Notes under the pieces: model-generated
The model's database searches: none
What the model saw: the letters and a program-made list of their open reading frames with translations, nothing else
Told to the model about the DNA's origin: nothing
Translations under genes and position numbers: made by a program
Assembly: GCA_022710975.1 (NCBI GenBank)
Contig: JAKLGA010000009.1
Coordinates: 117,547 to 181,546 of the forward strand
Reading direction: 5' to 3'
DNA from: Myxococcota bacterium
Lineage (GTDB): Bacteria; Myxococcota; B64-G9
Length of the DNA stretch: 64,000 bases
Part shown: piece by piece, positions 1 to 64,000 of the stretch
Layout: each line of letters opens with the position of its first letter
Numbering within the stretch: position 1 is the stretch's first letter

Positions 1-1
1 G

Positions 2-1753
2 ATGCACGAGAAGACCTTCCGCCGGGCCTGCTCGCGGGCCGGGCTCAACCAGTACCTGATGCAGATGGTCAACATCCGCGAGCAGTGCTCCTGGGTGACC
101 GAGGACAAGGTCCAGGCCACCGACAAGGCCCAGGCGCTGGTCGCCGGCGGCGTGGGCAAGGCCTGCTTCCTGCGCCCGATCAACGAGCGCGAGGTGTCGG
201 TCAGCCAGAACGTGCTGGTGGTCGGAGGCGGCATCGCCGGGATCCAGGCCGCCCTGCAGTGCGCGGACGCCGGATTTCACGTCTACCTGGTGGAGCGGAA
301 GCAGTCGATCGGCGGCCACATGGCCATGTTCGACAAGACCTTCCCGACCCTGGACTGCGCGGCCTGCATCCTGACCCCCAAGATGGTCACCGTGGGGCAG
401 CACCCCAACATCACCCTGATGATCAACTCGGAGGTGGCCGAGGTGGGCGGCTACGTCGGCAACCTCAAGGTCAAGGTGCGCCGCAAGGCCAGCTACGTCG
501 ACCACTCCAAGTGCAACGGCTGCGGCATCTGCATGGAGAAGTGCCCGGGCAAGGCGACCAACGAGTTCGAGCAGGGCCACGGCAACCGCAAGGCCATCTA
601 CACCATGTTCCCCCAGGCCGTGCCCAACAAGCCCATCATCGACAAGGCGGCCTGCCGCTACTTCACCACCGGCAAGTGCGGCGTGTGCGAGAAGTTCTGC
701 AAGAACAACGCGATCGACTTCAAGCAGGAGGAGCGGCTGGAGGAGATCGAGGTCGGGGCGGTGGTGCTGGCCACCGGCCACCAGGTGTACGACGGGGCCA
801 AGGTCACCCGCTACGGCCTCGGCAAGCTGCCCAACGTGATCTCGGCCCTCGAGTTCGAGCGCATGGTGAACGCCGGTGGCTTCACCAAGGGAGAGATCAA
901 GCTGGCCGACGGCAGCCACCCCAAGGCCGTGGGCATCATCCACTGCACCGGCAGCCGCGACTCCAACCACATGGTGCACTGCTCCTCGGTCTGCTGCATG
1001 TACTCGATGAAGTTCGCCCACCTGATCCGCGAGCACTCCGGCGCCGAGGTGTACAACTTCTACATCGATCTGCGCTGCGTGGGTAAGGGCTACGAGGAGT
1101 TCTACAACCGCATGCTCGAGGAGGGGGTGCACTTCATCCGCGGCAAGGTGGCCGAGGTCTCGAACGACGCCCGCGACCCGAGCGAGGAGGGCAAGCTCAT
1201 CGCCCGGGTGGAGGACACCCTGGCCGGGGTGGTGCGGCGCATCCCGCTGGACATGGTCATCCTGGCCAACGGGATCAGCGCCCAGCCCGACGCGGACGAC
1301 GTGGGCCGCCTGTTCGGCGTCTCGCGCAACGCCGGCGGCTTCTTCATCGAGCAGCACCCCAAGCTGAACCCGTTCGGCACCCCCAACGGCAGCGTGTTCA
1401 TCGCCGGCACCTGCGCCGGGCCCAAGGACATCCCCAACGCGGTGTCCCAGGGCGCCGCGGCCGCGGCCGGCGCCATGACCGTGCTCCGGCAGGGCAAGGT
1501 GCTGCTCGAGTCCACCGCGGCCCGGGTGAACACCGACCTGTGCTCGGGCTGCCGCACCTGCCTGGACATCTGCCCCTACCGCGCCATCTCCTTCGACGAG
1601 GAGCTGAAGCAGGCGCGGGTGGACGAGACCATGTGCCGCGGCTGCGGCACCTGCGTGGCGGCCTGCCCCTCGGGCGCCATCGAGGGCCGGCACTTCACCG
1701 ACGAGCAAATCGCCTCCGAGATCGAGGGCTTGATGCGCACGCTGGGGGCCTGA
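2..1753 (+). CDS. HdrA-like FAD/4Fe-4S flavoprotein (heterodisulfide reductase subunit A family), 5'-truncated by window edge
   Basis: Glycine-rich dinucleotide motif VVGGGIAGIQAA, multiple CxxCxxC ferredoxin motifs (CNGCGICMEKCP, CSGCRTCLDICP, CRGCGTCVAACP); overall layout matches HdrA. No start codon because the ORF runs off the 5' edge. Confidence 0.8.
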   Translation: MHEKTFRRACSRAGLNQYLMQMVNIREQCSWVTEDKVQATDKAQALVAGGVGKACFLRPINEREVSVSQNVLVVGGGIAGIQAALQCADAGFHVYLVERKQSIGGHMAMFDKTFPTLDCAACILTPKMVTVGQHPNITLMINSEVAEVGGYVGNLKVKVRRKASYVDHSKCNGCGICMEKCPGKATNEFEQGHGNRKAIYTMFPQAVPNKPIIDKAACRYFTTGKCGVCEKFCKNNAIDFKQEERLEEIEVGAVVLATGHQVYDGAKVTRYGLGKLPNVISALEFERMVNAGGFTKGEIKLADGSHPKAVGIIHCTGSRDSNHMVHCSSVCCMYSMKFAHLIREHSGAEVYNFYIDLRCVGKGYEEFYNRMLEEGVHFIRGKVAEVSNDARDPSEEGKLIARVEDTLAGVVRRIPLDMVILANGISAQPDADDVGRLFGVSRNAGGFFIEQHPKLNPFGTPNGSVFIAGTCAGPKDIPNAVSQGAAAAAGAMTVLRQGKVLLESTAARVNTDLCSGCRTCLDICPYRAISFDEELKQARVDETMCRGCGTCVAACPSGAIEGRHFTDEQIASEIEGLMRTLGA

Positions 1754-1881
1754 GCCCCGCACCGGCCCGGCCCGGGTCGAGCGCTCGCTCTCCGGCACCC
1801 CGGCCTGGGCGCGCTGCCCGGGGTGGCAAATCTCCGCCTGGCGGGTTAAGGTCCTGCAGGGGAGGAGAGAGGGCGCCCGAC

Positions 1882-4530
1882 ATGCTCGCTTCCAGGTTGA
1901 CGACCCTCCTGGGGATCCTCGGAGTCGCCGCGAGCCTGGGCAGCTGCGGCCCCGAGGGCCCCACCCTCCACGAGCGGCTGGGCCCGCTCCGGCCCGCGCA
2001 GCTCGACCGCCAGGGCCGGCCCATCCTGCCCATCTGGGCCACCGAGCAGGAGCGCCTGGCCGCGCTGCGCGCCGCCCCGCCGCCCGCCGATGATCTCAAG
2101 GCCGCGCCCGCCGCGGGCTACCGGGTGCCGGCGGAGTACGAGCCGACGCAGGCCGTGGTCATGACCTACACCTCCTACGACTACCTGCTGGACGAGATCG
2201 CGCCCTACGTGGCCTCGGCCGGGGCCGAGGTCTGGATGGTGGGCGGTCCGGCCAGCATGTCCGGCGTGCCAGCCGCCCAGTACCGCCGGCTCGCCTGGCC
2301 CTACGACTCGGTCTGGTCGCGGGACTACGGCCCGGTCGGCATCGACGAGGCCAGCCACACGCTCGGCATCGTGGATCCCACCTACCGCCACTACGCCAGC
2401 CGGCCGGACGACGACGACATCCCCTGCCGGGTGGCCGTGGAGGCGGGCGCCGCCTGCCACACGACCACGCTCATCCTGGACGGCGGCAACTACATGACCG
2501 ACGGCCGGGGCTCGGTCTTCCTGACCCGGCGCATCTACGACTGGAACAGCCAGCTCAGCGAGGCCCAGGTGAACCAGCTGCTGCGGGACTACCTGGGCGC
2601 CCAGAGCCTGCACGTCTTCGACTACGCCGTGGACGAGTACGGCGATCCGGCCGACGGCACCGGGCACATCGACATGTTCGCCAAGCTGCTGCCCGGTTGC
2701 GTGGTGCTGGTGGTCGACACGGACGACGCGCCCTTCGCCGCGGTGTGCGACGCCGCGGCCGCGACCTTCGCCGGCCTCGAGTGCGTGCCCGGCCAGAACT
2801 ACCAGGTCCTGCGCGTGCCGGGCTGGTACCAGTCGGACGGCTGGTGGGGGGTCTGGTACACGTACACGAACTCGCTCATCATCAACGACACCGTCCTGGT
2901 CCCGTCCTACTCGGGCGGCCAGGACGCAGCGGCTCGCGCCGTCTACCAGCAGGCCCTGCCGGGCTACACCGTCGCGCTGCTCAACACCGACGAGCCCATC
3001 CTGAGCGGCGGCTCCATCCACTGCATCACCAAGGAGATCCCGTTCATCGAGGACCTGGGCTGCGCCACGCCGGCCGACTGCGATCTGCCCCAGGTCGACC
3101 AGCACGCCTGCACGGCCGGGGTGTGCGGCATCGTCAGCTGCGACCCGGGCTACGGCGACTGCGACGGCGCGGCGGACGACGGCTGCGAGCAGGACCTGTG
3201 GCAGGTCGCCGCCTGCGGCACGAGCTGCGCCCGGCTGGTGAACTGCCCGAGCGAGCTGCAGCACGCCGCGGGCGAGGGCTGCGCGGCCGGCGCCTGCGAC
3301 TACGCCAGCTGCGACGCGGGCTACGGCGACTGCGACGGGGAGCGCGAGGACGGCTGCGAGGCGAACCTGTGGCAGCCCGGGGCCTGCGGCACGACCTGCG
3401 CCCAGCGGGTCGACTGCGCGGCCCTGGTGCAGCACGCCACCGGGCTCGCCTGCGCGGCGGGAGCCTGCGACTACGGGGCCTGCGCCGCGCTGTACGGCGA
3501 CTGCGACGGCGACCGGACCAACGGCTGCGAGCTGGATCTCCGCCTGGACGAGGCGCACTGCGGCGGCTGCCTGACGAGCTGCGCGGACGGCGAGGTGTGC
3601 GAGGGCGGCCTGTGCGAGGTCCCGGCCTGCCCCGCGGGCCTCGCGGACTGCGACGGCCAGCCGGGCGACGGCTGCGAGGTCCAGCTCGGCACCGACGCGG
3701 ACTGCGCCGGCTGCGGGGACGACTGCCGGGATCGGTTCGCCCACGCCACCGGCGCGTGCGTCCAGGGCGCCTGCGCGCTGGGCCCGTGCGCGGCCGGCTA
3801 CGGCGACTGCGACGGGAGCGCGGCGGACGGCTGCGAGAGCGAGCACGCCACGGACGAGGCCCACTGCGGCGACTGTCAGACCGCCTGCGCGGCGGGCCAG
3901 ACCTGCGAGGGCGGCCTGTGCCGCGACGAGCCCTGCCCCGCGGGTCTCGAGGACTGCGATGGCCAGCCGGGCAACGGCTGCGAGGTCCAGCTCGGCACCG
4001 ACGCGGACTGCGCCGGCTGCGGGGACGACTGCCGGGGCCTCTTTCCCCACGGGCAGGGCGCCTGCCTGGCCGGCGCCTGCGCGCTGAGCGCCTGCGAGCC
4101 GGGCTTCGCCGACTGCGACCTCGAACCGGCCTCGGGCTGCGAGCGCTCGCTCGCCGAGGCCGGCACCTGCGGGGCCTGCAACCGCGCCTGCGCCGCGGGG
4201 GAGAGCTGCGTGCGCTCGGGCGCGAGCTGGACCTGCCAGGGCGGCTGCGCCGACGGCGACGGCGACGGGTTCGCCGACCAGGCCTGCGGCGGTGCCGACT
4301 GCAACGACCTGGCGCCCGGCGTGAACCCGGACGCCGCGGAGCAGTGCAACCTGGCCGACGACGACTGCGACGGGCAGACGGACGAGGACGGGGTGTGCGA
4401 CCGCCAGCCGGACGATGCCAGCGGCTGCGGCTGCGCGGCGTCGGGCGAAGGCGGTCCGGGCGCGGAGCTCGGCCTGCTGCTGCTCGTCGGCCTGGCGGCC
4501 GTGGGCCGGCGGCGGACGGGAGAGAGCTGA
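1882..4530 (+). CDS. Lipoprotein with agmatine deiminase / Porphyromonas-type peptidyl-arginine deiminase (PAD_porph) catalytic domain, ~6 cysteine-rich repeats, C-terminal MYXO-CTERM
   Basis: ATG at 1882 with lipobox LGSCG. Family motifs WSRDYGP, GGNYMTDGRG, GHIDMF and C-terminal GGSIHCITKE (catalytic Cys). Repeated CxxGYGDCDGxxxDGCE units. C-terminus GCGCAASGEGG + hydrophobic stretch + RRR resembles the MYXO-CTERM sorting signal. Confidence 0.8.
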   Translation: MLASRLTTLLGILGVAASLGSCGPEGPTLHERLGPLRPAQLDRQGRPILPIWATEQERLAALRAAPPPADDLKAAPAAGYRVPAEYEPTQAVVMTYTSYDYLLDEIAPYVASAGAEVWMVGGPASMSGVPAAQYRRLAWPYDSVWSRDYGPVGIDEASHTLGIVDPTYRHYASRPDDDDIPCRVAVEAGAACHTTTLILDGGNYMTDGRGSVFLTRRIYDWNSQLSEAQVNQLLRDYLGAQSLHVFDYAVDEYGDPADGTGHIDMFAKLLPGCVVLVVDTDDAPFAAVCDAAAATFAGLECVPGQNYQVLRVPGWYQSDGWWGVWYTYTNSLIINDTVLVPSYSGGQDAAARAVYQQALPGYTVALLNTDEPILSGGSIHCITKEIPFIEDLGCATPADCDLPQVDQHACTAGVCGIVSCDPGYGDCDGAADDGCEQDLWQVAACGTSCARLVNCPSELQHAAGEGCAAGACDYASCDAGYGDCDGEREDGCEANLWQPGACGTTCAQRVDCAALVQHATGLACAAGACDYGACAALYGDCDGDRTNGCELDLRLDEAHCGGCLTSCADGEVCEGGLCEVPACPAGLADCDGQPGDGCEVQLGTDADCAGCGDDCRDRFAHATGACVQGACALGPCAAGYGDCDGSAADGCESEHATDEAHCGDCQTACAAGQTCEGGLCRDEPCPAGLEDCDGQPGNGCEVQLGTDADCAGCGDDCRGLFPHGQGACLAGACALSACEPGFADCDLEPASGCERSLAEAGTCGACNRACAAGESCVRSGASWTCQGGCADGDGDGFADQACGGADCNDLAPGVNPDAAEQCNLADDDCDGQTDEDGVCDRQPDDASGCGCAASGEGGPGAELGLLLLVGLAAVGRRRTGES

Positions 4531-4602
4531 CGGAGCGGACCTGGCCCTTTGTTGCCAGCGCGGGCGGAATACCACAGAATGGGTCAGCCTCGGGAGGTGC
4601 GC

Positions 4603-5808
4603 ATGGGCCGCAGCGCGTGGGGTGTGCTCGTCCTGGTGCTGGGCGCCTGGCTGACGCTGGCGGGGAATCCTGGCCTGGCACGGGCGGACGGCATGTCCTT
4701 CAGGCTGATCGGCGGCGACGCCGACGTGCGGGCCACGGCCCAGCGGGCCGTCCTGTGGCAACGCGGCGGGACCTGGGAGCTGCACCTGCAGCCGGTCTTC
4801 GCGCGCGGGCAGGGCGCGGCCGCCTGGGTGGTGCCGTTCCCGGTGCGACCCACCGTGTCGGCGGGCAACCCGGACTTCCTCGACCAGCTCGAGGTGGCCA
4901 CCTCGCCGGTCTTCCTGCGGGTGTGCGCCGAGGGCGGCGGCTCCTCCTGCTTCGGCTGCATGGACGCGGCCGGGGTCGGGGACGGGGAGGTGCTGGACGG
5001 CAGCTCCTTCGTGCGGGTCTGGGAGCGGGGCCAGGTGGGCGGGCTGGACTACGCGATCCTCTCGGCCCAGGACGGGGACGACCTGGTGGCCTGGCTGGAC
5101 GCCGAGGGCTTCGAGGTGCCGGCCGCGGCCGCGGAGCTGCTCGCGGACCTGGAGCTGGAGGGCACCTTCTTCTTCGCCGCGCGGCTGGGGGCCACCCTCG
5201 ACCCCAGCCTGCCGCTCGCGCCGGTGCGCTTCGAGCTGCCCGGGCTCGACCCGCCCAGCTACCCGCTGCGGCTGACCGCGGCGGCGGTGCCGGCGGGGCA
5301 GAGCCTGGATCTGACCCTGTGGGTGATCTTCCCGAACAACGAAGGCTGGGTGCCGGACGGCCGCGAGGTGCGGCAGCCCTCCCGGGAGCTCGCGGACCGG
5401 GCGGCCCTGGACGGGGCCCTGGAGGAGCTCTTCGCCGCCGCTCCGGACGCGCTGGTCTTGCTGCACAGCGCGACCCTGGACGAGACTGGCGCCCTCGAGG
5501 GCCAGGTGTGCGAATGGATGCTGCCGTGCGTGGGCTACGCGGAGGTCGGGCTGGAGGCGCCCGCGGCCTGGGCGCCCGAGATGGAGTACCTCCGGAGCCC
5601 GCCCTACCTCGTGGACCGCTACCAGGCCCGGCTGGGGGCGGGCGGCCTGGAGGCAGACCTGCGTTTCCGGCCGCTCGCAGAGAACGAGTACCTCGGGCGG
5701 GTCACCCGCGTGTACACCCGCTTCACCTGCCGCCAGGAGGGCTCGGCCGGCGCCTGGGTGGCGTTGCTGGCGGCGGGCGTGGCGCTCCGCCTGCGCCGGC
5801 GGGCGTGA
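4603..5808 (+). CDS. Exported hypothetical protein (DUF2330-like), first of tandem paralog pair, with C-terminal hydrophobic+Arg-rich tail
   Basis: RBS GGGAGG 6 nt before ATG 4603, signal peptide, conserved block RAVLWQRGGTWELHLQPVF...AAWVVPFPVRP...GNPDFLDQLE shared with the next gene. Ends ...CRQEGSAGAWVALLAAGVALRLRRRA. Confidence 0.6.
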   Translation: MGRSAWGVLVLVLGAWLTLAGNPGLARADGMSFRLIGGDADVRATAQRAVLWQRGGTWELHLQPVFARGQGAAAWVVPFPVRPTVSAGNPDFLDQLEVATSPVFLRVCAEGGGSSCFGCMDAAGVGDGEVLDGSSFVRVWERGQVGGLDYAILSAQDGDDLVAWLDAEGFEVPAAAAELLADLELEGTFFFAARLGATLDPSLPLAPVRFELPGLDPPSYPLRLTAAAVPAGQSLDLTLWVIFPNNEGWVPDGREVRQPSRELADRAALDGALEELFAAAPDALVLLHSATLDETGALEGQVCEWMLPCVGYAEVGLEAPAAWAPEMEYLRSPPYLVDRYQARLGAGGLEADLRFRPLAENEYLGRVTRVYTRFTCRQEGSAGAWVALLAAGVALRLRRRA

Positions 5809-5827
5809 CCGGGTCGGGGAGGCTCGC

Positions 5828-7021
5828 GTGGATCGGCCGGCGTCTCTCGCGCTGCTCGTCGCCCTGCTCGGGGCCGGGTCCGTGGCCCGGGCCGACGGGC
5901 TGGCGTTCCGGGTGGAGGGCGGCCAGGCCGAGGTGCGGCCCACGGCCCAGCGGGCGGTCCTGTGGCTGCGGCGCGGGGTGTGGGAGCTCCACCTGCAGCC
6001 CGTGTTCGAGCGGGAGGCGGGCCGGGCGGCCTGGGTGGTGCCCTTCGCGGTGCGGCCCGAGGTGAGCCTGGGGAACCCCGACTTCCTCGACCAGCTCGAG
6101 CTGCTGACCGCGCCCGTGTTCCTCGAGGTGTGCCGGCCGGAGGAGGAGTCCTGCTTCGGCCAGGGCGGGAGCTCGGACACCGCCGGGGAGGTCCGCGCCG
6201 GGACGGCCGCGCCGGAGGTGTGGGAGCGCGGCCAGGTCGGGACGCTCGACTACGTGATCCTGTCCGCCAGGGACGGAGACGATCTCCTGGCCTGGCTGCG
6301 GGCCGAGGGGTACGCGGTGCCGAACACCGCCATCATCCCCGTGAGGGTCCTGGCCCGGGAGGGCGCCTTCTTCTTCGCCGCCCGGCTGTCCGCCGGCGTC
6401 GATCCGGACCTGCCGCTGCCGAGCCTGCGTTTCCTGCTGCCCGGCCTGCAGAACCCCGCCTACCCGCTGCGCCTGACGGCAGCCGGGGTCCCGGCCGGCG
6501 AGCACCTCGACCTCAGCCTGTGGGTGATCACCCCGCTGGGACAGGACTGGCTGCCCGCGGAGCGCCGCGTCGCCTCGCCGCCACCCGCGCTGGACGATGC
6601 GGCGGCCCTCGACGCGGCCCTGGGGGACATCTACCTGGAGGACCCGGACGGCCTGGCGCTGCTCTACAGCGCTTCGCCGCGGGAGACCGGCGGCTTCGAC
6701 GGCCAGGTGTGCGGCTGGCAGTACGGCTGCGTGGACTTCGCGGCGCTGGGCCTGGCGCGGCCCGACGCCTGGTGCCCGGAGCTGCAGCTCGTGCGGGACG
6801 ACGCCGCCTGGGTGCAGCGGTTCCAGGCGCGCCTGCACGCGACCGGGCTGACCACGGACCTGCGCCTGCGGCCCCGGGCGGCGACCGAGTACCTCGACCG
6901 CGTGGAGCGCGTCTACCTGCGCTGGGTGTGCCGCGACGCCCAGGCCACGTCCGGCTGGTGGGTCCTGCTGGCCCTGGGGCTGGGGCTCGGGCTGCGGCGG
7001 CGCCGGCGCGCTGGCCCTTGA
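5828..7021 (+). CDS. Exported hypothetical protein, tandem paralog of 4603..5808
   Basis: GTG start 20 nt after the previous stop. Same conserved N-terminal blocks. C-terminus CRDAQATSGWWVLLALGLGLGLRRRRRAGP. Confidence 0.6.
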   Translation: MDRPASLALLVALLGAGSVARADGLAFRVEGGQAEVRPTAQRAVLWLRRGVWELHLQPVFEREAGRAAWVVPFAVRPEVSLGNPDFLDQLELLTAPVFLEVCRPEEESCFGQGGSSDTAGEVRAGTAAPEVWERGQVGTLDYVILSARDGDDLLAWLRAEGYAVPNTAIIPVRVLAREGAFFFAARLSAGVDPDLPLPSLRFLLPGLQNPAYPLRLTAAGVPAGEHLDLSLWVITPLGQDWLPAERRVASPPPALDDAAALDAALGDIYLEDPDGLALLYSASPRETGGFDGQVCGWQYGCVDFAALGLARPDAWCPELQLVRDDAAWVQRFQARLHATGLTTDLRLRPRAATEYLDRVERVYLRWVCRDAQATSGWWVLLALGLGLGLRRRRRAGP

Positions 7022-7066
7022 TGCCGGGCGGGATTCGGGACACATTCGGGCAGGAGGAGCGCGGGC

Positions 7067-7726
7067 GTGGCGGCCCCCGAGCGCGACATGGCCGGGTTCA
7101 TCCGCACCCACACCCGGGTGGGCTCGCCGCTCCTCTGCCCGGAGCTCAGGCTGCACCTCATCACCGCCGAGTGCCACCTGTGGCGGGCCGGCGAGGCCGA
7201 GGTGCAGGCGCTCGGCATCCCCGAGCCCTACTGGGCCTTCTGCTGGGCCGGCGGCCAGGCGCTGGCCCGGCACCTGCTCGATCACCCTCAGCTCGCCCGT
7301 GGGCGGCGGGTGCTGGACTTCGGGTCCGGCGGGGCGGTCGAGGGCATCGCCGCGGCCCGGGCCGGCGCCGCGTGCGTGCTGGCCGTGGACATCGACCCCT
7401 GGGCCGCCGAGGCCGCCCGGATGAACGCGGCCCTCAACGGCGTGGCGCTCTCGACCGCCACCCGTGATCCCATCGGGGAGGGCTGCGAGGAGCACGAGCT
7501 GGTGCTGGCCGGCGACGTGGCCTACGAGCCCGCCTTCGCCGGTCGGGTGCTGGCCTGGCTGCGCTCGCTGGCCGGGCAGGGCCGCGAGGTGCTGCTCGCG
7601 GATCCCGGGCGCGGGTACCTGGCGACCGCGGACCTCGAGGCGCTGGCCAACCTGCGCGCCCCGGCGGACGTGGACGACGACGCGAGGCACCTGCGGGAGA
7701 CCACGGTCTACCGCGTGAGGCCCTGA
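7067..7726 (+). CDS. Class I SAM-dependent methyltransferase (COG3897/METTL21-like)
   Basis: Motif I VLDFGSGGAVEG, post-I acidic DIDP, motif LAGDVAYEP. RBS GGAGGAG 7 nt before GTG 7067. Confidence 0.7.
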   Translation: MAAPERDMAGFIRTHTRVGSPLLCPELRLHLITAECHLWRAGEAEVQALGIPEPYWAFCWAGGQALARHLLDHPQLARGRRVLDFGSGGAVEGIAAARAGAACVLAVDIDPWAAEAARMNAALNGVALSTATRDPIGEGCEEHELVLAGDVAYEPAFAGRVLAWLRSLAGQGREVLLADPGRGYLATADLEALANLRAPADVDDDARHLRETTVYRVRP

Positions 7727-7741
7727 GGAGAGGTGACCCGC

Positions 7742-8782
7742 ATGGCCCGGCCCGAGAACCCCGATCCCCTGGCGGCGCTGGCGCCCTGGGCGCTCTCGCC
7801 CCGCGCGGCCGCGCCGATCGTCGCCGGGCACATCAACCTGACCTTCCGAGTGGAGGCTGACCAGGGGCGCTTCGCCCTGCAGTGGGTCAACCCCATCTTC
7901 CGCCCGGAGGTGAACCAGGACATCGAGGCGCTCACCACCCACCTGGCCGGCCAGGGCCTGGTCACCCCGCGCCTGGTGCGCACCCGGGCAGGCGGGCTGT
8001 GGGCGCCCGGGCCGGACGGCGGCGTGTGGCGGGTCATGACCTGGATCGAGGGGGACCTGCTGCTCGAGGCGGACTCGCCCGCGCGGGCCGCGGCGGCCGG
8101 CGAGCTGCTCGGGCGCTTCCACGCCGCCCTGTGGGAGCACCCGCACCGCTTCCTGCACACCCGCCCGGGGGTGCACGACACCCCCGGACACCTGGCGCAC
8201 CTGCGAGCGGCGCTCGCGGCCGGGCGCGGCCACCGGCTGCTCGACCAGGCCGCGCCGCTGGGCGAGGCGATCCTGGCCGCGGCCGGGCGCTGTCCGCTGC
8301 CGGCGGCCCTCCCGGCGCGCATCGTGCACGGCGACCCCAAGCTGTCCAACGTGGTGTTCGGCCCGGACGGCCGGGCCCTGGCGTGGATCGACCTCGACAC
8401 CCTGGCGCGCATGCCGCTCGCGCTCGAGCTCGGCGACGCCTTCCGCTCCTGGTGCAGCCCCCGGGGAGAGGAGGTCGAGGCGGCCTTCGCGCCCGAGTTC
8501 TTCGAGGCCGGCCTGGCGGGCTGGGCGCGGGCGGTCGGCGCGCGGCCGACCCCGGCTGAGCGGGAGGCCATCCCCGGCGCGGTGGAGCTCATCGCCCTGG
8601 AGCTCGCGGCGAGGTTCTGCGCCGACGCCCTGGAGGAGTCCTACTTCGGCTGGGATCGCGGCCGCTACCCGGGCGCCGGCGAGCACAACCTGGCGCGCGC
8701 CCGCGCGCAGCTCGCCCTGGCCCGGTCGGTGCGCGCGCAGCTCGCGGACCTGCACCGCGCGGCCGCGCGCCTGCTGGCTTGA
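7742..8782 (+). CDS. Aminoglycoside phosphotransferase (APH)/homoserine-kinase-II family small-molecule kinase
   Basis: Brenner motif HGDPKLSNVVF and D-x-D motif WIDLDTL. RBS GAGGAGAGG 8 nt before ATG 7742. Confidence 0.7.
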   Translation: MARPENPDPLAALAPWALSPRAAAPIVAGHINLTFRVEADQGRFALQWVNPIFRPEVNQDIEALTTHLAGQGLVTPRLVRTRAGGLWAPGPDGGVWRVMTWIEGDLLLEADSPARAAAAGELLGRFHAALWEHPHRFLHTRPGVHDTPGHLAHLRAALAAGRGHRLLDQAAPLGEAILAAAGRCPLPAALPARIVHGDPKLSNVVFGPDGRALAWIDLDTLARMPLALELGDAFRSWCSPRGEEVEAAFAPEFFEAGLAGWARAVGARPTPAEREAIPGAVELIALELAARFCADALEESYFGWDRGRYPGAGEHNLARARAQLALARSVRAQLADLHRAAARLLA

Positions 8783-8835
8783 CAGACCGCCGCGGGCGGC
8801 CGGATGCTCGCGCGGGGGACGCGGAGGGACCGAGC

Positions 8836-10161
8836 ATGCACATGAACCGGTTGCATCGGCCGGCGCTGGCCGGCCTGGGCCTGCTGCTGTCCGTGCTCGC
8901 GCTGGGCTGCCTGCGCCCGGCCGGGGCCGAGGAGCCGGTGCGGGTGGTCATGCCCGGCCTGCAGGCCCACGCCGGGGTGCCCGACGGGGCCGCCCAGGTG
9001 CTGGGCGATCTGGTGCTGGAGGGGCTGCTCAACCGGCACGGCCTGCGGGCCCTGGGCCCCTCGGACATGCGCACGCTGCTGCAGGCCGAGGAGCAGAAGC
9101 GGCTGCTCGGCTGCTACGACGAGGCCTGCATGGTCAGCCTGGTGGGCGCCCTGGGGGCGGACTGGCTGGTGGGCGGCAGCGTGGGCCGGCTCGAGGACCA
9201 GTACGTGCTCAGCCTGGTGCTGATCGAGGCCAAGGAGGCCCGGGTGACGGCGCGCGTCTCCGCGCAGCTCGACTCCCTGAAGGCGGCCCCGGCCCAGGTC
9301 GGCCCGCTGGTGGACCGGCTGCTCGGGCAGCGGCCGCGGGTGCGCGTGCCGAGCGCCCTGGTGGCGCCGCCGCCGGCGGTCGAGCGCGCCCCCCTGGAGC
9401 TCACGGACTTCCGGCGGCGGGCGGAGGGCTACGTGGCCAGCCTGAAGCGCGGCCCCTACGCCCCGGCCCTGGTCGAGGAGCGCCGGGCGCTGCTCGAGGA
9501 CCTGGCCATCACCCCGCTCGCGCCGATGTTCCTGCGGAAGCTCAACACCTTCTGGGCCATCCCGGGCGCCGTGGACGCGGACACCCGGCTGCAGGTGCGG
9601 ACCGCCACCGAGGAGGGGAGCGCGCGGGACGCCCGGCTGCGCTTGCTGGAGTGGTTCGCCCTGGTCGACCAGCTCGAGCTGCTGAAGGCCGCCCACGCGC
9701 GCGGGCTGGAGATGGAGAAGAGCGGCGCCGGGACCCGCCTGCAGGCCCTGCCCTTCGAGGTGAAGCCGGCCCTGCCCGAGGAGCTGCCCGACAGCCCCGA
9801 GCGGCGGGCCTACCTGGAGGCCCGGGCCGGGGCGGTGCAGGCGGTCGAGCGCGCCCTCCAGGGGCTGGAGGCCGGCAACCCCCTGGCCTTCGCCCAGGAG
9901 TGGTTCCAGCCTGGGGACATGTCGTCGAGCGGCCCGAAGGCCACCTTCGAGGAGCTCCGCAAGCACCGCCAGAACGGGTTCAGCCTGCGCCTGTGCCCCC
10001 TGTTCACCGTGTCGACCGACGATCTGCGCCAGGCCGTCGAGCGCTTCCGGGCGAAGGGCGAGGTGGAGTTGTGCGTGCTCCGGACGCGGGGCGAGTTCGC
10101 CAGCCAGCAGACGCTGGAGCTGGCGCAGAAGAGCACCCAGTGGCGCATCCGGGCCTGGTGA
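8836..10161 (+). CDS. Secreted hypothetical protein
   Basis: RBS GGAGGG before ATG 8836. N-terminal signal peptide (LLLSVLALGCLRPAGA). No recognisable catalytic motif. Confidence 0.55.
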   Translation: MHMNRLHRPALAGLGLLLSVLALGCLRPAGAEEPVRVVMPGLQAHAGVPDGAAQVLGDLVLEGLLNRHGLRALGPSDMRTLLQAEEQKRLLGCYDEACMVSLVGALGADWLVGGSVGRLEDQYVLSLVLIEAKEARVTARVSAQLDSLKAAPAQVGPLVDRLLGQRPRVRVPSALVAPPPAVERAPLELTDFRRRAEGYVASLKRGPYAPALVEERRALLEDLAITPLAPMFLRKLNTFWAIPGAVDADTRLQVRTATEEGSARDARLRLLEWFALVDQLELLKAAHARGLEMEKSGAGTRLQALPFEVKPALPEELPDSPERRAYLEARAGAVQAVERALQGLEAGNPLAFAQEWFQPGDMSSSGPKATFEELRKHRQNGFSLRLCPLFTVSTDDLRQAVERFRAKGEVELCVLRTRGEFASQQTLELAQKSTQWRIRAW

Positions 10162-10171
10162 GCCGGGTGGA

Positions 10172-10933
10172 TCAGAAGCGGCGATCGCGCAGGAACGGCT
10201 GGCGGGCGCGGACCTCGGCCACCCGGGCCGGCTCGAGCTCGGCCAGCAGCAGGCCCTCCTGGGCGCCGCCCGCGGCCAGGGGCTCGCCCAGCGGGCCATA
10301 GATGGCCGAGCCGCCCGCGTAGGTCAGCCCGCCGCCCTGGCCCACCCGGTTGACCCCCACCAGGCAGCACTGGTTCTCCACCGCCCGGGCCGGCAGCAGC
10401 GTGTCCCAGGCGCGCTGGCGCGTGTCGGGCCAGGAGGCGATCACCAGCATCAGCCAGCACTCCTCGGCCACCAGGCGGAAGAGCTCCGGGAAGCGCAGGT
10501 CGTAGCACACGAAGGCGGAGGCGCGGCCGCCGCCGAGCGGGAAGGTGACCGGCCCCGGACCGGGCTCGTGCTGGCGATCCTCCCCGGCGTAGCCGAACAG
10601 GTGGCTCTTGACGTAGGTGGCCTGGAGCTCGCCGTCCGGGCCCACCAGCCTGGCCGCGTTTCGCCCGCGGCCGGCCGCGCCGGCGAGCACCAGCCCGCCC
10701 AGCACCGCGAGCCCGTGGCGCCGGGCCAGGGCTCGCAGGAAGGCCGTGGTCGGCCCGTCGTCCGCCTCGGCGGTGAAGGCCGGGTTCAGCGAGAAGCCGG
10801 TGGCGAACATCTCCGGCAGCACCAGCAGCTCGGCCCCCGCCGCCCGGGCGCGTGCGGCGAAGCCCTCCACCCGGGCGTAGTTGGCCTGGCGATCCTCCCA
10901 GGCCACCTCGAGCTGCAGCGCGGCCAGCTTCAT
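10172..10933 (-). CDS. Carbon-nitrogen hydrolase family protein (omega-amidase/Nit2-like)
   Basis: MKLAALQLE...LLVLPEMF...CYDLRFPE (E-K-C triad context). Start overlaps the stop of the upstream aminotransferase (ATGA). Confidence 0.8.
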   Translation of the reverse strand: MKLAALQLEVAWEDRQANYARVEGFAARARAAGAELLVLPEMFATGFSLNPAFTAEADDGPTTAFLRALARRHGLAVLGGLVLAGAAGRGRNAARLVGPDGELQATYVKSHLFGYAGEDRQHEPGPGPVTFPLGGGRASAFVCYDLRFPELFRLVAEECWLMLVIASWPDTRQRAWDTLLPARAVENQCCLVGVNRVGQGGGLTYAGGSAIYGPLGEPLAAGGAQEGLLLAELEPARVAEVRARQPFLRDRRF

Positions 10934-12099
10934 GACCGGCGCCAGCGCCGCAGACGGGCGATGGCCTCCTCCAGGGTGTCGTCCCGCTTGCAGAAGGCCA
11001 GGCGCACCTGATCCCGGCCCCCGCGCCGCTCCTGGTAGAACACGGAGAAGGGGATGGCGGCGACCCCGGCCTGGGCGGCCAGCCGGCGGCAGAACTCGAG
11101 ATCGTCCGTGGCCCCCAGGCCCCCGATGCGCCAGGTGGCGTAGTAGGTGCCGGCGGGCCGGCTCACCTCCAGGCCGAGCTCGGTCAGGGCGTCGCACAGC
11201 CGCGCGCGCCGCCGGGTGTAGGCCTCGAGCAGCTCCCGGTAGTAGTCGTCCGCGAAGCCCAGCCCCACGGCCATGGCGCGCTGCAGGGGGCCCGGGGTGC
11301 AGAACGTCAGGAACTGGTGGGCGGCGCGCACCGCGGCCGTGAGCGGCGGCGCGGCCACGGCGTAGCCCACCTTCCAGCCGGTCATGGAGAAGGTCTTGGC
11401 CGTGGAGGAGATGACGATGCTCGCCTCGCGCAGGCCCGGCACCTCGAGCAGGCTCACGTGCCGGCGCCCGTCGTAGACCAGGTGCTCGTACACCTCGTCG
11501 CCGATGGCCACCGCCCCGTGCCGCTGGCACAGCTCACCCAGGAAGCGGAGCTCCTCGGCCGAGTACACCTTGCCGCACGGGTTCTGGGGGTTGTTCACCA
11601 GGACGGCCCGGGTGCGGGGGTTGAAGGCCCGCTCCAGCGCCCGCTGATCCAGCTCGAAACCCGGGCCCTGCAGCGGGACGCACACCGGCCGCGCCCCGGC
11701 CCGCGCCACCATGGCCGGGTACAGGTCGTAGAAGGGCTCGAGCAGGATCACCTCGTCGCCCGGGTCGAGCAGCCCGAGCAGCGCCGAGGCCAGCCCCTCG
11801 GTGGCCCCGGCGGTCACCGTCACCTCGCGCTCGGGGTCCACCTCCAGGCCGTGGAAGCGCCGGAGCTTGGCCGCCACCGCCTGGCGCAGCTCGGGCACGC
11901 CGGGGCTGGGGGCGTACTGGTTGGGGCCCCGCAGGAGGTCCTCGGCCGCCAGGCGGCGGAGCTCCTCGGGGCCGTCGAAGTCCGGGAAGCCCTGGGACAG
12001 GTTGACCGCTCCCAGCCGGTTGGCGAGCTGGGTCATCTCGGTGAAGATGGAGGTGCCGAACGGGGCCAGGCTGGCGCTCACCTGTCGCTTGGGATCCAT
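10930..12099 (-). CDS. PLP-dependent aminotransferase class I/II (methionine/glutamine transaminase, YbdL-like)
   Basis: Full-length class-I aminotransferase fold: NLSQGFPDF, PxGxPELR, NNPQNPCGKVY, SSTAKTFSMTGWKVGY (Schiff-base Lys). Confidence 0.85.
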   Translation of the reverse strand: MDPKRQVSASLAPFGTSIFTEMTQLANRLGAVNLSQGFPDFDGPEELRRLAAEDLLRGPNQYAPSPGVPELRQAVAAKLRRFHGLEVDPEREVTVTAGATEGLASALLGLLDPGDEVILLEPFYDLYPAMVARAGARPVCVPLQGPGFELDQRALERAFNPRTRAVLVNNPQNPCGKVYSAEELRFLGELCQRHGAVAIGDEVYEHLVYDGRRHVSLLEVPGLREASIVISSTAKTFSMTGWKVGYAVAAPPLTAAVRAAHQFLTFCTPGPLQRAMAVGLGFADDYYRELLEAYTRRRARLCDALTELGLEVSRPAGTYYATWRIGGLGATDDLEFCRRLAAQAGVAAIPFSVFYQERRGGRDQVRLAFCKRDDTLEEAIARLRRWRRS

Positions 12100-12149
12100 G
12101 CGTACCTCCACCCGACGATTAGTCCAGCCAGGCCCGGCTCGCAAGCCTT

Positions 12150-12395
12150 GTGTTCGGCCCGATTCTGGGCCAGCATGCGCCCATGGACGAGGTGAAGAAC
12201 GTCTCGGTGCGCGTGGTGAACTGCCGGACCTGCTGGGCCGAGGGCGAGTGCAAGGTGGAGATCACCTTCAACGAGCTTGGCCGGGTGACCGAGGCCAAGG
12301 TGCTGGAGCTCTCCCCGGGCTGGGTGTACCGGCCCCACGGTCAGGCCGGCGGCCAGGCGCCCATCTGCCCGGCCTGCCAGGCCAAGCCCGCCTGA
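12150..12395 (+). CDS. Small zinc-ribbon protein (hypothetical)
   Basis: CRTC...CPAC paired Cys motifs. Start uncertain (ATG 12150 or 12183). No RBS obvious. Confidence 0.35.
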   Translation: MFGPILGQHAPMDEVKNVSVRVVNCRTCWAEGECKVEITFNELGRVTEAKVLELSPGWVYRPHGQAGGQAPICPACQAKPA

Positions 12396-12396
12396 G

Positions 12397-13071
12397 TCAC
12401 CCGAGCAGGTTCAGCAGCTCGTGGGCGCGCTCGATCAGCTCGCGCGCCTTGTCCGGATCATGGTTGCGCCCCTCGTGGAACAGCAGCGTGTCGCCCTGCC
12501 CCTCGAGCTGGAGGCCGGTGCCCGCGTAGCGCATGAGGGAGAGGCGCAGGCTCGGCTGGAGCTTCGCGCGCACCGCGGCCTCGTCCGCCCCCTGCAGCAC
12601 GAAGGCCCTGGAGAACTGCGGGTCCTCCTCGAAGTTGATGTCCTGGCCGCCGAACAGCTTGCCTAGGAAGTCCAGCATGGCGCGCTGGCGCCGCAGGAAG
12701 AAGTGCGGCAGCTTCAGGCGCGGGGCTTGCAAGATGCAGAGGGTCTGGTTGTGGACGGTCTGGTTCTTGCCGTGGCCGGTCACGTACTTGTAGTCCGCCA
12801 GGCACAGCTGGCCGCCGCGCACCGCGCCCGTGAGCACGTTCCGGGCGCGCTTGGAGTGGCCCAGGGTGAACAGCTTGAAGGTGCCGAAACGCGCCACCAG
12901 GGACGGATCCTCGCGCTGGAAGCGGAGATCCAGCTCGAGGGCCGCGGCCATCCAGGCCTGGCGGCGCCGCTTGGCCTGGAACCAGGCCAGCCAGACGAAG
13001 AAGGCGGTCAGGCTGATCAGCCCGGCCACCACCAGGATCACCAGGGTCCGCTCGTCCAAGCTCACCTCCAC
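12397..13071 (-). CDS. Single-pass membrane protein, hypothetical
   Basis: GTG 13071 preferred. TM helix LVILVVAGLISLTAFFVWLAWF then a cytoplasmic domain of unknown function. Overlaps the upstream zinc-ribbon gene by 10 nt. Confidence 0.5.
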   Translation of the reverse strand: MEVSLDERTLVILVVAGLISLTAFFVWLAWFQAKRRRQAWMAAALELDLRFQREDPSLVARFGTFKLFTLGHSKRARNVLTGAVRGGQLCLADYKYVTGHGKNQTVHNQTLCILQAPRLKLPHFFLRRQRAMLDFLGKLFGGQDINFEEDPQFSRAFVLQGADEAAVRAKLQPSLRLSLMRYAGTGLQLEGQGDTLLFHEGRNHDPDKARELIERAHELLNLLG

Positions 13072-13286
13072 AGCTTTCGCCACAGCCGTCGCCACAGGCT
13101 CACCCGCGGCGGCGGGGTGTGCTCGAACACGGTCTCCTCGAGGTCGGCGCGCTCCGGGTTGGCCACCTCGCGGATGTTGCGCAGGCACTGGCCGCAGATG
13201 TTGCTGCCCTTGACGTTCGGCTCCCCGCAGTAGGGGCAAGGGACGCGCTCCTGCTTGGCCTGGGTGGGTCGGACCGGCGGTGGCAT
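13062..13286 (-). CDS. Zinc-ribbon domain protein
   Basis: CPYCG...CGQC double-Cys knuckles. Basic W/R-rich tail. Translationally overlapped with 12397..13071. Confidence 0.5.
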   Translation of the reverse strand: MPPPVRPTQAKQERVPCPYCGEPNVKGSNICGQCLRNIREVANPERADLEETVFEHTPPPRVSLWRRLWRKLWR

Positions 13287-13317
13287 CCCGTGCCTCCCCT
13301 CGCGAGCGTCCGGCGTC

Positions 13318-14454
13318 TCAGGGCGAGGCCGCCCGCAGACGGATCAGGCCGTTGTCCATCAGGCGCTGGAGCAGGCGCAGGGTCTCCAGCTCGCCGAAGG
13401 CCGTGGAGCTGACCAGGCGGGCCACGCTCGAGTGGCCGTCCAGGCGCATGGCCAGGTGCACCTCGCGCGGGCCGAGGCGCGCCTCGGCCAGGCGCAGGCG
13501 CGGTCCGGCCAGCTCGGGCACGGCCGCGGGCGGCAGGGCCGAATACAGGGCCTCGAGCAGCTCGGCCCGGGCCCGCAGCTGGAGCTGCGCCGCCCGCGGG
13601 TGGTCGGGCTCCAGGCCCATGGCGGTCGCCAGCGGCTCGAGGGCCTCCTCGGCCCGGCCGCCGAGCAGCAGCTGCGCGCCGCGCTCCACCAGCTGCTCGA
13701 CCGCGGCCATGCCCGCGGAGGCGGTCGGATCCACCCGCACGAAGCCCTGGCGGTGGGCCTCGAACAGCTGCTGATGGATGCGGAACCGGCTGCCGCCCAT
13801 GCGCAGGCACAGCTTGCCCACCGAGATGGGCCAGCACAGCCCCTCCAGCTCGCGCAGCACGGAGTGGGGCGGATCGGCGGCCGCCTCCTCTGGCGGGCGG
13901 CAGCCGCGGGCTTGCACCAGCACGCGGCTGTGGGGCAGCACGGTGCGGATGCGGGCCCACTCGTCGCGGCGGCGGGCCGCCTCGAACAGGAGCTCGCGCG
14001 TGTCGACGGGCGCGGGCAGCAGCTCCTGCTCGGGCAGCGGATCGTCGTCCCGGAAGCCGCTGCCGAAGGGGGCGAAGTGGAAACTGCCCTCGCCCTGGAA
14101 CAGGAGGTCCATGGCCGTCTCGAAGGCGTGCAGCGCTTGCACCCGGCGCAGCGCCCCCGCGGACACCAGCCCCTGGGAGCGGAGCGCGGCCAGGAGCGGC
14201 TGTCCGCGCAGGGTGGACTCGAGGGTGCGCTGGAGCTGCGCCTCGCTCAGGTAGCCCCAGGACAGGAGCGCCGGCCGGATGTCGGCCCGCACCGGGTCGC
14301 CCACCACCAGGGAGATGAGCACGCCCTCGCGGAAGGCGAGCCGGCTCTCCTCCAGCTCCGCGCTGACGGTCAGGTTCCCGCTCATGCGGGACTGGTGCAC
14401 GATCTGGAGCAGATCGGTCAGCGCCAGGCTGTCGAAGGTGCCGGCCAGCGGCAT
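13318..14454 (-). CDS. DUF4388 domain protein
   Basis: N-terminal MPLAGTFDSLALTDLLQIVHQSRMSGNLTV is the hallmark of DUF4388. The listed ORF extends further 5' (710 aa), but that extension is compositionally antisense-like. Confidence 0.65.
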   Translation of the reverse strand: MPLAGTFDSLALTDLLQIVHQSRMSGNLTVSAELEESRLAFREGVLISLVVGDPVRADIRPALLSWGYLSEAQLQRTLESTLRGQPLLAALRSQGLVSAGALRRVQALHAFETAMDLLFQGEGSFHFAPFGSGFRDDDPLPEQELLPAPVDTRELLFEAARRRDEWARIRTVLPHSRVLVQARGCRPPEEAAADPPHSVLRELEGLCWPISVGKLCLRMGGSRFRIHQQLFEAHRQGFVRVDPTASAGMAAVEQLVERGAQLLLGGRAEEALEPLATAMGLEPDHPRAAQLQLRARAELLEALYSALPPAAVPELAGPRLRLAEARLGPREVHLAMRLDGHSSVARLVSSTAFGELETLRLLQRLMDNGLIRLRAASP

Positions 14455-14547
14455 GGGTCCTCCCCGTCGGCGCCATTGTGCCCCGGACCTCCGGCGGGCG
14501 CAAGCGTAGCCGGGAAGCGTTGCGCCGCGGGCGGTTCCGTGGCATCC

Positions 14548-16620
14548 ATGGGCTCCAGGGAGGTCCTGCGCGCCGTGAACGAAGTGGGACGCCTGGGTGA
14601 GCTGGTGGTGCTGCTCGGGGTGGGGGTGCTGGCCGCCCTGGTCATGGCCCGCATGCGCCTGCCGGTCATCGCCGGGCTGCTGCTGGCCGGCGCCCTGGCC
14701 GGGCCGCACGGGCTCGCCCTGGTGACCTCCTCCGAGGCCGTGGCCACCGTGGCCGAGGTGGGCGTCATCCTGCTGCTCTTCAGCGTGGGCCTGGAGCTCT
14801 CGCTCGCCAAGCTGGCGCGCATCGGCTGGACCGCGGCGCTGGGGGGCCTGCTGCAGGTGGCCGGCACCAGCCTGGCGGTGCTGGCCGTGGTGGTGACGTT
14901 CGGCGGCGCGTGGGAGCGAGGCCTGGCCTTCGGTTTCATGGTGGCGCTGTCCTCCACGGCCATCGTGCTGCGCGGGCTCCAGGACCGCGGCGAGGTGGAC
15001 GCCCCCCACGGGCGCTTCATCGTGGGCACGCTGGTGCTGCAGGACCTGTGCGTGGTGCCCATGATGCTGGTGATACCGCTGCTGGCGGGCGGCTCCGGCC
15101 CCTCGGTGGCCGGGCTGGCCTGGGCGCTGGGCAAGGCCGTGGTCATCCTGGCCGGCCTCGTGCTGCTGGCGCGCCTGGCGCTGCCGTGGTTGCTGCGCCG
15201 GGTGGATCGCACCCGCTCCCGGGAGGTGTTCTTCCTGTCCGTGGTGGTGGTCTGCCTGGGCACGGCCTACCTCACCCACCTGGCGGGCCTGTCGCTCGCC
15301 CTGGGGGCCTTCCTGGCCGGCATGCTGCTCGCGGACGGCGACTTCTCCCACCGCGCCCTGGGCGACATCCTGCCCATGCGCATCCTGTTCACCAGCGTGT
15401 TCTTCCTGTCGCTGGGCATGCTGTTCAACCCCCGGGTGGTGCTCGAGCACCCCCTGTGGGTCGCTGGGCTGTTCCTGGCCCTGCTCGTGGGCAAGGGCCT
15501 GCTGGCCGCGCTGGCCGGCCTGGCCATGCGCTTCCCGGCCCGGGTGGCCGCGCTATCCGGGCTGGCCCTGGCCCAGTTCTCCGAGTTCTCCTTCGTGCTG
15601 GCCAAGGAGTCGCAGGCGGCCGGCCTGCTGGGCGCCGTGGAGGCCGAGCTGCTGCTGGCCGCGGGGGTCCTGACCATGTTCGTCACCCCGCTCACCCTGC
15701 GCTTCTTCCCCCGCCTGGCCGCCGGCGCGGCGCTGCTGCGGCCGCTCGAGCGCCTGCTGGGCGCGCGCGGCATCACCGAGGTCTCTCCGGACCACGCCGC
15801 GCTGCACGGCCACGTGGTGGTGGTGGGCCACGGCGTGGCGGGGCGCCTGCTGACTGCGGCGCTGCGGGAGACGGGGCAGCCCTACCTGATCATCGAGCTC
15901 AACGCGGATACCGTGCGGGCCGCACGGATGGCCGGCGAGCCGGCCTACTACGGCGACATCACCAGCCCCGAGACCCTGGCCCACGCCCGGGTGAGGGAGG
16001 CCCGGGTGGTGATCGTATCCATCAACGATCCGGAGGCGGCGCGCCGGGCGGTGATCGAGTCCCGCCGCAACGCGCCGGACACACCGGTCGTGGTGCGCAC
16101 CCGCTACCTGGCCGACACGCAAGCGCTCCACGAGCTCGGCGCCACAGACGTGGTGAACGAGGAGCTCGAGGCGGGCATGGAGCTGATGGCCCGCGTGCTG
16201 CGGCTGCTCGGGGTCGGCAGCAACGAGCTGGCCGACCAGCTACGCCTGGCCCGCCGCCGCCACCAGCCGGCCGTGCGCAAGCTGACCATCCCCCGCAGGC
16301 AGCTCATCGAGATCCCCGAGCTGGCCGCCCTCAAGGTGGACACCTACCGGGTGCCGCCGCAGGCGTGGGCCCTCGGGCGCACCCCGGCCGAGCTCAGGTT
16401 GCGCTCGGTGACCGGGGCCTGGGTGGTGGGCCTGGGGCGGGATGGCAACCTGGTGGGCGGCTCGGTGACCGACAGCCGGCTGGAGATGGGCGACAGGGTG
16501 TTCCTGGTAGGCACCGGCGATCAGCTCAAGGCCGCGGCCGAGCTGTTGACCCGGGGCCCGGCCCAGGGATCCGTGGATGCGAACCTGCAGGAGGAGGACG
16601 GCGGAGAAGGAGAGGCCTAG
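14548..16620 (+). CDS. Kef-type monovalent cation:proton antiporter (CPA2) with TrkA-N/RCK and TrkA-C domains
   Basis: About 12 TM helices, Rossmann VVVVGHGVAGR (RCK N). The listed 1121-aa ORF carries a false N-terminal extension; true ATG 14548. Confidence 0.85.
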   Translation: MGSREVLRAVNEVGRLGELVVLLGVGVLAALVMARMRLPVIAGLLLAGALAGPHGLALVTSSEAVATVAEVGVILLLFSVGLELSLAKLARIGWTAALGGLLQVAGTSLAVLAVVVTFGGAWERGLAFGFMVALSSTAIVLRGLQDRGEVDAPHGRFIVGTLVLQDLCVVPMMLVIPLLAGGSGPSVAGLAWALGKAVVILAGLVLLARLALPWLLRRVDRTRSREVFFLSVVVVCLGTAYLTHLAGLSLALGAFLAGMLLADGDFSHRALGDILPMRILFTSVFFLSLGMLFNPRVVLEHPLWVAGLFLALLVGKGLLAALAGLAMRFPARVAALSGLALAQFSEFSFVLAKESQAAGLLGAVEAELLLAAGVLTMFVTPLTLRFFPRLAAGAALLRPLERLLGARGITEVSPDHAALHGHVVVVGHGVAGRLLTAALRETGQPYLIIELNADTVRAARMAGEPAYYGDITSPETLAHARVREARVVIVSINDPEAARRAVIESRRNAPDTPVVVRTRYLADTQALHELGATDVVNEELEAGMELMARVLRLLGVGSNELADQLRLARRRHQPAVRKLTIPRRQLIEIPELAALKVDTYRVPPQAWALGRTPAELRLRSVTGAWVVGLGRDGNLVGGSVTDSRLEMGDRVFLVGTGDQLKAAAELLTRGPAQGSVDANLQEEDGGEGEA

Positions 16621-16632
16621 CAGGGCTGGCGT

Positions 16633-16655
16633 GGACCGATCCGACCGATCGGTCC
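16633..16655. terminator. Candidate bidirectional terminator hairpin between convergent genes
   Basis: GGACCGATC-cgacc-GATCGGTCC: 9-bp perfect stem, 5-nt loop, between the Kef stop (16620) and protease stop (16667). No U-tract. Confidence 0.35.
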
Positions 16656-16666
16656 GGTCGCTCAGC

Positions 16667-17713
16667 CTACTGGCAATCGGCCGGGCACCGCGTCGCGTTC
16701 TCGCCCTTCTTCGTGTTGCACACGCCGTCGCCGCAGCAGGCGCCCTTGCGCACGCAGTCCGCGGCGCAGGCGGCGCAGGTCTCGCCGCCGGTGCACACGC
16801 CGTTGCCGCACACCTCGCCCGTGGGCTCGCAGTCGGGGTCGGCGCCCGGGGCGCAGGCCGCGTTGCACACGCCGTTCGCGGAGCAGTCCGGGGCCGGGGT
16901 GTTGCCGGTGAAGGCGTTGATGTAGCTCTCGAAGGTGTCCGCGCGGCTGCTCACGCCGTAGTCCAGGCAGGCCGCGTCGCCGTAGCTGGTCATGCCGCCC
17001 ACGTACACGGTGCCGTTGCGGCTGACGAAGGCCGGGCCGCCCGAGTCGCCGGAGCAGGGGCCGCCCTCGGACAGGGGCTGGTAGTAGTAGAGCCGGTCGG
17101 TGCTCAGCAGGTGGTCCAGGGTGCCCACCACGTGCAGCTTGTCGCCGAAGGCGTACTGGGAACCGCTCTCGACCGTGCCGAAGCCGGCGAAGTCGAGCGC
17201 CAGGTGGCCTTCGTCCGCGGCGGTGAAGCCCAGGCTCTGGGGCAGGGCCGGGACCGGGCTGGCCACGTTCGCGGGCACCGCGCTGGTCAGGCGGGCGAGG
17301 GCGATGTCGTTGGCCATGGTGGTCGAGCTGTAGCCCGGGTGCACCGCGATCGCGGACACCATGTAGAAGTCGCTGTAGCTCAGGGTGCCGGCGTTGTACT
17401 CGCGGATCGAGCTCTGGCCCAGGTAGATGGCCAGGCCCGACGCGCGGGTGCCCTTGAGGCAGTGGGCCGCGGTCAGCACCACGTTCGGGGTGATCAGGGT
17501 GCCGGAGCAGAAGGGGGAGATGCTGATGCCCTGCCTGGAGTTCTGGTGCAGGGAGACCACCGCGTCGTACTCACCGCCCGAGGCGGGCGAGCCGTTGTAG
17601 ATCGCGTTCTGGTGCTTGACCAGGTTGTTCTCGGTGGTGAGGCCGTCACCACAGGCCTGGAAGGCCACCGCACCCACGAGCGCCAGCGCGACCAGCATCA
17701 GATTCCGCCGCAT
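16667..17713 (-). CDS. Secreted trypsin-like serine protease (S1 family) with Cys-rich C-terminal extension
   Basis: Signal peptide. TAAHC (His), DIALARL (Asp), GDSGGP (Ser). C-terminal CxxGxC-rich tail. Confidence 0.85.
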   Translation of the reverse strand: MRRNLMLVALALVGAVAFQACGDGLTTENNLVKHQNAIYNGSPASGGEYDAVVSLHQNSRQGISISPFCSGTLITPNVVLTAAHCLKGTRASGLAIYLGQSSIREYNAGTLSYSDFYMVSAIAVHPGYSSTTMANDIALARLTSAVPANVASPVPALPQSLGFTAADEGHLALDFAGFGTVESGSQYAFGDKLHVVGTLDHLLSTDRLYYYQPLSEGGPCSGDSGGPAFVSRNGTVYVGGMTSYGDAACLDYGVSSRADTFESYINAFTGNTPAPDCSANGVCNAACAPGADPDCEPTGEVCGNGVCTGGETCAACAADCVRKGACCGDGVCNTKKGENATRCPADCQ

Positions 17714-18047
17714 GAGACTCTCCTCCGTTCCGACCGTTTTCGAACTGTCCGACCCTAGACTTACCTTTTCCCGAAATCCAGAATTTTCTTGCCCCTGGTG
17801 CAGGGCGTCAATAGCCTACGGATACACGCCGTCACTTCAAGCCTCATGCCAGCCCCAGGCGCCCCGGCCAAGATCTCAATCCACTGAATTCATAGAGTAA
17901 TTTGCAGTGTAGGATGTTGTGCTCCGGGGTGATCCTGTAGCCTGAAATTGATCCTTCGAACGCTGGTGTTCTCTTATGGTTCTGAATTTACTATTGTTTA
18001 TTTCTTGTAGCCCGGTTTTCAAAACGGGGACGGAGTTGCTTTCAGAG

Positions 18048-18812
18048 CTACGAAATCCTGGCTCGGCAGCGGAGGTGGAGCTCGTTCACGCGAGCCCACA
18101 CGGCCTTCGCGAATTCGCTGGAATCTCTGAAGTCCTTGGGATGCAGCGGCGCGCCGACCTCCACGGCCACCTGCTCCCCGGTCACCACCCGGTCCATGGT
18201 CTTGGGCACCACCCGGTAGGTGCCGTCGAGGCCGACCGGGATGATGGACAGCCCTTGCTCGTGGGCCGCCTCGATGGAGCCGGTGCGGATCTCCTGGCGG
18301 AGCTGGCCATCCGCGGAGCGCGTCCCCTCGGGGAACACCACCACGGCGGTCGATTCCTTGCACATGCGCAGGGTCTTCTCCAGCGCCTTGCGCCGGCTCT
18401 CCTTGCTGCCCCGCTTGATGAAGATGGTCCCGCCCGCGTAGGCGTGCATCCCGATGAAGGGCAGGTAGGCGACCAGGTCCTTGGACAGGAAGGCCACCGT
18501 GTCCAGGGCCTCCATGAGCACGGGGATGTCCACGTAGCTCTGGTGGTTGGAGACGAACATCATCCCGCGGCTGTCCGGCCGGGGGAGGTTCTCCTGACCG
18601 GTCACCTCGAGCTTGATGCCGAGCACGTAGCGGCGGACGTTCTTGGCCCACAGCACCATCATGTGGAGCTTCTTGAGGAGCTCCTCTCGCCGGTAGCGCC
18701 GGGTCACGAGCAGGGTCAGGGGCAACGGAACGACCAGGGCGTGGGGTGCAGACGCCGCGGCCGCGGCGACGAACCTGGCGAGCATGTTGAGGTGACCGAG
18801 CTTCAGTCGCAT
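18048..18812 (-). CDS. 1-acyl-sn-glycerol-3-phosphate acyltransferase (PlsC family)
   Basis: NHQSYVD (HxxxxD) and FPEGTRS motifs. RBS GGGAGG 5 nt before ATG 18812. Confidence 0.8.
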   Translation of the reverse strand: MRLKLGHLNMLARFVAAAAASAPHALVVPLPLTLLVTRRYRREELLKKLHMMVLWAKNVRRYVLGIKLEVTGQENLPRPDSRGMMFVSNHQSYVDIPVLMEALDTVAFLSKDLVAYLPFIGMHAYAGGTIFIKRGSKESRRKALEKTLRMCKESTAVVVFPEGTRSADGQLRQEIRTGSIEAAHEQGLSIIPVGLDGTYRVVPKTMDRVVTGEQVAVEVGAPLHPKDFRDSSEFAKAVWARVNELHLRCRARIS

Positions 18813-18942
18813 GGCGACCTCCCGTACGGACATGGGGCGCATACTACTGTCCGTTTGGGTCGCAAGGCAATAGGTTCGTGCTGCACGGGCACTTGCGCAG
18901 TCCCGCGAGCCTGGACATGCTAGCGGTGGAGAGGAGGCGCCC

Positions 18943-19503
18943 ATGCCCGAGGACGCTCGAGGGTTGCGCGTGTGGCTGTGGGCACCGCTCACCGGGCTCG
19001 TCACCGCGGGGCTGGCCCTGGCCCTTCTGCTCGCCTGGCCCCCGTCGCAGCCGGACGATCCGGCCGGGCGCATGCCGGACTTCCTGGCGCAAGACGGCGG
19101 GACCCAGCCGCCCCCGGTCGCGGTCCACTGCCTGCGCCCGGGTGGACCCGGGCCCCTGCCGCAGGCGGATGGCACCTGCCGGGTGGGAGACCTGCTCTCG
19201 ATCAAGGCGGCCACGAGGCGGGGCGAGCACTACCTGTCCGCGGCCTCCCTGGGGCCCGACGGCGCCGTGCGCTGGTACTTCCCCTCCGCCGGGGTGGCTA
19301 GCCTGGTGGTCGGTCCGGGCGGGCTGGCCAGCCGGGGCGCCCTCGTGGGCTCTGACCACCCGGCGGGTCGCCACGCGCTGTTCGTCCTGCTGAGCGCTGC
19401 CCCGCTGGCGGAGGCCGAGGCGCGCCTGGCACTCGAGCAGGTGCGCGCCGGGTGGCAGCCTGGGCCGCGGGTGCTGGAGGCCGAGTTCGAGGTCCTGCGG
19501 TGA
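18943..19503 (+). CDS. Hypothetical membrane-anchored protein
   Basis: RBS GGAGAGGAGG before ATG. N-terminal TM helix. Sits immediately upstream of the kinase gene. Confidence 0.45.
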   Translation: MPEDARGLRVWLWAPLTGLVTAGLALALLLAWPPSQPDDPAGRMPDFLAQDGGTQPPPVAVHCLRPGGPGPLPQADGTCRVGDLLSIKAATRRGEHYLSAASLGPDGAVRWYFPSAGVASLVVGPGGLASRGALVGSDHPAGRHALFVLLSAAPLAEAEARLALEQVRAGWQPGPRVLEAEFEVLR

Positions 19504-19573
19504 TCCCCCCGTTTCGGTTGTGACCCGCGCGGTTGGGTGGTATCCTGCCCCCCGTTCTCCGCGAGGTGCCCAG

Positions 19574-21082
19574 GTGTCGAACCTCGAGCCCGGACAGGCC
19601 TTCGGTCCCTACGAGCTCCAGCGCCGGCTGGCGCGCGGCGGCATGGGCGAGATCTGGCTGGCCGAGCGCAAGGGCATGGCCGGCTTCTCCAAGCAGGTGG
19701 TGATCAAGACCATCCTCGAGGACAACCTCGAGGAGCCCGGCGTGGTGCAGATGTTCCTGGACGAGGGACGCATCGCGGCCAACCTGCACCACCCGAACAT
19801 CGCCCAGACCTACGACCTCGGCGAGGTGAAGAGCACCTACTACATCGCCATGGAGTACGTGCACGGCCACGATCTGCGCGACCTGCTGCTGGTCCATCTG
19901 GAGAAGGGCCAGCTCATCCCGCTCAACATCTTGCTGAGGGTCACGGCCCAGGTGTGCGACGGGCTGCACTACGCCCACCACTGGAAGACCCCCGAGGGGC
20001 TGCCGGCCGGGATCGTGCACCGCGACATCAGCCCGCAGAACATCCTCGTCACCTTCGACGGCGCATCCAAGATCATCGACTTCGGCATCGCCCGCGCGAT
20101 GGCCGGCGCCTCCAAGACGCGCACCGGCGTGATCAAGGGCAAGTGCGCCTACATGTCCCCGGAGCAGGTCCAGGCCGAGAGCCTCGACGGCCGCTCGGAC
20201 CTGTTCTCGCTGGGCGTGGTGATGTACGAGCTGATCACCGGCCGGCGGCTGTTCAAGCGCGACACCGAGATGGCCACCCTGGAGGCGGTCATCCGCACCA
20301 GCATCCCGCCGCCCACCAAGCTCGATCCGAGCGTGCCCAAGCCGGTCGAGGAGCTGGTGCTGAGGGCGCTGCAGCGCTCGCCCAAGAAGCGCTTCCAGAC
20401 GGCCCAGGAGATGCAGCTGGCCGTGGAGGAGGTCATGCAGGCGACCGGCCTGCTGGCCACCTCGGCCCACCTGTCGGCCTTCATGCGCAAGCTGTTCTCC
20501 GAGGACGTGGAGCTGAACCGGGAGCGGCTGCGGGCCCTGAAGGCCAAGCTGCCGGCCACCCCGGGCGCGACGGACGCCGCGGCCCCGATGCTGGAGCGCA
20601 CCAAGCCCTTCGAGGTGGATCTCAGCAAGGGGTTGACCGGCGGGACCGAGGGCATCACCCGCGATCTGCGCGGCAAGCGCAAGGGCAAGGGCCGGGGACC
20701 CACCCCGCTGGCCTGGCTGCTGCTGGCCGGCCTGCTGGCCCTGGTGGCCGGCGGGCTCTTCGTCCTGTTCTACGACTTCGGCGGCCCGGCCGCCGGGACC
20801 GACGCCGGCCTGGCCGGCGAGCCCGCGCTCGACGCCGGGCCCGCCGCGGCCCTCGACGCCGGCCCTGCGGTCCCGGGTCTTCAAGGGACGGATGCCGTGG
20901 TCCCCGACGCCGGGGCGGCCGAGGCGGAGGGGGCCGACGCGGGTGTCCGGCCGCCGGCGGCGGACGACAGGCCCGCGCCCAGGCCGCCCGCGGGCAAGCG
21001 CAAGAAGGTCAAGCCGCCCGTGGGCCCGAAGCAGCCCGGAGATCCCAAGACCGATCCGCTCGACATCAAGCTCGAGCGCTGA
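19574..21082 (+). CDS. Hanks-type Ser/Thr protein kinase with C-terminal TM and Pro/Ala-rich tail (atypical HRDISPQN catalytic loop)
   Basis: G-loop GGMGEIW, VIK lysine, HRDISPQN, DFG, SPE. GTG 19574 has RBS GAGGTG; alternative GTG 19520. Confidence 0.8.
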   Translation: MSNLEPGQAFGPYELQRRLARGGMGEIWLAERKGMAGFSKQVVIKTILEDNLEEPGVVQMFLDEGRIAANLHHPNIAQTYDLGEVKSTYYIAMEYVHGHDLRDLLLVHLEKGQLIPLNILLRVTAQVCDGLHYAHHWKTPEGLPAGIVHRDISPQNILVTFDGASKIIDFGIARAMAGASKTRTGVIKGKCAYMSPEQVQAESLDGRSDLFSLGVVMYELITGRRLFKRDTEMATLEAVIRTSIPPPTKLDPSVPKPVEELVLRALQRSPKKRFQTAQEMQLAVEEVMQATGLLATSAHLSAFMRKLFSEDVELNRERLRALKAKLPATPGATDAAAPMLERTKPFEVDLSKGLTGGTEGITRDLRGKRKGKGRGPTPLAWLLLAGLLALVAGGLFVLFYDFGGPAAGTDAGLAGEPALDAGPAAALDAGPAVPGLQGTDAVVPDAGAAEAEGADAGVRPPAADDRPAPRPPAGKRKKVKPPVGPKQPGDPKTDPLDIKLER

Positions 21083-21099
21083 GCGCGGGGCGAGAGCAC

Positions 21100-24030
21100 A
21101 TGACATCGATGGCCGTGCGCCTGGGGCTGGTGGGCTGGCTCGTGTGTGTCCTGGCCGCGCTGCCGGCGCCCGTGGCGGCCCAGGCCGGGGGCACGACGCT
21201 CGACGCGGACGAGGCCGACGTGCAGTTCGAGCTCGGCAACGCCGCCTACAAGCGCAAGGACTTCCGCAGCGCCCTGTCCCACTACTTCGCCTCCAACCGC
21301 CTGGCGCCGAACCGCAACGTGGTCTACAACCTGGCCCGCTGCTTCGAGGCCCTGGGGCAGCACGTGGAGGCGTACCGCTACTACCAGGTGTTCGGCAGCG
21401 GCGCGCTGAAGGACGCGGAGCGCAAGGCGCTGGACGAGGCGCTGGCCCGCATGCGGCCTTTCGTGGCCTTGCTGCGCGTGGAGAGCCAGCCGCCGGGCGC
21501 GACCATCTTCCTCAACCGGCGGGAGCTCGGCTCCTACGGCCTGACCCCGGCCGTGCTGGCCGTGGCCCCGGGCACCTACCGGGTCCTGCTGGCGCGGGAC
21601 GGCCACCGCGACTTCGAGAGCGCGGCGGCGGTGGCGGCGGTGGGCCGGGAGGTGGCGGTGCGCGGGGAGCTGGCGCGCCTGGTGGGGCGGCTGCGCGTGC
21701 TGGGCGAGCCGGCCGGGGCCGAGGTGCGGGTGGAGGATCCGGCCGGGACCCTGGTGCGCGCGCTGCCCGCCGAGCTGGAGGTGAGCCCGGGCGCGGTCCG
21801 GGTGGTGATCACCCGCGAAGGCTTCCAGCCCCTGGAGCGCAGCGTGCGCATCGAGGTCGGACAGACCGAGAGCCTGGAGGTGAGCCTGGCGCCGCAGACC
21901 GGCACGCTGCTGGTCGAGAGCGCCGAGCGGGACGCGCTGATCCTGGTGGATGGGAAGCCCGCGGGCTTCACCCCGGCCGTGCTCGATCGGCTGCCGGTCG
22001 GCCGGCACGAGGTGGTCGTCCGCCAGGATGGCTTCCTGCCCTTCCGCACCGAGGTGGAGGTGGCCCCCGACGCGCGCGTGGTGGTGGAGGCCACGCTGCA
22101 GATCGTGGAGGACGTGGCCGCCGCCTCGCGCCTCCAAGAGAGCGTGCGCGACGCGCCCGCCTCGGTCAGCCTGATCCCGCGCCGCGAGCTGGAGGCCTTC
22201 GGCTTCTCGAGCGCCGCCGACGCCCTGACCGGCCAGCGGGGCGTGTACCTGACCGACGACGGCACCTACAAGTCGATCGGGCTGCGGGGCTACAGCCCCT
22301 TCGGGCAGTACGGCAACCGCCTGCTCGTCCAGCTGGACGGCCACTCGCTCAACGACGACTGGATCGGTTCGTCCTACATCGGCTTCGACCTGCTCAGCGA
22401 TCTCGGCGCGGTCGAGCGCCTCGAGCTGATCCGCGGCCCGGGCTCGGCCCTGTACGGCACCGGCGCCTTCTTCGGCGTGCTGAACCTGGTGTCCCCCCAG
22501 CGCACCCGGGAGGAGTACGTCTCGGGGGGGTTCGGCCTGGTCGGCCCGGGCACGCTGCGGGGGCGCGCCACGGGCAGCGCCTCCCTCGGCGAGGAGGCGG
22601 GCTTCTGGCTGAGCGCCGGCGGGCTGTACGGGCAGGGGCAGGACTACCGCTCGCCGGCCAGGGTGGGCTCGGCCGAGGCGCCGGACGGGGTGGCCCACGG
22701 GATGGGCGAGGCCGTGGCCGCCTCCGCGCTGGGCAAGGTCTTCTGGCGCGACCTGACCCTGCAGTTCTACCACCACCTGCGCGACAAGCAGGTGCCCAGC
22801 GCCTCCTTCGGCACCATCTTCGGCGACACCCGCACCCACAGCGACGACGCCCGCTCGTTCGTCGAGCTGCGCTACGAGCCCCGCTTCGGCGAGACGTTCC
22901 AGCTCCTCGGGCGCCTGTCCTACGATCACTACGGCTACGACGGCGCCTTCGCCTACGACGATCCGGACGCCGGCCTGGCCCGGGAGTTCTACCGCGGCGA
23001 CTGGACCACCCTGGAGCTGCGCGGGCTGGTCACCCCTGGCTACGGCCTGCGCCTGACGGTGGGCGGCGCGTTCGAGCAGCACTTCGCCAACCCGGGGGTG
23101 GGCGTGTACGGCGCCACCGGCGAGGTGTACTACCGCGAGCTGCACCCGTTCCAGACCTTCGCCGGCTACCTGGTGCTGGACTACGCCCCGCTCGACTGGC
23201 TGGCACTCTCGGCCGGGGCCCGCTTCGATGGCTCGCTGCTGTCCGACCTGCCCGACGAAGCCGGGGGCGTCGAGGACCGCTTCCTGTACTCGGTGAACCC
23301 CCGCCTGGCGGTGATCTTCAAGCCCGGCGCGGACGACACCCTGAAGCTGATGGCCGGCACCGCCTTCCGCGCCCCGTCCATCTACGAGCTGACCTACTGG
23401 GACGGGGGCCTGACCCAGGTGCAGAGCCCGGGGCTCGAGCCCGAGGGCATCTACACCGGCGAGCTGGAGTACACCCGCCGGCTGCCCGCGGGGTTCTCGA
23501 TCACCGCGGCGGTGTTCCTGAACTACATCCAGGAGCTGATCGCCCAGCGGGGCTCCGGTGACGAGAGCGACCCGCTGTACTACGTGAACCAGGACGAGGC
23601 GGTCTGGACGCTGGGCGGGGAGCTCGAGCTGCGGCGCGAGTTCCGCGAGGGCTGGATGCTGGGGCTGCAGTACTCCTACCAGCGCACCCGCGTGGACGGC
23701 CTGCTCGACGGCGCCGAGCTGCCCAACTCGCCCGAGCACCTGGCCGGGGTGCGGGCGGTGGTGCCGCTGGCCGGGCGCTACCTGCAGCTCGCCACCCGGC
23801 TGGCCGTGGAGGCGGGCCGGCTCGATCGCCAGGGCGGACGCACGGGCACGGCCGTGCTGTGGGACGCCACCCTGTCCGGGGAGCTCGACGCGTTCGGCCT
23901 GCGCTACGCGCTGGGCGCGCGCAACCTGCTCGACTGGCGCGTGGAGCATCCGGTGGGCGAGGACATCCTGGACCTCACCCAGCGCCAGCCCGGCCTGGGG
24001 CTGTTCCTCGATCTGTCCTGGGCGTACTAG
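21100..24030 (+). CDS. Outer-membrane TonB-dependent receptor-like protein with N-terminal tandem PEGA domains
   Basis: Signal peptide. Three or more PEGA-like units (PPGATIFLNRRELG, AGAEVRVEDPAG, ALILVDGKPAGFTPAVL). Plug-like region LIRGPGSALYGTGAFFGVLNLVS. Long beta-barrel-like C-terminus ending LDLSWAY. Confidence 0.7.
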   Translation: MTSMAVRLGLVGWLVCVLAALPAPVAAQAGGTTLDADEADVQFELGNAAYKRKDFRSALSHYFASNRLAPNRNVVYNLARCFEALGQHVEAYRYYQVFGSGALKDAERKALDEALARMRPFVALLRVESQPPGATIFLNRRELGSYGLTPAVLAVAPGTYRVLLARDGHRDFESAAAVAAVGREVAVRGELARLVGRLRVLGEPAGAEVRVEDPAGTLVRALPAELEVSPGAVRVVITREGFQPLERSVRIEVGQTESLEVSLAPQTGTLLVESAERDALILVDGKPAGFTPAVLDRLPVGRHEVVVRQDGFLPFRTEVEVAPDARVVVEATLQIVEDVAAASRLQESVRDAPASVSLIPRRELEAFGFSSAADALTGQRGVYLTDDGTYKSIGLRGYSPFGQYGNRLLVQLDGHSLNDDWIGSSYIGFDLLSDLGAVERLELIRGPGSALYGTGAFFGVLNLVSPQRTREEYVSGGFGLVGPGTLRGRATGSASLGEEAGFWLSAGGLYGQGQDYRSPARVGSAEAPDGVAHGMGEAVAASALGKVFWRDLTLQFYHHLRDKQVPSASFGTIFGDTRTHSDDARSFVELRYEPRFGETFQLLGRLSYDHYGYDGAFAYDDPDAGLAREFYRGDWTTLELRGLVTPGYGLRLTVGGAFEQHFANPGVGVYGATGEVYYRELHPFQTFAGYLVLDYAPLDWLALSAGARFDGSLLSDLPDEAGGVEDRFLYSVNPRLAVIFKPGADDTLKLMAGTAFRAPSIYELTYWDGGLTQVQSPGLEPEGIYTGELEYTRRLPAGFSITAAVFLNYIQELIAQRGSGDESDPLYYVNQDEAVWTLGGELELRREFREGWMLGLQYSYQRTRVDGLLDGAELPNSPEHLAGVRAVVPLAGRYLQLATRLAVEAGRLDRQGGRTGTAVLWDATLSGELDAFGLRYALGARNLLDWRVEHPVGEDILDLTQRQPGLGLFLDLSWAY

Positions 24031-24049
24031 CGGGGAGGCGGGGAGTAGA

Positions 24050-25144
24050 TCAGTTGCAGCCGGCCGGAGCGCCGATCACGCCCTCGACGAACTCCATCAT
24101 CGAGAGCTTCTCGTTGTCGGGGATGTCCACGCCCTGGGCCACCCACACGCTGCCGTCCTGCTTGTTGATCGGGCCGTAGAACACGTCCCAGGTGCCGGCC
24201 ACGAGCTCGGCCTGCTTGGTGGCCACCTCGTCCCGGACGGCCTGCGTCACCGCGTCGTTGTAGGCGCCCACGGCCACGATGCCGTCCGCGATCGAGCCCC
24301 AGTAGCTGTGGCTGGTCCAGGTGCCGTCCTTGACCGCCTGCACGCGGCGCGAGTAGTAGGGGCCCCAGTGCCAGACGGCGCTGGTCAGGATGGCGGTGGG
24401 CACGAAGCTCAGCGTGTCCGAGTCATAGCCGATGGCCCAGGCGCCGGCGGCCGCGGCGCGCTCGGCGGTGGCGGTCGAGTCCTGGTGCTGCGCCAGGAGA
24501 TCGCAGCCGGCGGCCAGCAGCTCGTCGGCCGCGGCGGCCTCCAGGGTCGGATCGAACCAGGTGCAGGTCCAGCGCACCTCGACCGTGGCGGTCGGGTTCA
24601 CGCTGCGCACGCCCAGGGTGAAGGCGTTGAGCATGCGGATGACCTCGGGGATGGGGAAGGCCGCCACGTAGCCGATGCGGCCGTTCGTGGTCATGCGCCC
24701 GGCCACGATGCCGGTCAGGTAGCGGGCCTGGTACATGCGGCCGAAGTAGTTGGCCAGGTTCGTGCCGGCCTTGTAGCCCGAGCAGTGCTCGAACTTGACC
24801 TCGGGGAACTGCGCGGCCGCCGTCTCGGTGGGATCCATGTAGCCGAAGGAGGTGGTGAAGATGATGTCGTTGCCGTCCGCCACCAGATCTGCGAGCACCG
24901 GGCCGAGGGCCTCGGCGGTCTCGGCCACGCTGTCGACGTAGGTGGTCTCCACGTCGTCCACCTCGAGCTCCACCTGCAGCCGGCCCTGGTCGTGGGCGTA
25001 GGTCCAGCCCAGATCACCGGGCTGGCTGATGTACACCCAGGCCGCCTTGGTCGTGGTGTCCTCGTCTCCGCCGTCGTCGCAGGCCGCGATCAGGCCGCCG
25101 AACGCAAACACGCCCAGAACCACACCCCACATCTTGGAACGCAT
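24050..25144 (-). CDS. BMP-family (Med/PnrA-like) ABC substrate-binding lipoprotein
   Basis: Lipobox LIAAC. Conserved BMP-family layout. Confidence 0.8.
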   Translation of the reverse strand: MRSKMWGVVLGVFAFGGLIAACDDGGDEDTTTKAAWVYISQPGDLGWTYAHDQGRLQVELEVDDVETTYVDSVAETAEALGPVLADLVADGNDIIFTTSFGYMDPTETAAAQFPEVKFEHCSGYKAGTNLANYFGRMYQARYLTGIVAGRMTTNGRIGYVAAFPIPEVIRMLNAFTLGVRSVNPTATVEVRWTCTWFDPTLEAAAADELLAAGCDLLAQHQDSTATAERAAAAGAWAIGYDSDTLSFVPTAILTSAVWHWGPYYSRRVQAVKDGTWTSHSYWGSIADGIVAVGAYNDAVTQAVRDEVATKQAELVAGTWDVFYGPINKQDGSVWVAQGVDIPDNEKLSMMEFVEGVIGAPAGCN

Positions 25145-25170
25145 GTCGTCCTCCCTCTTGCGTTTCCCTC

Positions 25171-26397
25171 TTACTCGAGGGCTTCGATCCGGTCCTGCCG
25201 GATGGTCCATAGGTCCACACGCCCGTCCATCAGATCCCCCCGCTCGTCCATGTCGACCGTCCCCGTCGTCCCCTCGTAGTCGAGGTTCATCCCCTGAGCC
25301 GCCAGCTCCATGGCCTGCTCCAGATCGTTCCAGCCGAGCTGCTCTCCGGGCGCCGAGGCGACCTGGCCGACCTGGTCGCGGATCGCGGCGCCCGAGGGGG
25401 CCGCGCCGGACTCCTCGGCGGCCCGGGCCATGGCCAGCACCAGGACCATGGCCGCGTCGTAGTAGAAGTAGGCCGCGTTGAGCGGCGCCTCGCCCTCCCA
25501 GCGGCTGGCGAAGTCCTCGGCGAAGGCGTCGGTGATCGAGGCCTGCCCCAGCGCGGGCGCCACGCCCACCGCGCCGTCCAGGACGCCCGGCGGCACGTTG
25601 TCCAGGAACACGTCGGCCTTGAGCGCGGGCGCCAGGTAGAAGCGGGCCTGACCGCCGCGCACGCTCCACTCCTGGACGATCTGCGCCCCGGTGCTGGCGT
25701 AGGACATCAGCGCGATGGCGTCGGGCTTGGACTCCAGGATCGGGGTGAGCAGCCGGTTGAAGTCGGGCGGCACCCCGGGCTGGAAGGAGACCGAGGTCAG
25801 GGTCTGGATGTTGCGGCCGATGAGCTCGTTGACCAGGATGTTGTTCAGCCCCAGGCCGTACAGATCGCCGACGTAGATGATCTGGGCCAGGCGCACCCCG
25901 TCGGCCTGCATCCGTTCGGCCATGGCGCGGCCCAGCTCGCGGGCGGTGGGGCAGGTGCGGAACCAGAAGCCGTTGTCGGCCAGCGTGCTGAAGAAGGGCG
26001 AGGTCACTCCGCCCGAGATGACCACCACGTTGCGGGTGGCGGCCACGGGCGCGAGCTGCTTGCCCATCTCCTCGTCCTGGGGCCCGAGGATGGCCACCAC
26101 GCCCTCGTCCATCAGCTCCTGGGCGGCGTCGAAGCCGCGCCTGAGATCGGAGTGGGTGTCCTTGGTGACCAGCCACAGGGGCCGCCCGGCGATGCCGCCG
26201 GCCTCGTTGACCTGATCGAGGACCTGCAGGATGGCGCGCTCGATGTTGGCGCCCTCGGAGGCGATGTCCCCGGTGAAGGGCAGCAGCGCCCCCACCTTGA
26301 GGGCGTCCGCGGGAGGGCCTCCGGCCGGCTCCACGCAGCCCGCGGCCAGGAGGATGAGGCCAAGCGCCAGCCAGGCCGGGCAGCGTTCGGTGCTCAT
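25171..26397 (-). CDS. Periplasmic substrate-binding protein, type I (LivK-like / Peripla_BP_6)
   Basis: Lipobox LAAGC. LivJ/K-like fold motifs. Start 3 nt from the TBDR stop. Confidence 0.75.
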   Translation of the reverse strand: MSTERCPAWLALGLILLAAGCVEPAGGPPADALKVGALLPFTGDIASEGANIERAILQVLDQVNEAGGIAGRPLWLVTKDTHSDLRRGFDAAQELMDEGVVAILGPQDEEMGKQLAPVAATRNVVVISGGVTSPFFSTLADNGFWFRTCPTARELGRAMAERMQADGVRLAQIIYVGDLYGLGLNNILVNELIGRNIQTLTSVSFQPGVPPDFNRLLTPILESKPDAIALMSYASTGAQIVQEWSVRGGQARFYLAPALKADVFLDNVPPGVLDGAVGVAPALGQASITDAFAEDFASRWEGEAPLNAAYFYYDAAMVLVLAMARAAEESGAAPSGAAIRDQVGQVASAPGEQLGWNDLEQAMELAAQGMNLDYEGTTGTVDMDERGDLMDGRVDLWTIRQDRIEALE

Positions 26398-26399
26398 GG

Positions 26400-28568
26400 T
26401 CACAGCTCCATCCACAGCTGGAGGTAAATCGTGCGCGGCGCCAGCGGGTAGTCGACCCCGCCATAGCCGGGGTCCGGACCCTCGACGCCGATCAGGTTGG
26501 TGCCGATCAGCCGGATCTCGGACTTGTGCCCCTGCAGCAGCTCCAGATCGAAGAGCGCCAGGGAGGCGTTCAGCATGACGTACGGATCGAGCGCGTAGAC
26601 CTCGCCCGCCTCCAGCGCGTTCTCGTCGCTGGCGTCCCGTGTGTCCACGTAGCTGAGCTCCAGCGTGAGCCGCAGCGGCAGCCAGGGGAGCTGGCCGCGC
26701 ACGCCCGCGTGCATCAGCCAGGTCGGGTAGGTGCTGCTCTCGGATCCGAGCAGGTCGGCCACGTAGCCCGGCTGCCCCAGGTCGCGGACCAGGTAAGCCA
26801 TGGACAGGTTCAGGTAGCCCTGGATCCACCGCTTCCAGCGCGCCCTGATCTCGGTCTCCCAGGACAGCAGGCCCATCTCGGCCACGTTGCGGGCCACCTT
26901 GTTCACGCCCTGCAGGGTGAACTCGGCCTTGTCCTGCAGGTAGGAGTAGGCCAGATCGGTGCTCACCTGGAGGAAGTCCCAGGGCTCGTACGAGACCTGC
27001 AGCTCGAAGGTGTCCACGCGCTGCGGCTCGAGGTCCGGGTTGCCCTGGATGTCGCCCGAGCGCATGGGCTCGCCGTACAGCAGCAGCGGGGCCGGCGCCT
27101 TGAAGGCGTGGCCGTACAGCAGCTTGAGGTAGAGCTTGTCGAGCGGCTGGTACACCGCGCCCGCGCGGCCGCTGACCTGGCTGCCGTAGATGTTGTGCCA
27201 GTCGTAGCGGATGCCGCCGGTCAGGCTGAGCGTCTTCTCGATCGGCGTCCAGGACACCTGGAGGTAGGCGTCCGGGTTCAGGAAGGCCTCGATGCCGGCG
27301 TGGGTGGAGGTGGACTCGCGCACGTCGCCCGGCTCCAGGGAGCCGACCTTCGTCTTGAGCACGTGCAGGTACGAGGGCAGCAGCTCCTCGTCGTAGATCA
27401 CGCCCACCCCGGCCACGAACGCCAGCGAGGGCAGGGCCTGGTACTGCGCGCCCAGGTGCAGCTCGCCGCCCTGGTAGCGGTACTTGCGCTCCACGTAGTA
27501 GATGTCGCTGCCGAGCTCGATGCGGTCGCGGGGGCCGGGGCTGCCGCGGAAGTACAGCCCGTCCACCTCGAGGCGCCAGTCCGTGGACAGCTTGAACTCG
27601 CCGCGCAGGTCGACGTATCCCTGCTGGATCGAGACCTGGTTATCGATGGTGCGGCCGGACTCGTCCAGGCCGCTGCCGAGCTGGAGCCAGTCGGCGAACT
27701 CCGCCCCGCGATCGAGGTAGGACATGTAGCCGGTCATGGACACCTGGCCGGCGTCGCCCAGGCCATAGGCCAGCTTGAGCAAGCCCGTACCCGAGGTCTG
27801 CTCCAGGCCCTCGGCCCGGGTGTCGTTGGCCCGCGAGGCGGGCAGCTTCGGGGACGGGGAAGACCCGGGCAGGGTCAGCTCGGACAGGTCGCGGTAACCC
27901 AGCCGCCCGGCCACCAGGACGTCCAGCTCGCCCGTCTTGAAACCGACCGCCAGGTCGGTGCTCCCGCCAAGCTTGGTCCCGTCGAAGCCGCCGCCCAGGA
28001 TCACCCGGCCGCCCGCGAGGTCGTCGCCCTTGAGGGTGATGATGTTCACCACGCCCAGGAAGGCGTCCGCGCCGTACAAGGCCGAGGCCGGTCCGCGGAT
28101 GACCTCCACCCGCTCGATGGCGCTCATGGGGATCAGCTCCGGGCCGAGCCAGTTGGCCCCGGTCTGGCGCATGGCTACGGTGTGGCCGTCGATCATCACC
28201 TTGATGAGACCGCTCTCGGAGCGCAGCCCGCTGCCCACGCCGCGCACGCCCACGTCCGGGGAGATGTGGTTGTCGACCAGGTACACCCCGGCCACGTGGC
28301 GCAGCACGTCCGCGACGGAGTCGTAGCCCCAGGCCCGGATCTCCTGGGCGTTCAACACGGTGACCACGGCCGGAGCCTCCTCGACGGTCTGCTCGGTCTT
28401 GGTGGCCGAGACCACCACGTTGAGCAGGTCCTCGAGGTTCAACTCCTCGAAGTCCTTGACGTCATCCCCGATGTCGCCCTGCGCTTCCTCCTCGGCCTGG
28501 CCAGCCAGAGGCAGTCCTAACCCGATCGAGGCAACCAGGATGGAGACGAACCGGAGTGGCGTTAGCAT
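26400..28568 (-). CDS. TonB-dependent outer-membrane receptor
   Basis: Signal peptide. Plug motifs (VIRGPASALYGADAFLGVVNIIT). C-terminal barrel ending ...YLQLWMEL. Confidence 0.8.
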   Translation of the reverse strand: MLTPLRFVSILVASIGLGLPLAGQAEEEAQGDIGDDVKDFEELNLEDLLNVVVSATKTEQTVEEAPAVVTVLNAQEIRAWGYDSVADVLRHVAGVYLVDNHISPDVGVRGVGSGLRSESGLIKVMIDGHTVAMRQTGANWLGPELIPMSAIERVEVIRGPASALYGADAFLGVVNIITLKGDDLAGGRVILGGGFDGTKLGGSTDLAVGFKTGELDVLVAGRLGYRDLSELTLPGSSPSPKLPASRANDTRAEGLEQTSGTGLLKLAYGLGDAGQVSMTGYMSYLDRGAEFADWLQLGSGLDESGRTIDNQVSIQQGYVDLRGEFKLSTDWRLEVDGLYFRGSPGPRDRIELGSDIYYVERKYRYQGGELHLGAQYQALPSLAFVAGVGVIYDEELLPSYLHVLKTKVGSLEPGDVRESTSTHAGIEAFLNPDAYLQVSWTPIEKTLSLTGGIRYDWHNIYGSQVSGRAGAVYQPLDKLYLKLLYGHAFKAPAPLLLYGEPMRSGDIQGNPDLEPQRVDTFELQVSYEPWDFLQVSTDLAYSYLQDKAEFTLQGVNKVARNVAEMGLLSWETEIRARWKRWIQGYLNLSMAYLVRDLGQPGYVADLLGSESSTYPTWLMHAGVRGQLPWLPLRLTLELSYVDTRDASDENALEAGEVYALDPYVMLNASLALFDLELLQGHKSEIRLIGTNLIGVEGPDPGYGGVDYPLAPRTIYLQLWMEL

Positions 28569-28726
28569 GCGCGCGTTCTCTCGGGGCAAGTGTTCATGTA
28601 CCGGACTTGGTGTATGCCAGGATCGCCCTTTTTGCAATACCTATCTTCAATCATTTCCGGAGACTGGTTCCAATTCTGGAGCCGAACGGGTAGCATCGGC
28701 TGTCGCCCACGCGGAGGTGGATTCCG

Positions 28727-29215
28727 GTGAGAGCAGCTCCCCTGGCGGGATTCTTCCTGGTGATGCTCCCTGGCCTGGCCCTGGCCGCTGATCCGGCGGC
28801 CGCACCGGTGCAGCAGCAGCACCGGCTGGTGACGCTCGAGCTCGACGGGCCAGCGTTGCGGGTCCTGGCCTCCCAGGTCGTCCCCCTGCCGTTGCCCAAG
28901 CGCCGGGGAGGGGAGGCGGTCGGCTCCGGCCACCCCTGGCGCGCCCGGCTGCTCGGCCCCGGAGGCGCGGTGCTGCACACCCTCGGCCTCGGCGATCCCA
29001 CCGAGCTGCGCGTGGAGCACGCCGACGACGCGGGCCGGATCCGCGCCCAGCGCGTCCGCCGGGAGGGCCCGGTGGTGTTCTGCCTGCGCCTGCCGCTGAC
29101 CGCAGGCCGGCTCGAGCTCCAGCGGCTCGATCCCGCCCGGCCGCGGGAGCGGCGGGCCCCGGAGGACGCCTGGCAGGGCGTCGGCGCGGTGGAGCTCCCG
29201 GGGGTGGCGCCGTGA
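28727..29215 (+). CDS. Secreted hypothetical protein
   Basis: RBS GGAGGTGG before GTG. Signal peptide. Stop overlaps the start of the M64 gene. Confidence 0.4.
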   Translation: MRAAPLAGFFLVMLPGLALAADPAAAPVQQQHRLVTLELDGPALRVLASQVVPLPLPKRRGGEAVGSGHPWRARLLGPGGAVLHTLGLGDPTELRVEHADDAGRIRAQRVRREGPVVFCLRLPLTAGRLELQRLDPARPRERRAPEDAWQGVGAVELPGVAP

Positions 29216-31764
29216 GCCGCCCGCGCGCGGCCCTGGCCGCCTGCCTGGTCAGCCTGGGCCTGGCGCTGTCCGCCGCGGCCTACGACGTGGAGACCGTGCA
29301 GACCTCCGGGGACTCCGCCAACCGCATCGATCTGGTCATCCTGGGGGACGGCTACAGGGTCGAGGACCAGGCCAAGCTGACGAGCGACGTGCAGTCCTTC
29401 CTCACGCGCTTCTGGCAGCAGACCCCCTACGCGGAGTACCGCAACTTCTTCAACGTGAAGCTCATCCACGTCATCTCGAACGAGAACGGGGCGGACAACG
29501 GCTCGTACGGCGCGGTGCGCGACACGGCCCTGGGCGCCTACTACAACTGCTACAACATCGATCGCCTGATCTGCCTCGACACCTGGGCCGTGTACCAGGC
29601 GGCCAACGCGGACGCGCCCGAGTGGGACTTCCTGTTCGTGATGGTGAACGATCCCAAATACGGGGGCTCCGGGGGCTCGATCTCGGTCTTCTCCGTGCAC
29701 GCCCTGGCTGGAGACATCGCCATCCACGAGTTCGGGCACTCGTTCGGCGGGCTGGCCGACGAGTACGAGGACGCCTACCCGGGCTACCCGGGCTGCGGCT
29801 CGGACTGCCCGGAGCCCAACGTGACCACCCGGACGGTGCGCGAGGAGGTCAAGTGGAACCCGTGGATCGACGCGGCCACGCCGGTTCCCACGCCCGAGAC
29901 CGGGACCTACTGGGACGCGGTGGGGGTGTTCGAGGGAGCCCGCTACCAGACCACGGGTGTCTTCCGCCCGAAGCAGGCCTGCTTCATGCGCCAGTACGGA
30001 GTCCCGTTCTGTGAGGTGTGCGAGGAGGCCCTGGTGCTGTCGGTCTACCAGCAGGTCTCGCCGCTCGACAGCGCCTCCCCGGCCGGCCCGGTCAGCCTCG
30101 GGAGCTGCGACCTGGCCAGCTTCGAGGTCGCCTACCCGCGGCCGGTGCCGGACACCGTGGAGGTCACCTGGCGCGTGGACGGCCAGGTCGTCCAGACGGG
30201 TGGCGCGGGGTTCGAGCTGGACGCCTCCGGGCTGTCGATCGGCGCCCATCAGCTCGAGGCCGAGATCGCCGATCTGACTCCGCTGGTGCGAACCGACCCC
30301 TCGTCGCTCCTGGTGGAGCGCCAGATCTGGACGGTCCAGGTGACCGGGACGCCGGTCTGCCTCATCGGCGGGGAGTGCATCCCCGATGGCACGCTGAACC
30401 CCGCCAACCCCTGCGAGATCTGCCAGGCGGCGAGCCAGCCCGGCGCCTGGAGCCCGCTCTCCGGGGTGGCCTGCGGCGACGGCCTCTACTGCAACGGCGC
30501 GGAGGCATGCCAGGCCGGCGCCTGCCAGGCCGGCGCGGCGCCCTGCCAGGACGACGGTCTGGCCTGCACGCTCACCTGCGACGAGGCCGGGCAGCGCTGC
30601 AACCTGCCCCAGGCAGGCTGGTGCGCCATCGCCGGGGTGTGCAGGACGGCGGGCGAGGCCGAGCCCGGCAACCCCTGCCGCACCTGCCAGCCGGGCGTGG
30701 ATCCCTCGGCCTGGGTCCCCGACGACAGCGCCACCTGCGGCGACGGGGAGTTCTGCGACGGCCCGGAGACCTGCCAGGGCGGCGTCTGCCAGGCCGGCGC
30801 GGCGCCCTGCCAGGACGACGGCCTGGCCTGCACGGACACCTGCGACGAGGCCGGGCAGCGCTGCGACGTGCCCCAGGCGGGCTGGTGTGCCATCGCCGGG
30901 GTGTGCGCGACCGCCGGGGAGGCCGAGCCCGGGAACCCCTGCCGGACCTGCCAGCCCGGGCTGGACCCGCTGGCCTGGACGGCGGACGATGGCCGGGCCT
31001 GCGAGGACGGCCTCTACTGCAACGGCGCGGAGACCTGCCTGGCCGGCGCGTGCCAGGCCGGCGCGGCGCCCTGCCAGGACGACGGCCTGGCCTGCACGGA
31101 CACCTGCGACGAGGCCGGGCAGCGCTGCGACGTGCCCCAGGCGGGCTGGTGCGCCATCGTCGGGGTGTGCGCGACCGCCGGGGAGGCCGAGCCCGGGAAC
31201 CCCTGCCGGACCTGCCAGCCCGGGCTGGACCCGCTCGCCTGGAGCCCGGACGACACGGCGGGCTGCGACGACGCGCGGCCCTGCACGACCAGCGACCATT
31301 GCCAGGCGGGCGCCTGCGTGGGCCAGCTCAGCCCGGGCTGCTGCACCGTGGCGGCCGACTGCGACGACGGGCTCGCCTGCACCCAGGACGCGTGCGACGC
31401 GGGCCAGAGCGCTTGCTCCAGCTCGCTGTCGGCCGGGGCCTGCCTGGTGGACGGCGTCTGCGCCCTCGCGGGAGAGGCCTCGCCGGGCAACGCCTGCCTG
31501 ACCTGTCAGCCCGGCACGGCGCCGCGGGCCTGGACGTCGGCCGAGGGCGCGGCCTGCGACGATGGCGACCCGTGCACCGCGGGGGGCGCCTGCCTGGCGG
31601 GCGCCTGCGCGCCGGGTGAGCGCCTGTGCGACCCGAGTTGCCCCTGCGAGGAGCCCGCCATGAAGGGCGGCTGTGGGTGCGGGGCGGGGACGGGCCAGGC
31701 GCCGGGCGCCCTGCTGTCCGTGCTGCTCGGGTGGCTGTGGGTGCGGCGCCGGCCGCGGGCGTGA
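29212..31764 (+). CDS. M64-family (IgA-peptidase-like) zinc metallopeptidase with three 88-aa cysteine-rich tandem repeats and MYXO-CTERM
   Basis: M64 hallmark IAIHEFGHSFGGLADEY. Three near-identical Cys-rich repeats. C-terminus GGCGCGAGTGQAPGALLSVLLGWLWVRRRPRA. Confidence 0.75.
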   Translation: MSRPRAALAACLVSLGLALSAAAYDVETVQTSGDSANRIDLVILGDGYRVEDQAKLTSDVQSFLTRFWQQTPYAEYRNFFNVKLIHVISNENGADNGSYGAVRDTALGAYYNCYNIDRLICLDTWAVYQAANADAPEWDFLFVMVNDPKYGGSGGSISVFSVHALAGDIAIHEFGHSFGGLADEYEDAYPGYPGCGSDCPEPNVTTRTVREEVKWNPWIDAATPVPTPETGTYWDAVGVFEGARYQTTGVFRPKQACFMRQYGVPFCEVCEEALVLSVYQQVSPLDSASPAGPVSLGSCDLASFEVAYPRPVPDTVEVTWRVDGQVVQTGGAGFELDASGLSIGAHQLEAEIADLTPLVRTDPSSLLVERQIWTVQVTGTPVCLIGGECIPDGTLNPANPCEICQAASQPGAWSPLSGVACGDGLYCNGAEACQAGACQAGAAPCQDDGLACTLTCDEAGQRCNLPQAGWCAIAGVCRTAGEAEPGNPCRTCQPGVDPSAWVPDDSATCGDGEFCDGPETCQGGVCQAGAAPCQDDGLACTDTCDEAGQRCDVPQAGWCAIAGVCATAGEAEPGNPCRTCQPGLDPLAWTADDGRACEDGLYCNGAETCLAGACQAGAAPCQDDGLACTDTCDEAGQRCDVPQAGWCAIVGVCATAGEAEPGNPCRTCQPGLDPLAWSPDDTAGCDDARPCTTSDHCQAGACVGQLSPGCCTVAADCDDGLACTQDACDAGQSACSSSLSAGACLVDGVCALAGEASPGNACLTCQPGTAPRAWTSAEGAACDDGDPCTAGGACLAGACAPGERLCDPSCPCEEPAMKGGCGCGAGTGQAPGALLSVLLGWLWVRRRPRA
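30472..31263 (+). repeat. Three tandem 264-nt (88-aa) near-identical direct repeats inside the M64 gene
   Basis: Units begin at 30472, 30736 and 31000 (CGDG.. / CGDG.. / CEDG..), with >90% nucleotide identity. Confidence 0.8.
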
Positions 31765-31772
31765 GGCGCGGG

Positions 31773-32204
31773 TCAGCCGTCTTCGGGATCCTGCGGGGAG
31801 TCCGCGCAGGGGTGCGCGGCCAGGAGGGCGTCGGCCTGGGCCTCCAGGTCGGGCCGGCGGAGGCCGCCGTGCAGGTAGAGCTTGTGCCCCTCGAACGAGC
31901 AGGGCGCCGGGTCGAGCCGGGGGATCGCCTCGCGCTCGCCCTGCAGGTGCTGGGCGAGCGCGCCGTCCAGGAAGTCGAGCCCGAGCGAGATGGCCCGGTC
32001 GTCCGGCAGGTCCGGCACGTCCAGGATGAACTCCATCAGCCGATCGGCGGGCAGGTCATGGAGGCGCAGCTCCAGCCGCCGGGCGCCCTGGTGGTGCCCG
32101 AAGACGAGGGTGATGGACTCGTTTGCCCGCAGGCGTGCGGCGTGGCGCTCGGTGAGCATCTGGGCGGCCTGGACTGCCAGGTGCAGGAGATCGTCGGGTT
32201 CCAT
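31773..32204 (-). CDS. Hypothetical protein
   Basis: 143-aa ORF with coding-like composition. No RBS, no motifs. Confidence 0.3.
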   Translation of the reverse strand: MEPDDLLHLAVQAAQMLTERHAARLRANESITLVFGHHQGARRLELRLHDLPADRLMEFILDVPDLPDDRAISLGLDFLDGALAQHLQGEREAIPRLDPAPCSFEGHKLYLHGGLRRPDLEAQADALLAAHPCADSPQDPEDG

Positions 32205-32475
32205 GGGGCCGATTCTACCCGATCCGGCGAGCTGAGAGCAGGGTGTGTGGTGTGAATTTCACGGCCACTGTGAATCCTGACAACAGCACCTGGCCAGGTT
32301 GAGGCGGACATCGAGTCTTGTTTTCCTCCATCTGGTCGAATGCTAGTCCCCTCGGCCTCTTTCTGGCCCGGAATTTGCTTGGAAGTCGCCGAGGAATCGC
32401 TCAACGAAGACACGCCCTTGAAGAGGCAATCGATTCTGCCCGTCTTCTGGCACGGTCTTCTGGAGGAGCTCTCGG

Positions 32476-33291
32476 ATGGAAGCCTGCGCAACCCAACTCG
32501 GTGCTGCACCCAAGCTCGCGCCCCAGACCGGGGAGCCCCAGGTCCACATCGACCTCACCGATCCCCGCCAGCGGGCGCTGTACGACCGGCGCTACGGGCG
32601 GACGCTCCAGAGGCTTCGCTCCTGGCTGCGCCAGGACGACCACCACCGCGCCCGCCAGCTCGAGCGCGGGCTGGCCCGCCAGGGGCTGGCGCTTCGCGAC
32701 CTGAAGGTCTTCGAGCTGGGCTTCGGCGCCGGTGAGCTCCTGCTGCGCTTCGAGCCGAGCTGCAGCCTGCACGGCTGTGATTCCTCCGAGGCCAGCGTGC
32801 TGGCGCTGGGGCACGACGCGCGCCTGGCGAGGTACCGCGAGCGCATGCTAGCCCTGTCGGCTCGGGACGGCGGGCCCGCGTATCCCTCCAGCGGCTACGA
32901 CGTGGTCATCGCCTCGGACGGGCTGGAACCGCGGGCGCGCGCCGCGCAGACCCTTCTGAGCTTGCTCCGCCACACGCGGCCTGGCGGTCTGGGTGTGTTC
33001 TTCTTCGACGGCCAGGCGCACGATCTGGCCGCCTGCGCCCGCCTGCTGCGCGGCGCCGGCTGGGTGCTGCTCGAGGGGCAGGCGGGCAGCCGCCTCGGCG
33101 TCCGCGCCTGGGATCTGCGCGGCGCGGGCGCGCCGGGGCCGCTCGCGCGGCTCGGCGGGGCGGCGGATCGGGTGGCGGGCGCGCTCCTCGGGCTCGCGCC
33201 GGCGGGGCTGCGCCAGCTGTGCGAGTCCCCGCTGGCCGCCCTGCGCGTGCGCCCGTCCCGGCTGATGCTCGTGGCCCGGCGACCTGCCTGA
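32476..33291 (+). CDS. Class I SAM-dependent methyltransferase
   Basis: RBS GGAGGAG before ATG. Motif I VFELGFGAGE, acidic post-I (HGCDSSE), motif II-like VVIASDGLE. Confidence 0.7.
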   Translation: MEACATQLGAAPKLAPQTGEPQVHIDLTDPRQRALYDRRYGRTLQRLRSWLRQDDHHRARQLERGLARQGLALRDLKVFELGFGAGELLLRFEPSCSLHGCDSSEASVLALGHDARLARYRERMLALSARDGGPAYPSSGYDVVIASDGLEPRARAAQTLLSLLRHTRPGGLGVFFFDGQAHDLAACARLLRGAGWVLLEGQAGSRLGVRAWDLRGAGAPGPLARLGGAADRVAGALLGLAPAGLRQLCESPLAALRVRPSRLMLVARRPA

Positions 33292-33331
33292 GCCGCGTTT
33301 CCGTTCACCCGCCCCGGCCGATCCTGGTAGG

Positions 33332-33961
33332 ATGCCTGCCGGCATGCGCTCCGTCCTTCCACTTCCCGTGTCCTGCGCGGCCGCGTGCCTGGCGCTGGCG
33401 GGTCTGCTCGCGGGCGGGCTCCAGGCGCAGCCCGCTGTCCCGCCCGCGAAGGCGGACCCGCGCCTCGAGCGCATGCTGGCCTGGGCCGAGGCCCGGCTCG
33501 GCACGGAGTACCGCTTCGGCGGGCGGCTCACCCGGCGGCTGCCCGGGCTCGACTGCCTCGGTCTGATCTTCCTGGCCCACGCCCGCGCCGTGGGGGGCTC
33601 CTGGCGCGACTACTCCGTGGTGCCCAGCCGGATGCTGCGCCTGCGCCAACTCGGGCCGGAGGTCGGCCGCTGGGCCTGGGACGAGGCGCCGCCGCCCTGC
33701 CCCGGAGACCTGCGGCGCGGAGACGTGCTGATCCTCTCCTGGCCCTGGGAGATCGAGGACGAGGTCCTCCAGCGCACGCCCGCGGGCCTGGCGCTGCGCA
33801 GCGCCCACGTGGGGCTGTACCTGGGCGCGGGGCGCTGCCTGCACGCCAGCCCCTTCGCTGGGCGCGTGGTCATCGAGCCCCTGGAGGCCCTGCTCCGGGA
33901 GCAGGGCTACCTCGGCATGATCGCCGTCCGCCCCTTCGGGGCGAGCACGCACGGGAGGTGA
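33332..33961 (+). CDS. NlpC/P60 (C40) family peptidase
   Basis: Signal peptide. YRFGG...GLDCLGLI (Cys nucleophile), HVGLYLG (His). Confidence 0.7.
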   Translation: MPAGMRSVLPLPVSCAAACLALAGLLAGGLQAQPAVPPAKADPRLERMLAWAEARLGTEYRFGGRLTRRLPGLDCLGLIFLAHARAVGGSWRDYSVVPSRMLRLRQLGPEVGRWAWDEAPPPCPGDLRRGDVLILSWPWEIEDEVLQRTPAGLALRSAHVGLYLGAGRCLHASPFAGRVVIEPLEALLREQGYLGMIAVRPFGASTHGR

Positions 33962-33967
33962 GGGAGC

Positions 33968-35425
33968 ATGCAGCGGCTGGGGTGCCTGACGGTCGGTCTG
34001 CTGGGTGTGTGGAGCCTGGGCATGCGGGTCGAGGACGTGCCCGATCCCATGCGCGCGGCCGGGAGCTTCGTCATGGACGCGGCCCGGGTGCTGGACCCGG
34101 GCACGGCCGGGGAGCTCGACGAGACCTGCCGCAGGCTCGAGCGGGACACGGGCGTCGAGCTGGCTGTGGTGACCGTGGACCGGCTGGAGGGTCTGGCGGT
34201 CGAGGTGTATGCCCGCCGCCTGTTCGACCGGCTGGGCCTGGGCAAGAGCTGGCGGGACAACGGCGTGCTGGTGCTCCTGTCCCGGGACGATCGCGAGATC
34301 CGCATCGAGGTCGGGGCGGGGCTGCTGCAGGTACTGACGGACGAGAAGGCCGGGGCGCTGCTGGACCAGCACGCCATCCCGCGCTTCAAGGCGGGCCAGA
34401 CCTCGGCCGGGCTCCTCGATCTCGCGCGAGGCCTGGCTGTCGCGCTCGGTCAGGCCCGCGCGCAGGGGCTCATCCGGGCCGAGGCCGGAGAGGGCCCGCC
34501 CGCCGGCGCCGATGGGGGTCCAGCCGAGGCGGCGCACGCGCAGCCCGCGGCCCCGGTCCAGGCGCCGCCCGGACCGTCGGCCGCGGGCGGGTCGCCCTCG
34601 CCAGAGACCGCGGAGGCGCCGCGGGACTACTGGGCGGAGGCGCGGCGAGAAGAGCAGATGCTGGGCGGGCTGGCCCTGGGCGCGGGCATGGCGGGCTTCA
34701 GCCTGCTCGGCGCGGGGCTGCTGTCGCTGATCGTCCTGCTGCGCCGCACGCGGGCCGGCAAGAAGAAGACGCTGGGGCGCGGGGTGCTCTTCCCCGTGCT
34801 GCTGTGGTGCGGCGCCGTGGCCGGGGGGATCGCGGTCGGAGCGGAGACGGACGACGCGACCTGGCCGGTGGGGGTCGGCTTGGGCGCGGGCGGGCTGTTC
34901 ACCACGCTGCACTTCCTGCTGCGCCGCCGCCTGCGGCGCCACATGGAGAGCTACCGGCGGCCGTGCGGCAAGTGCAGGGCGCGCATGGACCTGGTGGACG
35001 AGCAGGCCGACGACGCCCTGCTGAGCACCGAGGAGCAGGCCGAGGAGCGCATCGGGGGCGCGGACTGGGAGCTCTGGAACTGCCCCGGCTGCGGCGCCCA
35101 GGAGAAGATCGAGGTGAGCCTCGGCGGCGCCTCGCGCTGCGGCAAGTGCAAGCGGCGCACCCTGATCGTCAAGCGCACGACCCTGCGCTCCGCCACCTAC
35201 GATCACGGCGGCGAGGTGCGGGTGGACGAGACCTGCCACAACCCGAACTGCCGCCACCACTCCTCGCACACGCACTCCACCCCCCGGTTGACTCGCCCGA
35301 GCCCGTCCTCGGGCGGCTCCCGCTCGTCCTCGAGCTCCTCCTCGCGATCCTCCTCCTCGTCTTCGTCCTCGGGTGGCTTCGGAGGAGGCCGCTCTGGCGG
35401 CGGGGGCGCCTCGCGCAAGTGGTGA
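33968..35425 (+). CDS. TPM-domain protein (TLP18.3/Psb32/MOLO-1 phosphatase family) with TM segments, CxxC zinc ribbon and Ser/Gly-rich tail
   Basis: TPM core FVMDAARVLD...ELAVVTVDRLEG...NGVLVLLSRDDREIRIEVG. CGKC...CPGC...CGKC motifs. Poly-Ser tail. Confidence 0.7.
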   Translation: MQRLGCLTVGLLGVWSLGMRVEDVPDPMRAAGSFVMDAARVLDPGTAGELDETCRRLERDTGVELAVVTVDRLEGLAVEVYARRLFDRLGLGKSWRDNGVLVLLSRDDREIRIEVGAGLLQVLTDEKAGALLDQHAIPRFKAGQTSAGLLDLARGLAVALGQARAQGLIRAEAGEGPPAGADGGPAEAAHAQPAAPVQAPPGPSAAGGSPSPETAEAPRDYWAEARREEQMLGGLALGAGMAGFSLLGAGLLSLIVLLRRTRAGKKKTLGRGVLFPVLLWCGAVAGGIAVGAETDDATWPVGVGLGAGGLFTTLHFLLRRRLRRHMESYRRPCGKCRARMDLVDEQADDALLSTEEQAEERIGGADWELWNCPGCGAQEKIEVSLGGASRCGKCKRRTLIVKRTTLRSATYDHGGEVRVDETCHNPNCRHHSSHTHSTPRLTRPSPSSGGSRSSSSSSSRSSSSSSSSGGFGGGRSGGGGASRKW

Positions 35426-35526
35426 GGCGGCCCGCCGCTGGGCGTGACCGGAATCACAGCGCCTGGCTGAATTCGGGCCATGCTTCCGTCGTCTCGTGCG
35501 GTGAGCTCTTACGAGGGAGGAGACCC

Positions 35527-36555
35527 ATGCGCTCGATCCTGCCTGCCATCGTGGTGACCTGCTCGTGCCTGGCCTGGTCCGCGGGGGGCTGCGGTGGCTC
35601 CGAGGACCCGCTGCCGTTGCCGGAGGTGGAGGTGACCCTGGCGAACCTGTGCGATGAGATGGCCGAGGTGAGCTGCTACAACATGTTCACCTGCTGCACC
35701 GGCGAGCAGATCGAGGACGTCCTCGGCATCGCCATCTCGCTCGAGCCCGCGGACTGCCGCCGGGACATGGCGCTGCTCTGCCAGGAGCGCTTCGCCCCGA
35801 TCCTGTGGGCGGCCCAGAAGGGCTCGGTGGGCGTCGACACCCTGGCGATCGGCGGGTGCCTGCAGTTGATGCTGGTGCGGGGCGCCTGCTTCGAGCACGT
35901 GAGCACCATTCCCTGGGAGGAGGCCTGCGAGGCGGACCAGGTGGTGGGCACGGTCCAGCCGGGCGGCGCCTGCGTGTACGGGTGGGAGTGCGCCAACGGC
36001 GGCTTCTGCGCTCCGGACGCCCGCTGCGTGGCCCTGCCGGGCCCGGGGCAGGAGTGCGACGACGTGTGCGCCGCGGGCCTGTTCTGCAACCGGCGGACCT
36101 ACCGCTGCGAGAACCAGCTCGGCTCGGGCCAGGCCTGCAACGACTCCTCCTTCTGCCAGGCGGGCCTGTTCTGCAAGTTCGACGGCGAGGGCGCGGGCGC
36201 CTGCACCTCCCCGCGCGCCGTGGGGCAGCCCTGCGAGGGCGACCAGGACTGCGCCACCAGCTACTGCCAGCCGGGCGTGTGCGCCGGGAGCACCCTCGAG
36301 TGCTTCGAGAACTCGGACTGCCCGGGCCAGTGCGTGGGCTCGGACTCATCCTGCTTCAGCGACTACGACTGCGGCAGCCGCTGCTCCATCTCGCACGACC
36401 CCTGCTACTCGGACTACGACTGCACCGAGGGCGGGTCGTGCGTGCCCGACACCTGCGACCAGCAGGGCTGCTCCGGGCAGCCGGTGTGCGCGGAGCGCTG
36501 GCTGATCCTGGACTACTGCGAGGGCACCCTGGGGATGTTCCTGGGCGAGGACTGA
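35527..36555 (+). CDS. Cysteine-rich lipoprotein, hypothetical
   Basis: RBS GAGGGAGG before ATG. Lipobox-like SAGGCGG. More than 40 Cys in CxxxxC/CxxGxFC patterns. Confidence 0.6.
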   Translation: MRSILPAIVVTCSCLAWSAGGCGGSEDPLPLPEVEVTLANLCDEMAEVSCYNMFTCCTGEQIEDVLGIAISLEPADCRRDMALLCQERFAPILWAAQKGSVGVDTLAIGGCLQLMLVRGACFEHVSTIPWEEACEADQVVGTVQPGGACVYGWECANGGFCAPDARCVALPGPGQECDDVCAAGLFCNRRTYRCENQLGSGQACNDSSFCQAGLFCKFDGEGAGACTSPRAVGQPCEGDQDCATSYCQPGVCAGSTLECFENSDCPGQCVGSDSSCFSDYDCGSRCSISHDPCYSDYDCTEGGSCVPDTCDQQGCSGQPVCAERWLILDYCEGTLGMFLGED

Positions 36556-36568
36556 GCGCGACGGCGGC

Positions 36569-38092
36569 TCAGTACTCGAACAACCTGAGCTCGGCCAGCT
36601 CCTGCGGGTCCTCGCTCGGGCCCAGCGGGGAGAAGGCCTGGCGGGTGCGGGCGCCCCGGTCGTTGTCGTAGACCACGAGATCGAAGGCGAACACCTCTCC
36701 GCTCGCGGGCGGCGCCTCGCTGTAGCCCAGCTCCGTCCAGGGGATGCGCGCCAGGAAGGTCCAGCCCTGGCCCTCGCGGCAGTCGTCCTCGGGGCGCTGG
36801 CCGGAGAGCTCGAAGCGGAAGTCGACCCCGACCGGCTGCCAGGCCCCGCCGCCCAGGGCGTCGAAGGCGGTGCTGCCCGACAGGTCGAACAGGGCGCGGC
36901 GGGACACGCGCTCCCCGCCCGCGCTCGCCCGGATCAGGGTCAACTCCACGGCGTCATCGCGCTGGATGGCCTGGCGATCGCCCTCGCCGCGCTGCTGGGC
37001 GCAGAAGGTCTCGTCGCGGCTGCTCACGGCCAGCCCCAGCGCCGTCGGATCCCACAGCGCGCGGACCTCGACCGCCTCCTGCCCGGGCGCCGGGCGCAGG
37101 GCCAGCGGCGCGGCGCCGCTGGAGAGGTAGGCCCCGGGCTCCTCGGCGAAGGCGGCGCTGTCCCGGGGGACCGCCCGGGCGTCGAGCAGGCGGGTCTTGC
37201 GGAACACCTCGCCGGCCAGGGCCGGGTCGTAGGCCGGCCCGCCGGCCCAGGCGCCGGGCCAGCGGGTGAGCGCCAGGGCGCCCTGGCCGTCCACCTGGCG
37301 GAGCTCCAGCCCGAGCCGCATGCGCCGGTTCGGCCCGGGCCCGTCGTTGGCCTCGAGCTGGTCGATCGGCACGGCGGCGAAGTAGCGCGCGCCGTCCTCC
37401 AGTGCGGTGAAGTCGTGCAGCACGCTCACCCCGAGCGGGTTCCACAGCTCCTGGTAGCGCTCGGGGCCCAGGGCCAGGACCAGATCGTCTGCGCCGCGCT
37501 CGTCCTCCAGGCTGTCGGCCAGCCCGTCGAGCGCCACCACCAGCGCGTCGCCGGTCCACAGATCCTCGCCGTGCGTGGCGCCGGCCCCCCGCAGGCGGAC
37601 GTCGAGGAACAGGTGGCGCCGGTTGGCGGCCAGGCTGACCTCGGCCGGCCCGAGCCGGAGGCTCCACGGCAGCCCCTCGGGCTCGAGTCCGGCCGCGGGA
37701 TCCGCCAGGGCGGGACCGGCGTGGACCACGGCGGCCTCCACCCGCGTGAGGAACAGGCTCGCCAGCAGGGGGCCTTCGCCCTCGCGCAGCTCGGGGCTGA
37801 AGGCCCAGGCCCGGGGCTGGCCCTGCGCGGTGAGCCCGAGCAGCTCGAGGCGGAAGGGGCCGGCGGGGTGGATCGGCCCCAGGCGCGTGCTGCCACCGCC
37901 GCCCGGCGCGCGGAGCCCGGGCTCGACGGCGCCGTCCGGCGTGACCAGGCCGAGCGACAGCTCCGTCCAGCCGTCCATGGCGCCCTCGCCCACCGGCACC
38001 AGGTTGACGAACAGCTCGTCCGCCGCCTGGCTGGCGCAGCCGGCGAGCCACGCCGCGGACAGGCCGAGCAGGGCGGTCAGGCGCAGGCGCAT
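36569..38092 (-). CDS. Lipoprotein with CBM9-like/DOMON-like carbohydrate-binding-type domain (tentative)
   Basis: Lipobox LAGC. C-terminal VFAFDLVVYDNDRG resembles the CBM9 family; otherwise unknown. Confidence 0.55.
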   Translation of the reverse strand: MRLRLTALLGLSAAWLAGCASQAADELFVNLVPVGEGAMDGWTELSLGLVTPDGAVEPGLRAPGGGGSTRLGPIHPAGPFRLELLGLTAQGQPRAWAFSPELREGEGPLLASLFLTRVEAAVVHAGPALADPAAGLEPEGLPWSLRLGPAEVSLAANRRHLFLDVRLRGAGATHGEDLWTGDALVVALDGLADSLEDERGADDLVLALGPERYQELWNPLGVSVLHDFTALEDGARYFAAVPIDQLEANDGPGPNRRMRLGLELRQVDGQGALALTRWPGAWAGGPAYDPALAGEVFRKTRLLDARAVPRDSAAFAEEPGAYLSSGAAPLALRPAPGQEAVEVRALWDPTALGLAVSSRDETFCAQQRGEGDRQAIQRDDAVELTLIRASAGGERVSRRALFDLSGSTAFDALGGGAWQPVGVDFRFELSGQRPEDDCREGQGWTFLARIPWTELGYSEAPPASGEVFAFDLVVYDNDRGARTRQAFSPLGPSEDPQELAELRLFEY

Positions 38093-38097
38093 GCCCT

Positions 38098-39462
38098 TCA
38101 GCGGCCCTCCAGGCCGTGCTTCTTCAGCAGATCCTTGAGGTGGTGCCGATCGAGCCGGGCCTCGCGGGCGGCGGCCGACAGGTTGCCGCGGTGGCGGGCC
38201 AGGAGATCGAGCAGGTAGGCGCGCTCGAAGGCGTCCACCACCCGCCCCTTGGCGTCCTTGAAGGCGGCGCCCCCCTGGCGGGCCGTGCCCTCCCCGATGG
38301 CGCGCTCGAGCTCGGCCACGAAGGCGCGCGGCTCGAACGGGCGGCCGCTGGCGGCGCCGAGCAGCGCCGCCGCGCGATCGACCGCGTTGCGCAGCTCACG
38401 GATGTTCCCCGGCCAGGGGTAGGCCTGCAGCGCGGTCAGCGCCCCGGCCGGCAGCGCCTCGGCCCGCCAGCCCTCGCGCTCGCCAGCCGCCCGGACCAGG
38501 AAGTGCGCCAGGAGCTGGGGCAGATCCTCGCTCCGCTCGCGCAGCGGGGGCAGGCGCAGGGACACCACCGCCAGGCGGTAGAACAGGTCCTCACGGAAGC
38601 GCCCCTCGGCCACCTCGCGGCGCAGCTCGCGGTGGGTGGCCGCGATCAGCCGGACGTCCACCTCCACGGGGCGATCCGCGCCAACCGGCCGGATCTGCTT
38701 GCGCTCCAGCGCCCGCAGCAGCTTGGGCTGCAGCTCGGCCGCGAGCTCACCGACCTCGTCGAGCAGCAGGGTGCCGCCGCGGGCCTGCTCGAAGCAGCCC
38801 GCCCGGTCGGCCTGGGCGCCGGTGAAGGCCCCCTTGCGGTGGCCGAACAGCTCGCTCTCTGCGAGATCGCGGGGGATGGCGGTGCAGTCCAACACCACGA
38901 AGGGGGCGTCCCGGCGGGGGCTGGCCCGGTGGATGGCCTCGGCCAGCGCCTCCTTGCCGGTGCCCGTCTCGCCCTCCAGCAGCACGGTGACCTCGCTGCC
39001 GGCCACCTCCGCGGCGGTGGCGAAGATCTCGCGCATGCGGCGGCTCTGCCCGAGCACCCCGTGGAAGCTGGACGCCTCGAGGGGCGCCGGGCGCAGCCCG
39101 CGCTCCTCCGGCACGATCTTGAGCGCGGTCTGCCCGAGCCGCACCAGCGCGCCCGGGGCCAGCACCAGCTCCCGCACCCTCGAGCCCTCGTAGAAGGTGC
39201 CGTTGGTGCTGCCCGGGTCCTGGAGCCACACCCCTCCGGGCGCCAGCTTGGCCAGCAGGTGGCGACGGGAGACCGTCCCGTCGACCAGCACCAGCTCGCA
39301 GGCGGGATCGGTGCCGATCTGGATGGGCTCGGGCCCCACGGCGCAGGCCCGGCCCGCGTCCGGTCCCTCGACCACCAGCAGGCGCAGCGCGCCCAGGTCG
39401 CGGCGCACGTCCTCGCTCGGCCCGGCTAGCAGGCTGGTGGTCCTGGAGTCGTCCTGGCTCAT
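38098..39462 (-). CDS. Sigma-54-dependent transcriptional activator with N-terminal FHA domain (FHA-AAA+-HTH)
   Basis: FHA (GTDPACELVLVDGTVSRRHL...STNGTF), Walker A GETGTGKE, GAFTGA sigma-54 contact motif, R-finger region, C-terminal Fis-type HTH. Confidence 0.85.
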   Translation of the reverse strand: MSQDDSRTTSLLAGPSEDVRRDLGALRLLVVEGPDAGRACAVGPEPIQIGTDPACELVLVDGTVSRRHLLAKLAPGGVWLQDPGSTNGTFYEGSRVRELVLAPGALVRLGQTALKIVPEERGLRPAPLEASSFHGVLGQSRRMREIFATAAEVAGSEVTVLLEGETGTGKEALAEAIHRASPRRDAPFVVLDCTAIPRDLAESELFGHRKGAFTGAQADRAGCFEQARGGTLLLDEVGELAAELQPKLLRALERKQIRPVGADRPVEVDVRLIAATHRELRREVAEGRFREDLFYRLAVVSLRLPPLRERSEDLPQLLAHFLVRAAGEREGWRAEALPAGALTALQAYPWPGNIRELRNAVDRAAALLGAASGRPFEPRAFVAELERAIGEGTARQGGAAFKDAKGRVVDAFERAYLLDLLARHRGNLSAAAREARLDRHHLKDLLKKHGLEGR

Positions 39463-39562
39463 GCGGCGCCATTCTACCCGCCGCGAGCCGGCCTGGGAAG
39501 CTTCAACCGGGCGCTTCCGCCGGGCGCCCCCTTGCTGGTAGACTCCCGCCCGGAGAGCTTCC

Positions 39563-40471
39563 TTGAGGTGGACGAAGCACAGCGCGCGGGCGGCGGTCCT
39601 CCTGGGCCTGGCCTTGCTCGCCGGGGCCGCGGCGCCCGGGCGGGCGGACGGGCTCGACCAGGCCGCCGCGGACGCCGCCGCCCTGGAGACCCGCCGGTTC
39701 GTGGCCGAGGCCCGCGAGCGCTACCGCGCCTTCGAGCTGCCGGCCGCGCTCGAGCGGCTGGAGGCGGCGCGCGCCCGCTGGGCCCAGGCCTGCCCGGCCC
39801 TGGACGAGGAGCTCGCCAGCGCGCCCTTCCTGCTCGAGGGGCAGGTGCGCTTCGCCGCGGGCGAGCGCGCCCGGGCGCTGGAGGCCTTCGGCCAGGCGGT
39901 GGCCGTGAGCCCCGCGCTCGCGCCCGATCCGCGCGAGTGGTCGCCCAAGCTGGTGGCGGCCTTCGCCGAGGCGCGCGCGGGCCGGGAGGCGCTGCCCCAG
40001 GCCCGGCTCTCGCCGCTTCGGCTCTCGCCCGCTGGTGCGGAGCTCGCGCTGGACGGCCGCGCGCTGGGCGCGCCGCCGGGCCCGCTGTCGCTCCCGCCGG
40101 GCGACCACTGCCTGGTCGCGCGCGCCCCCGGCCACCGGCCGGGCGCGCTGGTGCTGCGCCTGGCGCCGGGGGAGGAGCGCGCCGTGGAGCTCGCGCTCGT
40201 GGCCGAGGCCGGGCCGGAGCCTGTGGCGCTGCCCGCCGCCGCGCCCGAGCCGGCGCCCGGGGCCGCCCTGCCGGCCCTGGAGCCGCGCGCGTTGGTCGCG
40301 CCCGAGCCGGCGCCCGCGCCGGTGGAGACCGTCTGGTACGAACGCTGGTGGGTCTGGACGCTGGTCGGCGCCGCCGTGCTGGGCGGCGCGGCCACGGCCC
40401 TGGGCGTGCTGCTCGCCCCCGGCGAGGGCGATCCCGGGCTGCAGGTGGTCATCACCCGCCCGCCGAGGTAG
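39563..40471 (+). CDS. PEGA-domain secreted protein
   Basis: TTG start with RBS GGAGAG. Signal peptide. PEGA core ELALDGRALGAPPGPLSLPPGDHCLV. C-terminal TM. Confidence 0.55.
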   Translation: MRWTKHSARAAVLLGLALLAGAAAPGRADGLDQAAADAAALETRRFVAEARERYRAFELPAALERLEAARARWAQACPALDEELASAPFLLEGQVRFAAGERARALEAFGQAVAVSPALAPDPREWSPKLVAAFAEARAGREALPQARLSPLRLSPAGAELALDGRALGAPPGPLSLPPGDHCLVARAPGHRPGALVLRLAPGEERAVELALVAEAGPEPVALPAAAPEPAPGAALPALEPRALVAPEPAPAPVETVWYERWWVWTLVGAAVLGGAATALGVLLAPGEGDPGLQVVITRPPR

Positions 40472-40474
40472 GCC

Positions 40475-42031
40475 GTGCCGGGCTGCTACAGGCTCATCGG
40501 CCGCATCGGGGCCGGAGGGATGGCCGAGGTCTTCGAGGGGCTGGCCCTGGGGGAGGCCGGCTTCGAGAAGCGGGTGGCCATCAAGCGCATCCTGCCCTCG
40601 CTGGCGCGGGATCCGGCCCTCACCGGCTTGCTGGTCGAGGAGGCCCGGGTCGCCAGCCGGCTGGCCCACGGCAACCTGGTGCAGGTCCTCGACCTGGGCC
40701 GCGCCGGGGGTGACTACTACCTGGTGATGGAGCTCGTGGACGGGGCGGATCTGGCCAGCCTGCAGCGGCACCTGCCCGGGCTCGGCCTCGAGCTCCCACC
40801 CGGCCTGGCGGTGTGGATCTGCCGGCAGGTGCTGGCGGGCCTGCACTTCGTGCACCAGCTCGGCGACGCGGACGGCCAGCCGCTGCACCTGGTGCACCGC
40901 GACGTCAGCCCGGGCAACATCCTGGTCTCGCGCGCCGGCCAGGTGAAGCTGACCGACTTCGGCATCGTGAAGGCCCGCGACCGGGCCATCCACACCGAGG
41001 CCGGCCTGATCCGGGGCAAGGCCGCCTACATGCCGCCCGAGCAGGCCGCCGGGGAGCCCCTCGATCAGCGCGCGGATCTCTTCTCCCTGGGCGTGGTGCT
41101 GCACGAGCTGCTGGTCGGGCGAGCGCTCTTCGCCGGGGACTCGCCGGCGGCGGTGCTGCGGCGGGTGGTGTCCCTCGAGCGCGAGCCCGCCCCGGCGCCC
41201 TCCAGCCTGCGGCCCGGGCTGCCCGCGACGCTGGACGCGGTGGTCGGGTGCGCGCTGGCACCCTGCCCCGCGGGGCGCTACCCCAGCGCCCGGGCGTTCG
41301 ACGAGGCGCTGGAGGCGGCCGCCCTGGAGGCCGGCCTGCGCGGCTCGGCCGCGGAGCTCGAGGACTGGCTGGCGCGCGCCATGCCGCCCGCCCGGCTCGA
41401 GCCGCTGCCGGCGGGCGCGGGCTGCATCGAGCTCGGGCCCGCGTCCGCCGCGCCGGTCGGGACCCTCCCGCTCGCCCGGGCGGTCGCGCCCATCTCCGCC
41501 CCCGGGCGCGCCGGCGGGCGAGGGGCCTGGCTCGGGCTCGGGGTGGTGCTGCTCGCGGGCGCGGCCGCCGTGGGCTGGAGGTTCCTGTCCCCGGAGGAGG
41601 GCGCGCCCGTGGCGCGGCCCGGCGCCGTGGCTGCCCCCGCGGCGCCCCCGACCTCCCCCGACCGCGGAGCCGATCTGGCGGCGCCCGGCCTGCGCCAGGG
41701 GCGAGGCTGCCTGCACGCCTGCGCGGGCGCGCAGCCCGCCCCGGTCCGGCCCGGGGCCAAGCCCGGGCGGCCGGCGCCTGGCCCGGTGACGCCCGCGGGG
41801 GAGGGCACCCTGTTCCTCAACTCCGAGCCGTGGGCGCGCATCCTGGTGGACGGCCGGGACACGGGCGCCACCACGCCCACGGTCGAGGGGCTGCGCCTGC
41901 GGGCCGGCCGCCACTCCATCACCCTCGTCAACCCGGAGCTGGAGCTGCGCCTGGACGCCGAGGTCGAGCTCGACCGGGACGAGGTCCTCAAGCGCTTCTT
42001 CGATCTGCGCAGGGATGGCCAGCAGCGCTGA
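40475..42031 (+). CDS. Hanks-type Ser/Thr protein kinase with TM and C-terminal PEGA domain (HRDVSPGN catalytic loop)
   Basis: G-loop GAGGMAEV, AIK, HRDVSPGN, DFG, PPE. C-terminal EGTLFLNSEPWARILVDGRDTGATTP = PEGA. Confidence 0.8.
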   Translation: MPGCYRLIGRIGAGGMAEVFEGLALGEAGFEKRVAIKRILPSLARDPALTGLLVEEARVASRLAHGNLVQVLDLGRAGGDYYLVMELVDGADLASLQRHLPGLGLELPPGLAVWICRQVLAGLHFVHQLGDADGQPLHLVHRDVSPGNILVSRAGQVKLTDFGIVKARDRAIHTEAGLIRGKAAYMPPEQAAGEPLDQRADLFSLGVVLHELLVGRALFAGDSPAAVLRRVVSLEREPAPAPSSLRPGLPATLDAVVGCALAPCPAGRYPSARAFDEALEAAALEAGLRGSAAELEDWLARAMPPARLEPLPAGAGCIELGPASAAPVGTLPLARAVAPISAPGRAGGRGAWLGLGVVLLAGAAAVGWRFLSPEEGAPVARPGAVAAPAAPPTSPDRGADLAAPGLRQGRGCLHACAGAQPAPVRPGAKPGRPAPGPVTPAGEGTLFLNSEPWARILVDGRDTGATTPTVEGLRLRAGRHSITLVNPELELRLDAEVELDRDEVLKRFFDLRRDGQQR

Positions 42032-42058
42032 GCCGGGCGGGCCTGGGTCGGGGGATCC

Positions 42059-44191
42059 TCAGTCGATGCCGTCGTCCATGAACAGGGTGCAGACCGAGCC
42101 GTCGGCCCGGGGGCAGGTGAAGTACATGGTGATGGAGGCCATGATCGGGTTGACCGTGCCGGTGCAGCCGCTGGCGGTGTAGATGGTCTCGTGATCGATG
42201 CAGCCGCCCGCGCCCAGCACGTCCGCCGCGACCTGCTCGAAGGCCAGGCTGCACCCGGTCTGCGCCACCGGGATCGGCAGCTCGGGCGGAGCCGTCCCGG
42301 CCAGGCAGTCGCCGCTCACCCAGTAGGAGCGGGCCACCTGCGGGCAGGACACCGCGTCGCAACCCTCGCTGCCCACGCAGTCCCCCGGGCAGTTGCAGCG
42401 GGTCTCGCCCTGGCCGCAGGTCCCGTCCCCGCAGCGGGCGCACACGAAGCAGGGGCAGTTGACGCCCATGCACGCCAGGGTCACGTCGTCCAGGACGGTG
42501 AAGGGGATGGGGGTCAGGCCGGCGCAGCACTTCCCCTCCGTGTCCGGGTCCTCGAACTGCCCGCCCTCGGCCACGCAGCCCGGCTCGACGCACAGGCCGG
42601 TCTGGGGGTCGCACTGGCCGTCGCCGCACACGCCGTCCATCAGGCAGGCCTGGAAGATGAAGCAAGAGGCGTCACAGCCCTCGCAGCCGCAGCCCTCGGC
42701 GCCGTACGGTCCCGGGCAGGTGCAGTCGCAGATGCCGGTGCAGGCGGCCGTGCACATGGGCGAGGCGTCGCAGGTGGCCGCGTCCGGGAGCCCGGAGCAG
42801 TTCGTGTTGCGGCAGTCCACCACGCACTGACCGTCCGCGGGCTGGCACACGAAGCCCTCGGCGCAGCCGGCCGGGGAGGCGTGGCACAGGCAGGGATCGG
42901 CGAACCACTCGATGGGGTACCACCTGCCGTCCTGGCCGCAGCTGTAGCAGCCCGGCTCCTCGGCCAGGTGGTTGCCGCAGGCGCAGGGCTGGGTCTCCCC
43001 GGGCACGCACTCGGGCACCGGGCAGTCCGCCCCGCAGGTGCAGAAGTTCTCCTCGGGGCCGCACACGTCGTCCCCGCAGGGCAGGCACACGTAGCACAGG
43101 CAGTCGAACGAGTCGCAGGTGAGCTCGCCCTGGACCACCATGGGCATGCTGTCGGTCATCTTCTCCAGCCCCTCGCAGCAGCGCTGGGCGCCGTCGAAGT
43201 CCACGAAGCGGTCGCCGAGCCCGTGGCAGTCGCTCTGGCACTGGAGCTCCGGCGAGCCGACGCACTCCCAGCGCCCGTCCGCGCCGCAGGTGCACCAGGG
43301 CACGCTGGTGCCGTCCGCGCAGGCGTAAGGGCGCACACCCCCGGGCACGCACTCGCCGCAGTCTTCGGCGCAGATGCAGGGGTCCTCGCCCGCGCCGCAG
43401 ATCCCGTCGCCGCAGGCCACGCACACGGTCACCAGGGCGTCGAAGGAGACGCAGCCCCCGCCAGCCGGATCGTAGGGGGTGTACTCGCGGGCGGCCAGGC
43501 CCTCGCAGCAGGGGGTCTGGGCCGGGGTGAGGTTCACCGCGCGCTCTCCGGCCTCGACGCAGTTCGGCTCGCACACGCAGTGCCCGGCCGCCTCGTCGCA
43601 CACCGAGGGGCAGTGCTGGATGGTCATGCACGGCTCGTCCGTCTGGCAGGGCACCTTGCACTCGCAGCGCCGCTCCGCGTTGCAGAAGGCCGGGCAGTTC
43701 AGCACCTGGCAGTCCTCGTCATCCGCGCACATGTCGACGCAGTGGCACTGCTCGTCCGAGCCGCAGTAAGCCTGGCAGTTGAGCGCCTGGCAGTCCGCGG
43801 TTCCGCGGCAGGTCAGGGGCGGCGGATCGCACTCACTGAAGGTCCCGTCCAGCTCCTCGTCGCAGCAGACCGTGCCGTCGGCGGCGGTCGTGCAGCAGCG
43901 CCCGTCGTCGGCGATCAGCCCGCCCAGGAGCTCGCACACGATCCCCTCGAGCACGGCCAGGTCGGCCGCGTCCACCCGCCCGTCGCCGTTGAGATCGCCC
44001 GCCAGATCGCCCCCGCCCTGGTCGAGGATGGCCTGGAGCGCCGCCAGGTCCTGCACGTCCACCCGGCCGTCGCCGTTCAGGTCCCCGCTCGGGCTGGGGT
44101 CGTAGTCCACGCAGCCCGTCGCCCAGCCCGCGAACGCAACCATCACCAGACCGGCCAGCAAGCCTCTCATCGCGTTCATCATCGTGTTCAT
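42059..44191 (-). CDS. Lipoprotein with two dockerin-type Ca-binding repeats (DLNGDGRVDxxDL) and large cysteine-rich region
   Basis: RBS GGAGGGAG before ATG 44191. Lipobox ATGC. Two DLNGDGRVD repeats. About 100 Cys downstream. Confidence 0.65.
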   Translation of the reverse strand: MNTMMNAMRGLLAGLVMVAFAGWATGCVDYDPSPSGDLNGDGRVDVQDLAALQAILDQGGGDLAGDLNGDGRVDAADLAVLEGIVCELLGGLIADDGRCCTTAADGTVCCDEELDGTFSECDPPPLTCRGTADCQALNCQAYCGSDEQCHCVDMCADDEDCQVLNCPAFCNAERRCECKVPCQTDEPCMTIQHCPSVCDEAAGHCVCEPNCVEAGERAVNLTPAQTPCCEGLAAREYTPYDPAGGGCVSFDALVTVCVACGDGICGAGEDPCICAEDCGECVPGGVRPYACADGTSVPWCTCGADGRWECVGSPELQCQSDCHGLGDRFVDFDGAQRCCEGLEKMTDSMPMVVQGELTCDSFDCLCYVCLPCGDDVCGPEENFCTCGADCPVPECVPGETQPCACGNHLAEEPGCYSCGQDGRWYPIEWFADPCLCHASPAGCAEGFVCQPADGQCVVDCRNTNCSGLPDAATCDASPMCTAACTGICDCTCPGPYGAEGCGCEGCDASCFIFQACLMDGVCGDGQCDPQTGLCVEPGCVAEGGQFEDPDTEGKCCAGLTPIPFTVLDDVTLACMGVNCPCFVCARCGDGTCGQGETRCNCPGDCVGSEGCDAVSCPQVARSYWVSGDCLAGTAPPELPIPVAQTGCSLAFEQVAADVLGAGGCIDHETIYTASGCTGTVNPIMASITMYFTCPRADGSVCTLFMDDGID

Positions 44192-44482
44192 CGTCGCTCC
44201 CTCCGCTCGATTGGGTTCGCTCCGCGCCTCGCGGGGTGTGCGAAGCAGGAAGCAGACCAGCCGGGAGCGCACCGCCCAACCGCATGAAAGCCCGAGGTTT
44301 TCGTGAAGGCCCTGGCGGAGGCTGCGCGGGCCGTTCTTGGGGGGTGCGGCCTCCAGATCGGGGGCCTGCCAGGTAACTCTCCTTCCTCGAAGGTGTTTTC
44401 TGGTAGGTCCGGCCCCGGGTCTTGCCCCCGGCCGCCCTCGTGTGGCAGATTCCCCTCGTCCATGGAGCGCAAGGAGGTTCCC

Positions 44483-45007
44483 ATGCCGCGTGCGATGGCC
44501 TGGACCGTGCTGCTCACGCTGGCGCTGGCCGGCTGTGGCGGGGGCGACAACCTGGGGCGGGAGGACGTCGAGGACCTGCCCGCCGGGGACGCCACCGGCA
44601 GCGCCCTGTCGGGCAACTACGACCTCGAGTTCTACACCACCGCCTGCAAGGGCGCCTGCCCGCTCATCGACATGGGGCTCTACTCCCTGTCCATCTGCGA
44701 CGTGGGCAACACGGACGACGCGACCGTCAGCGTGACCCAGACCGACGGTCGCCTGCTCATCGTCGGCCCGAGCCTGCTGGTCCCTCGCATGGAGGGCGGG
44801 CTCGACCAGGACGGCACCTTCCTGGTGGGCGGCTACGCCACGCAGAACTCGGGCTCGGTGGAGATCGTGACCCTGGGCGAGGGCGCCATCGACGGCCAGG
44901 GCCAGATGACCGGCAGCAGCGAGACGCACGCCTGGGGCGAGGTCAACCAGACGCGGATCGACTGCACCGCCCTGTTCGAGATCAGCGGCCAGCGCTCCAA
45001 CCCGTAG
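44483..45007 (+). CDS. Lipoprotein, hypothetical
   Basis: RBS AAGGAGG 5 nt before ATG 44483. Lipobox LAGC. The listed longer ORF start (44303) lacks an RBS. Confidence 0.5.
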   Translation: MPRAMAWTVLLTLALAGCGGGDNLGREDVEDLPAGDATGSALSGNYDLEFYTTACKGACPLIDMGLYSLSICDVGNTDDATVSVTQTDGRLLIVGPSLLVPRMEGGLDQDGTFLVGGYATQNSGSVEIVTLGEGAIDGQGQMTGSSETHAWGEVNQTRIDCTALFEISGQRSNP

Positions 45008-45022
45008 GCCGCTTCGCCCCCT

Positions 45023-45712
45023 TCAATCGTATTCCTTGTCCGCGCGCTTGCGCTTGGCGCGGTCGTGGGCCTCGCGCTGCTCTTGCAGGACGCTGGCGAC
45101 CTTCTCGTTCCTGGGGGCTTCCTTCTCGCCGCCGATGTCGCTCTCGCGCATGGGCGGCTTGTGGCTGGTGAGCACGTCGAGCAGGCGCTCGACCAGGCGC
45201 GCGGGGTCGGGCTCGTACATCACCCGCTCGGGCGGCGCGTGCCGGCCGGCCTTGGCCAGGATGTCGCCGATGTGGTCGGCGATGCCGCCCGTGCCCGTCA
45301 GCACCCCCACCGGCTTCATCTCCTCGTAGGCCACGGTGAACTCGTTCAGCGTGCCGATGCCCCCGCCCACGATCACCACCGCGTCGGAGGAGCGGATGTT
45401 GACGATGTCCCGCTCCATCAGCCCCATGCCCGAGAACAGGATCATGTCGTAGTGCTGCATGGGCGAGCCGTATACCTGAAGGTGCTCGGCCTCGCTGAAG
45501 GCCGGGGACACGCCGAACACGAAGCCGCCCCGGGCCTTGGCGCCCGCGGCCGCGTGGTCCGGCAGGCCGGGGCAGGCGCCGGTGATGCAGATGCAGCCGC
45601 GGTCGGCCACGGCCTCGCCCAGCCGGCGGGCCAGTTCCTGCGCCCTCGGGTCCCGGATGGTGGGCCCGGAGGCCGAGCCCATCACGCCGATCTTGATGCG
45701 TTTCTTCTCCAC
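45023..45712 (-). CDS. TIGR00725/LOG-like Rossmann-fold nucleotide-binding protein
   Basis: KIGVMGSASG...GFVFGVSP...VVIVGGGIGTLNEF. RBS GGAGG before GTG 45712. Confidence 0.6.
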   Translation of the reverse strand: MEKKRIKIGVMGSASGPTIRDPRAQELARRLGEAVADRGCICITGACPGLPDHAAAGAKARGGFVFGVSPAFSEAEHLQVYGSPMQHYDMILFSGMGLMERDIVNIRSSDAVVIVGGGIGTLNEFTVAYEEMKPVGVLTGTGGIADHIGDILAKAGRHAPPERVMYEPDPARLVERLLDVLTSHKPPMRESDIGGEKEAPRNEKVASVLQEQREAHDRAKRKRADKEYD

Positions 45713-45738
45713 GTCGCCTCCTCGGGAGCGGCCGCTGC

Positions 45739-47592
45739 TCAGCGGGGGTGGCGGGCCAGGTCCCACACCCGGCGCCAGGCAGGGCCGACCGGGTTCGCGG
45801 GCACGGCCGGTGCGTACTGGGCCGGGACGCCGCCGGTCATGGAGGCCAGGTAGCCGGCCACCGCGTACCACAGCTTGATCTCGTGGCCCGCGCCGTCGGT
45901 CACCAGGGCCGGCGCGGCGGGCTGGCCGTTCTGGTCCAGCGGCTGCAGGTTGAAGGACGCCAGGAAGGCCGCGATGTAGGAGGTGGTGGTGAGCTCGACC
46001 AGCTCCGTCATCGGATCCAGGCTCCAGTCCGGGTTGGCGCTGGCGTCGTAGACCACCGTGCCCGCGTCCGACTCGTCCAGCGCGGTGTAGGTGGTCAGCT
46101 TCTTGATGCGCATGTACTGCGGGGCGCTGGAGTCGATCTCCATGCGCAGCCCCGAGGTGATCATGAAGTAGTCGTTGTTGGTCATGCCGGCCGAGGCGCT
46201 GGTGGCCTCCAGGATGAGCTTCAGCGAGGCCCAGCTAAGGTAGAACTTCACCAGCGGGTAGCCCAGCCGCCCGTCCGGGCCGATGCCCAGCGGGGTCACG
46301 ATGTAGGCGTCCGGCAGGCCCAGCGCGCCGCCCGGGCCGAGCAGCATGTCGTCGCGCACGTCCCCGCCGTTGGAGACCGCGGCGACCTCGGTGCCCGAGG
46401 CCCGCCGCGCGGCGTCCGCCACCAGGTAGCCCAGGTTGTGGGCGTCGAAGTAGGTCCGCTCCAGCGGGAAGCCGGAGGTGGTGAGCGACTGGTCGAACTC
46501 GCCCGTGAGGAACGCGTCGGCCGCGGGCAGCACCGGGAAGCTCTGCAGCAGCTCCTGCTCGATCGACTGGATGAGCGGGTCGACCAGCGCCGACTTGGCG
46601 GGGTCGGCGGCCAGGCTGTCGTCGATGGCCAGGAGCTCGCCGGTGGCCGCGCGCGCGCCGCCCGCGCGGGTGAGCACCACGTGGGACAGGTAGCGGCCGT
46701 AGTCGCCGGCCTCCAGCGCCCAGGCGGTCTCGCCGTCCGGGCCGGTGATGGCGGCCAGCGACGAGCTCACCGTGTGCTCGTGGCCGGACAGCGCCAGGTC
46801 GATGCCCCGCACCTGGCGGAGCAGCTCGATGGTGTCGCCCGCCGGCTGGCCCGCCTGCTCGGTGATGCCCATGTGCGCCAGCACGATGACCACGTCCGCG
46901 CCCTCGGCGCGCATCTCGTCCACCACGGCCTGGACCTCGGGCGCGAGCTCGGCGATGGTGGTGGCGAAGGTGACCGGCACCGCGTTGTAGGTGACCGTGC
47001 TGTAGGACACCGGCCCGAGCACGCCGGTGATGCCCACGCTCACCCCGCCCACCTCCCGCAGGATGTAGGGGTGGATGCGCTTGCCGGCCACGCCCTCGGG
47101 GCCGTACAGCGCCTCCAGGGCGTCGTCCCCGGCGTCGTCGGCGTCGAAGCGGATGTTGGCGCACACCAGCGGGACGCCGGGCGCCTGCGAGGCGTCGATC
47201 ATGCCCACCAGCCCCGCGGGGCCCCAGTCGAGCTCGTGGTTGCCGATGGCGGCCGCGCTGAAGCCGAGCTCGGCCAGCAGATCGAGGTCGCCGCCCGCGC
47301 CGTTCGCCCCGCCGAACAGGGTGCCCATCTTGAAGTCGCCGGCGTCGAGCAGCAGCTTGGCGGGGGAGGGGTCGTCGGCGTAGAGCTTGGCCCAGCGGCC
47401 CATGCCCCCCAGGGTGCCGTCGCCGATGGCCCCGGTGTAGCTCATGTTCGGCTGGCCGAGCCAGTGGGAGTGGCGATCGTTCTGGTGGTAGACCACGAGC
47501 TCGTAGTCCTTGGGCGAGTCCTCGGAGCAGGCCGCGCCGGCCAGGAGGGTGAGCGCCAGGGTGGAGACCGGGATCAGGCGACGGATGTTCAT
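45739..47592 (-). CDS. Bifunctional metallophosphatase/5'-nucleotidase (UshA-like), secreted/lipoprotein
   Basis: Metallophos motifs (HQNDRH, GDFKMG, GNHELD, GHEH) plus 5'-nucleotidase C-terminal domain. RBS GAGGAGG before ATG 47592. Confidence 0.8.
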   Translation of the reverse strand: MNIRRLIPVSTLALTLLAGAACSEDSPKDYELVVYHQNDRHSHWLGQPNMSYTGAIGDGTLGGMGRWAKLYADDPSPAKLLLDAGDFKMGTLFGGANGAGGDLDLLAELGFSAAAIGNHELDWGPAGLVGMIDASQAPGVPLVCANIRFDADDAGDDALEALYGPEGVAGKRIHPYILREVGGVSVGITGVLGPVSYSTVTYNAVPVTFATTIAELAPEVQAVVDEMRAEGADVVIVLAHMGITEQAGQPAGDTIELLRQVRGIDLALSGHEHTVSSSLAAITGPDGETAWALEAGDYGRYLSHVVLTRAGGARAATGELLAIDDSLAADPAKSALVDPLIQSIEQELLQSFPVLPAADAFLTGEFDQSLTTSGFPLERTYFDAHNLGYLVADAARRASGTEVAAVSNGGDVRDDMLLGPGGALGLPDAYIVTPLGIGPDGRLGYPLVKFYLSWASLKLILEATSASAGMTNNDYFMITSGLRMEIDSSAPQYMRIKKLTTYTALDESDAGTVVYDASANPDWSLDPMTELVELTTTSYIAAFLASFNLQPLDQNGQPAAPALVTDGAGHEIKLWYAVAGYLASMTGGVPAQYAPAVPANPVGPAWRRVWDLARHPR

Positions 47593-47655
47593 GGGGACCT
47601 CCTCGATCGAGGCCCCATTCAAGCCCGTGGCGGCCCCGGAGTCAACCTGGAAGGG

Positions 47656-47889
47656 TCAGAGACGGCTCTCGTCGCAGATGTTCTGGTCGAAGCGGTAGCG
47701 GCAGGTGGTGAAGCCGAACAGGTGGTAGAGCGGGGACCAGCCCGCGGCGGCGGTCGCCAGCGGCCACAGCGCCAGGAGCCCCCACCAGGTCGACAGGGCG
47801 AAGCCGACCACCGCCAGGCTCAGGCCCAGCAGCAGGCGGAAGATGCGGTCCCACAGGGCGATGTTCGGTTCGGGTCGTGTCCAGCGCAT
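47656..47889 (-). CDS. DUF2892 (YgaP-like) small membrane protein
   Basis: Two TM helices. Conserved W...GxxxxCPxY-like C-terminal pattern (GFTTCRYRFDQNICDESRL). Confidence 0.5.
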   Translation of the reverse strand: MRWTRPEPNIALWDRIFRLLLGLSLAVVGFALSTWWGLLALWPLATAAAGWSPLYHLFGFTTCRYRFDQNICDESRL

Positions 47890-47979
47890 GTTGTTGCACT
47901 CCCTTCCCCCGGCCCGGCTGACCGGCACGACTCGGTCGGGCGGTGGGGGAGGGGGCTTACGGGCGGACCCGCGGGGCGC

Positions 47980-48690
47980 TCAGCGCCGGCCGCCGACGAT
48001 GCGCAGGATGAGCAGGAACAGGTTGATGAAGTCGAGGTACAAGACCAGCGCGCCGTGGATGGCCATCTTGCGCCCCGCCTCGGTGCCGGAGTCCACAACC
48101 TCGCCCATCAGCTTGATCTTCTGCGTGTCCCAGGCGGTCAGCAGCACGAAGATGAGCACGCCGGCGTAGGTGGTCACCCAGTACAGGGTGCTGTTCGCCC
48201 AGAACAGGTTCACCACCGAGGCGATGATGAGCCCGAACAGGCCCATCATGGCGAAGTGCCCCACGCCGCTCAAGCTCCGCTTGGTGAAGTAGCCGTAGGC
48301 CGAGGTGGCGCCGAAGGTGCCGGCGGTCACGAAGAAGGCGGCGGCGATGCCGGACAGCTCGAAGAACAAGAACAGCACCGCGAAGGTGAGCCCGTTCAGG
48401 GCCGCGTAGGCCAGGAACAGGGCGATGGCGGTGGCGGAGTTGATGCGCTTGGCAGCCCAGGAGAACACCAGCACCAGCACCAGCTCGCCGACCAGCAGCG
48501 CGTAGAACACCCCGCTCCGGGCCATCTGCCAGGCCCACTCGGCCGGCACCAGCATGGCGATGGCGCCGGTCAGCGCCAGCCCGACCGTCATCCAGCGGTA
48601 GACCACCCACAGGAACGCGTTCTCGGCCGTGATGGCGCGCGCGCCCGCGCCCAGGTCCGTCTGCCCCTGGTAGCCCTGGAAATCCGCCAT
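47980..48690 (-). CDS. Bax inhibitor-1/YccA (TMBIM) family membrane protein
   Basis: Seven TM helices, with family-typical length and C-terminal charged tail. RBS AAGGAGG before ATG 48690. Confidence 0.8.
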   Translation of the reverse strand: MADFQGYQGQTDLGAGARAITAENAFLWVVYRWMTVGLALTGAIAMLVPAEWAWQMARSGVFYALLVGELVLVLVFSWAAKRINSATAIALFLAYAALNGLTFAVLFLFFELSGIAAAFFVTAGTFGATSAYGYFTKRSLSGVGHFAMMGLFGLIIASVVNLFWANSTLYWVTTYAGVLIFVLLTAWDTQKIKLMGEVVDSGTEAGRKMAIHGALVLYLDFINLFLLILRIVGGRR

Positions 48691-48755
48691 GTGGCACCTC
48701 CTTGTCCGGCCCCGTATCTTGGGAGATCCGCGGGCCGGATGCAAGCGGACCGCGG

Positions 48756-48808
48756 CCGGGGCGTTGGCAGACCCGCCGTGTGTGAATCTCTCAGGGCAGC
48801 CTTCGAGG
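48756..48808. repeat. Intergenic repeat family A, copy 1 (CCGGGGCGTTGGCAG..CGTGTGTGAATCTCTCAGGGCAGCCTTCGAGG)
   Basis: About 50-nt element. Copies at 54500..54553 (about 85% identical) and 58017..58059 (5' two-thirds conserved). Confidence 0.6.
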
Positions 48809-48855
48809 AGTCCTGCCTCCAACTAGACACCGGCCACTCGCAACCAGCCACTGGC

Positions 48856-48938
48856 TTCTCGCCACCTCCTTCCTTTCCTTCACCCCGGGGAGGTACAATC
48901 GCGCAAGGCCTGACCCGGCACGCTCAGGAGGGATTCCG
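48856..48938 (+). promoter_or_regulatory. Conserved leader with candidate -10 TACAAT (48894..48899) 40 nt before ATG; duplicated at 52851..52933
   Basis: About 80 nt nearly identical between the two paralog leaders, including CACCTCCTTCYTTTCCTTC, GGAGGTACAATCGCG and RBS AGGAGGGA. Confidence 0.3.
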
Positions 48939-51707
48939 ATGGGGATCATGCGGTTCGCAACCCGCCTCCGCCCGATCTGCGCGATCCTCGGCCTGGCCCT
49001 GTGCCTGGGGGCCCTCCTCGCCTGCCCGGGTTGCGTCGACTACCAGGGGAACGTCCCCTGCGAGTCCGACTCCGACTGCGGCAGGGCGCAGGCCTGCGAC
49101 CTGACCCAGGGAATCTGCCGTCCCATGTCCTGCGTCCTGGCCTGCCAGGGCCGCGAGTGCGGGCCCGACGGCTGCGGCGGGACATGCGGCGCCTGCGCCG
49201 CGGGGGAGACCTGCAGCCAGGGCGGACAGTGCCTCGGCGCATGCTCGCCAGACTGCTCGGCCCGCGAGTGCGGGCCCGACGGCTGTGGCGGGAGCTGCGG
49301 CGCCTGCCCGGTGGGAGAAGTTTGCACCCCTGAGGGTATGTGCGGCGGCGACTACCCCTGCTGCGGAACCCGGGAGTGCGGGCCGGATCCGTGCATGGGT
49401 GTGTCGTGCGGCGCCTGCCTGCCGGGCGAGACATGCACCCCTGGGGGCATGTGCGAGGGCGACTACCCCTGCTGCGGGATCCGCGAGTGCGGGCCCGATC
49501 CGTGCGCGGGCGCCCCCTGCGGCACCTGCGGGATGGACGAGTGGTGCGACACGAGCGGCCAGTGCCAGGGCGTCTGCACCCCCGACTGCACCGGGAAGAG
49601 CTGTGGGGACGACGGCTGCGGCGGGAGCTGCGGCACGTGTGCGTACGATGAATGGTGCAGTGCGGCAAGCCAATGCAGGGCGGCCGCCCAGGTGGGGGAG
49701 GCCTGCCCCTTCGAGAGCATCAACCCGGACGCCGGGGTGTGCGCCGAGGGCTTGACCTGCCTGGGCCTTGCGCCCGAACCCTACAGCTCTCCGTGCTCGG
49801 CCGACGAGGACTGTCTGCTGTATCTCCAGGATTTCCATAACCCGGATTGTTCTGACGGTGGATGTGGGGGTTCCTTCTGCGTCGCCGATTGCGTGGCGGA
49901 GGACTGCGACTCAGGTTTCAGCCCACAAATGGTCGGGGGTCATTGCTACTGCATCCCGGCGAACGCAGGCCCGAACGACGGCCAGGTGGGCGACGCATGC
50001 TACTTCGATCCAGTCCATACCGAGGAGGGCGCCTGCGTCCCAGGCCTCGAGTGCTTTGGCATGGGGCCGTACTGGAACGAGATGCCCTGCACGGATGACT
50101 CCGACTGCTTGGCCTTCCTCCCTGCCTCCTACAACCCAGAGTGTGTCGCTGGCAGTTGCGGCGCGTCTCTCTGCGTCGGCCCTTGTGCCGCAGACGGCTC
50201 CTGCGCCGACGGCCTACAGCCGATTGTGATGGGCAGCGAGTGCTTCTGCATTCCCAGCGACCAGATCGGCACTGGCCAGCCCGGCGACCCCTGCCCCTTC
50301 GAGCAGGTCCATGCGGACGACGGGCCGTGCGCTCCGGACCTCGTGTGCCTGGGCAATGCCCAGGGCGCTGAAGCCTGCGCGACCGTCGCAGACTGCGTGA
50401 ACTTCGGCTACGACCAGGTCTACAACCCGGAGTGCGTCCAAGGCTTCTGCGGCTTCTCCTTCTGCGCCGGCCTCTGCGTGAACGGCGGCCACTGCGACCC
50501 CGGTTTCCTGCCGATCGAATCGGAGGGCACCTGCTACTGCATCCCGGACACCTCGGAGGCCACCGGTCAGGCCGGCGATCCCTGCCCCTTCGACCAGGTC
50601 AACCCGACCGCGACCGAGTGCGCTGTCGGCCTGACCTGTCTGGGGATCCTGCCGGATCCGAGCTCGACTCCCTGTCCCGCGGGCGACGCGGACTGTCTGG
50701 CTTTCTACGCGGCCGCCTGGAACCCCGACTGCGCAGTGGGCGGCTGCGGCGTGTCCTTCTGTTCGGCAACGTGCACCAACGGCGCCTGCCCCGCGGGCTT
50801 CGGGACCTATGACATCATGGACACCTGCTACTGCATCCCCCTCCAGCAGCCGTCCCCCTCCAGAATCGCCTACGTCACCAACCGGAGCGGCCGGTACGAG
50901 ATCTGGGTGATGACCGGGGACGGCCTCGGGCAGCGGCAGCTCACCTTCAGCGCGCCCGACGAAACCCAGCGCATGGGCGCGCACTCGCCGCGCTGGTCGC
51001 CGGACGGCGCCCGGATCGCCTTCCTGTACGGCGCCGGGGACCCGACGCCGGACAGCACGCGGACCATGGTGATGAACGCCGACGGGACGGACCTGCGGGA
51101 GGTCACCCACGCGATCAGGACCTACTGGGAGCTGATTGCCTGGAGCCTGGACGGGACCGCGATCCTCCAGGAGCTCGACCTCTTCATGAACTCTCAGATC
51201 CTGGGCGTCGACCTGGCGACCGGCGCGACCCGGGTGGTCCTGGACGACACCCCGGACGGCTACCTCATCGCGGTCTCCCCGGACGTCAACCCGGTGGACG
51301 CCACGCTCGCGTACATCGCCTACAACACCGGCGGCGACTGGGGCGGCTTGCGCCTCCGCGCCATGGACGGCGGCGCCGAGACGACCCTCCTCGGCGCCGG
51401 GGTCGGGGTCGCCTCGCCGAGGTGGTCGCCGACCGGCGAGGAGATCGCGTACTCGCTCGAGGACTCCACGACAGGCAGCTTCAAGGTGATCGCCCGGGCT
51501 GGCGGGCCGCCCCGGACCATCACCTTGGACCCTCCGGTCGACACCAGGGCGGTCAGCGTGGACTGGACCGAGGACGGGTTCATCTTCAGGCGGTCCGCGG
51601 GCTCCGGCGGTGAGATCTGGGCCTGCGGGGCGGACGGCAGCGGGGCTCACGCGCTCCTCGCGGACGGCTGGAACAACCTGGAGCCGGACTGGAGGAGCGC
51701 GCCGTAG
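48939..51707 (+). CDS. Cysteine-rich repeat lipoprotein with C-terminal TolB-like (PD40/WD40-like) beta-propeller
   Basis: Lipobox LLAC. Repeated RECGPDGCGGSCGAC units. C-terminal segment with SPDG/SPRWSPDG PD40-like blades. Confidence 0.75.
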   Translation: MGIMRFATRLRPICAILGLALCLGALLACPGCVDYQGNVPCESDSDCGRAQACDLTQGICRPMSCVLACQGRECGPDGCGGTCGACAAGETCSQGGQCLGACSPDCSARECGPDGCGGSCGACPVGEVCTPEGMCGGDYPCCGTRECGPDPCMGVSCGACLPGETCTPGGMCEGDYPCCGIRECGPDPCAGAPCGTCGMDEWCDTSGQCQGVCTPDCTGKSCGDDGCGGSCGTCAYDEWCSAASQCRAAAQVGEACPFESINPDAGVCAEGLTCLGLAPEPYSSPCSADEDCLLYLQDFHNPDCSDGGCGGSFCVADCVAEDCDSGFSPQMVGGHCYCIPANAGPNDGQVGDACYFDPVHTEEGACVPGLECFGMGPYWNEMPCTDDSDCLAFLPASYNPECVAGSCGASLCVGPCAADGSCADGLQPIVMGSECFCIPSDQIGTGQPGDPCPFEQVHADDGPCAPDLVCLGNAQGAEACATVADCVNFGYDQVYNPECVQGFCGFSFCAGLCVNGGHCDPGFLPIESEGTCYCIPDTSEATGQAGDPCPFDQVNPTATECAVGLTCLGILPDPSSTPCPAGDADCLAFYAAAWNPDCAVGGCGVSFCSATCTNGACPAGFGTYDIMDTCYCIPLQQPSPSRIAYVTNRSGRYEIWVMTGDGLGQRQLTFSAPDETQRMGAHSPRWSPDGARIAFLYGAGDPTPDSTRTMVMNADGTDLREVTHAIRTYWELIAWSLDGTAILQELDLFMNSQILGVDLATGATRVVLDDTPDGYLIAVSPDVNPVDATLAYIAYNTGGDWGGLRLRAMDGGAETTLLGAGVGVASPRWSPTGEEIAYSLEDSTTGSFKVIARAGGPPRTITLDPPVDTRAVSVDWTEDGFIFRRSAGSGGEIWACGADGSGAHALLADGWNNLEPDWRSAP

Positions 51708-51794
51708 GTTCGCCGGGCCCCCCGGGGCCGTAGGTGCCAGCCGCCTGCAAGGCTGGGTGGTCCGCTGCACACGCAACCACCAGCGAGGGTCGCG

Positions 51795-52769
51795 ATGAAG
51801 GGCAAGTCGGTCGATCTGCTGATGAAGGCGAAGCGTCGGCTCGACCCGCGGGCCCACACGGCCTGGACCGAGTTCCACCCGTTCCGCTCGGCCGAGGCGC
51901 GCGCGGAGTACTTCGCCTCTCTCGAGCCGCGCGAGCGGCGCTGGCCGATCCCCTCGGAGGACCGCGTCGTCGAGACCTCGTGGGCGCGGACCTTCGTCCG
52001 CGTGGGCGGATTGGCCGGCGGGCCGCCGCTGGTGCTGATGCACGGCGCGGCCACCAACTCCCTGAGCTGGGAGTGCAACATCCAGGGGCTGTCGGAGCGT
52101 CATCGCACCTACGCGATCGACAACCCCTACGACGTCGGCCGCAGCGTCTACGCGCGCGACGCGAGCAGCGTCGACGACTACGTGGCCTGGCTGGACGAGA
52201 CGCTCTCCGCGCTCGGGCTCGCGGGCGGGATCGATCTGGTCGGCATGTCCTACGGCGCGTGGCTGACCGCGAAGTACACGCTCGCCCACCCCGAGCGCGT
52301 CGCCCGCGCGGTGTTGCTGGTCCCGGCCCTGACGGTGCAGAACGTGCGCTTCGTCTGGGTGGTGCGCTGCCTGTTGTCGATGCTCGATCGGAGGCTCTCG
52401 CAGAACTTCGCGCGCTGGACGCTCCGCGACGCCTACGAGCAGGGCCCGCGCTCCAGGCAGCTCGTCGAGGAGATCGCCGACGACGGCCTCGCCCTGTCGA
52501 AGAAGTGCATCTCCCGGCACGTGGTGCTCCCCACCAGGCTCGAGGACGCCGAGTGGCGGCGCCTCACCACCCCGATGCTGGTGCTCGTGGGCGAGCACGA
52601 GAAGCACTACCACCCGGCGAAGGCGGTCGCCCACCTCGCGCGCGTGGCGCCCCGGGTCAAGGTGGAGGTCATCGCCGGCGCCGGGCACGATCTCGCGGCG
52701 GTCTTCCCCGAGCTGGTGAACCGGAAGGTGCTCGCCTTCCTCGAGGAGGGGCGGGCCGATTCGCGGTAG
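51795..52769 (+). CDS. Alpha/beta-fold hydrolase
   Basis: HGAATN oxyanion region, nucleophile elbow GMSYG, C-terminal GAGHDL (His). Confidence 0.8.
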   Translation: MKGKSVDLLMKAKRRLDPRAHTAWTEFHPFRSAEARAEYFASLEPRERRWPIPSEDRVVETSWARTFVRVGGLAGGPPLVLMHGAATNSLSWECNIQGLSERHRTYAIDNPYDVGRSVYARDASSVDDYVAWLDETLSALGLAGGIDLVGMSYGAWLTAKYTLAHPERVARAVLLVPALTVQNVRFVWVVRCLLSMLDRRLSQNFARWTLRDAYEQGPRSRQLVEEIADDGLALSKKCISRHVVLPTRLEDAEWRRLTTPMLVLVGEHEKHYHPAKAVAHLARVAPRVKVEVIAGAGHDLAAVFPELVNRKVLAFLEEGRADSR

Positions 52770-52850
52770 GGGCCACCAGACACTCGCGACTCGTCACCCC
52801 CTTCGGGGGCTGCTCCGCTTCGCTCGAGGACTCGCTCGCTCCGCGGCTCG

Positions 52851-52933
52851 CCACCCGCCACCTCCTTCTTTCCTTCCTCCCGTGGAGGTACAATCGCGGA
52901 AGGCCTGGCCCGGCGCTCTCAGGAGGGACTCCG
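52851..52933 (+). promoter_or_regulatory. Duplicate of conserved leader; candidate -10 TACAAT at 52889..52894
   Basis: Same motif order and same 40-nt spacing to the ATG as at 48856..48938. Confidence 0.3.
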
Positions 52934-54487
52934 ATGGGGATCACGCGGTTCGCAACCCGCTCTCGTCCGGTCCGCGCGACCCTCGGACTGGCCCTGTGCC
53001 TGGGGGCCGTCCTCGCCTGCCCGGGCTGCGTCGACTACCAGGGGACCGTCCCCTGCGAGTCCGACTCCGACTGCGGCAGGGCGCAGGTCTGCGACCTGAC
53101 CCAGGGGATCTGCCGTCCCATGTCCTGCATCCAGGCCTGCCAGGACCGCGAGTGCGGGCCCGACGGCTGCGGCGGGAGCTGCGGCGCCTGCGCCGCGGGG
53201 GAGACCTGCAGCCAGGGCGGACAGTGCCTCGGCGCATGCTCGCCCGACTGCTCGGCCCGCGAGTGCGGGCCCGACGGCTGCGGCGGGAGCTGCGGCACCT
53301 GCCCGGCAGGAGAAGCTTGCACCCCTGTGGGCGTGTGCGGCGGCGACTACCCCTGCTGCGAAACCCGGGAGTGCGGGCCGGATCCGTGCATGGGTGTGTC
53401 GTGCGGCGCCTGCCTGCCGGGCGAGACATGCACCCCAGCGGGCATGTGCGAGGGCGAAGCCCCCTGCTGCGGAAACCGGGAGTGCGGGCCGGATCCGTGC
53501 GCGGGTGTTTCGTGCGGTGAATGCATGGCGGGCATGCCATGCACCCCATCTGGCATTTGCATGGGCGATGCCCCCTGCTGCGAAAACCGGGAGTGCGGGC
53601 CGGATCCGTGCCTGGGACTGTCCTGCGGCACCTGCGGGATGGACGAGTGGTGCGACGCGAACGGCCGGTGCCAGGGCGTCTGCACCCCCGACTGCACCGG
53701 CCGCCAGTGCGGGGACGACGGCTGCGGCGGGAGCTGCGGCACCTGCGCGTACGATGAATGGTGCAACGACCTCGGCATCTGCGTCTGGGAATGCCAGCCC
53801 GACTGCACCGGCAAGGAGTGCGGGCCCGACGGCTGCGGCGGGAGCTGCGGCACCTGCGCCCCGATGCAGGTGTGCGACGCGACCGCCCGGTGCGTGCTCC
53901 CGGGCAACCAGCAGGCCGGCGAGCCCTGCGACTTCGACACGGTGAACGTGGGCGCCGGGGAGTGCATGACCGGCCTGGTCTGCCTGGGTGTCCTTCCGGA
54001 CCCCACCATAGGGGCCTGCACCACCGACGGCGACTGCGTCAGTTTCCTGGACCCCCTCTGGAACCCGGACTGCGTGGGCGGCTACTGCGGCGCCTCCTTC
54101 TGCTCGCCGGAGTGCGAGAACGGCGCCTGCGACCCTGGCTTCCAGCCGCAGTACATCAGCGGCCTGTGCATGTGCATCCCTTACTGGCAGGACCCTGACC
54201 CGGGCCTGCCCGGCGACCCCTGCGCGTGGGACCAGGTGAACTCCGAGGCGGGCAACTGCGAGGCCAGCCTGCTCTGCCTGGGTATCCCCCCGGACCCGCT
54301 CGAGACGCCCTGTCCCGCGGGGGACGGGGACTGTCTGGCTTTCTACGCGGCCGCCTGGAACCCCGACTGCGTGGACGGCGGCTGCGGCGTGTCCTTCTGC
54401 TCGGAATCGTGCACCAACGGCGGCTGCATTACTGGCTTCGAGCCGATCGACATTTCGGGCGACTGCTACTGCGTCCCCCTCCCGTAG
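52934..54487 (+). CDS. Cysteine-rich repeat lipoprotein, paralog of 48939..51707 lacking the beta-propeller
   Basis: First ~720 nt >95% identical to paralog 1. One extra Cys-repeat unit. RBS AGGAGGG. Confidence 0.75.
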   Translation: MGITRFATRSRPVRATLGLALCLGAVLACPGCVDYQGTVPCESDSDCGRAQVCDLTQGICRPMSCIQACQDRECGPDGCGGSCGACAAGETCSQGGQCLGACSPDCSARECGPDGCGGSCGTCPAGEACTPVGVCGGDYPCCETRECGPDPCMGVSCGACLPGETCTPAGMCEGEAPCCGNRECGPDPCAGVSCGECMAGMPCTPSGICMGDAPCCENRECGPDPCLGLSCGTCGMDEWCDANGRCQGVCTPDCTGRQCGDDGCGGSCGTCAYDEWCNDLGICVWECQPDCTGKECGPDGCGGSCGTCAPMQVCDATARCVLPGNQQAGEPCDFDTVNVGAGECMTGLVCLGVLPDPTIGACTTDGDCVSFLDPLWNPDCVGGYCGASFCSPECENGACDPGFQPQYISGLCMCIPYWQDPDPGLPGDPCAWDQVNSEAGNCEASLLCLGIPPDPLETPCPAGDGDCLAFYAAAWNPDCVDGGCGVSFCSESCTNGGCITGFEPIDISGDCYCVPLP

Positions 54488-54499
54488 CCGTCCCCTGCA

Positions 54500-54553
54500 G
54501 GCAGGACGTTGGCATACCCTGCGTGTGCGAATCTCTCAGGGCAGCCTTCGAGG
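54500..54553. repeat. Intergenic repeat family A, copy 2
   Basis: CAGGACGTTGGCATACCCTGCGTGTGCGAATCTCTCAGGGCAGCCTTCGAGG. Confidence 0.6.
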
Positions 54554-54632
54554 GGTTTGCCGATACCCGACCCACGATCTATCGAGGAACCCGGCTACCC
54601 GCGGCCACCCGCGGCACTCGGGTGGCACCTGC

Positions 54633-54674
54633 GAAGGCCTCTTCTTCGCGGCGTCATGCGGAAGATCCGGTCCC
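54633..54674. repeat. Intergenic repeat family B, copy 1 (GAAGGCCTCTTCTTCGCGGCGTCATGCGGAAGATCCGGTCCC)
   Basis: 41 of 42 nt identical to 57950..57991. Confidence 0.7.
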
Positions 54675-54779
54675 ACGAGAGGTACCGGCTGCCTGAAGAT
54701 GTGCAGATTGCGCTGCGGGTCTGAACGCGCGAAAATTGTCCAGGGGAGAGCATCGTCCCTGTGAGAATGGAGGTTACCC

Positions 54780-55517
54780 ATGCCAGCGATCCGTGGGGCC
54801 TTGGCGATGGGGCTCGCCCTCTCTTTGCTCTCATTCTCCGGCTGCGGTTAGGGTGCTTCCCTCTCGGAGATTCGCATCGAGCTCCAGGACCACGGCAGCG
54901 CCTCCTGCCTGGGCGCGGCCCACCTGATGATCCGCGCCCAGAACTCCCACGACACCCTGGAGCAACACGAGTACGGCAAGTTCTTCCAGACGAACCCCCT
55001 GGCCTGCGCGGGCGGCACGATCCTGGTCTCGGGCCTCGAACCAGACCACGAGTTCCGGGTCTCGGTCAGCCTGTGGGACTCGACCACCGACATGGATGGC
55101 CTGCTGGCCGAGGGCTCGACCTCCGCCTTCGAGCTCGAGCCGGGCGCCTCCCTACCCATCGCGGTAGACCTGTCGCGCACCGACGCTCGTCCGGGCACGA
55201 TCAGCTTCGCGTCCCCGCCGGCCGACTGGTCCCAGGCCGCCGCGGCAGAGGCGTTTCGCTTCACCATCACCGCGGACGGGGAGACCGTGCCGCAGCGCTC
55301 TGGCCACCTCGACGTCCAGCCCGAGCGCCTCACGGATCCGTTCCCGCTGATCATCTCCGACCTGCCCTTGACAGCCGAGCTTACCGAGTACCACGTGGTG
55401 GTGGAGGCACTGGGCAGGAGCACGCAGGGTCTCGACCCGCCCGTGCTCCACTCCTGGACCGCCACCGCTTTCCTGGGCGGCCCGGCGGTCAACCCTGGAG
55501 ATTCGATCCTCAAGTAG
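54780..55517 (+). pseudogene. Lipoprotein gene interrupted by an in-frame TAG immediately after the lipobox (signal peptide 54780..54851; body 54852..55517)
   Basis: RBS GGAGG 6 nt before ATG 54780 encodes MPAIRGALAMGLALSLLSFSGCG, then TAG at 54849..54851. The same frame continues open for 222 codons to 55517. Confidence 0.45.
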
Positions 55518-55657
55518 GAGAGGGCCCAGCCCGCGAGTGCCAGCCGCCTGCTATCGCCGCGCTACCATCCGAAGTACAATGAGGGAGCCAGACGGCAGGC
55601 GAACGAGAGGGCGTGCGTGGAGGTCGGGATCCTGGAGATGCGGAGGAGGCGAATTTG

Positions 55658-56323
55658 GTGAGGGCTACAGTCTTGGCTCTTGTGATTCTTCTGGCCACGG
55701 GCTGTGCCGAGCAGGTTGCGGGCGTCGATGGTGGCACAAATGGAAACGGCTACTGTTCTTATCGGCTTGCCATCGATGAACTGCTACTATTTTCGGACTA
55801 TGTAGCTCTTGGCAGACCGGTAGAAGCAAGGAAAGTGCTTTTCGAGGCGTTAGCTACTGCAGTTATCCCGCCTGAGGACTTCTTTTTTTGCACTATCTTC
55901 AGTGTGGCAACCATTGACACGCTCAACGTGGCTGTAAGACAAGACGACAATGAAGAGGCAACACCGCCTTGGGGCGATGAATTGGCGACCTACCATGATG
56001 AATGCATGCGAATTGCAGAATTTGAAAGAGGAACACAAAATCTACTTGCATATCCGACCGCACTCTTTTTTGCGCAGAACAACATATACCTGAATCGGCC
56101 ATATCTTATTGAGATGCTGGAGGTCGTGGACTCGAAGGTAAAAGTTGGACCCTCGAATACCAGATGCGGTGTAGCGCTGGAAATCGAGGTGACTGAGCTG
56201 TTCGATGCCGTTGCGGTGGGCGACTTTTCTGCGCTGTTGGAGGCCGATACGTATCCTTGTCGGCAGAATGATGGTGCGGCCATTGATGACCCTGACGGCT
56301 CCGATGGATCCGAAGGGAAGTAG
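55658..56323 (+). CDS. Lipoprotein, hypothetical (low-GC island gene)
   Basis: RBS GGAGGAGG then TTG 55655/GTG 55658. Signal + lipobox LATGC. About 47% GC. Confidence 0.55.
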   Translation: MRATVLALVILLATGCAEQVAGVDGGTNGNGYCSYRLAIDELLLFSDYVALGRPVEARKVLFEALATAVIPPEDFFFCTIFSVATIDTLNVAVRQDDNEEATPPWGDELATYHDECMRIAEFERGTQNLLAYPTALFFAQNNIYLNRPYLIEMLEVVDSKVKVGPSNTRCGVALEIEVTELFDAVAVGDFSALLEADTYPCRQNDGAAIDDPDGSDGSEGK

Positions 56324-56424
56324 AGAGACATCCCCCGCCGAAAGGACCCCCGCAGGCAGGTGCCAGCCACACTAGATGGGCATCCGGGAATCGGGGCTGA
56401 ATGACGAGATTGGAGTTCGAGGTC

Positions 56425-57339
56425 ATGAAATCGATCATCCATGCTGGGTGGTATGCGGCGCTTGCGATACCCTTGCTGATGGTTGGCGCAGAATCCTGTA
56501 CTGGAGGAGCAGGTCAAGGGCGCTACTCTGGCGGCATGGGAGGGGCGAAGATCGTGGGGAGAGGATTGGAGTTCGATTGCCCTGAGTATCAATATGGCGA
56601 CTGGGAGAACCCCCAGAAATTCTATCTATTTCCGAGAATCATAAAGAGTGGCGAGAGAGTAAAAATCTATCTGGCAGTGGAAGATGATGTGTTGATTAGA
56701 GAAAAGAATGCGAATGGAGAAGCAGAATTTTCTGTAGAAGTACTGCATGAGAAGGCATCACTCACCAGGGTGGGCTTTGCTGATGACCTGGGCAGCTTGG
56801 CGGGAACCATGTATTGGGCCCCGGTATTTCTGGGAACGGTTGATGTGGAGACCGATGTGCAGGGGTGGGTGGATGTGAACTATTTCAATGGGAAACAGGT
56901 GATAGGTACCAGGAGCATTCTGGTGACAGATGGCACCAAGGAGGAGTCTTCCTGGACATCAAAGGTGGTCTGTCGACTCGATTGTGGAAAATCTGTGCAG
57001 TTGGACCACGTCCTTGTCTACGTCGACCGCACCCCTGTCGAGTATTTCACCAAGATCGTGGCAGCCACGGGTGGCACCCTCGGCAGGATAGTATCTGTTG
57101 GATTCGGACAAGAGCCGTATGGGAATTGCTATCCTAGTTGCTATTTTCCATACCAGGGCGTTGCGTTGGACATCATTTTGCCTGAAGCGGGATTTCACAC
57201 CGCCTGTGGAGCGCTAGATTCAGTGGAGAAGTTGGGAATTCCTGGAGTGAAGGTCGCAATGCCTACTAAAGAATTCGGCACTGTCGATTTGAACCCGCAA
57301 TGCAGAACGATGGAGTTTCCCGTTGGCGACTGCCACTAG
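56425..57339 (+). CDS. Secreted/lipoprotein-like hypothetical protein (low-GC island gene)
   Basis: ATG 56425 preceded by GGAG. Signal peptide ending VGAESC. No known motifs. Confidence 0.55.
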   Translation: MKSIIHAGWYAALAIPLLMVGAESCTGGAGQGRYSGGMGGAKIVGRGLEFDCPEYQYGDWENPQKFYLFPRIIKSGERVKIYLAVEDDVLIREKNANGEAEFSVEVLHEKASLTRVGFADDLGSLAGTMYWAPVFLGTVDVETDVQGWVDVNYFNGKQVIGTRSILVTDGTKEESSWTSKVVCRLDCGKSVQLDHVLVYVDRTPVEYFTKIVAATGGTLGRIVSVGFGQEPYGNCYPSCYFPYQGVALDIILPEAGFHTACGALDSVEKLGIPGVKVAMPTKEFGTVDLNPQCRTMEFPVGDCH

Positions 57340-57384
57340 TGGGCTGAGGAGAGAGGGCTGGCGCGGGGCGGCGGAGCAGGCAGC

Positions 57385-57729
57385 TCAGTGCAGGCGCGCG
57401 GGTGGCTCCTCCGCCTTGACCGCGTTCAGGTCCGCCTTGAGCTCGGAGATGTCGGCCTTGACGATGACCATGTCCGCCTTGAGGCCCGCCACGTCGGTCT
57501 TCAGCACGGACACGTCGGTCTTCAGCACGGACACGTCCTGCTTGAGGACCCGCACGTCGCCTGCCAGGTCGAGCACCGCGACCTCGAGCCGATCGAAGCG
57601 CGCGTCCTGCTGGTCGAAGCGCCTGTCGTGCCGGGCGAGGTGCTCGCCGTTCATCTGCACGCCTTCGGCCACGGCCTGGATGGAGGACTGGATGTTCTCC
57701 AGGAGAATGGCGACCTGATCCTGTTCCAT
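57385..57729 (-). CDS. Small coiled-coil protein with heptad tandem repeats (DVSVLKT x2, then variants)
   Basis: ATG 57729. RFDQQDARFDRLE followed by DVRVLKQ/DVSVLKT/DVSVLKT/DVAGLKA/DMVIVKA/DISELKA/DLNAVKA. Perfect 21-nt DNA duplication. Confidence 0.55.
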   Translation of the reverse strand: MEQDQVAILLENIQSSIQAVAEGVQMNGEHLARHDRRFDQQDARFDRLEVAVLDLAGDVRVLKQDVSVLKTDVSVLKTDVAGLKADMVIVKADISELKADLNAVKAEEPPARLH

Positions 57730-57917
57730 GGCGCCTCCAGGGTAGCGGGCCTCGCGGGTGGAATCAACCCTCGCGTGCCCTCCCACGGACGGCGTTCCCG
57801 AGCAAGAACAATGCTACGATGCTGGATCCACGAATCCGGGGGGTTACGTTGCCAGGCGGCCCTCGGCGCTGCGCGGGTGACCGGATTTCCCGGACACCGT
57901 GACCGGAAATCGGACAC

Positions 57918-57945
57918 ACGCGCCAGGTGCCAGCCACCCGGAGCC
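57918..57945. repeat. Intergenic repeat family C (ACGCGCCAGGTGCCAGCCACCCGGAGCC), copy 1
   Basis: 28 of 28 nt identical to 58831..58858. Core GTGCCAGCC also at 51733, 55537 and 56360. Confidence 0.7.
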
Positions 57946-57949
57946 CGGC

Positions 57950-57991
57950 GAAGGCCTCTTCTTCCCGGCGTCATGCGGAAGATCCGGTCCC
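57950..57991. repeat. Intergenic repeat family B, copy 2
   Basis: GAAGGCCTCTTCTTCCCGGCGTCATGCGGAAGATCCGGTCCC. Confidence 0.7.
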
Positions 57992-58016
57992 TTCCTGAGG
58001 TGCCACCCACCTGCAG

Positions 58017-58059
58017 CCGGGGCGTTGGCAGGCCGTCCGTGCGTGGATCGCCCAGGGCA
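58017..58059. repeat. Intergenic repeat family A, copy 3 (partial)
   Basis: CCGGGGCGTTGGCAGGCCGTCCGTGCGTGGATCGCCCAGGGCA. Confidence 0.5.
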
Positions 58060-58202
58060 TTTCATGGAGGCGAAGGACAGGCGGGAAGGGCAGGGGGCGA
58101 GGTGCCAGGCAGGTTCCAGCCCCCCTCCGGCCGGAACTTCAGGCCTCCGTGGTCCCGTCGCGCCACGCGCCGTCTCGTTTCATGGCGGATAACAATCACG
58201 AG

Positions 58203-58817
58203 CTAGTCAATGAAAAAGCACATTCTGCGCCCTCCCTGGACTGGGATGCAGGGAAGGCCGTAGGTCGCGTTTCCTGGATACTTGCAATCATCGCAGTCTG
58301 ATTGGTCTTCGCAAAGGTGCGAACAGAATGCTTGTGGGTTTTGTGGGTCACCATCGCAAAAAAGACCTTCTCCACAGGCTGACTGCTGTTGGTCAGTACA
58401 GGGTGTGCCACAGGTGCCTTCTCGTGAACCACATTCTGCCCCGAGAGCTATCTTCTCGCAGAACGACGGTTCACCAAGTTGGCTGACGCAGCACATAGGA
58501 CTTCCGTCATCTAGTATGTCCAAGCAGTCAGAATCGGCATCACATGGAATGGTACAAAGACCCATGGAGGGCCCAAAGAGGCCATACTTGCAGAATTGTG
58601 ATTCACAGTCTTCGTTTTTGGCGCATAAGTCGCCAATACCCGCAGCGTTTCCATCGTTGCCGTCTTGACCATCCATCCCAGAATCAGGAGGCGATTCCAG
58701 ATCGCTGCATCCAAGGAACAGCCATTGAATGGCAACTATTGAGACAAGCAGAGAGACTCTTCGAACTACAATATAGGGTTCGAGGAAGGTCGATCTGCTG
58801 AGACTCTTGAACCCCAT
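58203..58817 (-). CDS. Cysteine-rich lipoprotein, hypothetical (low-GC island gene)
   Basis: ATG 58817. Signal + lipobox FLGC. 24 Cys in the mature part. Confidence 0.55.
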   Translation of the reverse strand: MGFKSLSRSTFLEPYIVVRRVSLLVSIVAIQWLFLGCSDLESPPDSGMDGQDGNDGNAAGIGDLCAKNEDCESQFCKYGLFGPSMGLCTIPCDADSDCLDILDDGSPMCCVSQLGEPSFCEKIALGAECGSREGTCGTPCTDQQQSACGEGLFCDGDPQNPQAFCSHLCEDQSDCDDCKYPGNATYGLPCIPVQGGRRMCFFID

Positions 58818-58830
58818 GGCTACCTCGCCC

Positions 58831-58858
58831 ACGCGCCAGGTGCCAGCCACCCGGAGCC
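58831..58858. repeat. Intergenic repeat family C, copy 2
   Basis: Identical 28-mer, 20 nt upstream (gene sense: inverted) of ATG 58817. Confidence 0.7.
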
Positions 58859-58878
58859 GGGCTCCTCGAGGCTCGCGC

Positions 58879-59508
58879 CTAGCGCGGCTTCCGGCGCAGC
58901 AGCCCCAGCCCGATCACCAGCCCCAGCACCAGCCCGCCGCCCTGGCCCGCGGTGGAGTCGGAGCAGTCCTCCGTGTCGTCGCAGGTGTGCCAGTAGCCCG
59001 CCTCGATGGTGTGAAAATGGCAGGACTGGTCGAGCGCCTGCGCGAGGACGAACTCCACCGGGGCGGAGTAGAGGTCGCAATCCACCTCCGTCCCGTCCAC
59101 CCTGAAGCTCGCCAGGAGGCAACCGTCACTCTTGCTGATCACGAAGACCCCGCGCTCGCCCACGGCCAGGGGAGTGCAGCGGTTGCACCCGGATTCGCAC
59201 GGCGTCCCTGCACCCCAGGAGAACTCCACCGGGAAGTCCACGGCCGGGCACTCGAGCCCGCCATCGCAGTAGATCGGCGTCTGGAGGAGGCTGATGCTCA
59301 GCCCGTCCGTCTGGACCGCCGTCACCTCGGCCTGGGCCACCATGGAATTCTCCTGCCATTCGAAGCAGCAGGGCGCGCCGGGGCACATCGCGGCCGCGCT
59401 GGAGGGAAGGACGACCAGCAGCAGCGCGGACAGGAGCCCGGCCAGCGCGACACCCTCGGCCGCGCGCGCCGCGCGGCAGACCCCTCGAGGAAATCCCTTC
59501 TCCCGCAT
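58879..59508 (-). CDS. Secreted cysteine-containing protein with C-terminal hydrophobic + RRKPR anchor-like tail
   Basis: RBS GGAGGT 7 nt before ATG 59508. Signal peptide. C-terminus CSDSTAGQGGGLVLGLVIGLGLLRRKPR. Confidence 0.5.
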   Translation of the reverse strand: MREKGFPRGVCRAARAAEGVALAGLLSALLLVVLPSSAAAMCPGAPCCFEWQENSMVAQAEVTAVQTDGLSISLLQTPIYCDGGLECPAVDFPVEFSWGAGTPCESGCNRCTPLAVGERGVFVISKSDGCLLASFRVDGTEVDCDLYSAPVEFVLAQALDQSCHFHTIEAGYWHTCDDTEDCSDSTAGQGGGLVLGLVIGLGLLRRKPR

Positions 59509-59736
59509 GTCCCCGACCTCCGTGAAGATGATTCCCGACCAGGGGAGGCTACCAGATAGAACGCCTGAAACCAAGGGGCGCGCCCGACCCGCAGGCGCCA
59601 GCCGTCGCGGGGGCGGACCCATGCGTCCGCCCCTGTGGGACTCCGGACCGATTCTCTGTAGGGGCAGACCCAACTTTCTGCCCCGGCGGCTGCACCAGCA
59701 GGCAGGGTTTCGGGAGGGCGCAGGGCACAGTCACGG

Positions 59737-60099
59737 TCAGGGCGTCCGCGGGCCCAGCACGTGGGGGAGCTGACGGTAGGTGATCGGGTCGAGCAGCAGG
59801 AGCGCGCGGAAGACCCGCCGGTGCGGCTCGGGCGATGCGGGGTGTGGCTCCAGGAAGAGCGCGGCGAGGAGATCGCGCCAGCGCAGCAGCTCGCGCCGCA
59901 GGCCGGGCCGCGGCTGGACCTCCACGGTGAGATCGGTGAGCGCGAGCGCGCGCTCGTAGCACGCGCGGAGCCGCTCGCCGCCGTCCTGGGCCAGGGCCCG
60001 CGAGGCCCGGTGGAGCTCGTTGCCGATCATCAGCAGCTGCTCGCCGAGACTGAACTCGGCCCAGCGCGCGGGCGACAGGCCTGCGTGCTGTCCCGCCAT
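59737..60099 (-). CDS. Hypothetical protein, downstream partner of overlapping pair
   Basis: ATG 60099 shares a nucleotide with the stop of the upstream gene (TGATG). Confidence 0.4.
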   Translation of the reverse strand: MAGQHAGLSPARWAEFSLGEQLLMIGNELHRASRALAQDGGERLRACYERALALTDLTVEVQPRPGLRRELLRWRDLLAALFLEPHPASPEPHRRVFRALLLLDPITYRQLPHVLGPRTP

Positions 60100-60467
60100 C
60101 AGAGGTCCTCCCCCTGGCCGATCAGGGCGAAGGTGATCTCCCGGATCGCGGCCCGGATGGCGGGATCCGTGATCTCCATGGAGGGGTTGCCGCGGCTGGG
60201 GCGGATGTTGATGAGCGCGGTGTGCTCGAGGCAGCCGTCGGGCCCCTGACCCGGGTAGTAGTTCGCGCCCCACAGGTCCGCCTGCTGGCTGCCGTCCTCG
60301 AGCAGCAGCTTTTCGGCGTCGGCGTGCAGCTCGCCGCCCACGGCCACCACCCGGCGGCGGACGTCGACCACCAGCTTGACCATGTCGCCGAAGTAGAGCC
60401 GCGTGAGGCGCGCGAGCTCGCTCCGGGCGATCGGCTGCGTGACGATCAGGATGCTGTCGGCCACCAC
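60099..60467 (-). CDS. Small conserved hypothetical protein (resembles DUF5674-type; tentative)
   Basis: MVADSILIVTQPIARSELARLTRLYFGDMVKLVVDVRRR...GGELHADAEKLLLEDGSQQADLWGANYYPG pattern. Confidence 0.5.
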   Translation of the reverse strand: MVADSILIVTQPIARSELARLTRLYFGDMVKLVVDVRRRVVAVGGELHADAEKLLLEDGSQQADLWGANYYPGQGPDGCLEHTALINIRPSRGNPSMEITDPAIRAAIREITFALIGQGEDL

Positions 60468-60650
60468 GACCTCCCGAGAGCTGCCGACAGGCTCGCACCG
60501 CGGTGGCGAAGATGCAAGCAGGGAGGTCGACGGCGGGTTGCCGCCCCGGTCCGCAGCCGGGGCCTCGTGGGTGAGGGGCTGCCGCCCATGTGCGGGGCGG
60601 AAGGGTCACGGCCCTTGCCCGGGAGCGGGCAGCCCGGGTAAGCTCCCCCC

Positions 60651-61016
60651 ATGCTGCGCGAGATCCAGCCCGTGGCCCAGGCGCCGGGCGAGCCCACCAG
60701 GCGCTGGTTCCAGGACGAGGAGTTCGACCTCTTCGTCTGGCAGGACGACCAGGGGCGGATCGTCCGCCTCCAGCTCGCCTACGACCGGCGCCGGTTCGAG
60801 CGCCTGCTCACCTGGGACGAGGGCCGGGGCTACTCCCACGGCGGGGTGGACGACGGCGAGCGCGGGCCGCTCACCCCCAAGGCCAGCCCCGTGCTGGTGG
60901 CCGACGGCCAGTTCGACGCCGCCCGCATCGCCGCCCGCTTCCGGGCCGCCGCCGGGGACCTCGAGCCCGGCCTGGCCGGGTTCGTCGAGGAGCGCCTGCG
61001 GCGAGCGCCGATCTGA
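60651..61016 (+). CDS. Hypothetical small protein
   Basis: 121-aa ORF with coding-like composition. No RBS. Confidence 0.35.
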   Translation: MLREIQPVAQAPGEPTRRWFQDEEFDLFVWQDDQGRIVRLQLAYDRRRFERLLTWDEGRGYSHGGVDDGERGPLTPKASPVLVADGQFDAARIAARFRAAAGDLEPGLAGFVEERLRRAPI

Positions 61017-61174
61017 TTCCCCCGTGCTCCCGCCCGGTTGACGCTCGAACCCCAGCGTGATTTGCTCGCCCCTGACAGCCAGCGCAGCCCGCGCCGCGTG
61101 GTCGGGAGCGGGGATCTTCCGCGCGCCTGGCGCGTCTTGAGGCCTGGCGGCCTGCCGCCGAGGGAGGGTCCGAC

Positions 61175-64000
61175 ATGCACACGGGTTCCCAGGGCAAGGG
61201 CTTCTTCCGGGGTTCCAGGGGCGCGCTCCGCGGCGCCCTCCTGCTCGCGCTGGCGGGCACGCTGGCGCTGCCGCTGCTGGCCGCGAACTGCGGAGAGCCG
61301 GTGCGCTCGCAACCGCTCCAGGCCCGCCTCGAGCTGGCCGCGGGCGAGGTGAGCGTGGAGCAGGGCGGGCAGACCGCGCTGGCCCAGTCCGGGCACGCGC
61401 TGCTGGCCGACGCGGGGGTGCGCACCGGCCAGGGGGCGCGCGCGCTGGTGCGGCTCTCCAACGGCGCGGCCATCTTCCTGCGGGGCGACACCCGGCTGCG
61501 GCTGGCCGCCGGCGCGGTCAGCCTGGAGGCGGGCGAGGTGTGGGTGGACGCCCCGGAGTCGGAGCGCGACGCCCCGGTGCAGAAGGTCGGCGAGGTGACC
61601 GTGTACGGCGTGGACGCCGGGCTCGACATCCGGCGCACCGACGCGGGCGGCGCGGTGGTGTACGTGGCCCGCGGGGTGGCCACCATCAGCGCCCCGGGCG
61701 GCCGGGTGGAGCTCAGGGCCGGCGAGCAGGCCGTGGTCGAGGGCGCGGCCGCGCCGGCGGTCACCCCGGTGGCCTTCTGGGACGACTGGACCGGCGGCAT
61801 GGCCGACAACCGCGTGGCGGGCGGGCTCAGCGGGGCCGGGGCCGGGCGCGTCTACGGCGTGGATCTGTCCGACCGCAGCGGCGCCCCGGCCAGGCCCCTG
61901 GAGATCAGCCGGCAGGCCATCCGGGCGGTGATCCGCGACGGGCTGGCCGAGACCGAGGTGGACCAGACCTTCTTCAACCCCGGCGAGCGGGCGGTCGAGG
62001 GCTGGTACTGGTTCGCCGTGCCCGAGGACGCGGTGGTGACCGGCTTCGCGGTCGAGACCGACGGCGTGCTGGTGGACGGCGAGTTCATCGAGCGCCGGGC
62101 GGCCTCGGCCGGCTACGACCGGGCCGTGGCCACCGGCCACGAGCCGGCCATCCTGGAGTGGGTGGACAGCCGCACCTTCCGCGCGCGCATCTTCCCCGTG
62201 CCCGCGGTCGGCACGCGCCGGGTGGTGCTGCGTTACTTGCAGATGCTGCCGGTGGTGGCCGGGACCTTCCGCTACCTCTACCCGCTGCAGAGCCCGGAGC
62301 CGGTGCGCATCGGCGAGTTCAGCCTGGGCGTGGACCTCGGCCCGGCCGGCAAGGACATGAGCCTGACCACGCTGGCCGACGCACTGGTCGAGGACGGCGG
62401 CAGCCGGGTGGTCATGCGCCGCTCGGGCTACGTGCCGCGGGCCGACTTCCTGCTCGAGGCGACCCTCGACCAGAGCCCCGAGGCGGCCCGCGCCTGGCGC
62501 TTCAGCCCCGGGGGCGAGGCGGCCGACTACGTGATGGTGCGCTACACGCCGGACTTCGAGTGGAAGCCGGGCGCCGCGGGCAAGGCCGCGGTGGTGGTGG
62601 TGGTGGACACCTCGGCCGGGGCCGACGAGGCCAGCCGCAGCCTGAAGGTCACGGCCGCGGAGTCGATCCTGCGGGCGCTGGCGGTGGACGATCGCTTCGC
62701 GCTGGTCGCCCTCGACGTGAGCCCGGTGGTGCTGCACCCCGCAGAGGGCCTGGCGGCCGCGACCGATCAGGAGATCGCCACGGCGCTGGAGCGGCTGTCC
62801 GAGCACGCGGCCGGCGGCGCGACCGATCTGGGCGCCATGTTCGACGTGACGCTGCCGCTCCTGCACGGGGCGGAGCAGCCCGCGGTGATCTACGTGGGCG
62901 ACGGCCAGGCCACCTCGGGCGAGACGGGCGGCGAGGCCCTGGTCGCGCGGCTGCGCCGGGCGCTGGCCACCTCGCGGGCGCGCCTGTTCACCGTCGGTGT
63001 GGGCCCGCAGGCCAGCCAGGCGCTGCTCGGCTCGCTGGCGGACCACGGCGGCGGCCAGGTGTTCCAGATCGACGAGCCCGAGGCGGCCAGCGAGCGCGCG
63101 CTGTCGCTGGTGGCGGCGCTGAAGACGCCCACGCTGACCGACTTCGAGATCGACCTCGGCGCGGCGCTGGACGAGGTGTTCGTCAGCGCCCAGGGCAAGG
63201 TGCGCCAGGGCGAGGAGGTGCGGGTGCTGGCCCGCACCCACCACCGGCTGCCCGGGAGCCTGAAGGTCAAGGGGCGGGTGAACGGCGAGGCGTTCAGCCG
63301 CGAGTACGGCATCCAGGAGGAGAGCGGCCCGCTCTCGAGCTTCGTGCCCAAGCTGTGGGCGGCCGACTACCTGCGCCGGGTGCTCGGCTCGGTGGCCGAC
63401 CCCGACGAGCAGCGCGGCCGGGTGCTGCAGCTCGGGGTGGAGTACGGGCTGCTGACTCCCTTCACCAGCATCCTGGCGCTGGAGAGCGAGGCCGCCTACC
63501 AGCAGCAGGGCATCCCGCGCCTGCGCTCGCCGCTGCGGGGGGTAAGGCTGTCCGCGCTCCTGGAGCGCGAGGACGGCCGCCTGGCCGCGCTCCAGCGCCT
63601 GTCGAACTCGGTGGGCTTCGGCTGCGCCCTGGAGAGCCCCCAGGAGTCGATGCCGGCCGCGCAGCTCGCGCCGGCGCCCGTGGAGCAGCAGAAGATGGCC
63701 GGCCACCGCGCGATGCGGGACTTCGCCGAGAGCGAGGCCCGCGCCCCGGCCCCCGCGCCGGCCGCGCCCTCGCTGGCGGCGGAGGGCTACGGCGGCGCGC
63801 CCGGCGGCGCGCTGGGCGGCCTGTCCGGCGGGGACGTGGCTCTGGCCAAGCCGGGGCCGGCCCCGGTCGCCAAGGCCGAGCCGGCCCGGGAGGAGGCCCG
63901 GGGCGGGGAGCTGGACGACGGCCGGGGGGGCATCGGCTCGCTCGGCCGGCCCCCGCGCGGGCGGCCGGCGCCCGAGCTGCTGACCTGCTCGGACGCGGCC
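61175..64000 (+). CDS. FecR-domain / VIT-domain / von Willebrand factor A (vWA) protein, 3'-truncated by window edge
   Basis: RBS GAGGGAGGG 6 nt before ATG 61175. Signal + lipobox-like LAANCGE. FecR-like N-terminus. VIT-like block. vWA MIDAS DTSAG...GGTD. Continues beyond 64000. The ORF track lists only antisense ORFs here. Confidence 0.7.
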   Translation, partial: MHTGSQGKGFFRGSRGALRGALLLALAGTLALPLLAANCGEPVRSQPLQARLELAAGEVSVEQGGQTALAQSGHALLADAGVRTGQGARALVRLSNGAAIFLRGDTRLRLAAGAVSLEAGEVWVDAPESERDAPVQKVGEVTVYGVDAGLDIRRTDAGGAVVYVARGVATISAPGGRVELRAGEQAVVEGAAAPAVTPVAFWDDWTGGMADNRVAGGLSGAGAGRVYGVDLSDRSGAPARPLEISRQAIRAVIRDGLAETEVDQTFFNPGERAVEGWYWFAVPEDAVVTGFAVETDGVLVDGEFIERRAASAGYDRAVATGHEPAILEWVDSRTFRARIFPVPAVGTRRVVLRYLQMLPVVAGTFRYLYPLQSPEPVRIGEFSLGVDLGPAGKDMSLTTLADALVEDGGSRVVMRRSGYVPRADFLLEATLDQSPEAARAWRFSPGGEAADYVMVRYTPDFEWKPGAAGKAAVVVVVDTSAGADEASRSLKVTAAESILRALAVDDRFALVALDVSPVVLHPAEGLAAATDQEIATALERLSEHAAGGATDLGAMFDVTLPLLHGAEQPAVIYVGDGQATSGETGGEALVARLRRALATSRARLFTVGVGPQASQALLGSLADHGGGQVFQIDEPEAASERALSLVAALKTPTLTDFEIDLGAALDEVFVSAQGKVRQGEEVRVLARTHHRLPGSLKVKGRVNGEAFSREYGIQEESGPLSSFVPKLWAADYLRRVLGSVADPDEQRGRVLQLGVEYGLLTPFTSILALESEAAYQQQGIPRLRSPLRGVRLSALLEREDGRLAALQRLSNSVGFGCALESPQESMPAAQLAPAPVEQQKMAGHRAMRDFAESEARAPAPAPAAPSLAAEGYGGAPGGALGGLSGGDVALAKPGPAPVAKAEPAREEARGGELDDGRGGIGSLGRPPRGRPAPELLTCSDAA

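Follow-up and report, generated by a model that had tools for sequence, protein, structure and literature searches.

We analysed a 64 kb stretch of DNA (the window) from an uncultured Myxococcota bacterium. Between about 48.7 and 59.7 kb is a lineage-specific island, with spacers, calculated from gene coordinates, making up some 17% of it. A short repeat occupies these spacers. Two relatives that have the same neighbouring DUF5674 gene pair carry no island genes, and no copy of the repeat motif within 10 kb either side of the pair. Three island genes, named LP5, LP6 and LP8, have a G+C content of 42-59% (about 50%), compared to approximately 72% for the genome. They are 204-304 codons long and not all co-oriented. 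LP5 (55658..56323, + strand) is secreted or lipoprotein-like, and has no homologue among 5.8 billion proteins. LP6 (56425..57339, + strand) has one homologue in the same set (58% at the amino acid level), which overlaps the last part of an S8 subtilase gene; DNA homology to contig L130 extends over 56396-57333. LP8 (58203..58817, - strand) encodes a disulfide-rich lipoprotein. The predicted structure (pLDDT 77.6) gave no structural match. At the DNA level, LP8 is homologous to contig L134 over 58121-58827 (89%). In three other contexts, LP8 homologues are always directly behind a gene for an HExxH protease-like protein. An LP6-type gene after one for an S8 subtilase, and an LP8-type gene after one for an HExxH protein, are the orders seen in contigs L130-L138 and L146. 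The window carries the small partners alone, without the large protease genes. From homologue gene order alone, we infer that two of the three low-G+C genes encode 'orphan' partners, putatively inhibitor or immunity proteins, of secreted proteases.

The motif GTGCCAGCCRC matches the window exactly at six places, each on the + strand (2266, 51734, 55537, 56360, 57927 and 58840). The mean chance expectation is 0.45, and the maximum 2, in 100 dinucleotide-preserving shuffles, none of which reached 6. Five of the six matches cluster in spacers, within about 7 kb (51.7-58.9 kb). Thus, an earlier note on this DNA, reporting five copies in 7 kb, is confirmed by exact counting. The note missed the match at 2266, and its positions need small corrections: 51733 is off by 1, while 57924 and 58837, which are the starts of CAGGTGCC..., are off by 3. 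The 15-mer that it described, GTGCCAGCCGCCTGC, is indeed common to the copies at 51734 and 55537. Similarly, its 28-mer is exact at 57918-57945 and 58831-58858. The direct repeat around the 28-mer spans 57917-57949 and 58830-58862, with 29 identical bases, one mismatch and then GGC. A weight matrix, built from the window copies and with island matches counted at 14 bits or above, adds four degenerate copies, all in island spacers. Eight of the resulting nine spacer copies are on the + strand. The sole island match at this threshold outside spacers, at 50144 on the - strand (14.0 bits), is inside gene 48939-51707. No copy was found by the matrix in about 50 other window spacers, or in a 6-kb extension past the right end. 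The consensus of the repeat family is CAGGTGCCAGCC, followed by R-M-C, and this core is asymmetric rather than palindromic.

Three copies are near starts of + strand genes. Copy c1 (GTAGGTGCCAGCCGCCTGCAAG; 51730..51751, + strand) is 26 nt past the stop codon of a gene for a 922-aa Cys-rich lipoprotein, and 61 nt before a hydrolase ATG. Copy c2 (GCGAGTGCCAGCCGCCTGC; 55533..55551, + strand) follows the stop codon of an interrupted lipoprotein gene by 19 nt, and precedes the GTG of LP5 by 121 nt. Copy c3 (GCAGGTGCCAGCCACACTAGATGG...; 56356..56404, + strand) is on the other side of LP5, and its tail weakly resembles long copies in a second organism, described below (p about 0.05). The claim that copies are always beside gene starts is therefore correct for these three (61, 121 and 65 nt upstream), but the same copies are also 19-36 nt past the preceding stop codon, and the copy at 57927 is in a 470-nt spacer, around 190 nt from the nearest start. 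The latter copy, c4 (57917..57949, + strand), is the left member of the 29(+3)-nt direct repeat CACGCGCCAGGTGCCAGCCACCCGGAGCC. The right member, c5 (58830..58862, + strand), also forms the left arm of an imperfect 53-nt palindrome (58833-58885), which overlaps the stop codon of a 209-aa gene on the - strand. Contrary to the original description, c5 is not inverted; only the neighbouring gene is on the - strand. The degenerate copies include an inverted matrix match at 54615..54632 (GCAGGTGCCACCCGAGTG on the - strand), directly 5' of a further repeat, Z. This 47-nt sequence (54628..54674, + strand) is 96% identical to a second copy (57945..57991, + strand), between c4 and degenerate copy M' (TGAGGTGCCACCCACCTGCA; 57996..58015, + strand). 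Both copies of Z are flanked by motif copies. Repeat X follows M', and another degenerate copy (CGAGGTGCCAGGCAGGTTCCAGCCCCCCT; 58098..58126, + strand) is at the left end of the LP8 homology block.

The motif had been described as specific to this locus. This is true within the 64 kb, but the repeat family is also present in a second organism. The LP6 homologue is located on contigs L130-L133, whose samples have no overlap with those that yielded the window contigs. With the matrix made from window copies only, the same core (CCAGGTGCCAGCCGAC) is found 2-4 times in about 1.2 kb of each contig. The same matrix gave 0-1 matches in two control loci of 20 kb, and 6 across 212 kb of metagenome loci with high G+C. 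Copies on L130-L133 and those in the window occupy non-homologous positions. The tail of the window 28-mer, ACCCGGAGCCGGGCTCC, matches ACCTGGAGCCGGGGCTCC of copy B_a in L130; 6 of 2000 shuffles score equally well. A segment of about 770 nt, consisting of an Rhs/YD-shell fragment and a gene for a 100-aa membrane protein, distinguishes L130 from L131 and L132 by its presence or absence, and lies between two neighbouring repeat copies. The repeat family is thus real, strand-biased, restricted to spacers (bar one weak in-gene match) and common to a second organism, beside a homologous cassette gene.

We propose that the repeat-bearing stretch is an array of gene cassettes, several of which are clearly foreign by G+C content. 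Our assessment, placed a little short of even, is that the motif is the core of junction repeats acting as recombination sites in this array. The repeats would provide recombination sites, or short patches of homology, for insertion, deletion, inversion and duplication of cassettes. Their role would resemble that of junction sites in integron cassette arrays, or of the conserved intergenic motifs in rAID arrays. In the window, the 29-nt exact direct repeat of c4 and c5 brackets 880 nt, including the low-G+C LP8 gene, and ends at the tip of a palindrome, GGAGCC-G-GGCTCC. Removal of the insert would join two same-strand high-G+C genes through this palindrome. The earlier note suggested either a shared operator or a repeat that is small and mobile, or recombinogenic. 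The recombinogenic half is favoured by the same core at the LP6 homologue, by presence and absence of DNA there, and by the direct repeat around a low-G+C insert here.

Several observations count against recombination sites. The sequence conserved across all copies is only 12-16 nt long. The right end of LP6 homology (57333) is without a repeat copy. In the second organism, the distance between indel end and core is about 20 nt for one copy and about 85 nt for the other, with no defined crossover point. Copies flanking the low-G+C pair are inverted in L130 and direct in the window, so that the orientation of repeat versus gene is inconstant. Note also that, because spacers are short, a repeat 0-25 nt from a homology breakpoint is not surprising in itself. 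At the window locus, there was no structural variant among 11 contigs. Finally, Pfam and NCBIfam searches of scanned ORFs, in the 64 kb and the 6 kb past the right end, found no integrase, transposase or other recombinase. Since this is so, recombination at the repeat, and its mechanism, are inferred.

The arrangement can be compared with known cassette arrays. In integrons, the tyrosine recombinase IntI is encoded beside an array of attC sites, and a CALIN is a cluster of such sites without an integrase. Each attC has an R'' box (RYYYAAC) and an R' box (GTTRRRY), with 40-140 nt separating them, in an imperfect palindrome that folds single-stranded with extrahelical bases. As in integrons and CALINs, short genes of deviant composition are set apart by a recurring site, mostly after gene 3' ends and mostly in one direction. 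Likewise, a cassette can be present or absent between consecutive sites, and c5 is an imperfect palindrome with bulges. However, most copies here are not palindromic, the 12-16-nt core is asymmetric and gene orientation is mixed. A regular expression for R'' and R' boxes (RYYYAAC...GTTRRRY) had no matches on either strand of 48.5-60 kb, and two in the whole window; we reject attC as the identity of the repeat, since the island has no such boxes. Scanned ORFs, from the window and the extension to its right, gave no IntI or Phage_integrase match, though such a gene may be farther away.

The abbreviation rAID denotes recombinase-associated acquired interbacterial defence. The rAID arrays of Bacteroidales combine a tyrosine recombinase with a run of short orphan immunity genes, which are co-oriented and low in G+C, and with conserved motifs between genes (PMC12247911). 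The island is alike in its short genes (about 200-300 codons) below genome G+C, and in having a conserved motif in spacers. Furthermore, homologues of two genes, which are orphans here, are elsewhere directly behind a gene for a large secreted enzyme, like immunity genes behind effectors. Unlike rAID, the surroundings of the island have no detected recombinase, the phylum is different and one gene is inverted. In addition, the enzymes partnered with such genes elsewhere, an S8 subtilase and an HExxH protein, are proteases rather than known T6SS effectors, and an immunity or inhibitor role is putative. Orphan toxin-immunity arrays downstream of rhs and cdi genes offer a further parallel, since the variable cassette of the second organism has an Rhs/YD-shell core fragment and a small membrane protein between repeat copies. 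The repeated segment in those arrays is, however, a piece of conserved coding region. The repeat described here does not code for protein: most frames contain stop codons, and substitutions show no synonymous pattern.

Were the repeats true recombination sites, they would define a platform for cassette acquisition in Myxococcota, with a site unrelated to attC. The presence of CAGGTGCCAGCC in spacers flanking G+C-deviant genes would then be a sequence handle for finding arrays, and the recombinase, in metagenomes. A broader and unlikely possibility is that some Myxococcota carry a previously undescribed gene-capture system, comprising arrays of genes for foreign secreted proteins, a dedicated site with this core, and a recombinase encoded elsewhere. 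Such a system would be a functional analogue of integrons and Bacteroidales rAID arrays, with an unrelated site. The captured genes would possibly encode orphan inhibitors, or immunity proteins, against proteases secreted by competing or predatory neighbours. Gene content suggests that, in dense digester communities, bacteria may gather the partners of proteases secreted by others as stand-alone genes, much as gut Bacteroidales collect orphan immunity genes against T6SS effectors. Should the repeat be no more than local junk or a local regulatory sequence, the finding would be of minor interest.

Alternatively, the motif could be a cis-regulatory site (an operator, upstream activator site or 3'-end element), through which one regulator co-controls genes for secreted island proteins, and which travels with, or is recruited beside, such genes. 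The position of copies c1 to c3, 61-121 nt upstream of + strand starts, is consistent with this. So too is a possible -35/-10 pair, identified by inspection, that c2 ends just 5' of (TACAAT at 55575-55580). Some copies also have partial dyad symmetry, GGTG-N5-CACC, though this is not conserved in the second organism (GGTG...CGAC). As noted, rAID arrays likewise have conserved intergenic motifs, and the role of these is unsettled (PMC12247911). Conversely, roughly half of all copies have no downstream gene on their own strand. Among those lacking one are c4, M', the copy at 58098-58126 and c5, together with B_a, B_b and B_d in L130. Distances to starts vary, no common -10 element follows the motif, and no transcription factor gene was found in the island. 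The operator half of the earlier suggestion loses ground for these reasons. A regulatory site would also leave the 29-nt direct repeat, and the indel between copies, unexplained. We consider this explanation improbable, while still worth retaining.

We give similarly low weight to the view that the copies are degraded relics of a small element, either non-autonomous and mobile or REP-like, which inserted repeatedly in spacers of a tolerant, fast-evolving region and has no role in moving genes. There are subfamilies with differing tails, as well as truncated and internally deleted copies. Copies are located at gene 3' ends, and some are in tandem or inverted pairs (B_a with B_b, 54615(-) with 54681(+), and the c5 palindrome). 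REP and BIME sequences are palindromic units, found in many spacers genome-wide, with an associated RAYT transposase. They too are short spacer repeats at gene 3' ends, in direct, tandem and inverted pairs, and in both cases the repeats could be rearrangement hot spots. The core here is non-palindromic, however, and within the 64 kb only one island has copies, the other spacers and the extension searched having none. No RAYT or transposase gene was found. In an alignment of 12 copies, only the core is common, and conservation is sharply confined to it, rather than graded along an element. A MITE has terminal inverted repeats, and a target-site duplication, around a unit of defined length. We reject this identity, since the alignment has no defined ends, and neither terminal inverted repeats nor target-site duplications are definable.

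Every copy has TGGCAC on the - strand, and a gene for an FHA-type sigma-54 activator is at 38098-39462. Hence, the reverse complement of the motif (GGCTGGCAC) might be the -24 element of sigma-54 promoters served by this nearby activator. Such promoters have the sequence TGGCAC-N5-TTGC, with GG and GC exactly 10 nt apart. By inspection, the spacing here is 8-9 or 12 nt on either strand, and there is no conserved -12 TTGC. Matches to TGGCAC-N5-TTGCW number 21, against 23.9 expected, and none is at a motif copy. Furthermore, promoters at c1 to c3 would fire antisense, into the preceding gene. Wrong spacing, and consensus matches at chance level, effectively refute sigma-54 promoters and bear out the doubt already expressed in the earlier note. 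Known RNA families and tRNA-derived att sites are ruled out: no Rfam model matched 51-60 kb with an E value of 1 or less, and ARAGORN found no tRNA gene in the window. A conserved RNA fold is also unlikely to be the identity of the motif. Only c5 folds better than shuffles (53 nt, z = -3.3), and other copies, including the long L130 copies, are no better.

Recurrence by chance, in a G+C-rich genome, can be dismissed for the clustered copies, given the shuffled counts, the exact 28-mer repeat, clustering in spacers and independent recurrence beside the LP6 homologue. Chance matches do occur, since the 17-mer CCAGGTGCCAGCCACCC is found by chance in >117 unrelated metagenome contigs, mostly in coding contexts. 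The sixth exact match (2266..2276, + strand), inside the PAD_porph gene (1540-4530) and far from the island, is of the same kind and probably outside the repeat family.

The motif GTGCCAGCCRC, core of a family with the consensus CAGGTGCCAGCC(R)(M)C, occurs exactly six times in the window, each time on the + strand: at 2266, 51734, 55537, 56360, 57927 and 58840. Dinucleotide-preserving shuffles of the window gave a mean of 0.45 matches and a maximum of 2. The recurrence within 7 kb described in an earlier note, which comprises the last five copies (c1 to c5), is therefore well above the window-wide expectation. Note that the coordinates listed there were 1–3 nt off and that the copy at 2266 was missed; this copy sits within a peptidyl-arginine deiminase-type gene and is what chance would yield. 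The identical 28-mer reported around the last two copies (ACGCGCCAGGTGCCAGCCACCCGGAGCC) is indeed exact, at 57918 and 58831, as is the 15-mer GTGCCAGCCGCCTGC common to the copies at 51734 and 55537. The full direct repeat spans 33 nt (57917–57949 and 58830–58862), with 29 identical bases, one mismatch, and then GGC. A weight matrix added degenerate copies at 57996 and 58098–58126, both on the + strand, and at 54615 on the - strand. In the island (~48.7–59.7 kb), all matrix matches of at least 14 bits fall in spacers, except a weak 14.0-bit match at 50144, on the - strand, in the gene at 48939–51707. Eight of nine island spacer copies are on the + strand. When 12 copies were compared, the core alone was common to all, while the tails split into subfamilies.

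The window locus was found in 11 contigs, all collinear and at least 99.9% identical. The window is also identical to contigs of 215–319 kb, independently assembled from several anaerobic-digester metagenomes. Hence, misassembly does not account for the repeats. Outside the island, the matrix detected a near-perfect GCAGGTGCCATCCGCC at 19164–19179 (- strand, 17.6 bits). The surrounding DNA looks coding on either strand and the match is probably due to chance. A metagenome scan used the 17-mer CCAGGTGCCAGCCACCC, a pattern too short for specificity, and the matches listed were unrelated and due to chance, most of them lying in coding sequence. GTGCCAGCCGCC (51734–51745 and 55537–55548) is the same as the 12 bases that open the universal 16S primer 515F (GTGCCAGCMGCCGCGGTAA, M being C). 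We regard this overlap as coincidence, but searches with a short core will therefore also match rRNA genes of some taxa.

The window has a G+C content of 72%. Its genes fit the NCBI name, Myxococcota bacterium: they encode Ser/Thr kinases, Cys-rich lipoproteins and an FHA-type sigma-54 activator, and there is a weak MYXO-CTERM match. The repeats are confined to the island. This segment holds two Cys-rich lipoprotein paralogues (48939–51707 and 52934–54487), an alpha/beta hydrolase gene, a lipoprotein gene with an in-frame TAG (54780–55517), LP5 (55658–56323), LP6 (56425–57339), LP8 (58203–58817, - strand), a coiled-coil gene and a 209-aa gene. LP5, LP6 and LP8 have a G+C content of just 42–59%. 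LP5, a secreted or lipoprotein-like gene, has no homologue among 5.8 billion proteins. LP8 is missing from the recorded gene calls and matches no Pfam, NCBIfam or PADLOC family; a comparison of its predicted structure (mean pLDDT 77.6) with the PDB gave nothing significant. Neither the long repeat, nor LP8, nor 57880–58130 has a match among viral contigs and plasmids. In a genome collection scanned with the island hydrolase, the sole relative found (43%) was from Aminicenantes. Two relatives carry an adjacent DUF5674 and 120-aa gene pair, and the 10 kb flanking it contain neither homologues of island genes nor the motif. These relatives, found via DUF5674, have just a two-gene module in common with the window and are useless for footprinting. 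The TAG in the gene at 54780–55517 (54849–54851) is right behind the lipobox cysteine (MPAIRGALAMGLALSLLSFSGCG*). The frame runs on for 221 codons, at native G+C, and public gene calls begin only at 54927. This gene is probably a recent pseudogene.

LP6 has a sole homologue among the 5.8 billion proteins (P0122, 58% identity). It is encoded on contigs L130–L133, from a second organism (B) whose samples do not overlap those of the window organism. The P0122 gene overlaps the end of the gene for a 968-aa S8 subtilase; the two genes are ~46% G+C, whereas the DNA after them has 66–75% G+C. Within ~1.2 kb of this high-G+C tail there are 2–4 copies of CCAGGTGCCAGCCGAC, and three of the four contigs have an inverted copy upstream of the subtilase gene. 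A weight matrix trained on the window copies alone found 2–4 matches in the ~1.2 kb tail of each contig, compared with 0–1 in two 20-kb control loci from relatives and 6 in 212 kb of unrelated high-G+C metagenome loci. The motif and the LP6-type gene are at non-homologous relative positions, the motif being downstream in organism B and upstream in the window. We conclude that recurrence of the motif beside the LP6 homologue independently confirms that it is biologically real and goes with genes of this type. In at least one case, the likeness reaches past the core. The window tail ACCCGGAGCCGGGCTCC matches ACCTGGAGCCGGGGCTCC of one organism B copy (B_a), with 6 of 2000 shuffles scoring as well, so the window 28-mer looks like B_a minus 17 internal bases. 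Tail likeness between c3 and another, long copy, B_b, is marginal (111 of 2000 shuffles were as good). Between the LP6 homologue and the first motif copy, at ~3950–4040 of L130, a 44-nt unit (GCGAGGCGCAAGGGGGACGTACCTGCAGTATTAACATTAAGCAA) occurs in tandem.

Several features are signs of rearrangement. L130 differs from L131 and L132 by ~770 nt, and the segment concerned, a fragment of an Rhs/YD-shell core plus a 100-aa membrane protein, lies between two consecutive motif copies. In L131 and L132 these two copies are directly adjacent; at the L130 junction there is an 11-nt tandem duplication (TCGTCCAGGTG). In the window, c4 and c5 form a 29-nt perfect direct repeat enclosing 880 nt, including LP8. 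Between 58121 and 58827, the LP8 DNA shares 89% identity with contig L134, and this homology block is bordered by the degenerate copy at 58098–58126 and by c5 (from 58830). The direct repeat stops exactly at the tip of a palindrome, GGAGCC-G-GGCTCC. Were the insert and one repeat removed, the 209-aa gene, with its palindrome, and the coiled-coil gene would simply be adjacent genes with the usual G+C of this genome. Homology between LP6 and L130 begins at 56396, just 3' of c3; the right end of LP6 has no motif copy. Note that, because spacers are merely 60–100 nt, a repeat near a homology breakpoint carries little weight alone. A second pair in organism B lies in a 2.9-kb low-G+C module on L135, between 135-nt direct repeats (79–214 and 3404–3536) that are 87.5% identical; a host gene terminates in them (LFPSDY*), and they also include a G+C-rich hairpin. 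An additional 42-nt repeat (5–46 and 3146–3187) is exact and resembles the product of integration via a host segment that was duplicated. The 135-nt direct repeats show the pattern that would be expected had a circle integrated by recombination via a shared segment. They contain only a partial motif (GGTGCCAGG) and so are not counted as copies.

Tentatively, the evidence best supports a reading in which the motif forms the conserved core of repeats at the junctions of a cassette array. Cassettes would then be inserted, deleted and reshuffled through these repeats, either by a dedicated recombinase acting on the core or by general recombination using the repeats as short homology. Searches of substantial window ORFs, and of 6 kb beyond the right end, against Pfam and NCBIfam identified no integrase, transposase or other recombinase. 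The flanking duplications vary in length, from 33 nt in the window to at least 135 nt in L135. Because of this variation, and since no recombinase was found in the searched region, we lean towards a mechanism that is homology-based or trans-acting.

A serious rival, though an unlikely one, is that the copies are what decay has left of a REP- or MITE-like element. Some of them are indeed truncated, in tandem or inverted, but neither ends nor target duplications can be defined, and the other spacers of the window are devoid of copies. It is equally doubtful that the motif is a regulatory site, which would leave unexplained the copies lacking downstream genes, the perfect direct repeat and the indel. 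The sigma-54 -24-like element raised, and already doubted, in the earlier note fails on both counts, TGGCAC-N5-TTGCW being at chance level (21 found, 23.9 expected, none on a motif copy) and the GG-to-GC distance, by inspection, being 8, 9 or 12 nt. Scans for sigma-70 promoters and intrinsic terminators found none at the motif, Rfam gave no match even at E up to 1, and no tRNA or tmRNA remnant was detected. A shared RNA fold was also rejected, since the copies, and the long L130 copies, fold no better than shuffles, c5 excepted. The c5 28-mer makes up the left arm of an imperfect palindrome of 53 nt (58833–58885; z = -3.3 on the - strand), and the stop codon of the 209-aa gene lies within this palindrome's span.

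Functionally, the window array is like integron/CALIN arrays and the rAID arrays of Bacteroidales. The latter are defined by a tyrosine recombinase together with short, co-oriented orphan immunity genes of low G+C, between which conserved motifs lie (PMC12247911). However, the R''/R' boxes of integron attC sites are absent from the island. Furthermore, no recombinase was found in the 70 kb searched, orientation is mixed, and the phylum and partner genes differ. Hence, the window array belongs to neither class. PADLOC found nothing among the island genes.

Homologues of LP8 (P0123, P0124 and P0125; 80%, 41% and 43% identity) are encoded 8–16 nt 3' of the gene, complete or C-terminal part only, for a 642-aa secreted protein with a HEYTH motif. 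This order occurs in three contexts: L134, L135–L138 and L146. In this HExxH module, the LP8-type partner is a disulfide-rich lipoprotein. This conserved two-gene module and the S8 subtilase/LP6-type one of L130–L133 are both low-G+C inserts in high-G+C hosts. In the window, LP6 and LP8 are standalone, with no protease partner gene, an arrangement that may resemble that of cognate and orphan partner genes. Periplasmic inhibitors encoded beside secreted proteases, along with orphan immunity genes, are a possible precedent. In sample ERZ795055, coverage of L134 (4.76) equals that of the window contigs (4.65–4.98). Hence, the complete protease and LP8-type module on L134 may belong to the window genome, as another locus in it. 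If so, LP8 in the window would be an intragenomic copy.

Short repeats that occur only in the island make its spacers a mosaic. Besides the motif, there are two non-coding repeats: X (48755–48811, 54500–54556 and 58016–58065) and Z (54628–54674 and 57945–57991). Z has 19 nt in common with the N-terminal coding region of a YgaP-like gene (47836–47854), and so may be a gene fragment. The promoter region of the two Cys-rich paralogues is also duplicated. These CGPDGCGGSCG-repeat genes share 93% identity (48860–49510 and 52856–53505) across 570 nt from their starts and the 78 nt before them, and a TACAAT box lies inside the duplicated upstream region. Two short contigs (L003 and L004) fuse parts of both copies, which could be an assembly artefact or real recombination. 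Directly 5' of c4, at 57878–57919, are two tandem 21-nt units (GTGACCGGATTTCCCGGACACC and GTGACCGGAAATCGGACACAC) that could be a protein-binding array; the related GGAAGATCCGGTCCC is inside repeat Z. Finally, the start of LP5, including its GTG (55650–55669), has a 20-nt exact match (E = 4e-4) to positions 36–55 of L134. There, the matching DNA belongs to the 3' part of the protease-like gene that precedes the LP8 homologue, and its reading frame differs from that of LP5. The match could be the relic of a rearrangement junction or chance.

Follow-up and report, generated by a model that had tools for sequence, protein, structure and literature searches.

Three orphan genes for exported proteins, which we call C, D, and F, lie in two repeat-bounded patches of low-GC DNA in the genome of an uncultured Myxococcota bacterium with a GC content of about 72%. 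We favor, with moderate confidence, the interpretation that these genes form a small mosaic islet acquired by horizontal transfer. Its source was probably a pool of effector or immunity cassettes open to exchange. All three genes have a foreign base composition, are near-orphans, resemble cassettes, and code for exported proteins or lipoproteins.

We analyzed a 64-kb stretch of this genome (the window), which has a mean GC content of 72.0% (sd 5.7% across 400-nt windows). The only 400-nt windows below 60% GC start at 17601-17901, 55501-57101, and 58101-58501. The stretch with starts at 17601-17901 is an AT-rich spacer. The other two bear out the drop in GC content described in the original prediction. 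The foreign DNA, with a GC content of ~51%, forms two patches amid native genes, at about 55650-57340 and 58195-58828, and GC content changes abruptly within a few tens of bases at the patch edges. GC3 values are 0.51 for C, 0.56 for D, and 0.49 for F, and they range from 0.87 to 0.98 for all other genes of the region. The original prediction described a single foreign island of eight genes. Its inventory (B, C, D, E, F, G, H, and I) was correct, and the features it listed are present. C, D, and F are indeed foreign, but the other five genes have host-like GC3 values of 0.89-0.97. The region is a mosaic of foreign patches and native genes rather than one island.

Gene C (55655..56323, plus strand) begins with a TTG start codon and codes for a lipoprotein with the signal MVRATVLALVILLATGC and the lipobox LLATGC. 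A search of 1.84 billion representatives returned only two relatives, at 37-40% identity, and the alignment of this orphan family contains a conserved C-terminal DGSDGS(E/G/D)GK. Positions 55650-55669 match L023, a sister metagenome contig, exactly over 20 nt. Gene D (56425..57339, plus strand, with an alternative start at 56401) codes for an exported protein of 304 aa with an A-E-S-C box that is atypical as a lipobox. Conservation is good in the C-terminal half of the protein, whereas the N-terminal half varies. One other cluster of D relatives, at 58% identity, was found among 5.8 billion proteins. Gene F (58203..58817, minus strand) codes for a Cys-rich lipoprotein of 204 aa with the lipobox LFLGC. 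The same number of proteins yielded one relative of F, located in L023, with 80% amino acid and 88.7% nucleotide identity. The F alleles are mosaic, sharing 150 identical nt inside otherwise diverged sequence. AF2 models of C (pLDDT 43) and D (pLDDT 38) were unusable.

D and F are under purifying selection, with dN/dS values of 0.29 overall for D (0.12-0.22 for its C-terminal half) and 0.42 for F. We consider C, D, and F to be real genes because of these values and because homologs exist at 58% (D), 37-40% (C), and 80% (F) identity. Gene F is absent from annotated MAG records. JGI calls no gene at its position. In the NCBI numbering, D is 18295 and G is 18305, so that the ORFs E and F between them have a single locus tag, 18300, to share. 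Of the three foreign genes, C and D alone point the same way; F runs on the opposite strand, beyond the native gene E. In the window, no small co-oriented gene follows any of the three genes, and no toxin gene adjoins any of them.

The genes that surround the patches have the composition of the host. Gene B (54780..55517, plus strand, GC3 0.89) is a lipoprotein gene with the signal MPAIRGALAMGLALSLLSFSGC and without a match in Pfam or NCBIfam. It contains an in-frame TAG at 54849-54851, two codons past the lipobox Cys, in 5/5 assemblies of the locus, and annotation pipelines call just 54927-55517. B is probably a pseudogene. Three lipobox proteins had been proposed for the region; the motif is found on B, C, and F, but B is broken by the in-frame TAG. 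Gene E (57385..57729, minus strand, GC3 0.93) codes for a coiled-coil protein of 114 aa with DVSVLKT heptads and no signal peptide, and its only matches are weak and of the coiled-coil type. Gene G (58879..59508, minus strand, GC3 0.91) codes for a secreted protein that ends in a Gly-rich segment, a TM helix, and an RRKPR tail. The MYXO-CTERM signal, whose domain model is TIGR03901, consists of a conserved Cys-containing motif, a TM, and an Arg-rich tail. The tail of G (GGGLVLGLVIGLGLLRRKPR) resembles this signal in general form only. Neither G nor its homolog in the sister contig L044 (40% identical) matched a MYXO-CTERM-related NCBIfam model, even at E<=1. The homolog in L044 likewise lies beside a copy of the repeat core described below and a low-GC block. 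Genes H (59737-60099) and I (60099-60467), both on the minus strand, are coupled by an ATGA start/stop overlap and probably lie outside the acquired patches. The product of gene I matches DUF5674 (9e-32). This is the sole family match among the eight genes, none of which has an enzymatic domain, as originally predicted.

The spacers between these genes carry a repeat unit of about 30 nt with the core CCAGGTGCCAGCC. The 13-mer core has 15 matches, compared to 4.5 expected, and the window also holds a 47-nt repeat pair (96% identical) and a 33-nt repeat pair (97% identical). The solid copies of the family, which have the 13-mer core and similar flanks, lie outside genes and occur in clusters, both in the window and in the sister contigs. 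Every spacer had been predicted to carry repeats. We found solid copies after A, B, C, E, and F, but in the D-E and G-H spacers the only copies are degenerate and do not reach significance by themselves. Spacer S1, between A and B (54488..54779, plus strand), contains a 60-nt copy (54497-54556) that is 85-91% identical to 48752-48811, in front of the paralog A'. It also contains the inverted core variant GGGTGGCACCT (54620-54630) and a 47-nt copy (54628-54674) that matches 57945-57991 at 96%. The core copy GAGTGCCAGCCGCCTGC (55531..55551, plus strand) lies 20 nt past the stop of B and shares 15/15 bases with a copy at 51734-51748, after A'. Another core copy, GCAGGTGCCAGCCAC (56353..56370, plus strand), lies between C and D. 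Spacer S5, between E and F (57730..58202, plus strand), holds a 33-nt copy (57917-57949), a 47-nt copy (57945-57991), a core variant (57998-58010), a 60-nt copy (58013-58072), and a degenerate core (58100-58123). At its end is a high-GC stretch of 76 nt (58121-58196) that accompanies F and is 89% identical to L023 844-918.

The borders of the F patch can be placed by comparison with L023. Homology spans 58121-58827, and both ends adjoin core copies. Its lower limit is the degenerate core in S5. Its upper end, at 58827, falls 3 nt before the start of the second copy of the 33-nt repeat, CACGCGCCAGGTGCCAGCCACCCGGAGCC (58830..58862, plus strand), which is 28 nt from the stop of G. The core copy next to G is conserved: L044 has one at the equivalent place by its G homolog, with other low-GC genes in the neighboring slot. 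Core copies mark both breakpoints of the F patch, and one is found at the start of a subtilase stub upstream of D. The repeats are not specific to loci of this kind, since the same repeat also occurs in ordinary high-GC spacers without a low-GC gene (L140, L041, L130, and L067). The unit forms tandem arrays elsewhere as well, and its position at patch borders could simply reflect the location of non-coding DNA. The palindrome of the repeat unit is weak (TGCCA..TGGCA). Folding z-scores of repeat spacers were not significant, either as RNA for the window or as DNA for one window spacer and the sister loci, and Rfam gave no match in the window or the main sister loci.

The stub upstream of D is the degenerate 3' end of a Peptidase_S8 gene (56371..56424, plus strand). 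It begins directly after the core copy at 56358-56370, is ~30-55 nt long, and has a frameshift and a lost stop; its clearly alignable part is 56396-56424. The stub is 88.6% identical over 35 nt to positions 2966-3000 of the sister contig L006, which encode ...IDEIGVSGHEIGHP*, the C-terminus of a 968-aa subtilase. In sister metagenome contigs, the D homolog overlaps the end of this 968-aa subtilase gene by 20 nt. A full subtilase gene was not found in the window. These alignments indicate that D arrived, or was left, without its subtilase partner gene, of which the stub alone remains.

All relatives of C, D, and F are found on a few metagenome contigs, where they are themselves low-GC genes within high-GC DNA accompanied by the same spacer repeat. 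The original prediction of clustered foreign lipoprotein genes is supported to this extent, but it does not extend to the five of eight genes that are native. The sister contigs are all short (<=14.5 kb). Their host-type genes have GC3 values of 0.87-0.95, and their cassette genes have values of 0.42-0.57. From these values, the shared repeat, and the 40% identical G homolog, we infer that the contigs come from relatives of the host. In L006 and L050, the repeat unit stands between low-GC cassettes, one of which combines an Rhs toxin tip and a lipoprotein. This is a real polymorphic-toxin module: in L050, an Rhs core (TIGR03696 at 1e-18) leads into a low-GC tip that contains HELGH, and the lipoprotein comes next. 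GC3 within the Rhs gene of the sister contig is 0.89 for the core but 0.46 for the tip. In L044, the unit adjoins a truncated ISL3 transposase and supplies the last codons and stop of an ORF. C, D, and F are members of a small pool of ~50% GC cassette genes that are variously combined in the high-GC DNA of related organisms, all sampled in a few metagenomes.

The region had been described as bearing the signature of exchanged surface toxins or immunity factors, and our searches upheld this description only in part. Among C, D, F, and the other window proteins, we found no toxin domain, SitA homology, Rhs repeats, recombinase, or IS, and no immunity gene is adjacent. Family (Pfam, NCBIfam), defence (PADLOC), phage, and PDB searches gave no match that points to a function, the one family match being DUF5674 in I. 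We identified no recombinase in the called genes up to 10 kb to either side, in the 20 large ORFs scanned from the first 42 kb of the window, or in the sister contigs. Using tblastn, Rhs and YD sequences from the sister locus had no match in the window. Phage or plasmid matches were not found.

We propose that the repeat-rich spacers act as recombination substrates where cassettes may be gained, swapped, and truncated, presumably with no dedicated recombinase encoded nearby. C, D, and F may be accessory envelope proteins that most likely serve secreted effectors, as orphan partners or in an immunity-type role, and D is a candidate subtilase partner. This effector-partner interpretation is based on analogy with the module of an Rhs tip and lipoprotein found with this spacer in one of the sister contigs. 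To our knowledge, subtilases are not an established antibacterial effector class, and instead of conferring immunity, D could act as a substrate, a chaperone, or an inhibitor. A bolder model, which we regard as rather improbable, is that an uncultured Myxococcota lineage exchanges cassettes by a recombinase-independent or trans-acting route. The ~30-nt unit would mark the points at which ~50% GC cassettes for effectors, immunity proteins, and other envelope proteins insert, are exchanged, or are cut short. Under this model, C, D, and F would count as orphans of the immunity type, and D would belong to a new subtilase-effector/immunity pair.

There is a smaller but real chance that C, D, and F are ordinary lineage-specific orphans without a shared role, left by an old transfer such as a decayed prophage or plasmid, and that the repeats are an unrelated REP-like family. 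The presence of the repeat in ordinary spacers and tandem arrays, the pseudogene B, the failure of database searches to give any gene a function, and the lack of a nearby recombinase are consistent with this view. It is harder to reconcile with purifying selection on D and F, with core copies at both F-patch breakpoints and where the subtilase stub begins, with the recurrence of homologs in other low-GC patches that have the same spacer repeat, or with the lack of phage and plasmid matches. We think it unlikely that the genes belong to a site-specific cassette system (integron or rAID-1 like) with the CCAGGTGCCAGCC unit as the site of a recombinase encoded elsewhere. The unit does lie at cassette borders in the window, L006, L050, and L044, it truncates the ISL3 transposase in L044 as well as completing the ORF there, and skewed GC with repetitive spacers is a hallmark of rAID-1 (10.1101/471110). 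However, neither the 64-kb window nor the sister contigs yielded a recombinase, the cassettes are not all co-oriented, and the unit lacks a stable hairpin, has no Rfam match in the window and main sister loci, and is also found in tandem arrays and ordinary spacers.

The kin-discrimination cargo envisioned in the original prediction is very doubtful. Both C and F carry a good lipobox, and the genes were horizontally acquired and are polymorphic. SitA loci code for polymorphic lipoprotein toxins in myxobacteria (PMC5562445), an analogy that would favor such a role. Billions of proteins were searched, yet C, D, and F have only 1-2 relatives each, all of them from metagenomes and not from any Myxococcales genome. 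At 204-304 aa the proteins are small, we found no C-terminal toxin or nuclease domain, and neither a small immunity gene after C, D, or F nor a sitB-like gene was identified. Abrupt GC changes could also arise if low-GC reads of another organism were joined to a high-GC contig during assembly. We give such a chimera almost no credence because five independent assemblies (JGI, two ENA, and two Logan) share the locus at 99.99-100% identity with the same junctions; in addition, repeats and the subtilase stub lie at these junctions.

If the islet model is correct, this lineage maintains a common stock of low-GC genes for envelope proteins and effector partners, which can be exchanged and are set off by a specific spacer repeat. 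The logic of polymorphic toxins and orphan immunity would then reach an unstudied branch of Myxococcota, with three new protein families and a directly testable candidate subtilase-partner pair. If the model fails, the region represents routine small-scale horizontal acquisition of orphan genes, and the main use of our analysis is to correct annotation (the missed gene F and the pseudogene B).

We compared the locus to known systems of gene exchange. Orphan modules of Rhs and other polymorphic toxins have a GC-rich core and an AT-rich exchangeable tip with an immunity gene, and displaced toxin-fragment/immunity pairs occur. The window resembles these modules in having low-GC exchangeable genes in a high-GC host, and D retains the 3' stub of an upstream partner gene in a manner reminiscent of the displaced pairs. 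L050 has a genuine Rhs core with a low-GC tip and a lipoprotein, together with the same spacer repeat. In contrast to Rhs modules, the window has no Rhs/YD sequence, and the Rhs core feature (PxxxxDPxGL ahead of a variable tip and an immunity gene) is found only in L050. The partner of D is a subtilase and not an Rhs tip, the window spacers are non-coding repeats without conserved toxin-core pieces, and C and F lack a partner stub, the sole trace being a 20-nt relic.

The rAID-1 arrays of Bacteroidales consist of acquired small genes with skewed GC, repetitive intergenic sequences, and many orphan immunity genes (10.1101/471110). The window shares low-GC acquired small genes and repetitive spacers with these arrays but differs in that no XerD-like recombinase was found in the searched window genes, the foreign genes are not all co-directional and number only three, interleaved with native genes, and homology to known immunity families (Pfam, NCBIfam, PADLOC) is lacking. 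SitBAI cassettes of Myxococcus code for polymorphic lipoprotein toxins (PMC5562445). The phylum, the lipoprotein signals (C and F lipoboxes), polymorphism, and horizontal transfer are in common, but the window has no SitA homology, toxin domain, sitI, sitB, or Mx-alpha-like element. Integron attC sites are structured imperfect palindromes with RYYYAAC/GTTRRRY cores, associated with co-oriented cassettes and a nearby intI. The window does not fit an integron or CALIN array: the spacers have no significant fold, GTTRRRY cores (by eye), or Rfam match, gene orientations are mixed, and no integrase was found among the genes scanned. Finally, unlike REP/BIME elements, the window unit has a weak palindrome and no predicted stable fold. 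It is like them in being short, lineage-specific, and, in its solid copies, extragenic, in forming clusters or tandem arrays, and in marking rearrangement breakpoints.

The low-GC region is a mosaic islet in which three xenologous genes for exported proteins lie among native genes. The window has a mean GC of 72%, and 400-nt windows below 60% GC begin at only three places (17601-17901, 55501-57101 and 58101-58501). Among the eight genes of the region, foreign GC at third codon positions (GC3) is confined to the low-GC genes C (55655-56323, plus strand; 0.51), D (56425-57339, plus; 0.56) and F (58203-58817, minus; 0.49). GC3 is 0.87-0.98 in B (54780-55517, plus), E (57385-57729, minus), G (58879-59508, minus), H (59737-60099, minus), I (60099-60467, minus) and all flanking genes. 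The original prediction described a single low-GC island. Its gene list was correct: lipobox proteins (B among them), a heptad coiled coil, a Cys-rich lipoprotein, a secreted protein with a TM segment and RRKPR tail (G), and an ATGA-overlapping pair. The island itself holds for C, D and F, but its composition is not uniform and the other five genes are host-like in GC3.

The remainder of the window is ordinary chromosome that includes Ser/Thr kinases, a sigma-54 activator, TonB receptors and an aminotransferase, among others. Gene calls, ORF scans and sequence searches found no recombinase, IS, Rhs gene or subtilase in the window. No tRNA genes or Rfam families were found there, and searches for phage, plasmid and viral contigs were all negative. 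The only other stretch below 60% GC is an AT-rich spacer of ~330 nt (17714-18047, ~45-50% GC) without a convincing ORF, upstream of a trypsin-like lipoprotein gene (16667-17713, minus).

An assembly chimera is excluded because the whole locus, including its junctions and an in-frame TAG in B, is 99.99-100% identical across five independent assemblies. A 319-kb contig whose annotation names a Myxococcota MAG carries the exact D sequence. Annotation of the locus is incomplete: JGI makes no call for F, and NCBI locus tags pass from 18295 (D) to 18305 (G), leaving a single tag for ORFs E and F. These are real genes: D has a dN/dS of 0.29, with 0.12-0.22 over the conserved C-terminal half, and F has 0.42.

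C, D and F belong to very small families. Searches of Pfam, NCBIfam, PADLOC, PHROGs and PDB sequences returned no matches for B, C, D, F, G or H; in the same profile and PDB searches E gave only coiled-coil noise, and I matched DUF5674. Among 5.8 billion proteins, D has one other cluster (58% identity), and F has one relative (80% amino acid and 88.7% nucleotide identity). For C, a set of 1.84 billion representatives yielded two relatives (P0017 and P0018, 37-40% identity). All three C family members end in DGSDGS(E/G/D)GK, possibly a processing or sorting tag. AF2 models were unusable for D (pLDDT 38, two sequences) and C (pLDDT 43, three sequences).

Only a few metagenome samples supply homologs of C, D and F, always on short contigs with no taxonomic label. 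These contigs do not come from a low-GC organism; they are built like the window, with low-GC genes embedded in high-GC DNA (GC3 0.42-0.57 in cassette genes, 0.87-0.95 in host-type genes). C, D and F belong to a small pool of ~50% GC cassettes that is shared with these contigs. The two F alleles (58203-58817 in the window, 169-783 in contig L023) are mosaic, with 150 nt identical within otherwise diverged sequence: codons 101-150 show no nucleotide difference, and dS is 0.65 over codons 1-50. This pattern suggests recent recombination between alleles. L023 and one copy of the window locus come from the same ENA sample at similar coverage (4.76 and 4.98), so one genome could hold both copies. 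L023 also holds a 20-nt exact match (36-55) to the left edge of the first low-GC patch (55650-55669), which spans the TTG start of C. In L023 the match sits inside gene X, which precedes the F homolog; flanks are unrelated and reading frames differ, and the match may be a rearrangement relic.

D has been separated from a subtilase partner. In a group of sister contigs (L006-L010), a 968-aa Peptidase_S8 gene has a 20-nt overlap at its end with the D homolog, and behind the D homolog come an orphan YD-shell fragment and then a small membrane protein. In the window, the last ~30-55 nt of the subtilase gene remain as a stub upstream of D (56371-56424; 35 nt at 88.6% identity). An alternative junction exists in the sister population: L024 (963-1084) and L006 (20-141) share, at 100% identity, a 122-nt stretch that takes in the first 34 nt of the subtilase gene; in L024 this stretch is inverted and joined to the spacer that follows a C homolog.

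The spacers of the window contain three statistically solid repeats: a 47-nt pair (54628-54674 and 57945-57991, 96% identity), a 33-nt pair (57917-57949 and 58830-58862, 97%) and a 60-nt family (48752, 54497 and 58013). A short core, (C)CAGGTGCCAGCC, occurs on the plus strand at 51732, 55538, 56358, 57925, 57998 (a variant) and 58838, always between genes. It matched 15 times where chance predicts 4.5, and none of 100 shuffles scored as high. The same core recurs with extended similarity in sister-locus spacers, where it is part of a ~30-nt unit (CCTCGTCCAGGTGCCAGCCGACTGATGGC) and also belongs to a ~300-nt inter-cassette element. In our reading, the 33-nt repeat of the window is this ~30-nt unit with a 19-nt deletion. 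Units also occur in tandem within single intergenic spacers, with at least eight at a period of ~30 nt in L067 (3310-3500) and seven in L130 (2720-2905). The family is lineage-specific. A scan of metagenomes with a degenerate core returned mostly chance single matches, and true repeat-family contigs were limited to three sample series (Ga0116143, Ga0209096 and Ga0116160). In a genome collection that did not include the source MAG, the matches to a 21-mer from the 47-nt repeat, in Streptococcus and others, were all due to chance.

Cassette borders fall at this spacer repeat. Homology between the window and the L023 F allele runs from 58121 to 58827, and core copies abut both ends. The subtilase stub starts directly after the core at 56358-56370. 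Contig L044 carries a G homolog (40% identical) adjoining a different low-GC block of ~4.8 kb, and in L044 and the window alike, G is separated from the low-GC block by a core copy. Also in L044, a mid-GC, 680-aa Cys-rich ORF (9251-11293, GC3 0.67) ends within a repeat unit, which provides its final codons and stop (VQVPAD*). On the opposite strand, an ISL3 transposase ORF (8711-9475) is cut exactly where the same unit begins; the truncated transposase covers positions 24-193 of the 240 in its Pfam profile. We infer that the cassettes are moved and truncated by recombination in repeat-rich spacers. If the repeat were a dedicated exchange site, the locus would carry more weight; the unit is not specific to cassettes, as it is also found between ordinary high-GC genes in L140 and L041.

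Other functions considered for the repeat were rejected. As a sigma-54 promoter, GGCTGGCACCTGG fails: every copy falls 1-2 nt short of the required GG-to-GC spacing. Neither a structured RNA nor an attC site is indicated, with fold z-scores that were not significant and zero Rfam matches. A coding origin was suggested by recurrent GWHL or VQVPAD* frames, and the frame is inconsistent among the window copies.

The native gene B contains an in-frame TAG at 54849-54851, two codons past the lipobox cysteine, and pipelines call a signal-less 196-aa protein starting at 54927. Coding-type GC3 continues past this stop, so we regard it as a recent nonsense mutation. The tail of G matched none of the MYXO-CTERM-related models of NCBIfam at E<=1. 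Upstream, A' (48939-51707, 922 aa) and A (52934-54487, 517 aa) encode paralogous Cys-rich lipoproteins with 111-nt (37-aa) CGPDGCGGSCGxC repeats. The two genes match at 93% identity over their 5' regions (48860-49510 and 52856-53505), and the 60-nt repeat is common to the region upstream of A' and the spacer upstream of B. Between F and the neighboring Cys-rich proteins A and G, similarity was not significant. Five tandem 264-nt repeats (30369-31609, 72-83% identical) lie within a coding region for another Cys-rich repeat protein; these repeats are 31-32% identical to the 680-aa protein of L044.

We conclude that the cassette genes of the locus, few in number, are real and were acquired horizontally, that the repeats flanking them are real too, and that this is a variable accessory locus of a kind already known. 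The original prediction favored kin-discrimination cargo; read as SitA (PMC5562445), the genes failed the defining tests and share only the lipobox. As envelope proteins, C, D and F might instead serve secreted effectors in a partner or immunity-type role. This more tentative suggestion draws on analogy with an Rhs-tip plus lipoprotein module in contig L050, whose spacer repeat is the one found at the window patches. There, GC3 drops from 0.89 to 0.46 at the tip that follows an Rhs core end (TIGR03696, 1e-18); the tip holds HELGH and precedes a low-GC, 218-aa lipoprotein. A second analogy is with orphan immunity arrays, of which rAID-1 (10.1101/471110) is an example.

Follow-up and report, generated by a model that had tools for sequence, protein, structure and literature searches.

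Short non-coding repeats occupy several intergenic spacers of a secreted-protein locus in the metagenome-assembled genome (MAG) of an uncultured member of the Myxococcota and are built into mosaic arrays together with a palindromic motif. One repeat family, A, and the palindrome are dispersed to unlinked contigs of the same genome; the copies share clear sequence identity, are restricted to spacers and coincide with mapped junctions of rearranged or imported genes, and the modules show neither coding nor RNA signals. We favour, with moderate confidence, the view that these are lineage-specific interspersed mosaic repeats of a NIME/BIME-like build, which act as recombination substrates.

The preliminary description of the window, i.e., the entire 64-kb stretch analysed here, had reported three copies of family A, and all three exceed chance: a degenerate A pattern matches 48762-48788, 54507-54533 and 58023-58049, with 0.03 matches expected in the window. 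In blastn comparisons, A1 (48762-48808) is 91.5% identical to A2 (54507-54553) over 47 nt (E 5e-14), and A1 (48755-48798) is 84% identical to A3 (58016-58059) over 44 nt (E 4e-7). The reported pair of family B copies is equally robust, as B1 and B2 share 43 of 44 bases by blastn, and the B pattern matches 54633-54674 and 57950-57991 with no match expected by chance in the window. The block previously labelled C is itself repeated (57917-57949 versus 58830-58862; 32 of 33 bases by blastn). The rest of the window contains no further copy of A, B or C. None of these families is palindromic; what is conserved in A is its primary sequence, including invariant positions, and not an RNA structure. 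Among the other modules, D contains GGAACTT-N16-CGTC at 58133-58159, and the external matches of F are weak (a 16-nt match in locus L022 with E 0.46, and a likeness to L027 seen by eye).

Two GGTGNCAC blocks had also been described. Both are present, but they are copies of one palindromic element that had been missed: (CTGCA)GGTG-CCAGC-CACC(TGCAG), 13-19 nt in length, which sits at the joints between modules. Since the blocks are a single joint element, the architecture closely resembles known mosaic repeat arrays (NIME, BIME). Further copies lie at 51732, 55536, 56350, 57925, 58100 and 58838, and these, like the copy at 57998, are all on the + strand, with the motif reversed only at 54620. 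Allowing up to two mismatches, the window contains 18 matches versus 4.6 expected, and five of the six matches with at most one mismatch fall within 51.7-58.9 kb. In 219 kb, five sites match the 13-mer core GGTGCCAGCCACC exactly (57926 and 58839 in the window, one in L029 and two in L031), and all of them lie between genes. Most copies can form a hairpin with a 4-7 bp stem and a 5-nt loop; classical REPs, imperfect palindromes of ~20-40 nt, are longer than this element, which also has several degenerate copies.

The order of the modules varies between spacers, in line with the modularity proposed earlier. The array at 54.5 kb (54494-54674) consists of half-motif, A2, F, reversed motif and B, and the array at 57.9 kb (57917-58175) of motif, B, motif, A3, motif and D. 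This agrees with the block order given in the preliminary description, including GGGTGGCACCTGCG immediately 5' of B and AGGTGCCACCCACCTGCAG between B and A, but the gap 3' of A is ~65 nt and not 80 nt. In L028, the motif is followed after ~30 nt by a diverged A subtype, A-prime, and in one case by a reversed motif afterwards.

Table 1. Repeat modules, joint motif copies and imported segments in the 64-kb window.
Feature	Position	Strand	Context	Evidence or remark
Family A, copy A1	48758-48818	+	Divergent spacer between Bax1-I gene (-) and cysteine-rich gene 1 (+)	nhmmer E 2.7e-15
Family A, copy A2	54503-54560	+	15 nt 3' of stop codon of truncated cysteine-rich gene 2	nhmmer E 1.8e-14
Family A, copy A3	58019-58095	+		nhmmer E 4.8e-11; diverged A-prime subtype, longer rightward; resembles L028 copies
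Family B, copy B1	54631-54674	+		Sequence self-comparison, pattern search
Family B, copy B2	57948-57991	+		Sequence self-comparison, pattern search
Module C, copy C1	57917-57949	+		Exact motif core 57926-57938
Module C, copy C2	58830-58862	+	Starts 2 nt past end of imported segment	Exact motif core 58839-58851
Module D	58119-58174	+	Part of imported segment	Common to L022 (52/56 bases) and L032
Module E	52795-52844	+		GC-rich CGCT-type stretch; also L027 15411-15483 (96% over 26 nt, E 4e-7)
Module F (GATACCCGACCC)	54562-54573	+		Weak similar stretches in L027 and L022 spacers
Joint motif	51732-51749	+	25 nt 3' of stop codon of cysteine-rich gene 1	
Joint motif, half (CCTGCAGGCAGG)	54494-54505	+	Begins right after end of cysteine-rich paralogue homology (~54497)	
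Joint motif, reversed (GGGTGGCACCTGCG)	54620-54633	-	Abuts B1	
Joint motif, degenerate	55536-55551	+	18 nt 3' of a stop codon; left of low-GC gene 1	
Joint motif, right arm missing	56350-56371	+	Between low-GC genes 1 and 2	
Joint motif (AGGTGCCACCCACCTGCAG)	57998-58016	+	Between B2 and A3	Most complete palindrome
Joint motif, degenerate or duplicated (AGGTGCCAGGCAGGTTCCAGCC)	58100-58121	+	Left junction of imported segment	
Imported segment, low-GC 304-aa lipoprotein gene (56425-57339)	56385-57339	+		77% DNA identity to ~50% GC contigs
Imported segment, D and low-GC gene for 204-aa cysteine-rich lipoprotein (58203-58817)	58119-58827	-		Extent set by L032 homology

Dispersal was assessed in ~219 kb of DNA of this lineage, in which the additional loci were reached via cysteine-rich paralogues and therefore form a biased sample. 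Family A is present in three consecutive spacers of contig Ga0116241_10000045 (locus L027), partly as 46-nt tandem units, and four L028 spacers contain A-prime; proteins encoded on both contigs belong to one NCBI MAG (locus tags PK668_). A-family matches with E <0.1 fall at 10 separate sites, all outside called genes although the loci are ~85-90% coding, and on other contigs of the same genome the extra copies of A and the palindrome are confined to intergenic spacers. The view of the modules as spread elements had been tied to their recurring more than once elsewhere in the genome. This holds for A, with its copies on other contigs, but B and C have two copies each in the window and none elsewhere in the ~219 kb sampled. 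A 22-mer of B has matches in two coding sequences elsewhere, translated there as the peptide RIFRMTP: one gene resembles MraY and the other is apparently of the helix-turn-helix type (both assigned by eye from translations). These matches are attributed to codon bias and show no extended similarity. Viral contigs contain no module matches. Identity is 90-91% within a locus, only slightly more than the 86-89% between loci, and the evidence for local gene conversion is therefore weak.

The modules had been proposed to be non-coding, with the small ORFs overlapping them sharing only the repeat-encoded peptide EGLFFxASCGRSGP. This peptide is found in the ORFs 54525-54764 and 57899-58192, and the non-coding nature is supported by codon statistics: the spacer ORFs have a flat codon-position GC profile versus the genome's strong third-position bias of ~0.9, and the 46-nt unit of A is not a multiple of three. 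The checks for RNA suggested at the time were negative. No part of the window matches an Rfam family at the gathering threshold, and 48.6-59 kb yields just two chance-level matches (E 3.7 and 4.9). Folding gives z-scores of -2.1 to +1.5 with a different fold for each copy, RNAalifold, run on 12 A copies, detects no covariation and returns -0.9 kcal/mol, and a stem proposed by hand is no better than shuffled sequences. The modules contain no promoter or terminator signature, and A shows no conserved promoter geometry of the sigma-70, sigma-54 or ECF type, either within it or beside it.

The genes flanking the arrays encode signal-peptide or lipobox proteins; three of them are low-GC imports, two of which have mapped ends near motif copies. 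A cysteine-rich gene has recently been duplicated in tandem with its 5' leader (48860-48938 versus 52856-52933, 89%). The second gene is a truncated paralogue with modules abutting its cut end: the paralogue homology ends 10 nt past a new TAG stop codon and is followed by the half-motif and A2. Homology of the 304-aa lipoprotein gene to ~50% GC contigs, where its homologue follows a peptidase S8 gene, spans ~56385 to the stop codon and begins 14-25 nt to the right of the motif at 56350-56371. The import at 58119-58827 is bracketed by same-orientation motif copies (58100-58121 and 58838-58851). It includes module D, which is therefore imported DNA and not a host repeat. The motif copies at 56350-56371 and 58100-58121 each have a mapped left junction at or just after the ...CCAG of their loop. 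The crossover points of the two foreign segments relative to the palindrome are not identical. Judged from the positions of these junctions, the modules may have been spread by recombination.

In the proposed mechanism, modules of 33-80 nt (A, A-prime, B and C), strung together with a short GC-rich palindrome between them, would encode neither RNA nor protein and would work as DNA, either as portable homology patches or as hairpin-forming sites. Recombination, gene conversion and illegitimate joining at these modules would then change their order from one spacer to the next, cut short or duplicate the genes beside them, and allow gene-sized foreign DNA to become fixed between those genes, in a locus of secreted proteins and lipoproteins. 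The repeats may thus cause or assist recombination rather than merely accumulate at junctions; conversely, they could pile up passively in permissive spacers without promoting recombination. Neither the scanned window ORFs nor the neighbouring annotated genes include a recombinase, transposase or RAYT, and therefore no enzyme can be named for the proposed recombination.

The array architecture is that of the Neisseria NIMEs (dRS3 plus RS) and, more loosely, of the E. coli BIMEs. In NIMEs, a 20-bp inverted repeat flanks repeat families of 50-150 bp, and the arrays lie beside surface-protein genes (PMC1797815); they were proposed to promote recombination with foreign DNA (PMC1797815). Common to both systems are a short palindrome separating intergenic, non-coding repeat families tens of nt long (the likeness to an inverted repeat flanking arrayed repeat families extends to architecture only, with modules of 33-80 nt) and a setting next to surface- or secreted-protein genes, with sequence variation and small foreign-gene islands adjoining the arrays. 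Membership of the NIME family is rejected, however: the core GGTGCCAGCCACC is not dRS3 (GGTG-CCAGC-CACC here versus ATTCCC-N8-GGGAAT), the host is a Myxococcota MAG of another phylum, and the likeness is one of build only. In addition, the central 5 nt are conserved here but variable in the NIME palindrome, module A forms tandem 46-nt arrays without a palindrome between the units, and no phage or recombinase is known to use this palindrome. Neisseria contains hundreds of NIME copies, whereas the count here is known from ~219 kb only.

The earlier statement that the modules do not match REP, MITE or attC organisation is also supported. Like the REP and BIME elements of Enterobacteria, Pseudomonas and Stenotrophomonas, the arrays are species-specific mosaics of extragenic, GC-rich units mixed with other short motifs, often located just 3' of genes, and most copies of the joint motif can form a short hairpin; all A-family matches with E <0.1 and all exact motif cores are intergenic. 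They differ in their 4-7 bp stems, in the non-palindromic nature of the largest family (A), and in the orientation of the window motif copies, which are nearly all direct rather than alternating. REPs typically number over 100 per genome and have a cognate RAYT gene with REPs on its flanks; the ~219 kb of annotated DNA contain no RAYT or IS200/IS605-type gene. Single foreign genes of atypical GC between host-specific, hairpin-capable repeats recall the attC sites of integron cassette arrays (e.g., Vibrio VCRs), but there is no R''/L''-L'/R' architecture, the genes lie in both orientations, and modules also occur between native genes. In attC sites, the paired cores RYYYAAC and GTTRRRY go with a conserved bulged hairpin. 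An attC identity is rejected, as the sixth base of GTTGGCA is C and not the purine that GTTRRRY needs, and neither an inverse core nor a conserved fold is present. An attI site is absent from the 64-kb window, and no Pfam match to IntI or another recombinase was obtained in the window ORFs outside ~21-25 kb or in the JGI gene tables. MITEs such as Correia elements and ERIC are likewise small, non-coding, multi-copy and intergenic. They were rejected because the flanks of A, B and C show no shared inverted termini or target-site duplication and no full-length unit recurs; copies of each family differ in extent and neighbours.

The main competitor of the recombination-substrate reading, though an unlikely one, is a role as cis-regulatory DNA, most of all for A: a transcription factor or enhancer-binding protein would bind the modules and jointly control secreted-protein and cysteine-rich lipoprotein genes, and the many repeats would reflect a large regulon. 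The structure-free conservation of A, its tandem 46-nt units and the sigma-54 activators encoded nearby all fit this idea. Many copies, among them A1, A2, L027 copy b and those in L031, also precede a gene start by 50-250 nt, and those in L031 have the opposite orientation, as expected for orientation-independent sites. The idea is countered by the lack of a conserved promoter geometry, by A3, which has no co-oriented downstream gene, and by L027 copy c, which begins 2 nt after a stop codon. Moreover, the sharp module ends coincide with rearrangement junctions, and B and C differ in position and orientation relative to neighbouring genes. Somewhat less probable is an origin as transposable-element remnants or non-autonomous derivatives, either MITEs or REP-like elements mobilised in trans by an IS200/IS605- or IS110-type enzyme, with the palindrome as the recognised hairpin. 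Mobilisation by RAYTs has been proposed for REP and BIME elements (PMC2817692), the module boundaries are discrete, most palindrome copies can form the stem and 5-nt loop, and an A unit lies between inverted motif copies twice (window 54494/54620; L028 ~19320/~19432). Nevertheless, the module ends lack terminal inverted repeats and target-site duplications, no full-length unit recurs, tandem direct units are atypical of MITEs, and neither a transposase in the ~219 kb of lineage DNA nor a match in viral contigs was found.

It is quite improbable that the modules merely record local segmental duplications, as passive relics of the growth of the gene cluster and without wider significance. Such relics would explain why B and C are near-identical and known from the window only, in a locus with a recent tandem duplication, but not why unlinked contigs of this genome also carry A, the palindrome and module E, why similarity stops sharply at the module borders with unrelated flanks, or why the genes beside one copy lack homology to those beside another. 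Small structured RNAs, mRNA leader or trailer elements, or fragments of decayed protein-coding genes have very little probability. Several copies do lie just 3' of the stop codons of co-oriented genes, and the coding matches of the B 22-mer could hint at a lost gene, but these matches have the codon-bias explanation given above, the spacer ORFs lack the third-position GC bias of the genome, and module orientation is inconsistent relative to flanking genes. With no Rfam match, common fold or covariation, an RNA gene is rejected.

A speculative and improbable extension of the recombination-substrate reading is that Myxococcota might have an unrecognised system of site-specific recombination that is directed by hairpins and crosses over at GGTG-CCAGC-CACC. 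Such a system would capture single foreign genes into arrays and be integron-like in function without IntI and attC, and the modules A, B and C would be accessory sequences or spacers. The idea derives from the two left junctions at the ...CCAG and from the motif-bracketed import.

Good descriptions of mosaic intergenic repeat arrays exist for only a few lineages, such as Neisseria, enterobacteria and pseudomonads, and we know of no description in Myxococcota. The locus is a well-documented case of an already known type of genome feature, plus one speculative extension. In this secreted-protein locus, the arrays coincide with the breakpoints of one gene truncation and two single-gene imports. 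If the repeats promote such events, they would offer a way to study how the surface and secreted repertoires of large myxobacterial genomes become diverse.

The intergenic repeats named in the preliminary description are present where it placed them, far above chance. Module A occurs three times in the window, copies 1 and 2 being 91.5% identical over 47 nt and copies 1 and 3 being 84% identical over 44 nt, and the two copies of module B share 43 of 44 bases. The block that the same description called C is a repeat too (57917-57949 and 58830-58862, 32 of 33 bases). No copies of A, B or C were found in the other ~54 kb of the window. Two short blocks beside B are opposite-orientation copies of one palindromic motif, with the fullest form CTG(C)AGGTG-CCAGC-CACCTGCAG; further copies, all on the + strand, lie at 51732, 55536, 56350, 57925, 58100 and 58838. 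This palindrome, which the preliminary description missed, is located at the joints between modules: the order is half-motif, A2, F, reversed motif and B at 54.5 kb, and motif (within C), B, motif, A3, motif and D at 57.9 kb. The proposal of a modular organisation is borne out, with an order that varies between spacers. Directly left of C, at 57879-57917, is a local direct repeat, GTGACCGGAwwTC(C)CGGACAC, in two copies with the internal symmetry CCGGAAATC / GATTTCCGG.

The GC content of the window is 66-81%, except at 55-59 kb, where it drops to 52-63%. Native genes have a third-position GC of ~0.9, well above that of three orphan lipoprotein genes in this low-GC stretch, which have 51% GC in comparison to ~72% for the genome and appear to be horizontally acquired. 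None of the three products matches Pfam, NCBIfam or PHROGs, and the two that were searched against 5.8 billion proteins have one non-identical homologue each; the flanking orphan proteins show only non-specific coiled-coil matches in Pfam, NCBIfam and PHROGs.

Genes around the repeat modules (window coordinates)
Feature	Position	Strand
Bax1-I family protein	47980-48690	-
Cysteine-rich protein, C-terminal beta-propeller	48939-51707	+
Alpha/beta hydrolase	51795-52769	+
Truncated paralogue of cysteine-rich gene	52934-54487	+
Lipoprotein gene with in-frame TAG	54780-55517	+
Low-GC orphan lipoprotein, 51% GC, third-position GC about 0.5-0.56	55658-56323	+
Low-GC orphan lipoprotein	56425-57339	+
114-aa coiled-coil protein	57385-57729	-
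Low-GC orphan lipoprotein	58203-58817	-
Protein with Myxococcus-type C-terminal anchor-like tail	58879-59673	-

The tandem cysteine-rich paralogues (48860-50857 and 52856-54497) have a common 5' leader (89% identical) and internal repeats of 111 nt (37 aa), at 49185-49705 in the first and 53180-53811 in the second; the beta-propeller domain is missing from the second copy. A similar tandem pair is present in L022, a contig from the same reactors. The start of the lipoprotein gene downstream encodes a good signal peptide with a lipobox (MPAIRGALAMGLALSLLSFSGCG). Its reading frame is then broken by the TAG at 54849-54851 and continues beyond it for 221 codons, with a third-position GC (0.90) like that of native genes. 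Either this is a pseudogene or expression begins at an internal start; the JGI gene call covers only 54927-55517. Coding repeats also occur in the coiled-coil gene (a perfect 21-nt tandem repeat at 57490-57537, 2.3 copies, encoding VSVLKTD heptads) and in the gene for an 850-aa peptidase M64-family protein at 29212-31764 (264-nt tandem repeats at 30369-31609).

The window proteins are named 'MAG TPA ... Myxococcota bacterium' at NCBI, with PK668_ locus tags. The JGI metagenome contig Ga0209507_1000032 (319 kb, digester samples) is 100% identical to the window, and since the contigs that carry window proteins all match it at 99.98-100% identity, they offer no strain variation to compare. A merged pattern of A copies 1 and 2 and B had no exact match among 185,579 species representatives, and a genome scan at the protein level, with the hydrolase as query, returned no close relative of the locus. 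A metagenome scan with a B 22-mer gave only two matches, both chance hits in unrelated coding genes, and this collection evidently lacks the source contig. Other loci of the genome (L025, L027 and L028) were therefore reached via cysteine-rich protein paralogues with the same NCBI locus-tag prefix, while L022, L029, L030 and L031 were taken from the same reactors. The tetranucleotide correlation of these four with the window is 0.80-0.93, versus 0.26-0.44 for unrelated loci.

Family A is dispersed among these loci. In L027, it fills three consecutive spacers between co-oriented genes, beginning 2-100 nt past the upstream stop codon, and two of these spacers are tandem arrays of 46-nt units. 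A diverged subtype, A-prime, to which window copy A3 is similar, occupies four spacers of L028, where the order is motif, ~30 nt and A-prime, closed in one case by a reversed motif. L031 contains weaker A-like stretches in the opposite orientation upstream of three paralogous genes, and unrelated control loci contain no A matches. The 219 kb sampled contain five exact copies of the 13-nt palindrome core, all in intergenic DNA (two in the window, one in L029, two in L031), and copies with one mismatch include one in L028 at 15036. B and C were not found in the other loci sampled, and viral contigs contain none of A, B, C or D.

The genome is generally rich in intergenic repeats, and additional unrelated families are present in L028 and L025. 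In L028, inverted-repeat arrays of GGTTTCCAAGCGC and GCGCAGGAAACC with multiple hairpins follow A-prime units in two spacers (15200-15340 and 17880-18070) and constitute a further family. In L025, a 42-nt inverted repeat (4692-4733 and 5311-5352, 41 of 42 identical) surrounds a single 167-aa gene. Several paralogous cysteine-rich lipoprotein genes have in common a ~100-nt conserved upstream region (...GGGTGGAAGCTGG...AGATCCTCCGGGAGGGATGGGnATG), located at 9420-9700, 13527-13788 and 15469-15838 in L031 and at 8470-8560 and 15398-15437 in L028.

A reading as RNA or decayed gene is not supported. The small spacer ORFs show flat GC across codon positions, and the A tandem unit of 46 nt is no multiple of 3, in line with the earlier claim that the modules are non-coding. 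Rfam searches at gathering and E-value thresholds yielded nothing useful, spacer folding energies are ordinary (z -2.1 to +1.5), and single-sequence folds vary between copies. RNAalifold on 12 family-A sequences found neither a consensus structure nor compensatory changes, and a hand-proposed CCnTC/GAnGG stem performed no better than shuffled controls. For the palindrome, folding energies show no consistent preference for the transcribed strand, which argues against a strand-specific RNA hairpin, and its strand is independent of GC skew across loci, unlike a KOPS- or Chi-like replication-polar motif. A consensus scan of the spacers detected no sigma-70 promoter-like or intrinsic-terminator-like sites, and sigma-54 spacing (GG-N10-GC), judged by eye, is present in just two internal A units rather than being conserved.

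The analysis located three rearrangement breakpoints, all of them at module borders. The truncated cysteine-rich paralogue aligns with its full-length sister to 10 nt past its own TAG stop (CAG in the sister), and the half-motif and A2 follow directly. The second breakpoint borders the 304-aa low-GC gene, which has one homologue (58% protein, 77% DNA identity) after a peptidase S8 gene on contigs of ~50% GC. Similar DNA begins at ~56385, thus 14-25 nt right of the motif at 56350-56371, which lacks its right arm, and ends with the stop codon (57339). In these contigs (L015 1-5405, also L016-L019; ~50% GC), the homologue overlaps the 3' end of the 968-aa peptidase S8 gene and a YD-shell (Rhs-type) fragment comes next, a hint of a toxin/effector context in the donor lineage.

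For the 204-aa low-GC gene, a homologue with 80% identity is located on contig L032 (1.2 kb). The two DNAs are similar from 58827, 10 nt ahead of the start codon, through the gene and module D to 58119. Outside this stretch, the window has C next to one end and a degenerate motif next to the other, whereas L032 has a low-GC gene at one end and GC-rich non-coding DNA at the other; the latter is also present in L022, upstream of an ArdC-like gene associated with conjugation. D is thus imported DNA, and the imported segment lies between two same-orientation motif copies. The crossover position relative to the palindrome is similar at the two left junctions (after ...CCAG) and not at the right ones. 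An ECF-sigma promoter geometry, GGAACTT-N16-CGTC, is confined to the imported D (58133-58159; L022 18740-18795) and was rejected as a module signal; it is directed antisense into the 204-aa gene in the window, and D lies ~140 nt upstream of the ArdC-like (conjugative element) gene in L022.

Cis-regulatory binding sites would account for the conservation of A as primary sequence and for its upstream positions, but fit poorly with A3, with copies abutting stop codons and with the coincidence with junctions. Discrete ends and hairpin potential would suit derivatives of transposable elements, yet the modules have no inverted termini, target duplications or transposase. Neither the scanned ORFs of the window nor the JGI gene tables contained an integrase or transposase domain, and the absence of tRNA genes led to rejection of tRNA-linked integration. 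For B and C only, relics of local duplication are possible. The preliminary description was largely right in kind to set the modules apart from REP, MITE and attC, and overlooked their likeness to neisserial intergenic mosaic elements (NIMEs), in which 20-bp inverted repeats surround many 50-150-bp repeat families (PMC1797815). The module and palindrome architecture fits this description. BIMEs are a looser likeness, because their REPs have alternating orientations and are linked to RAYT transposases (PMC2817692).

The data are best explained by lineage-specific interspersed mosaic repeats at recombination junctions of a variable secreted-protein locus, acting or at least accumulating there. 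The suggested spread of the modules by recombination is an inference from their position at mapped junctions. NIME arrays lie beside surface-protein genes, and a role in promoting recombination with foreign DNA has been proposed for them (PMC1797815). Judging from the three mapped junctions, the repeats described here may likewise promote recombination. More speculatively, two of the junctions would be consistent with a system for hairpin-directed capture of foreign genes.
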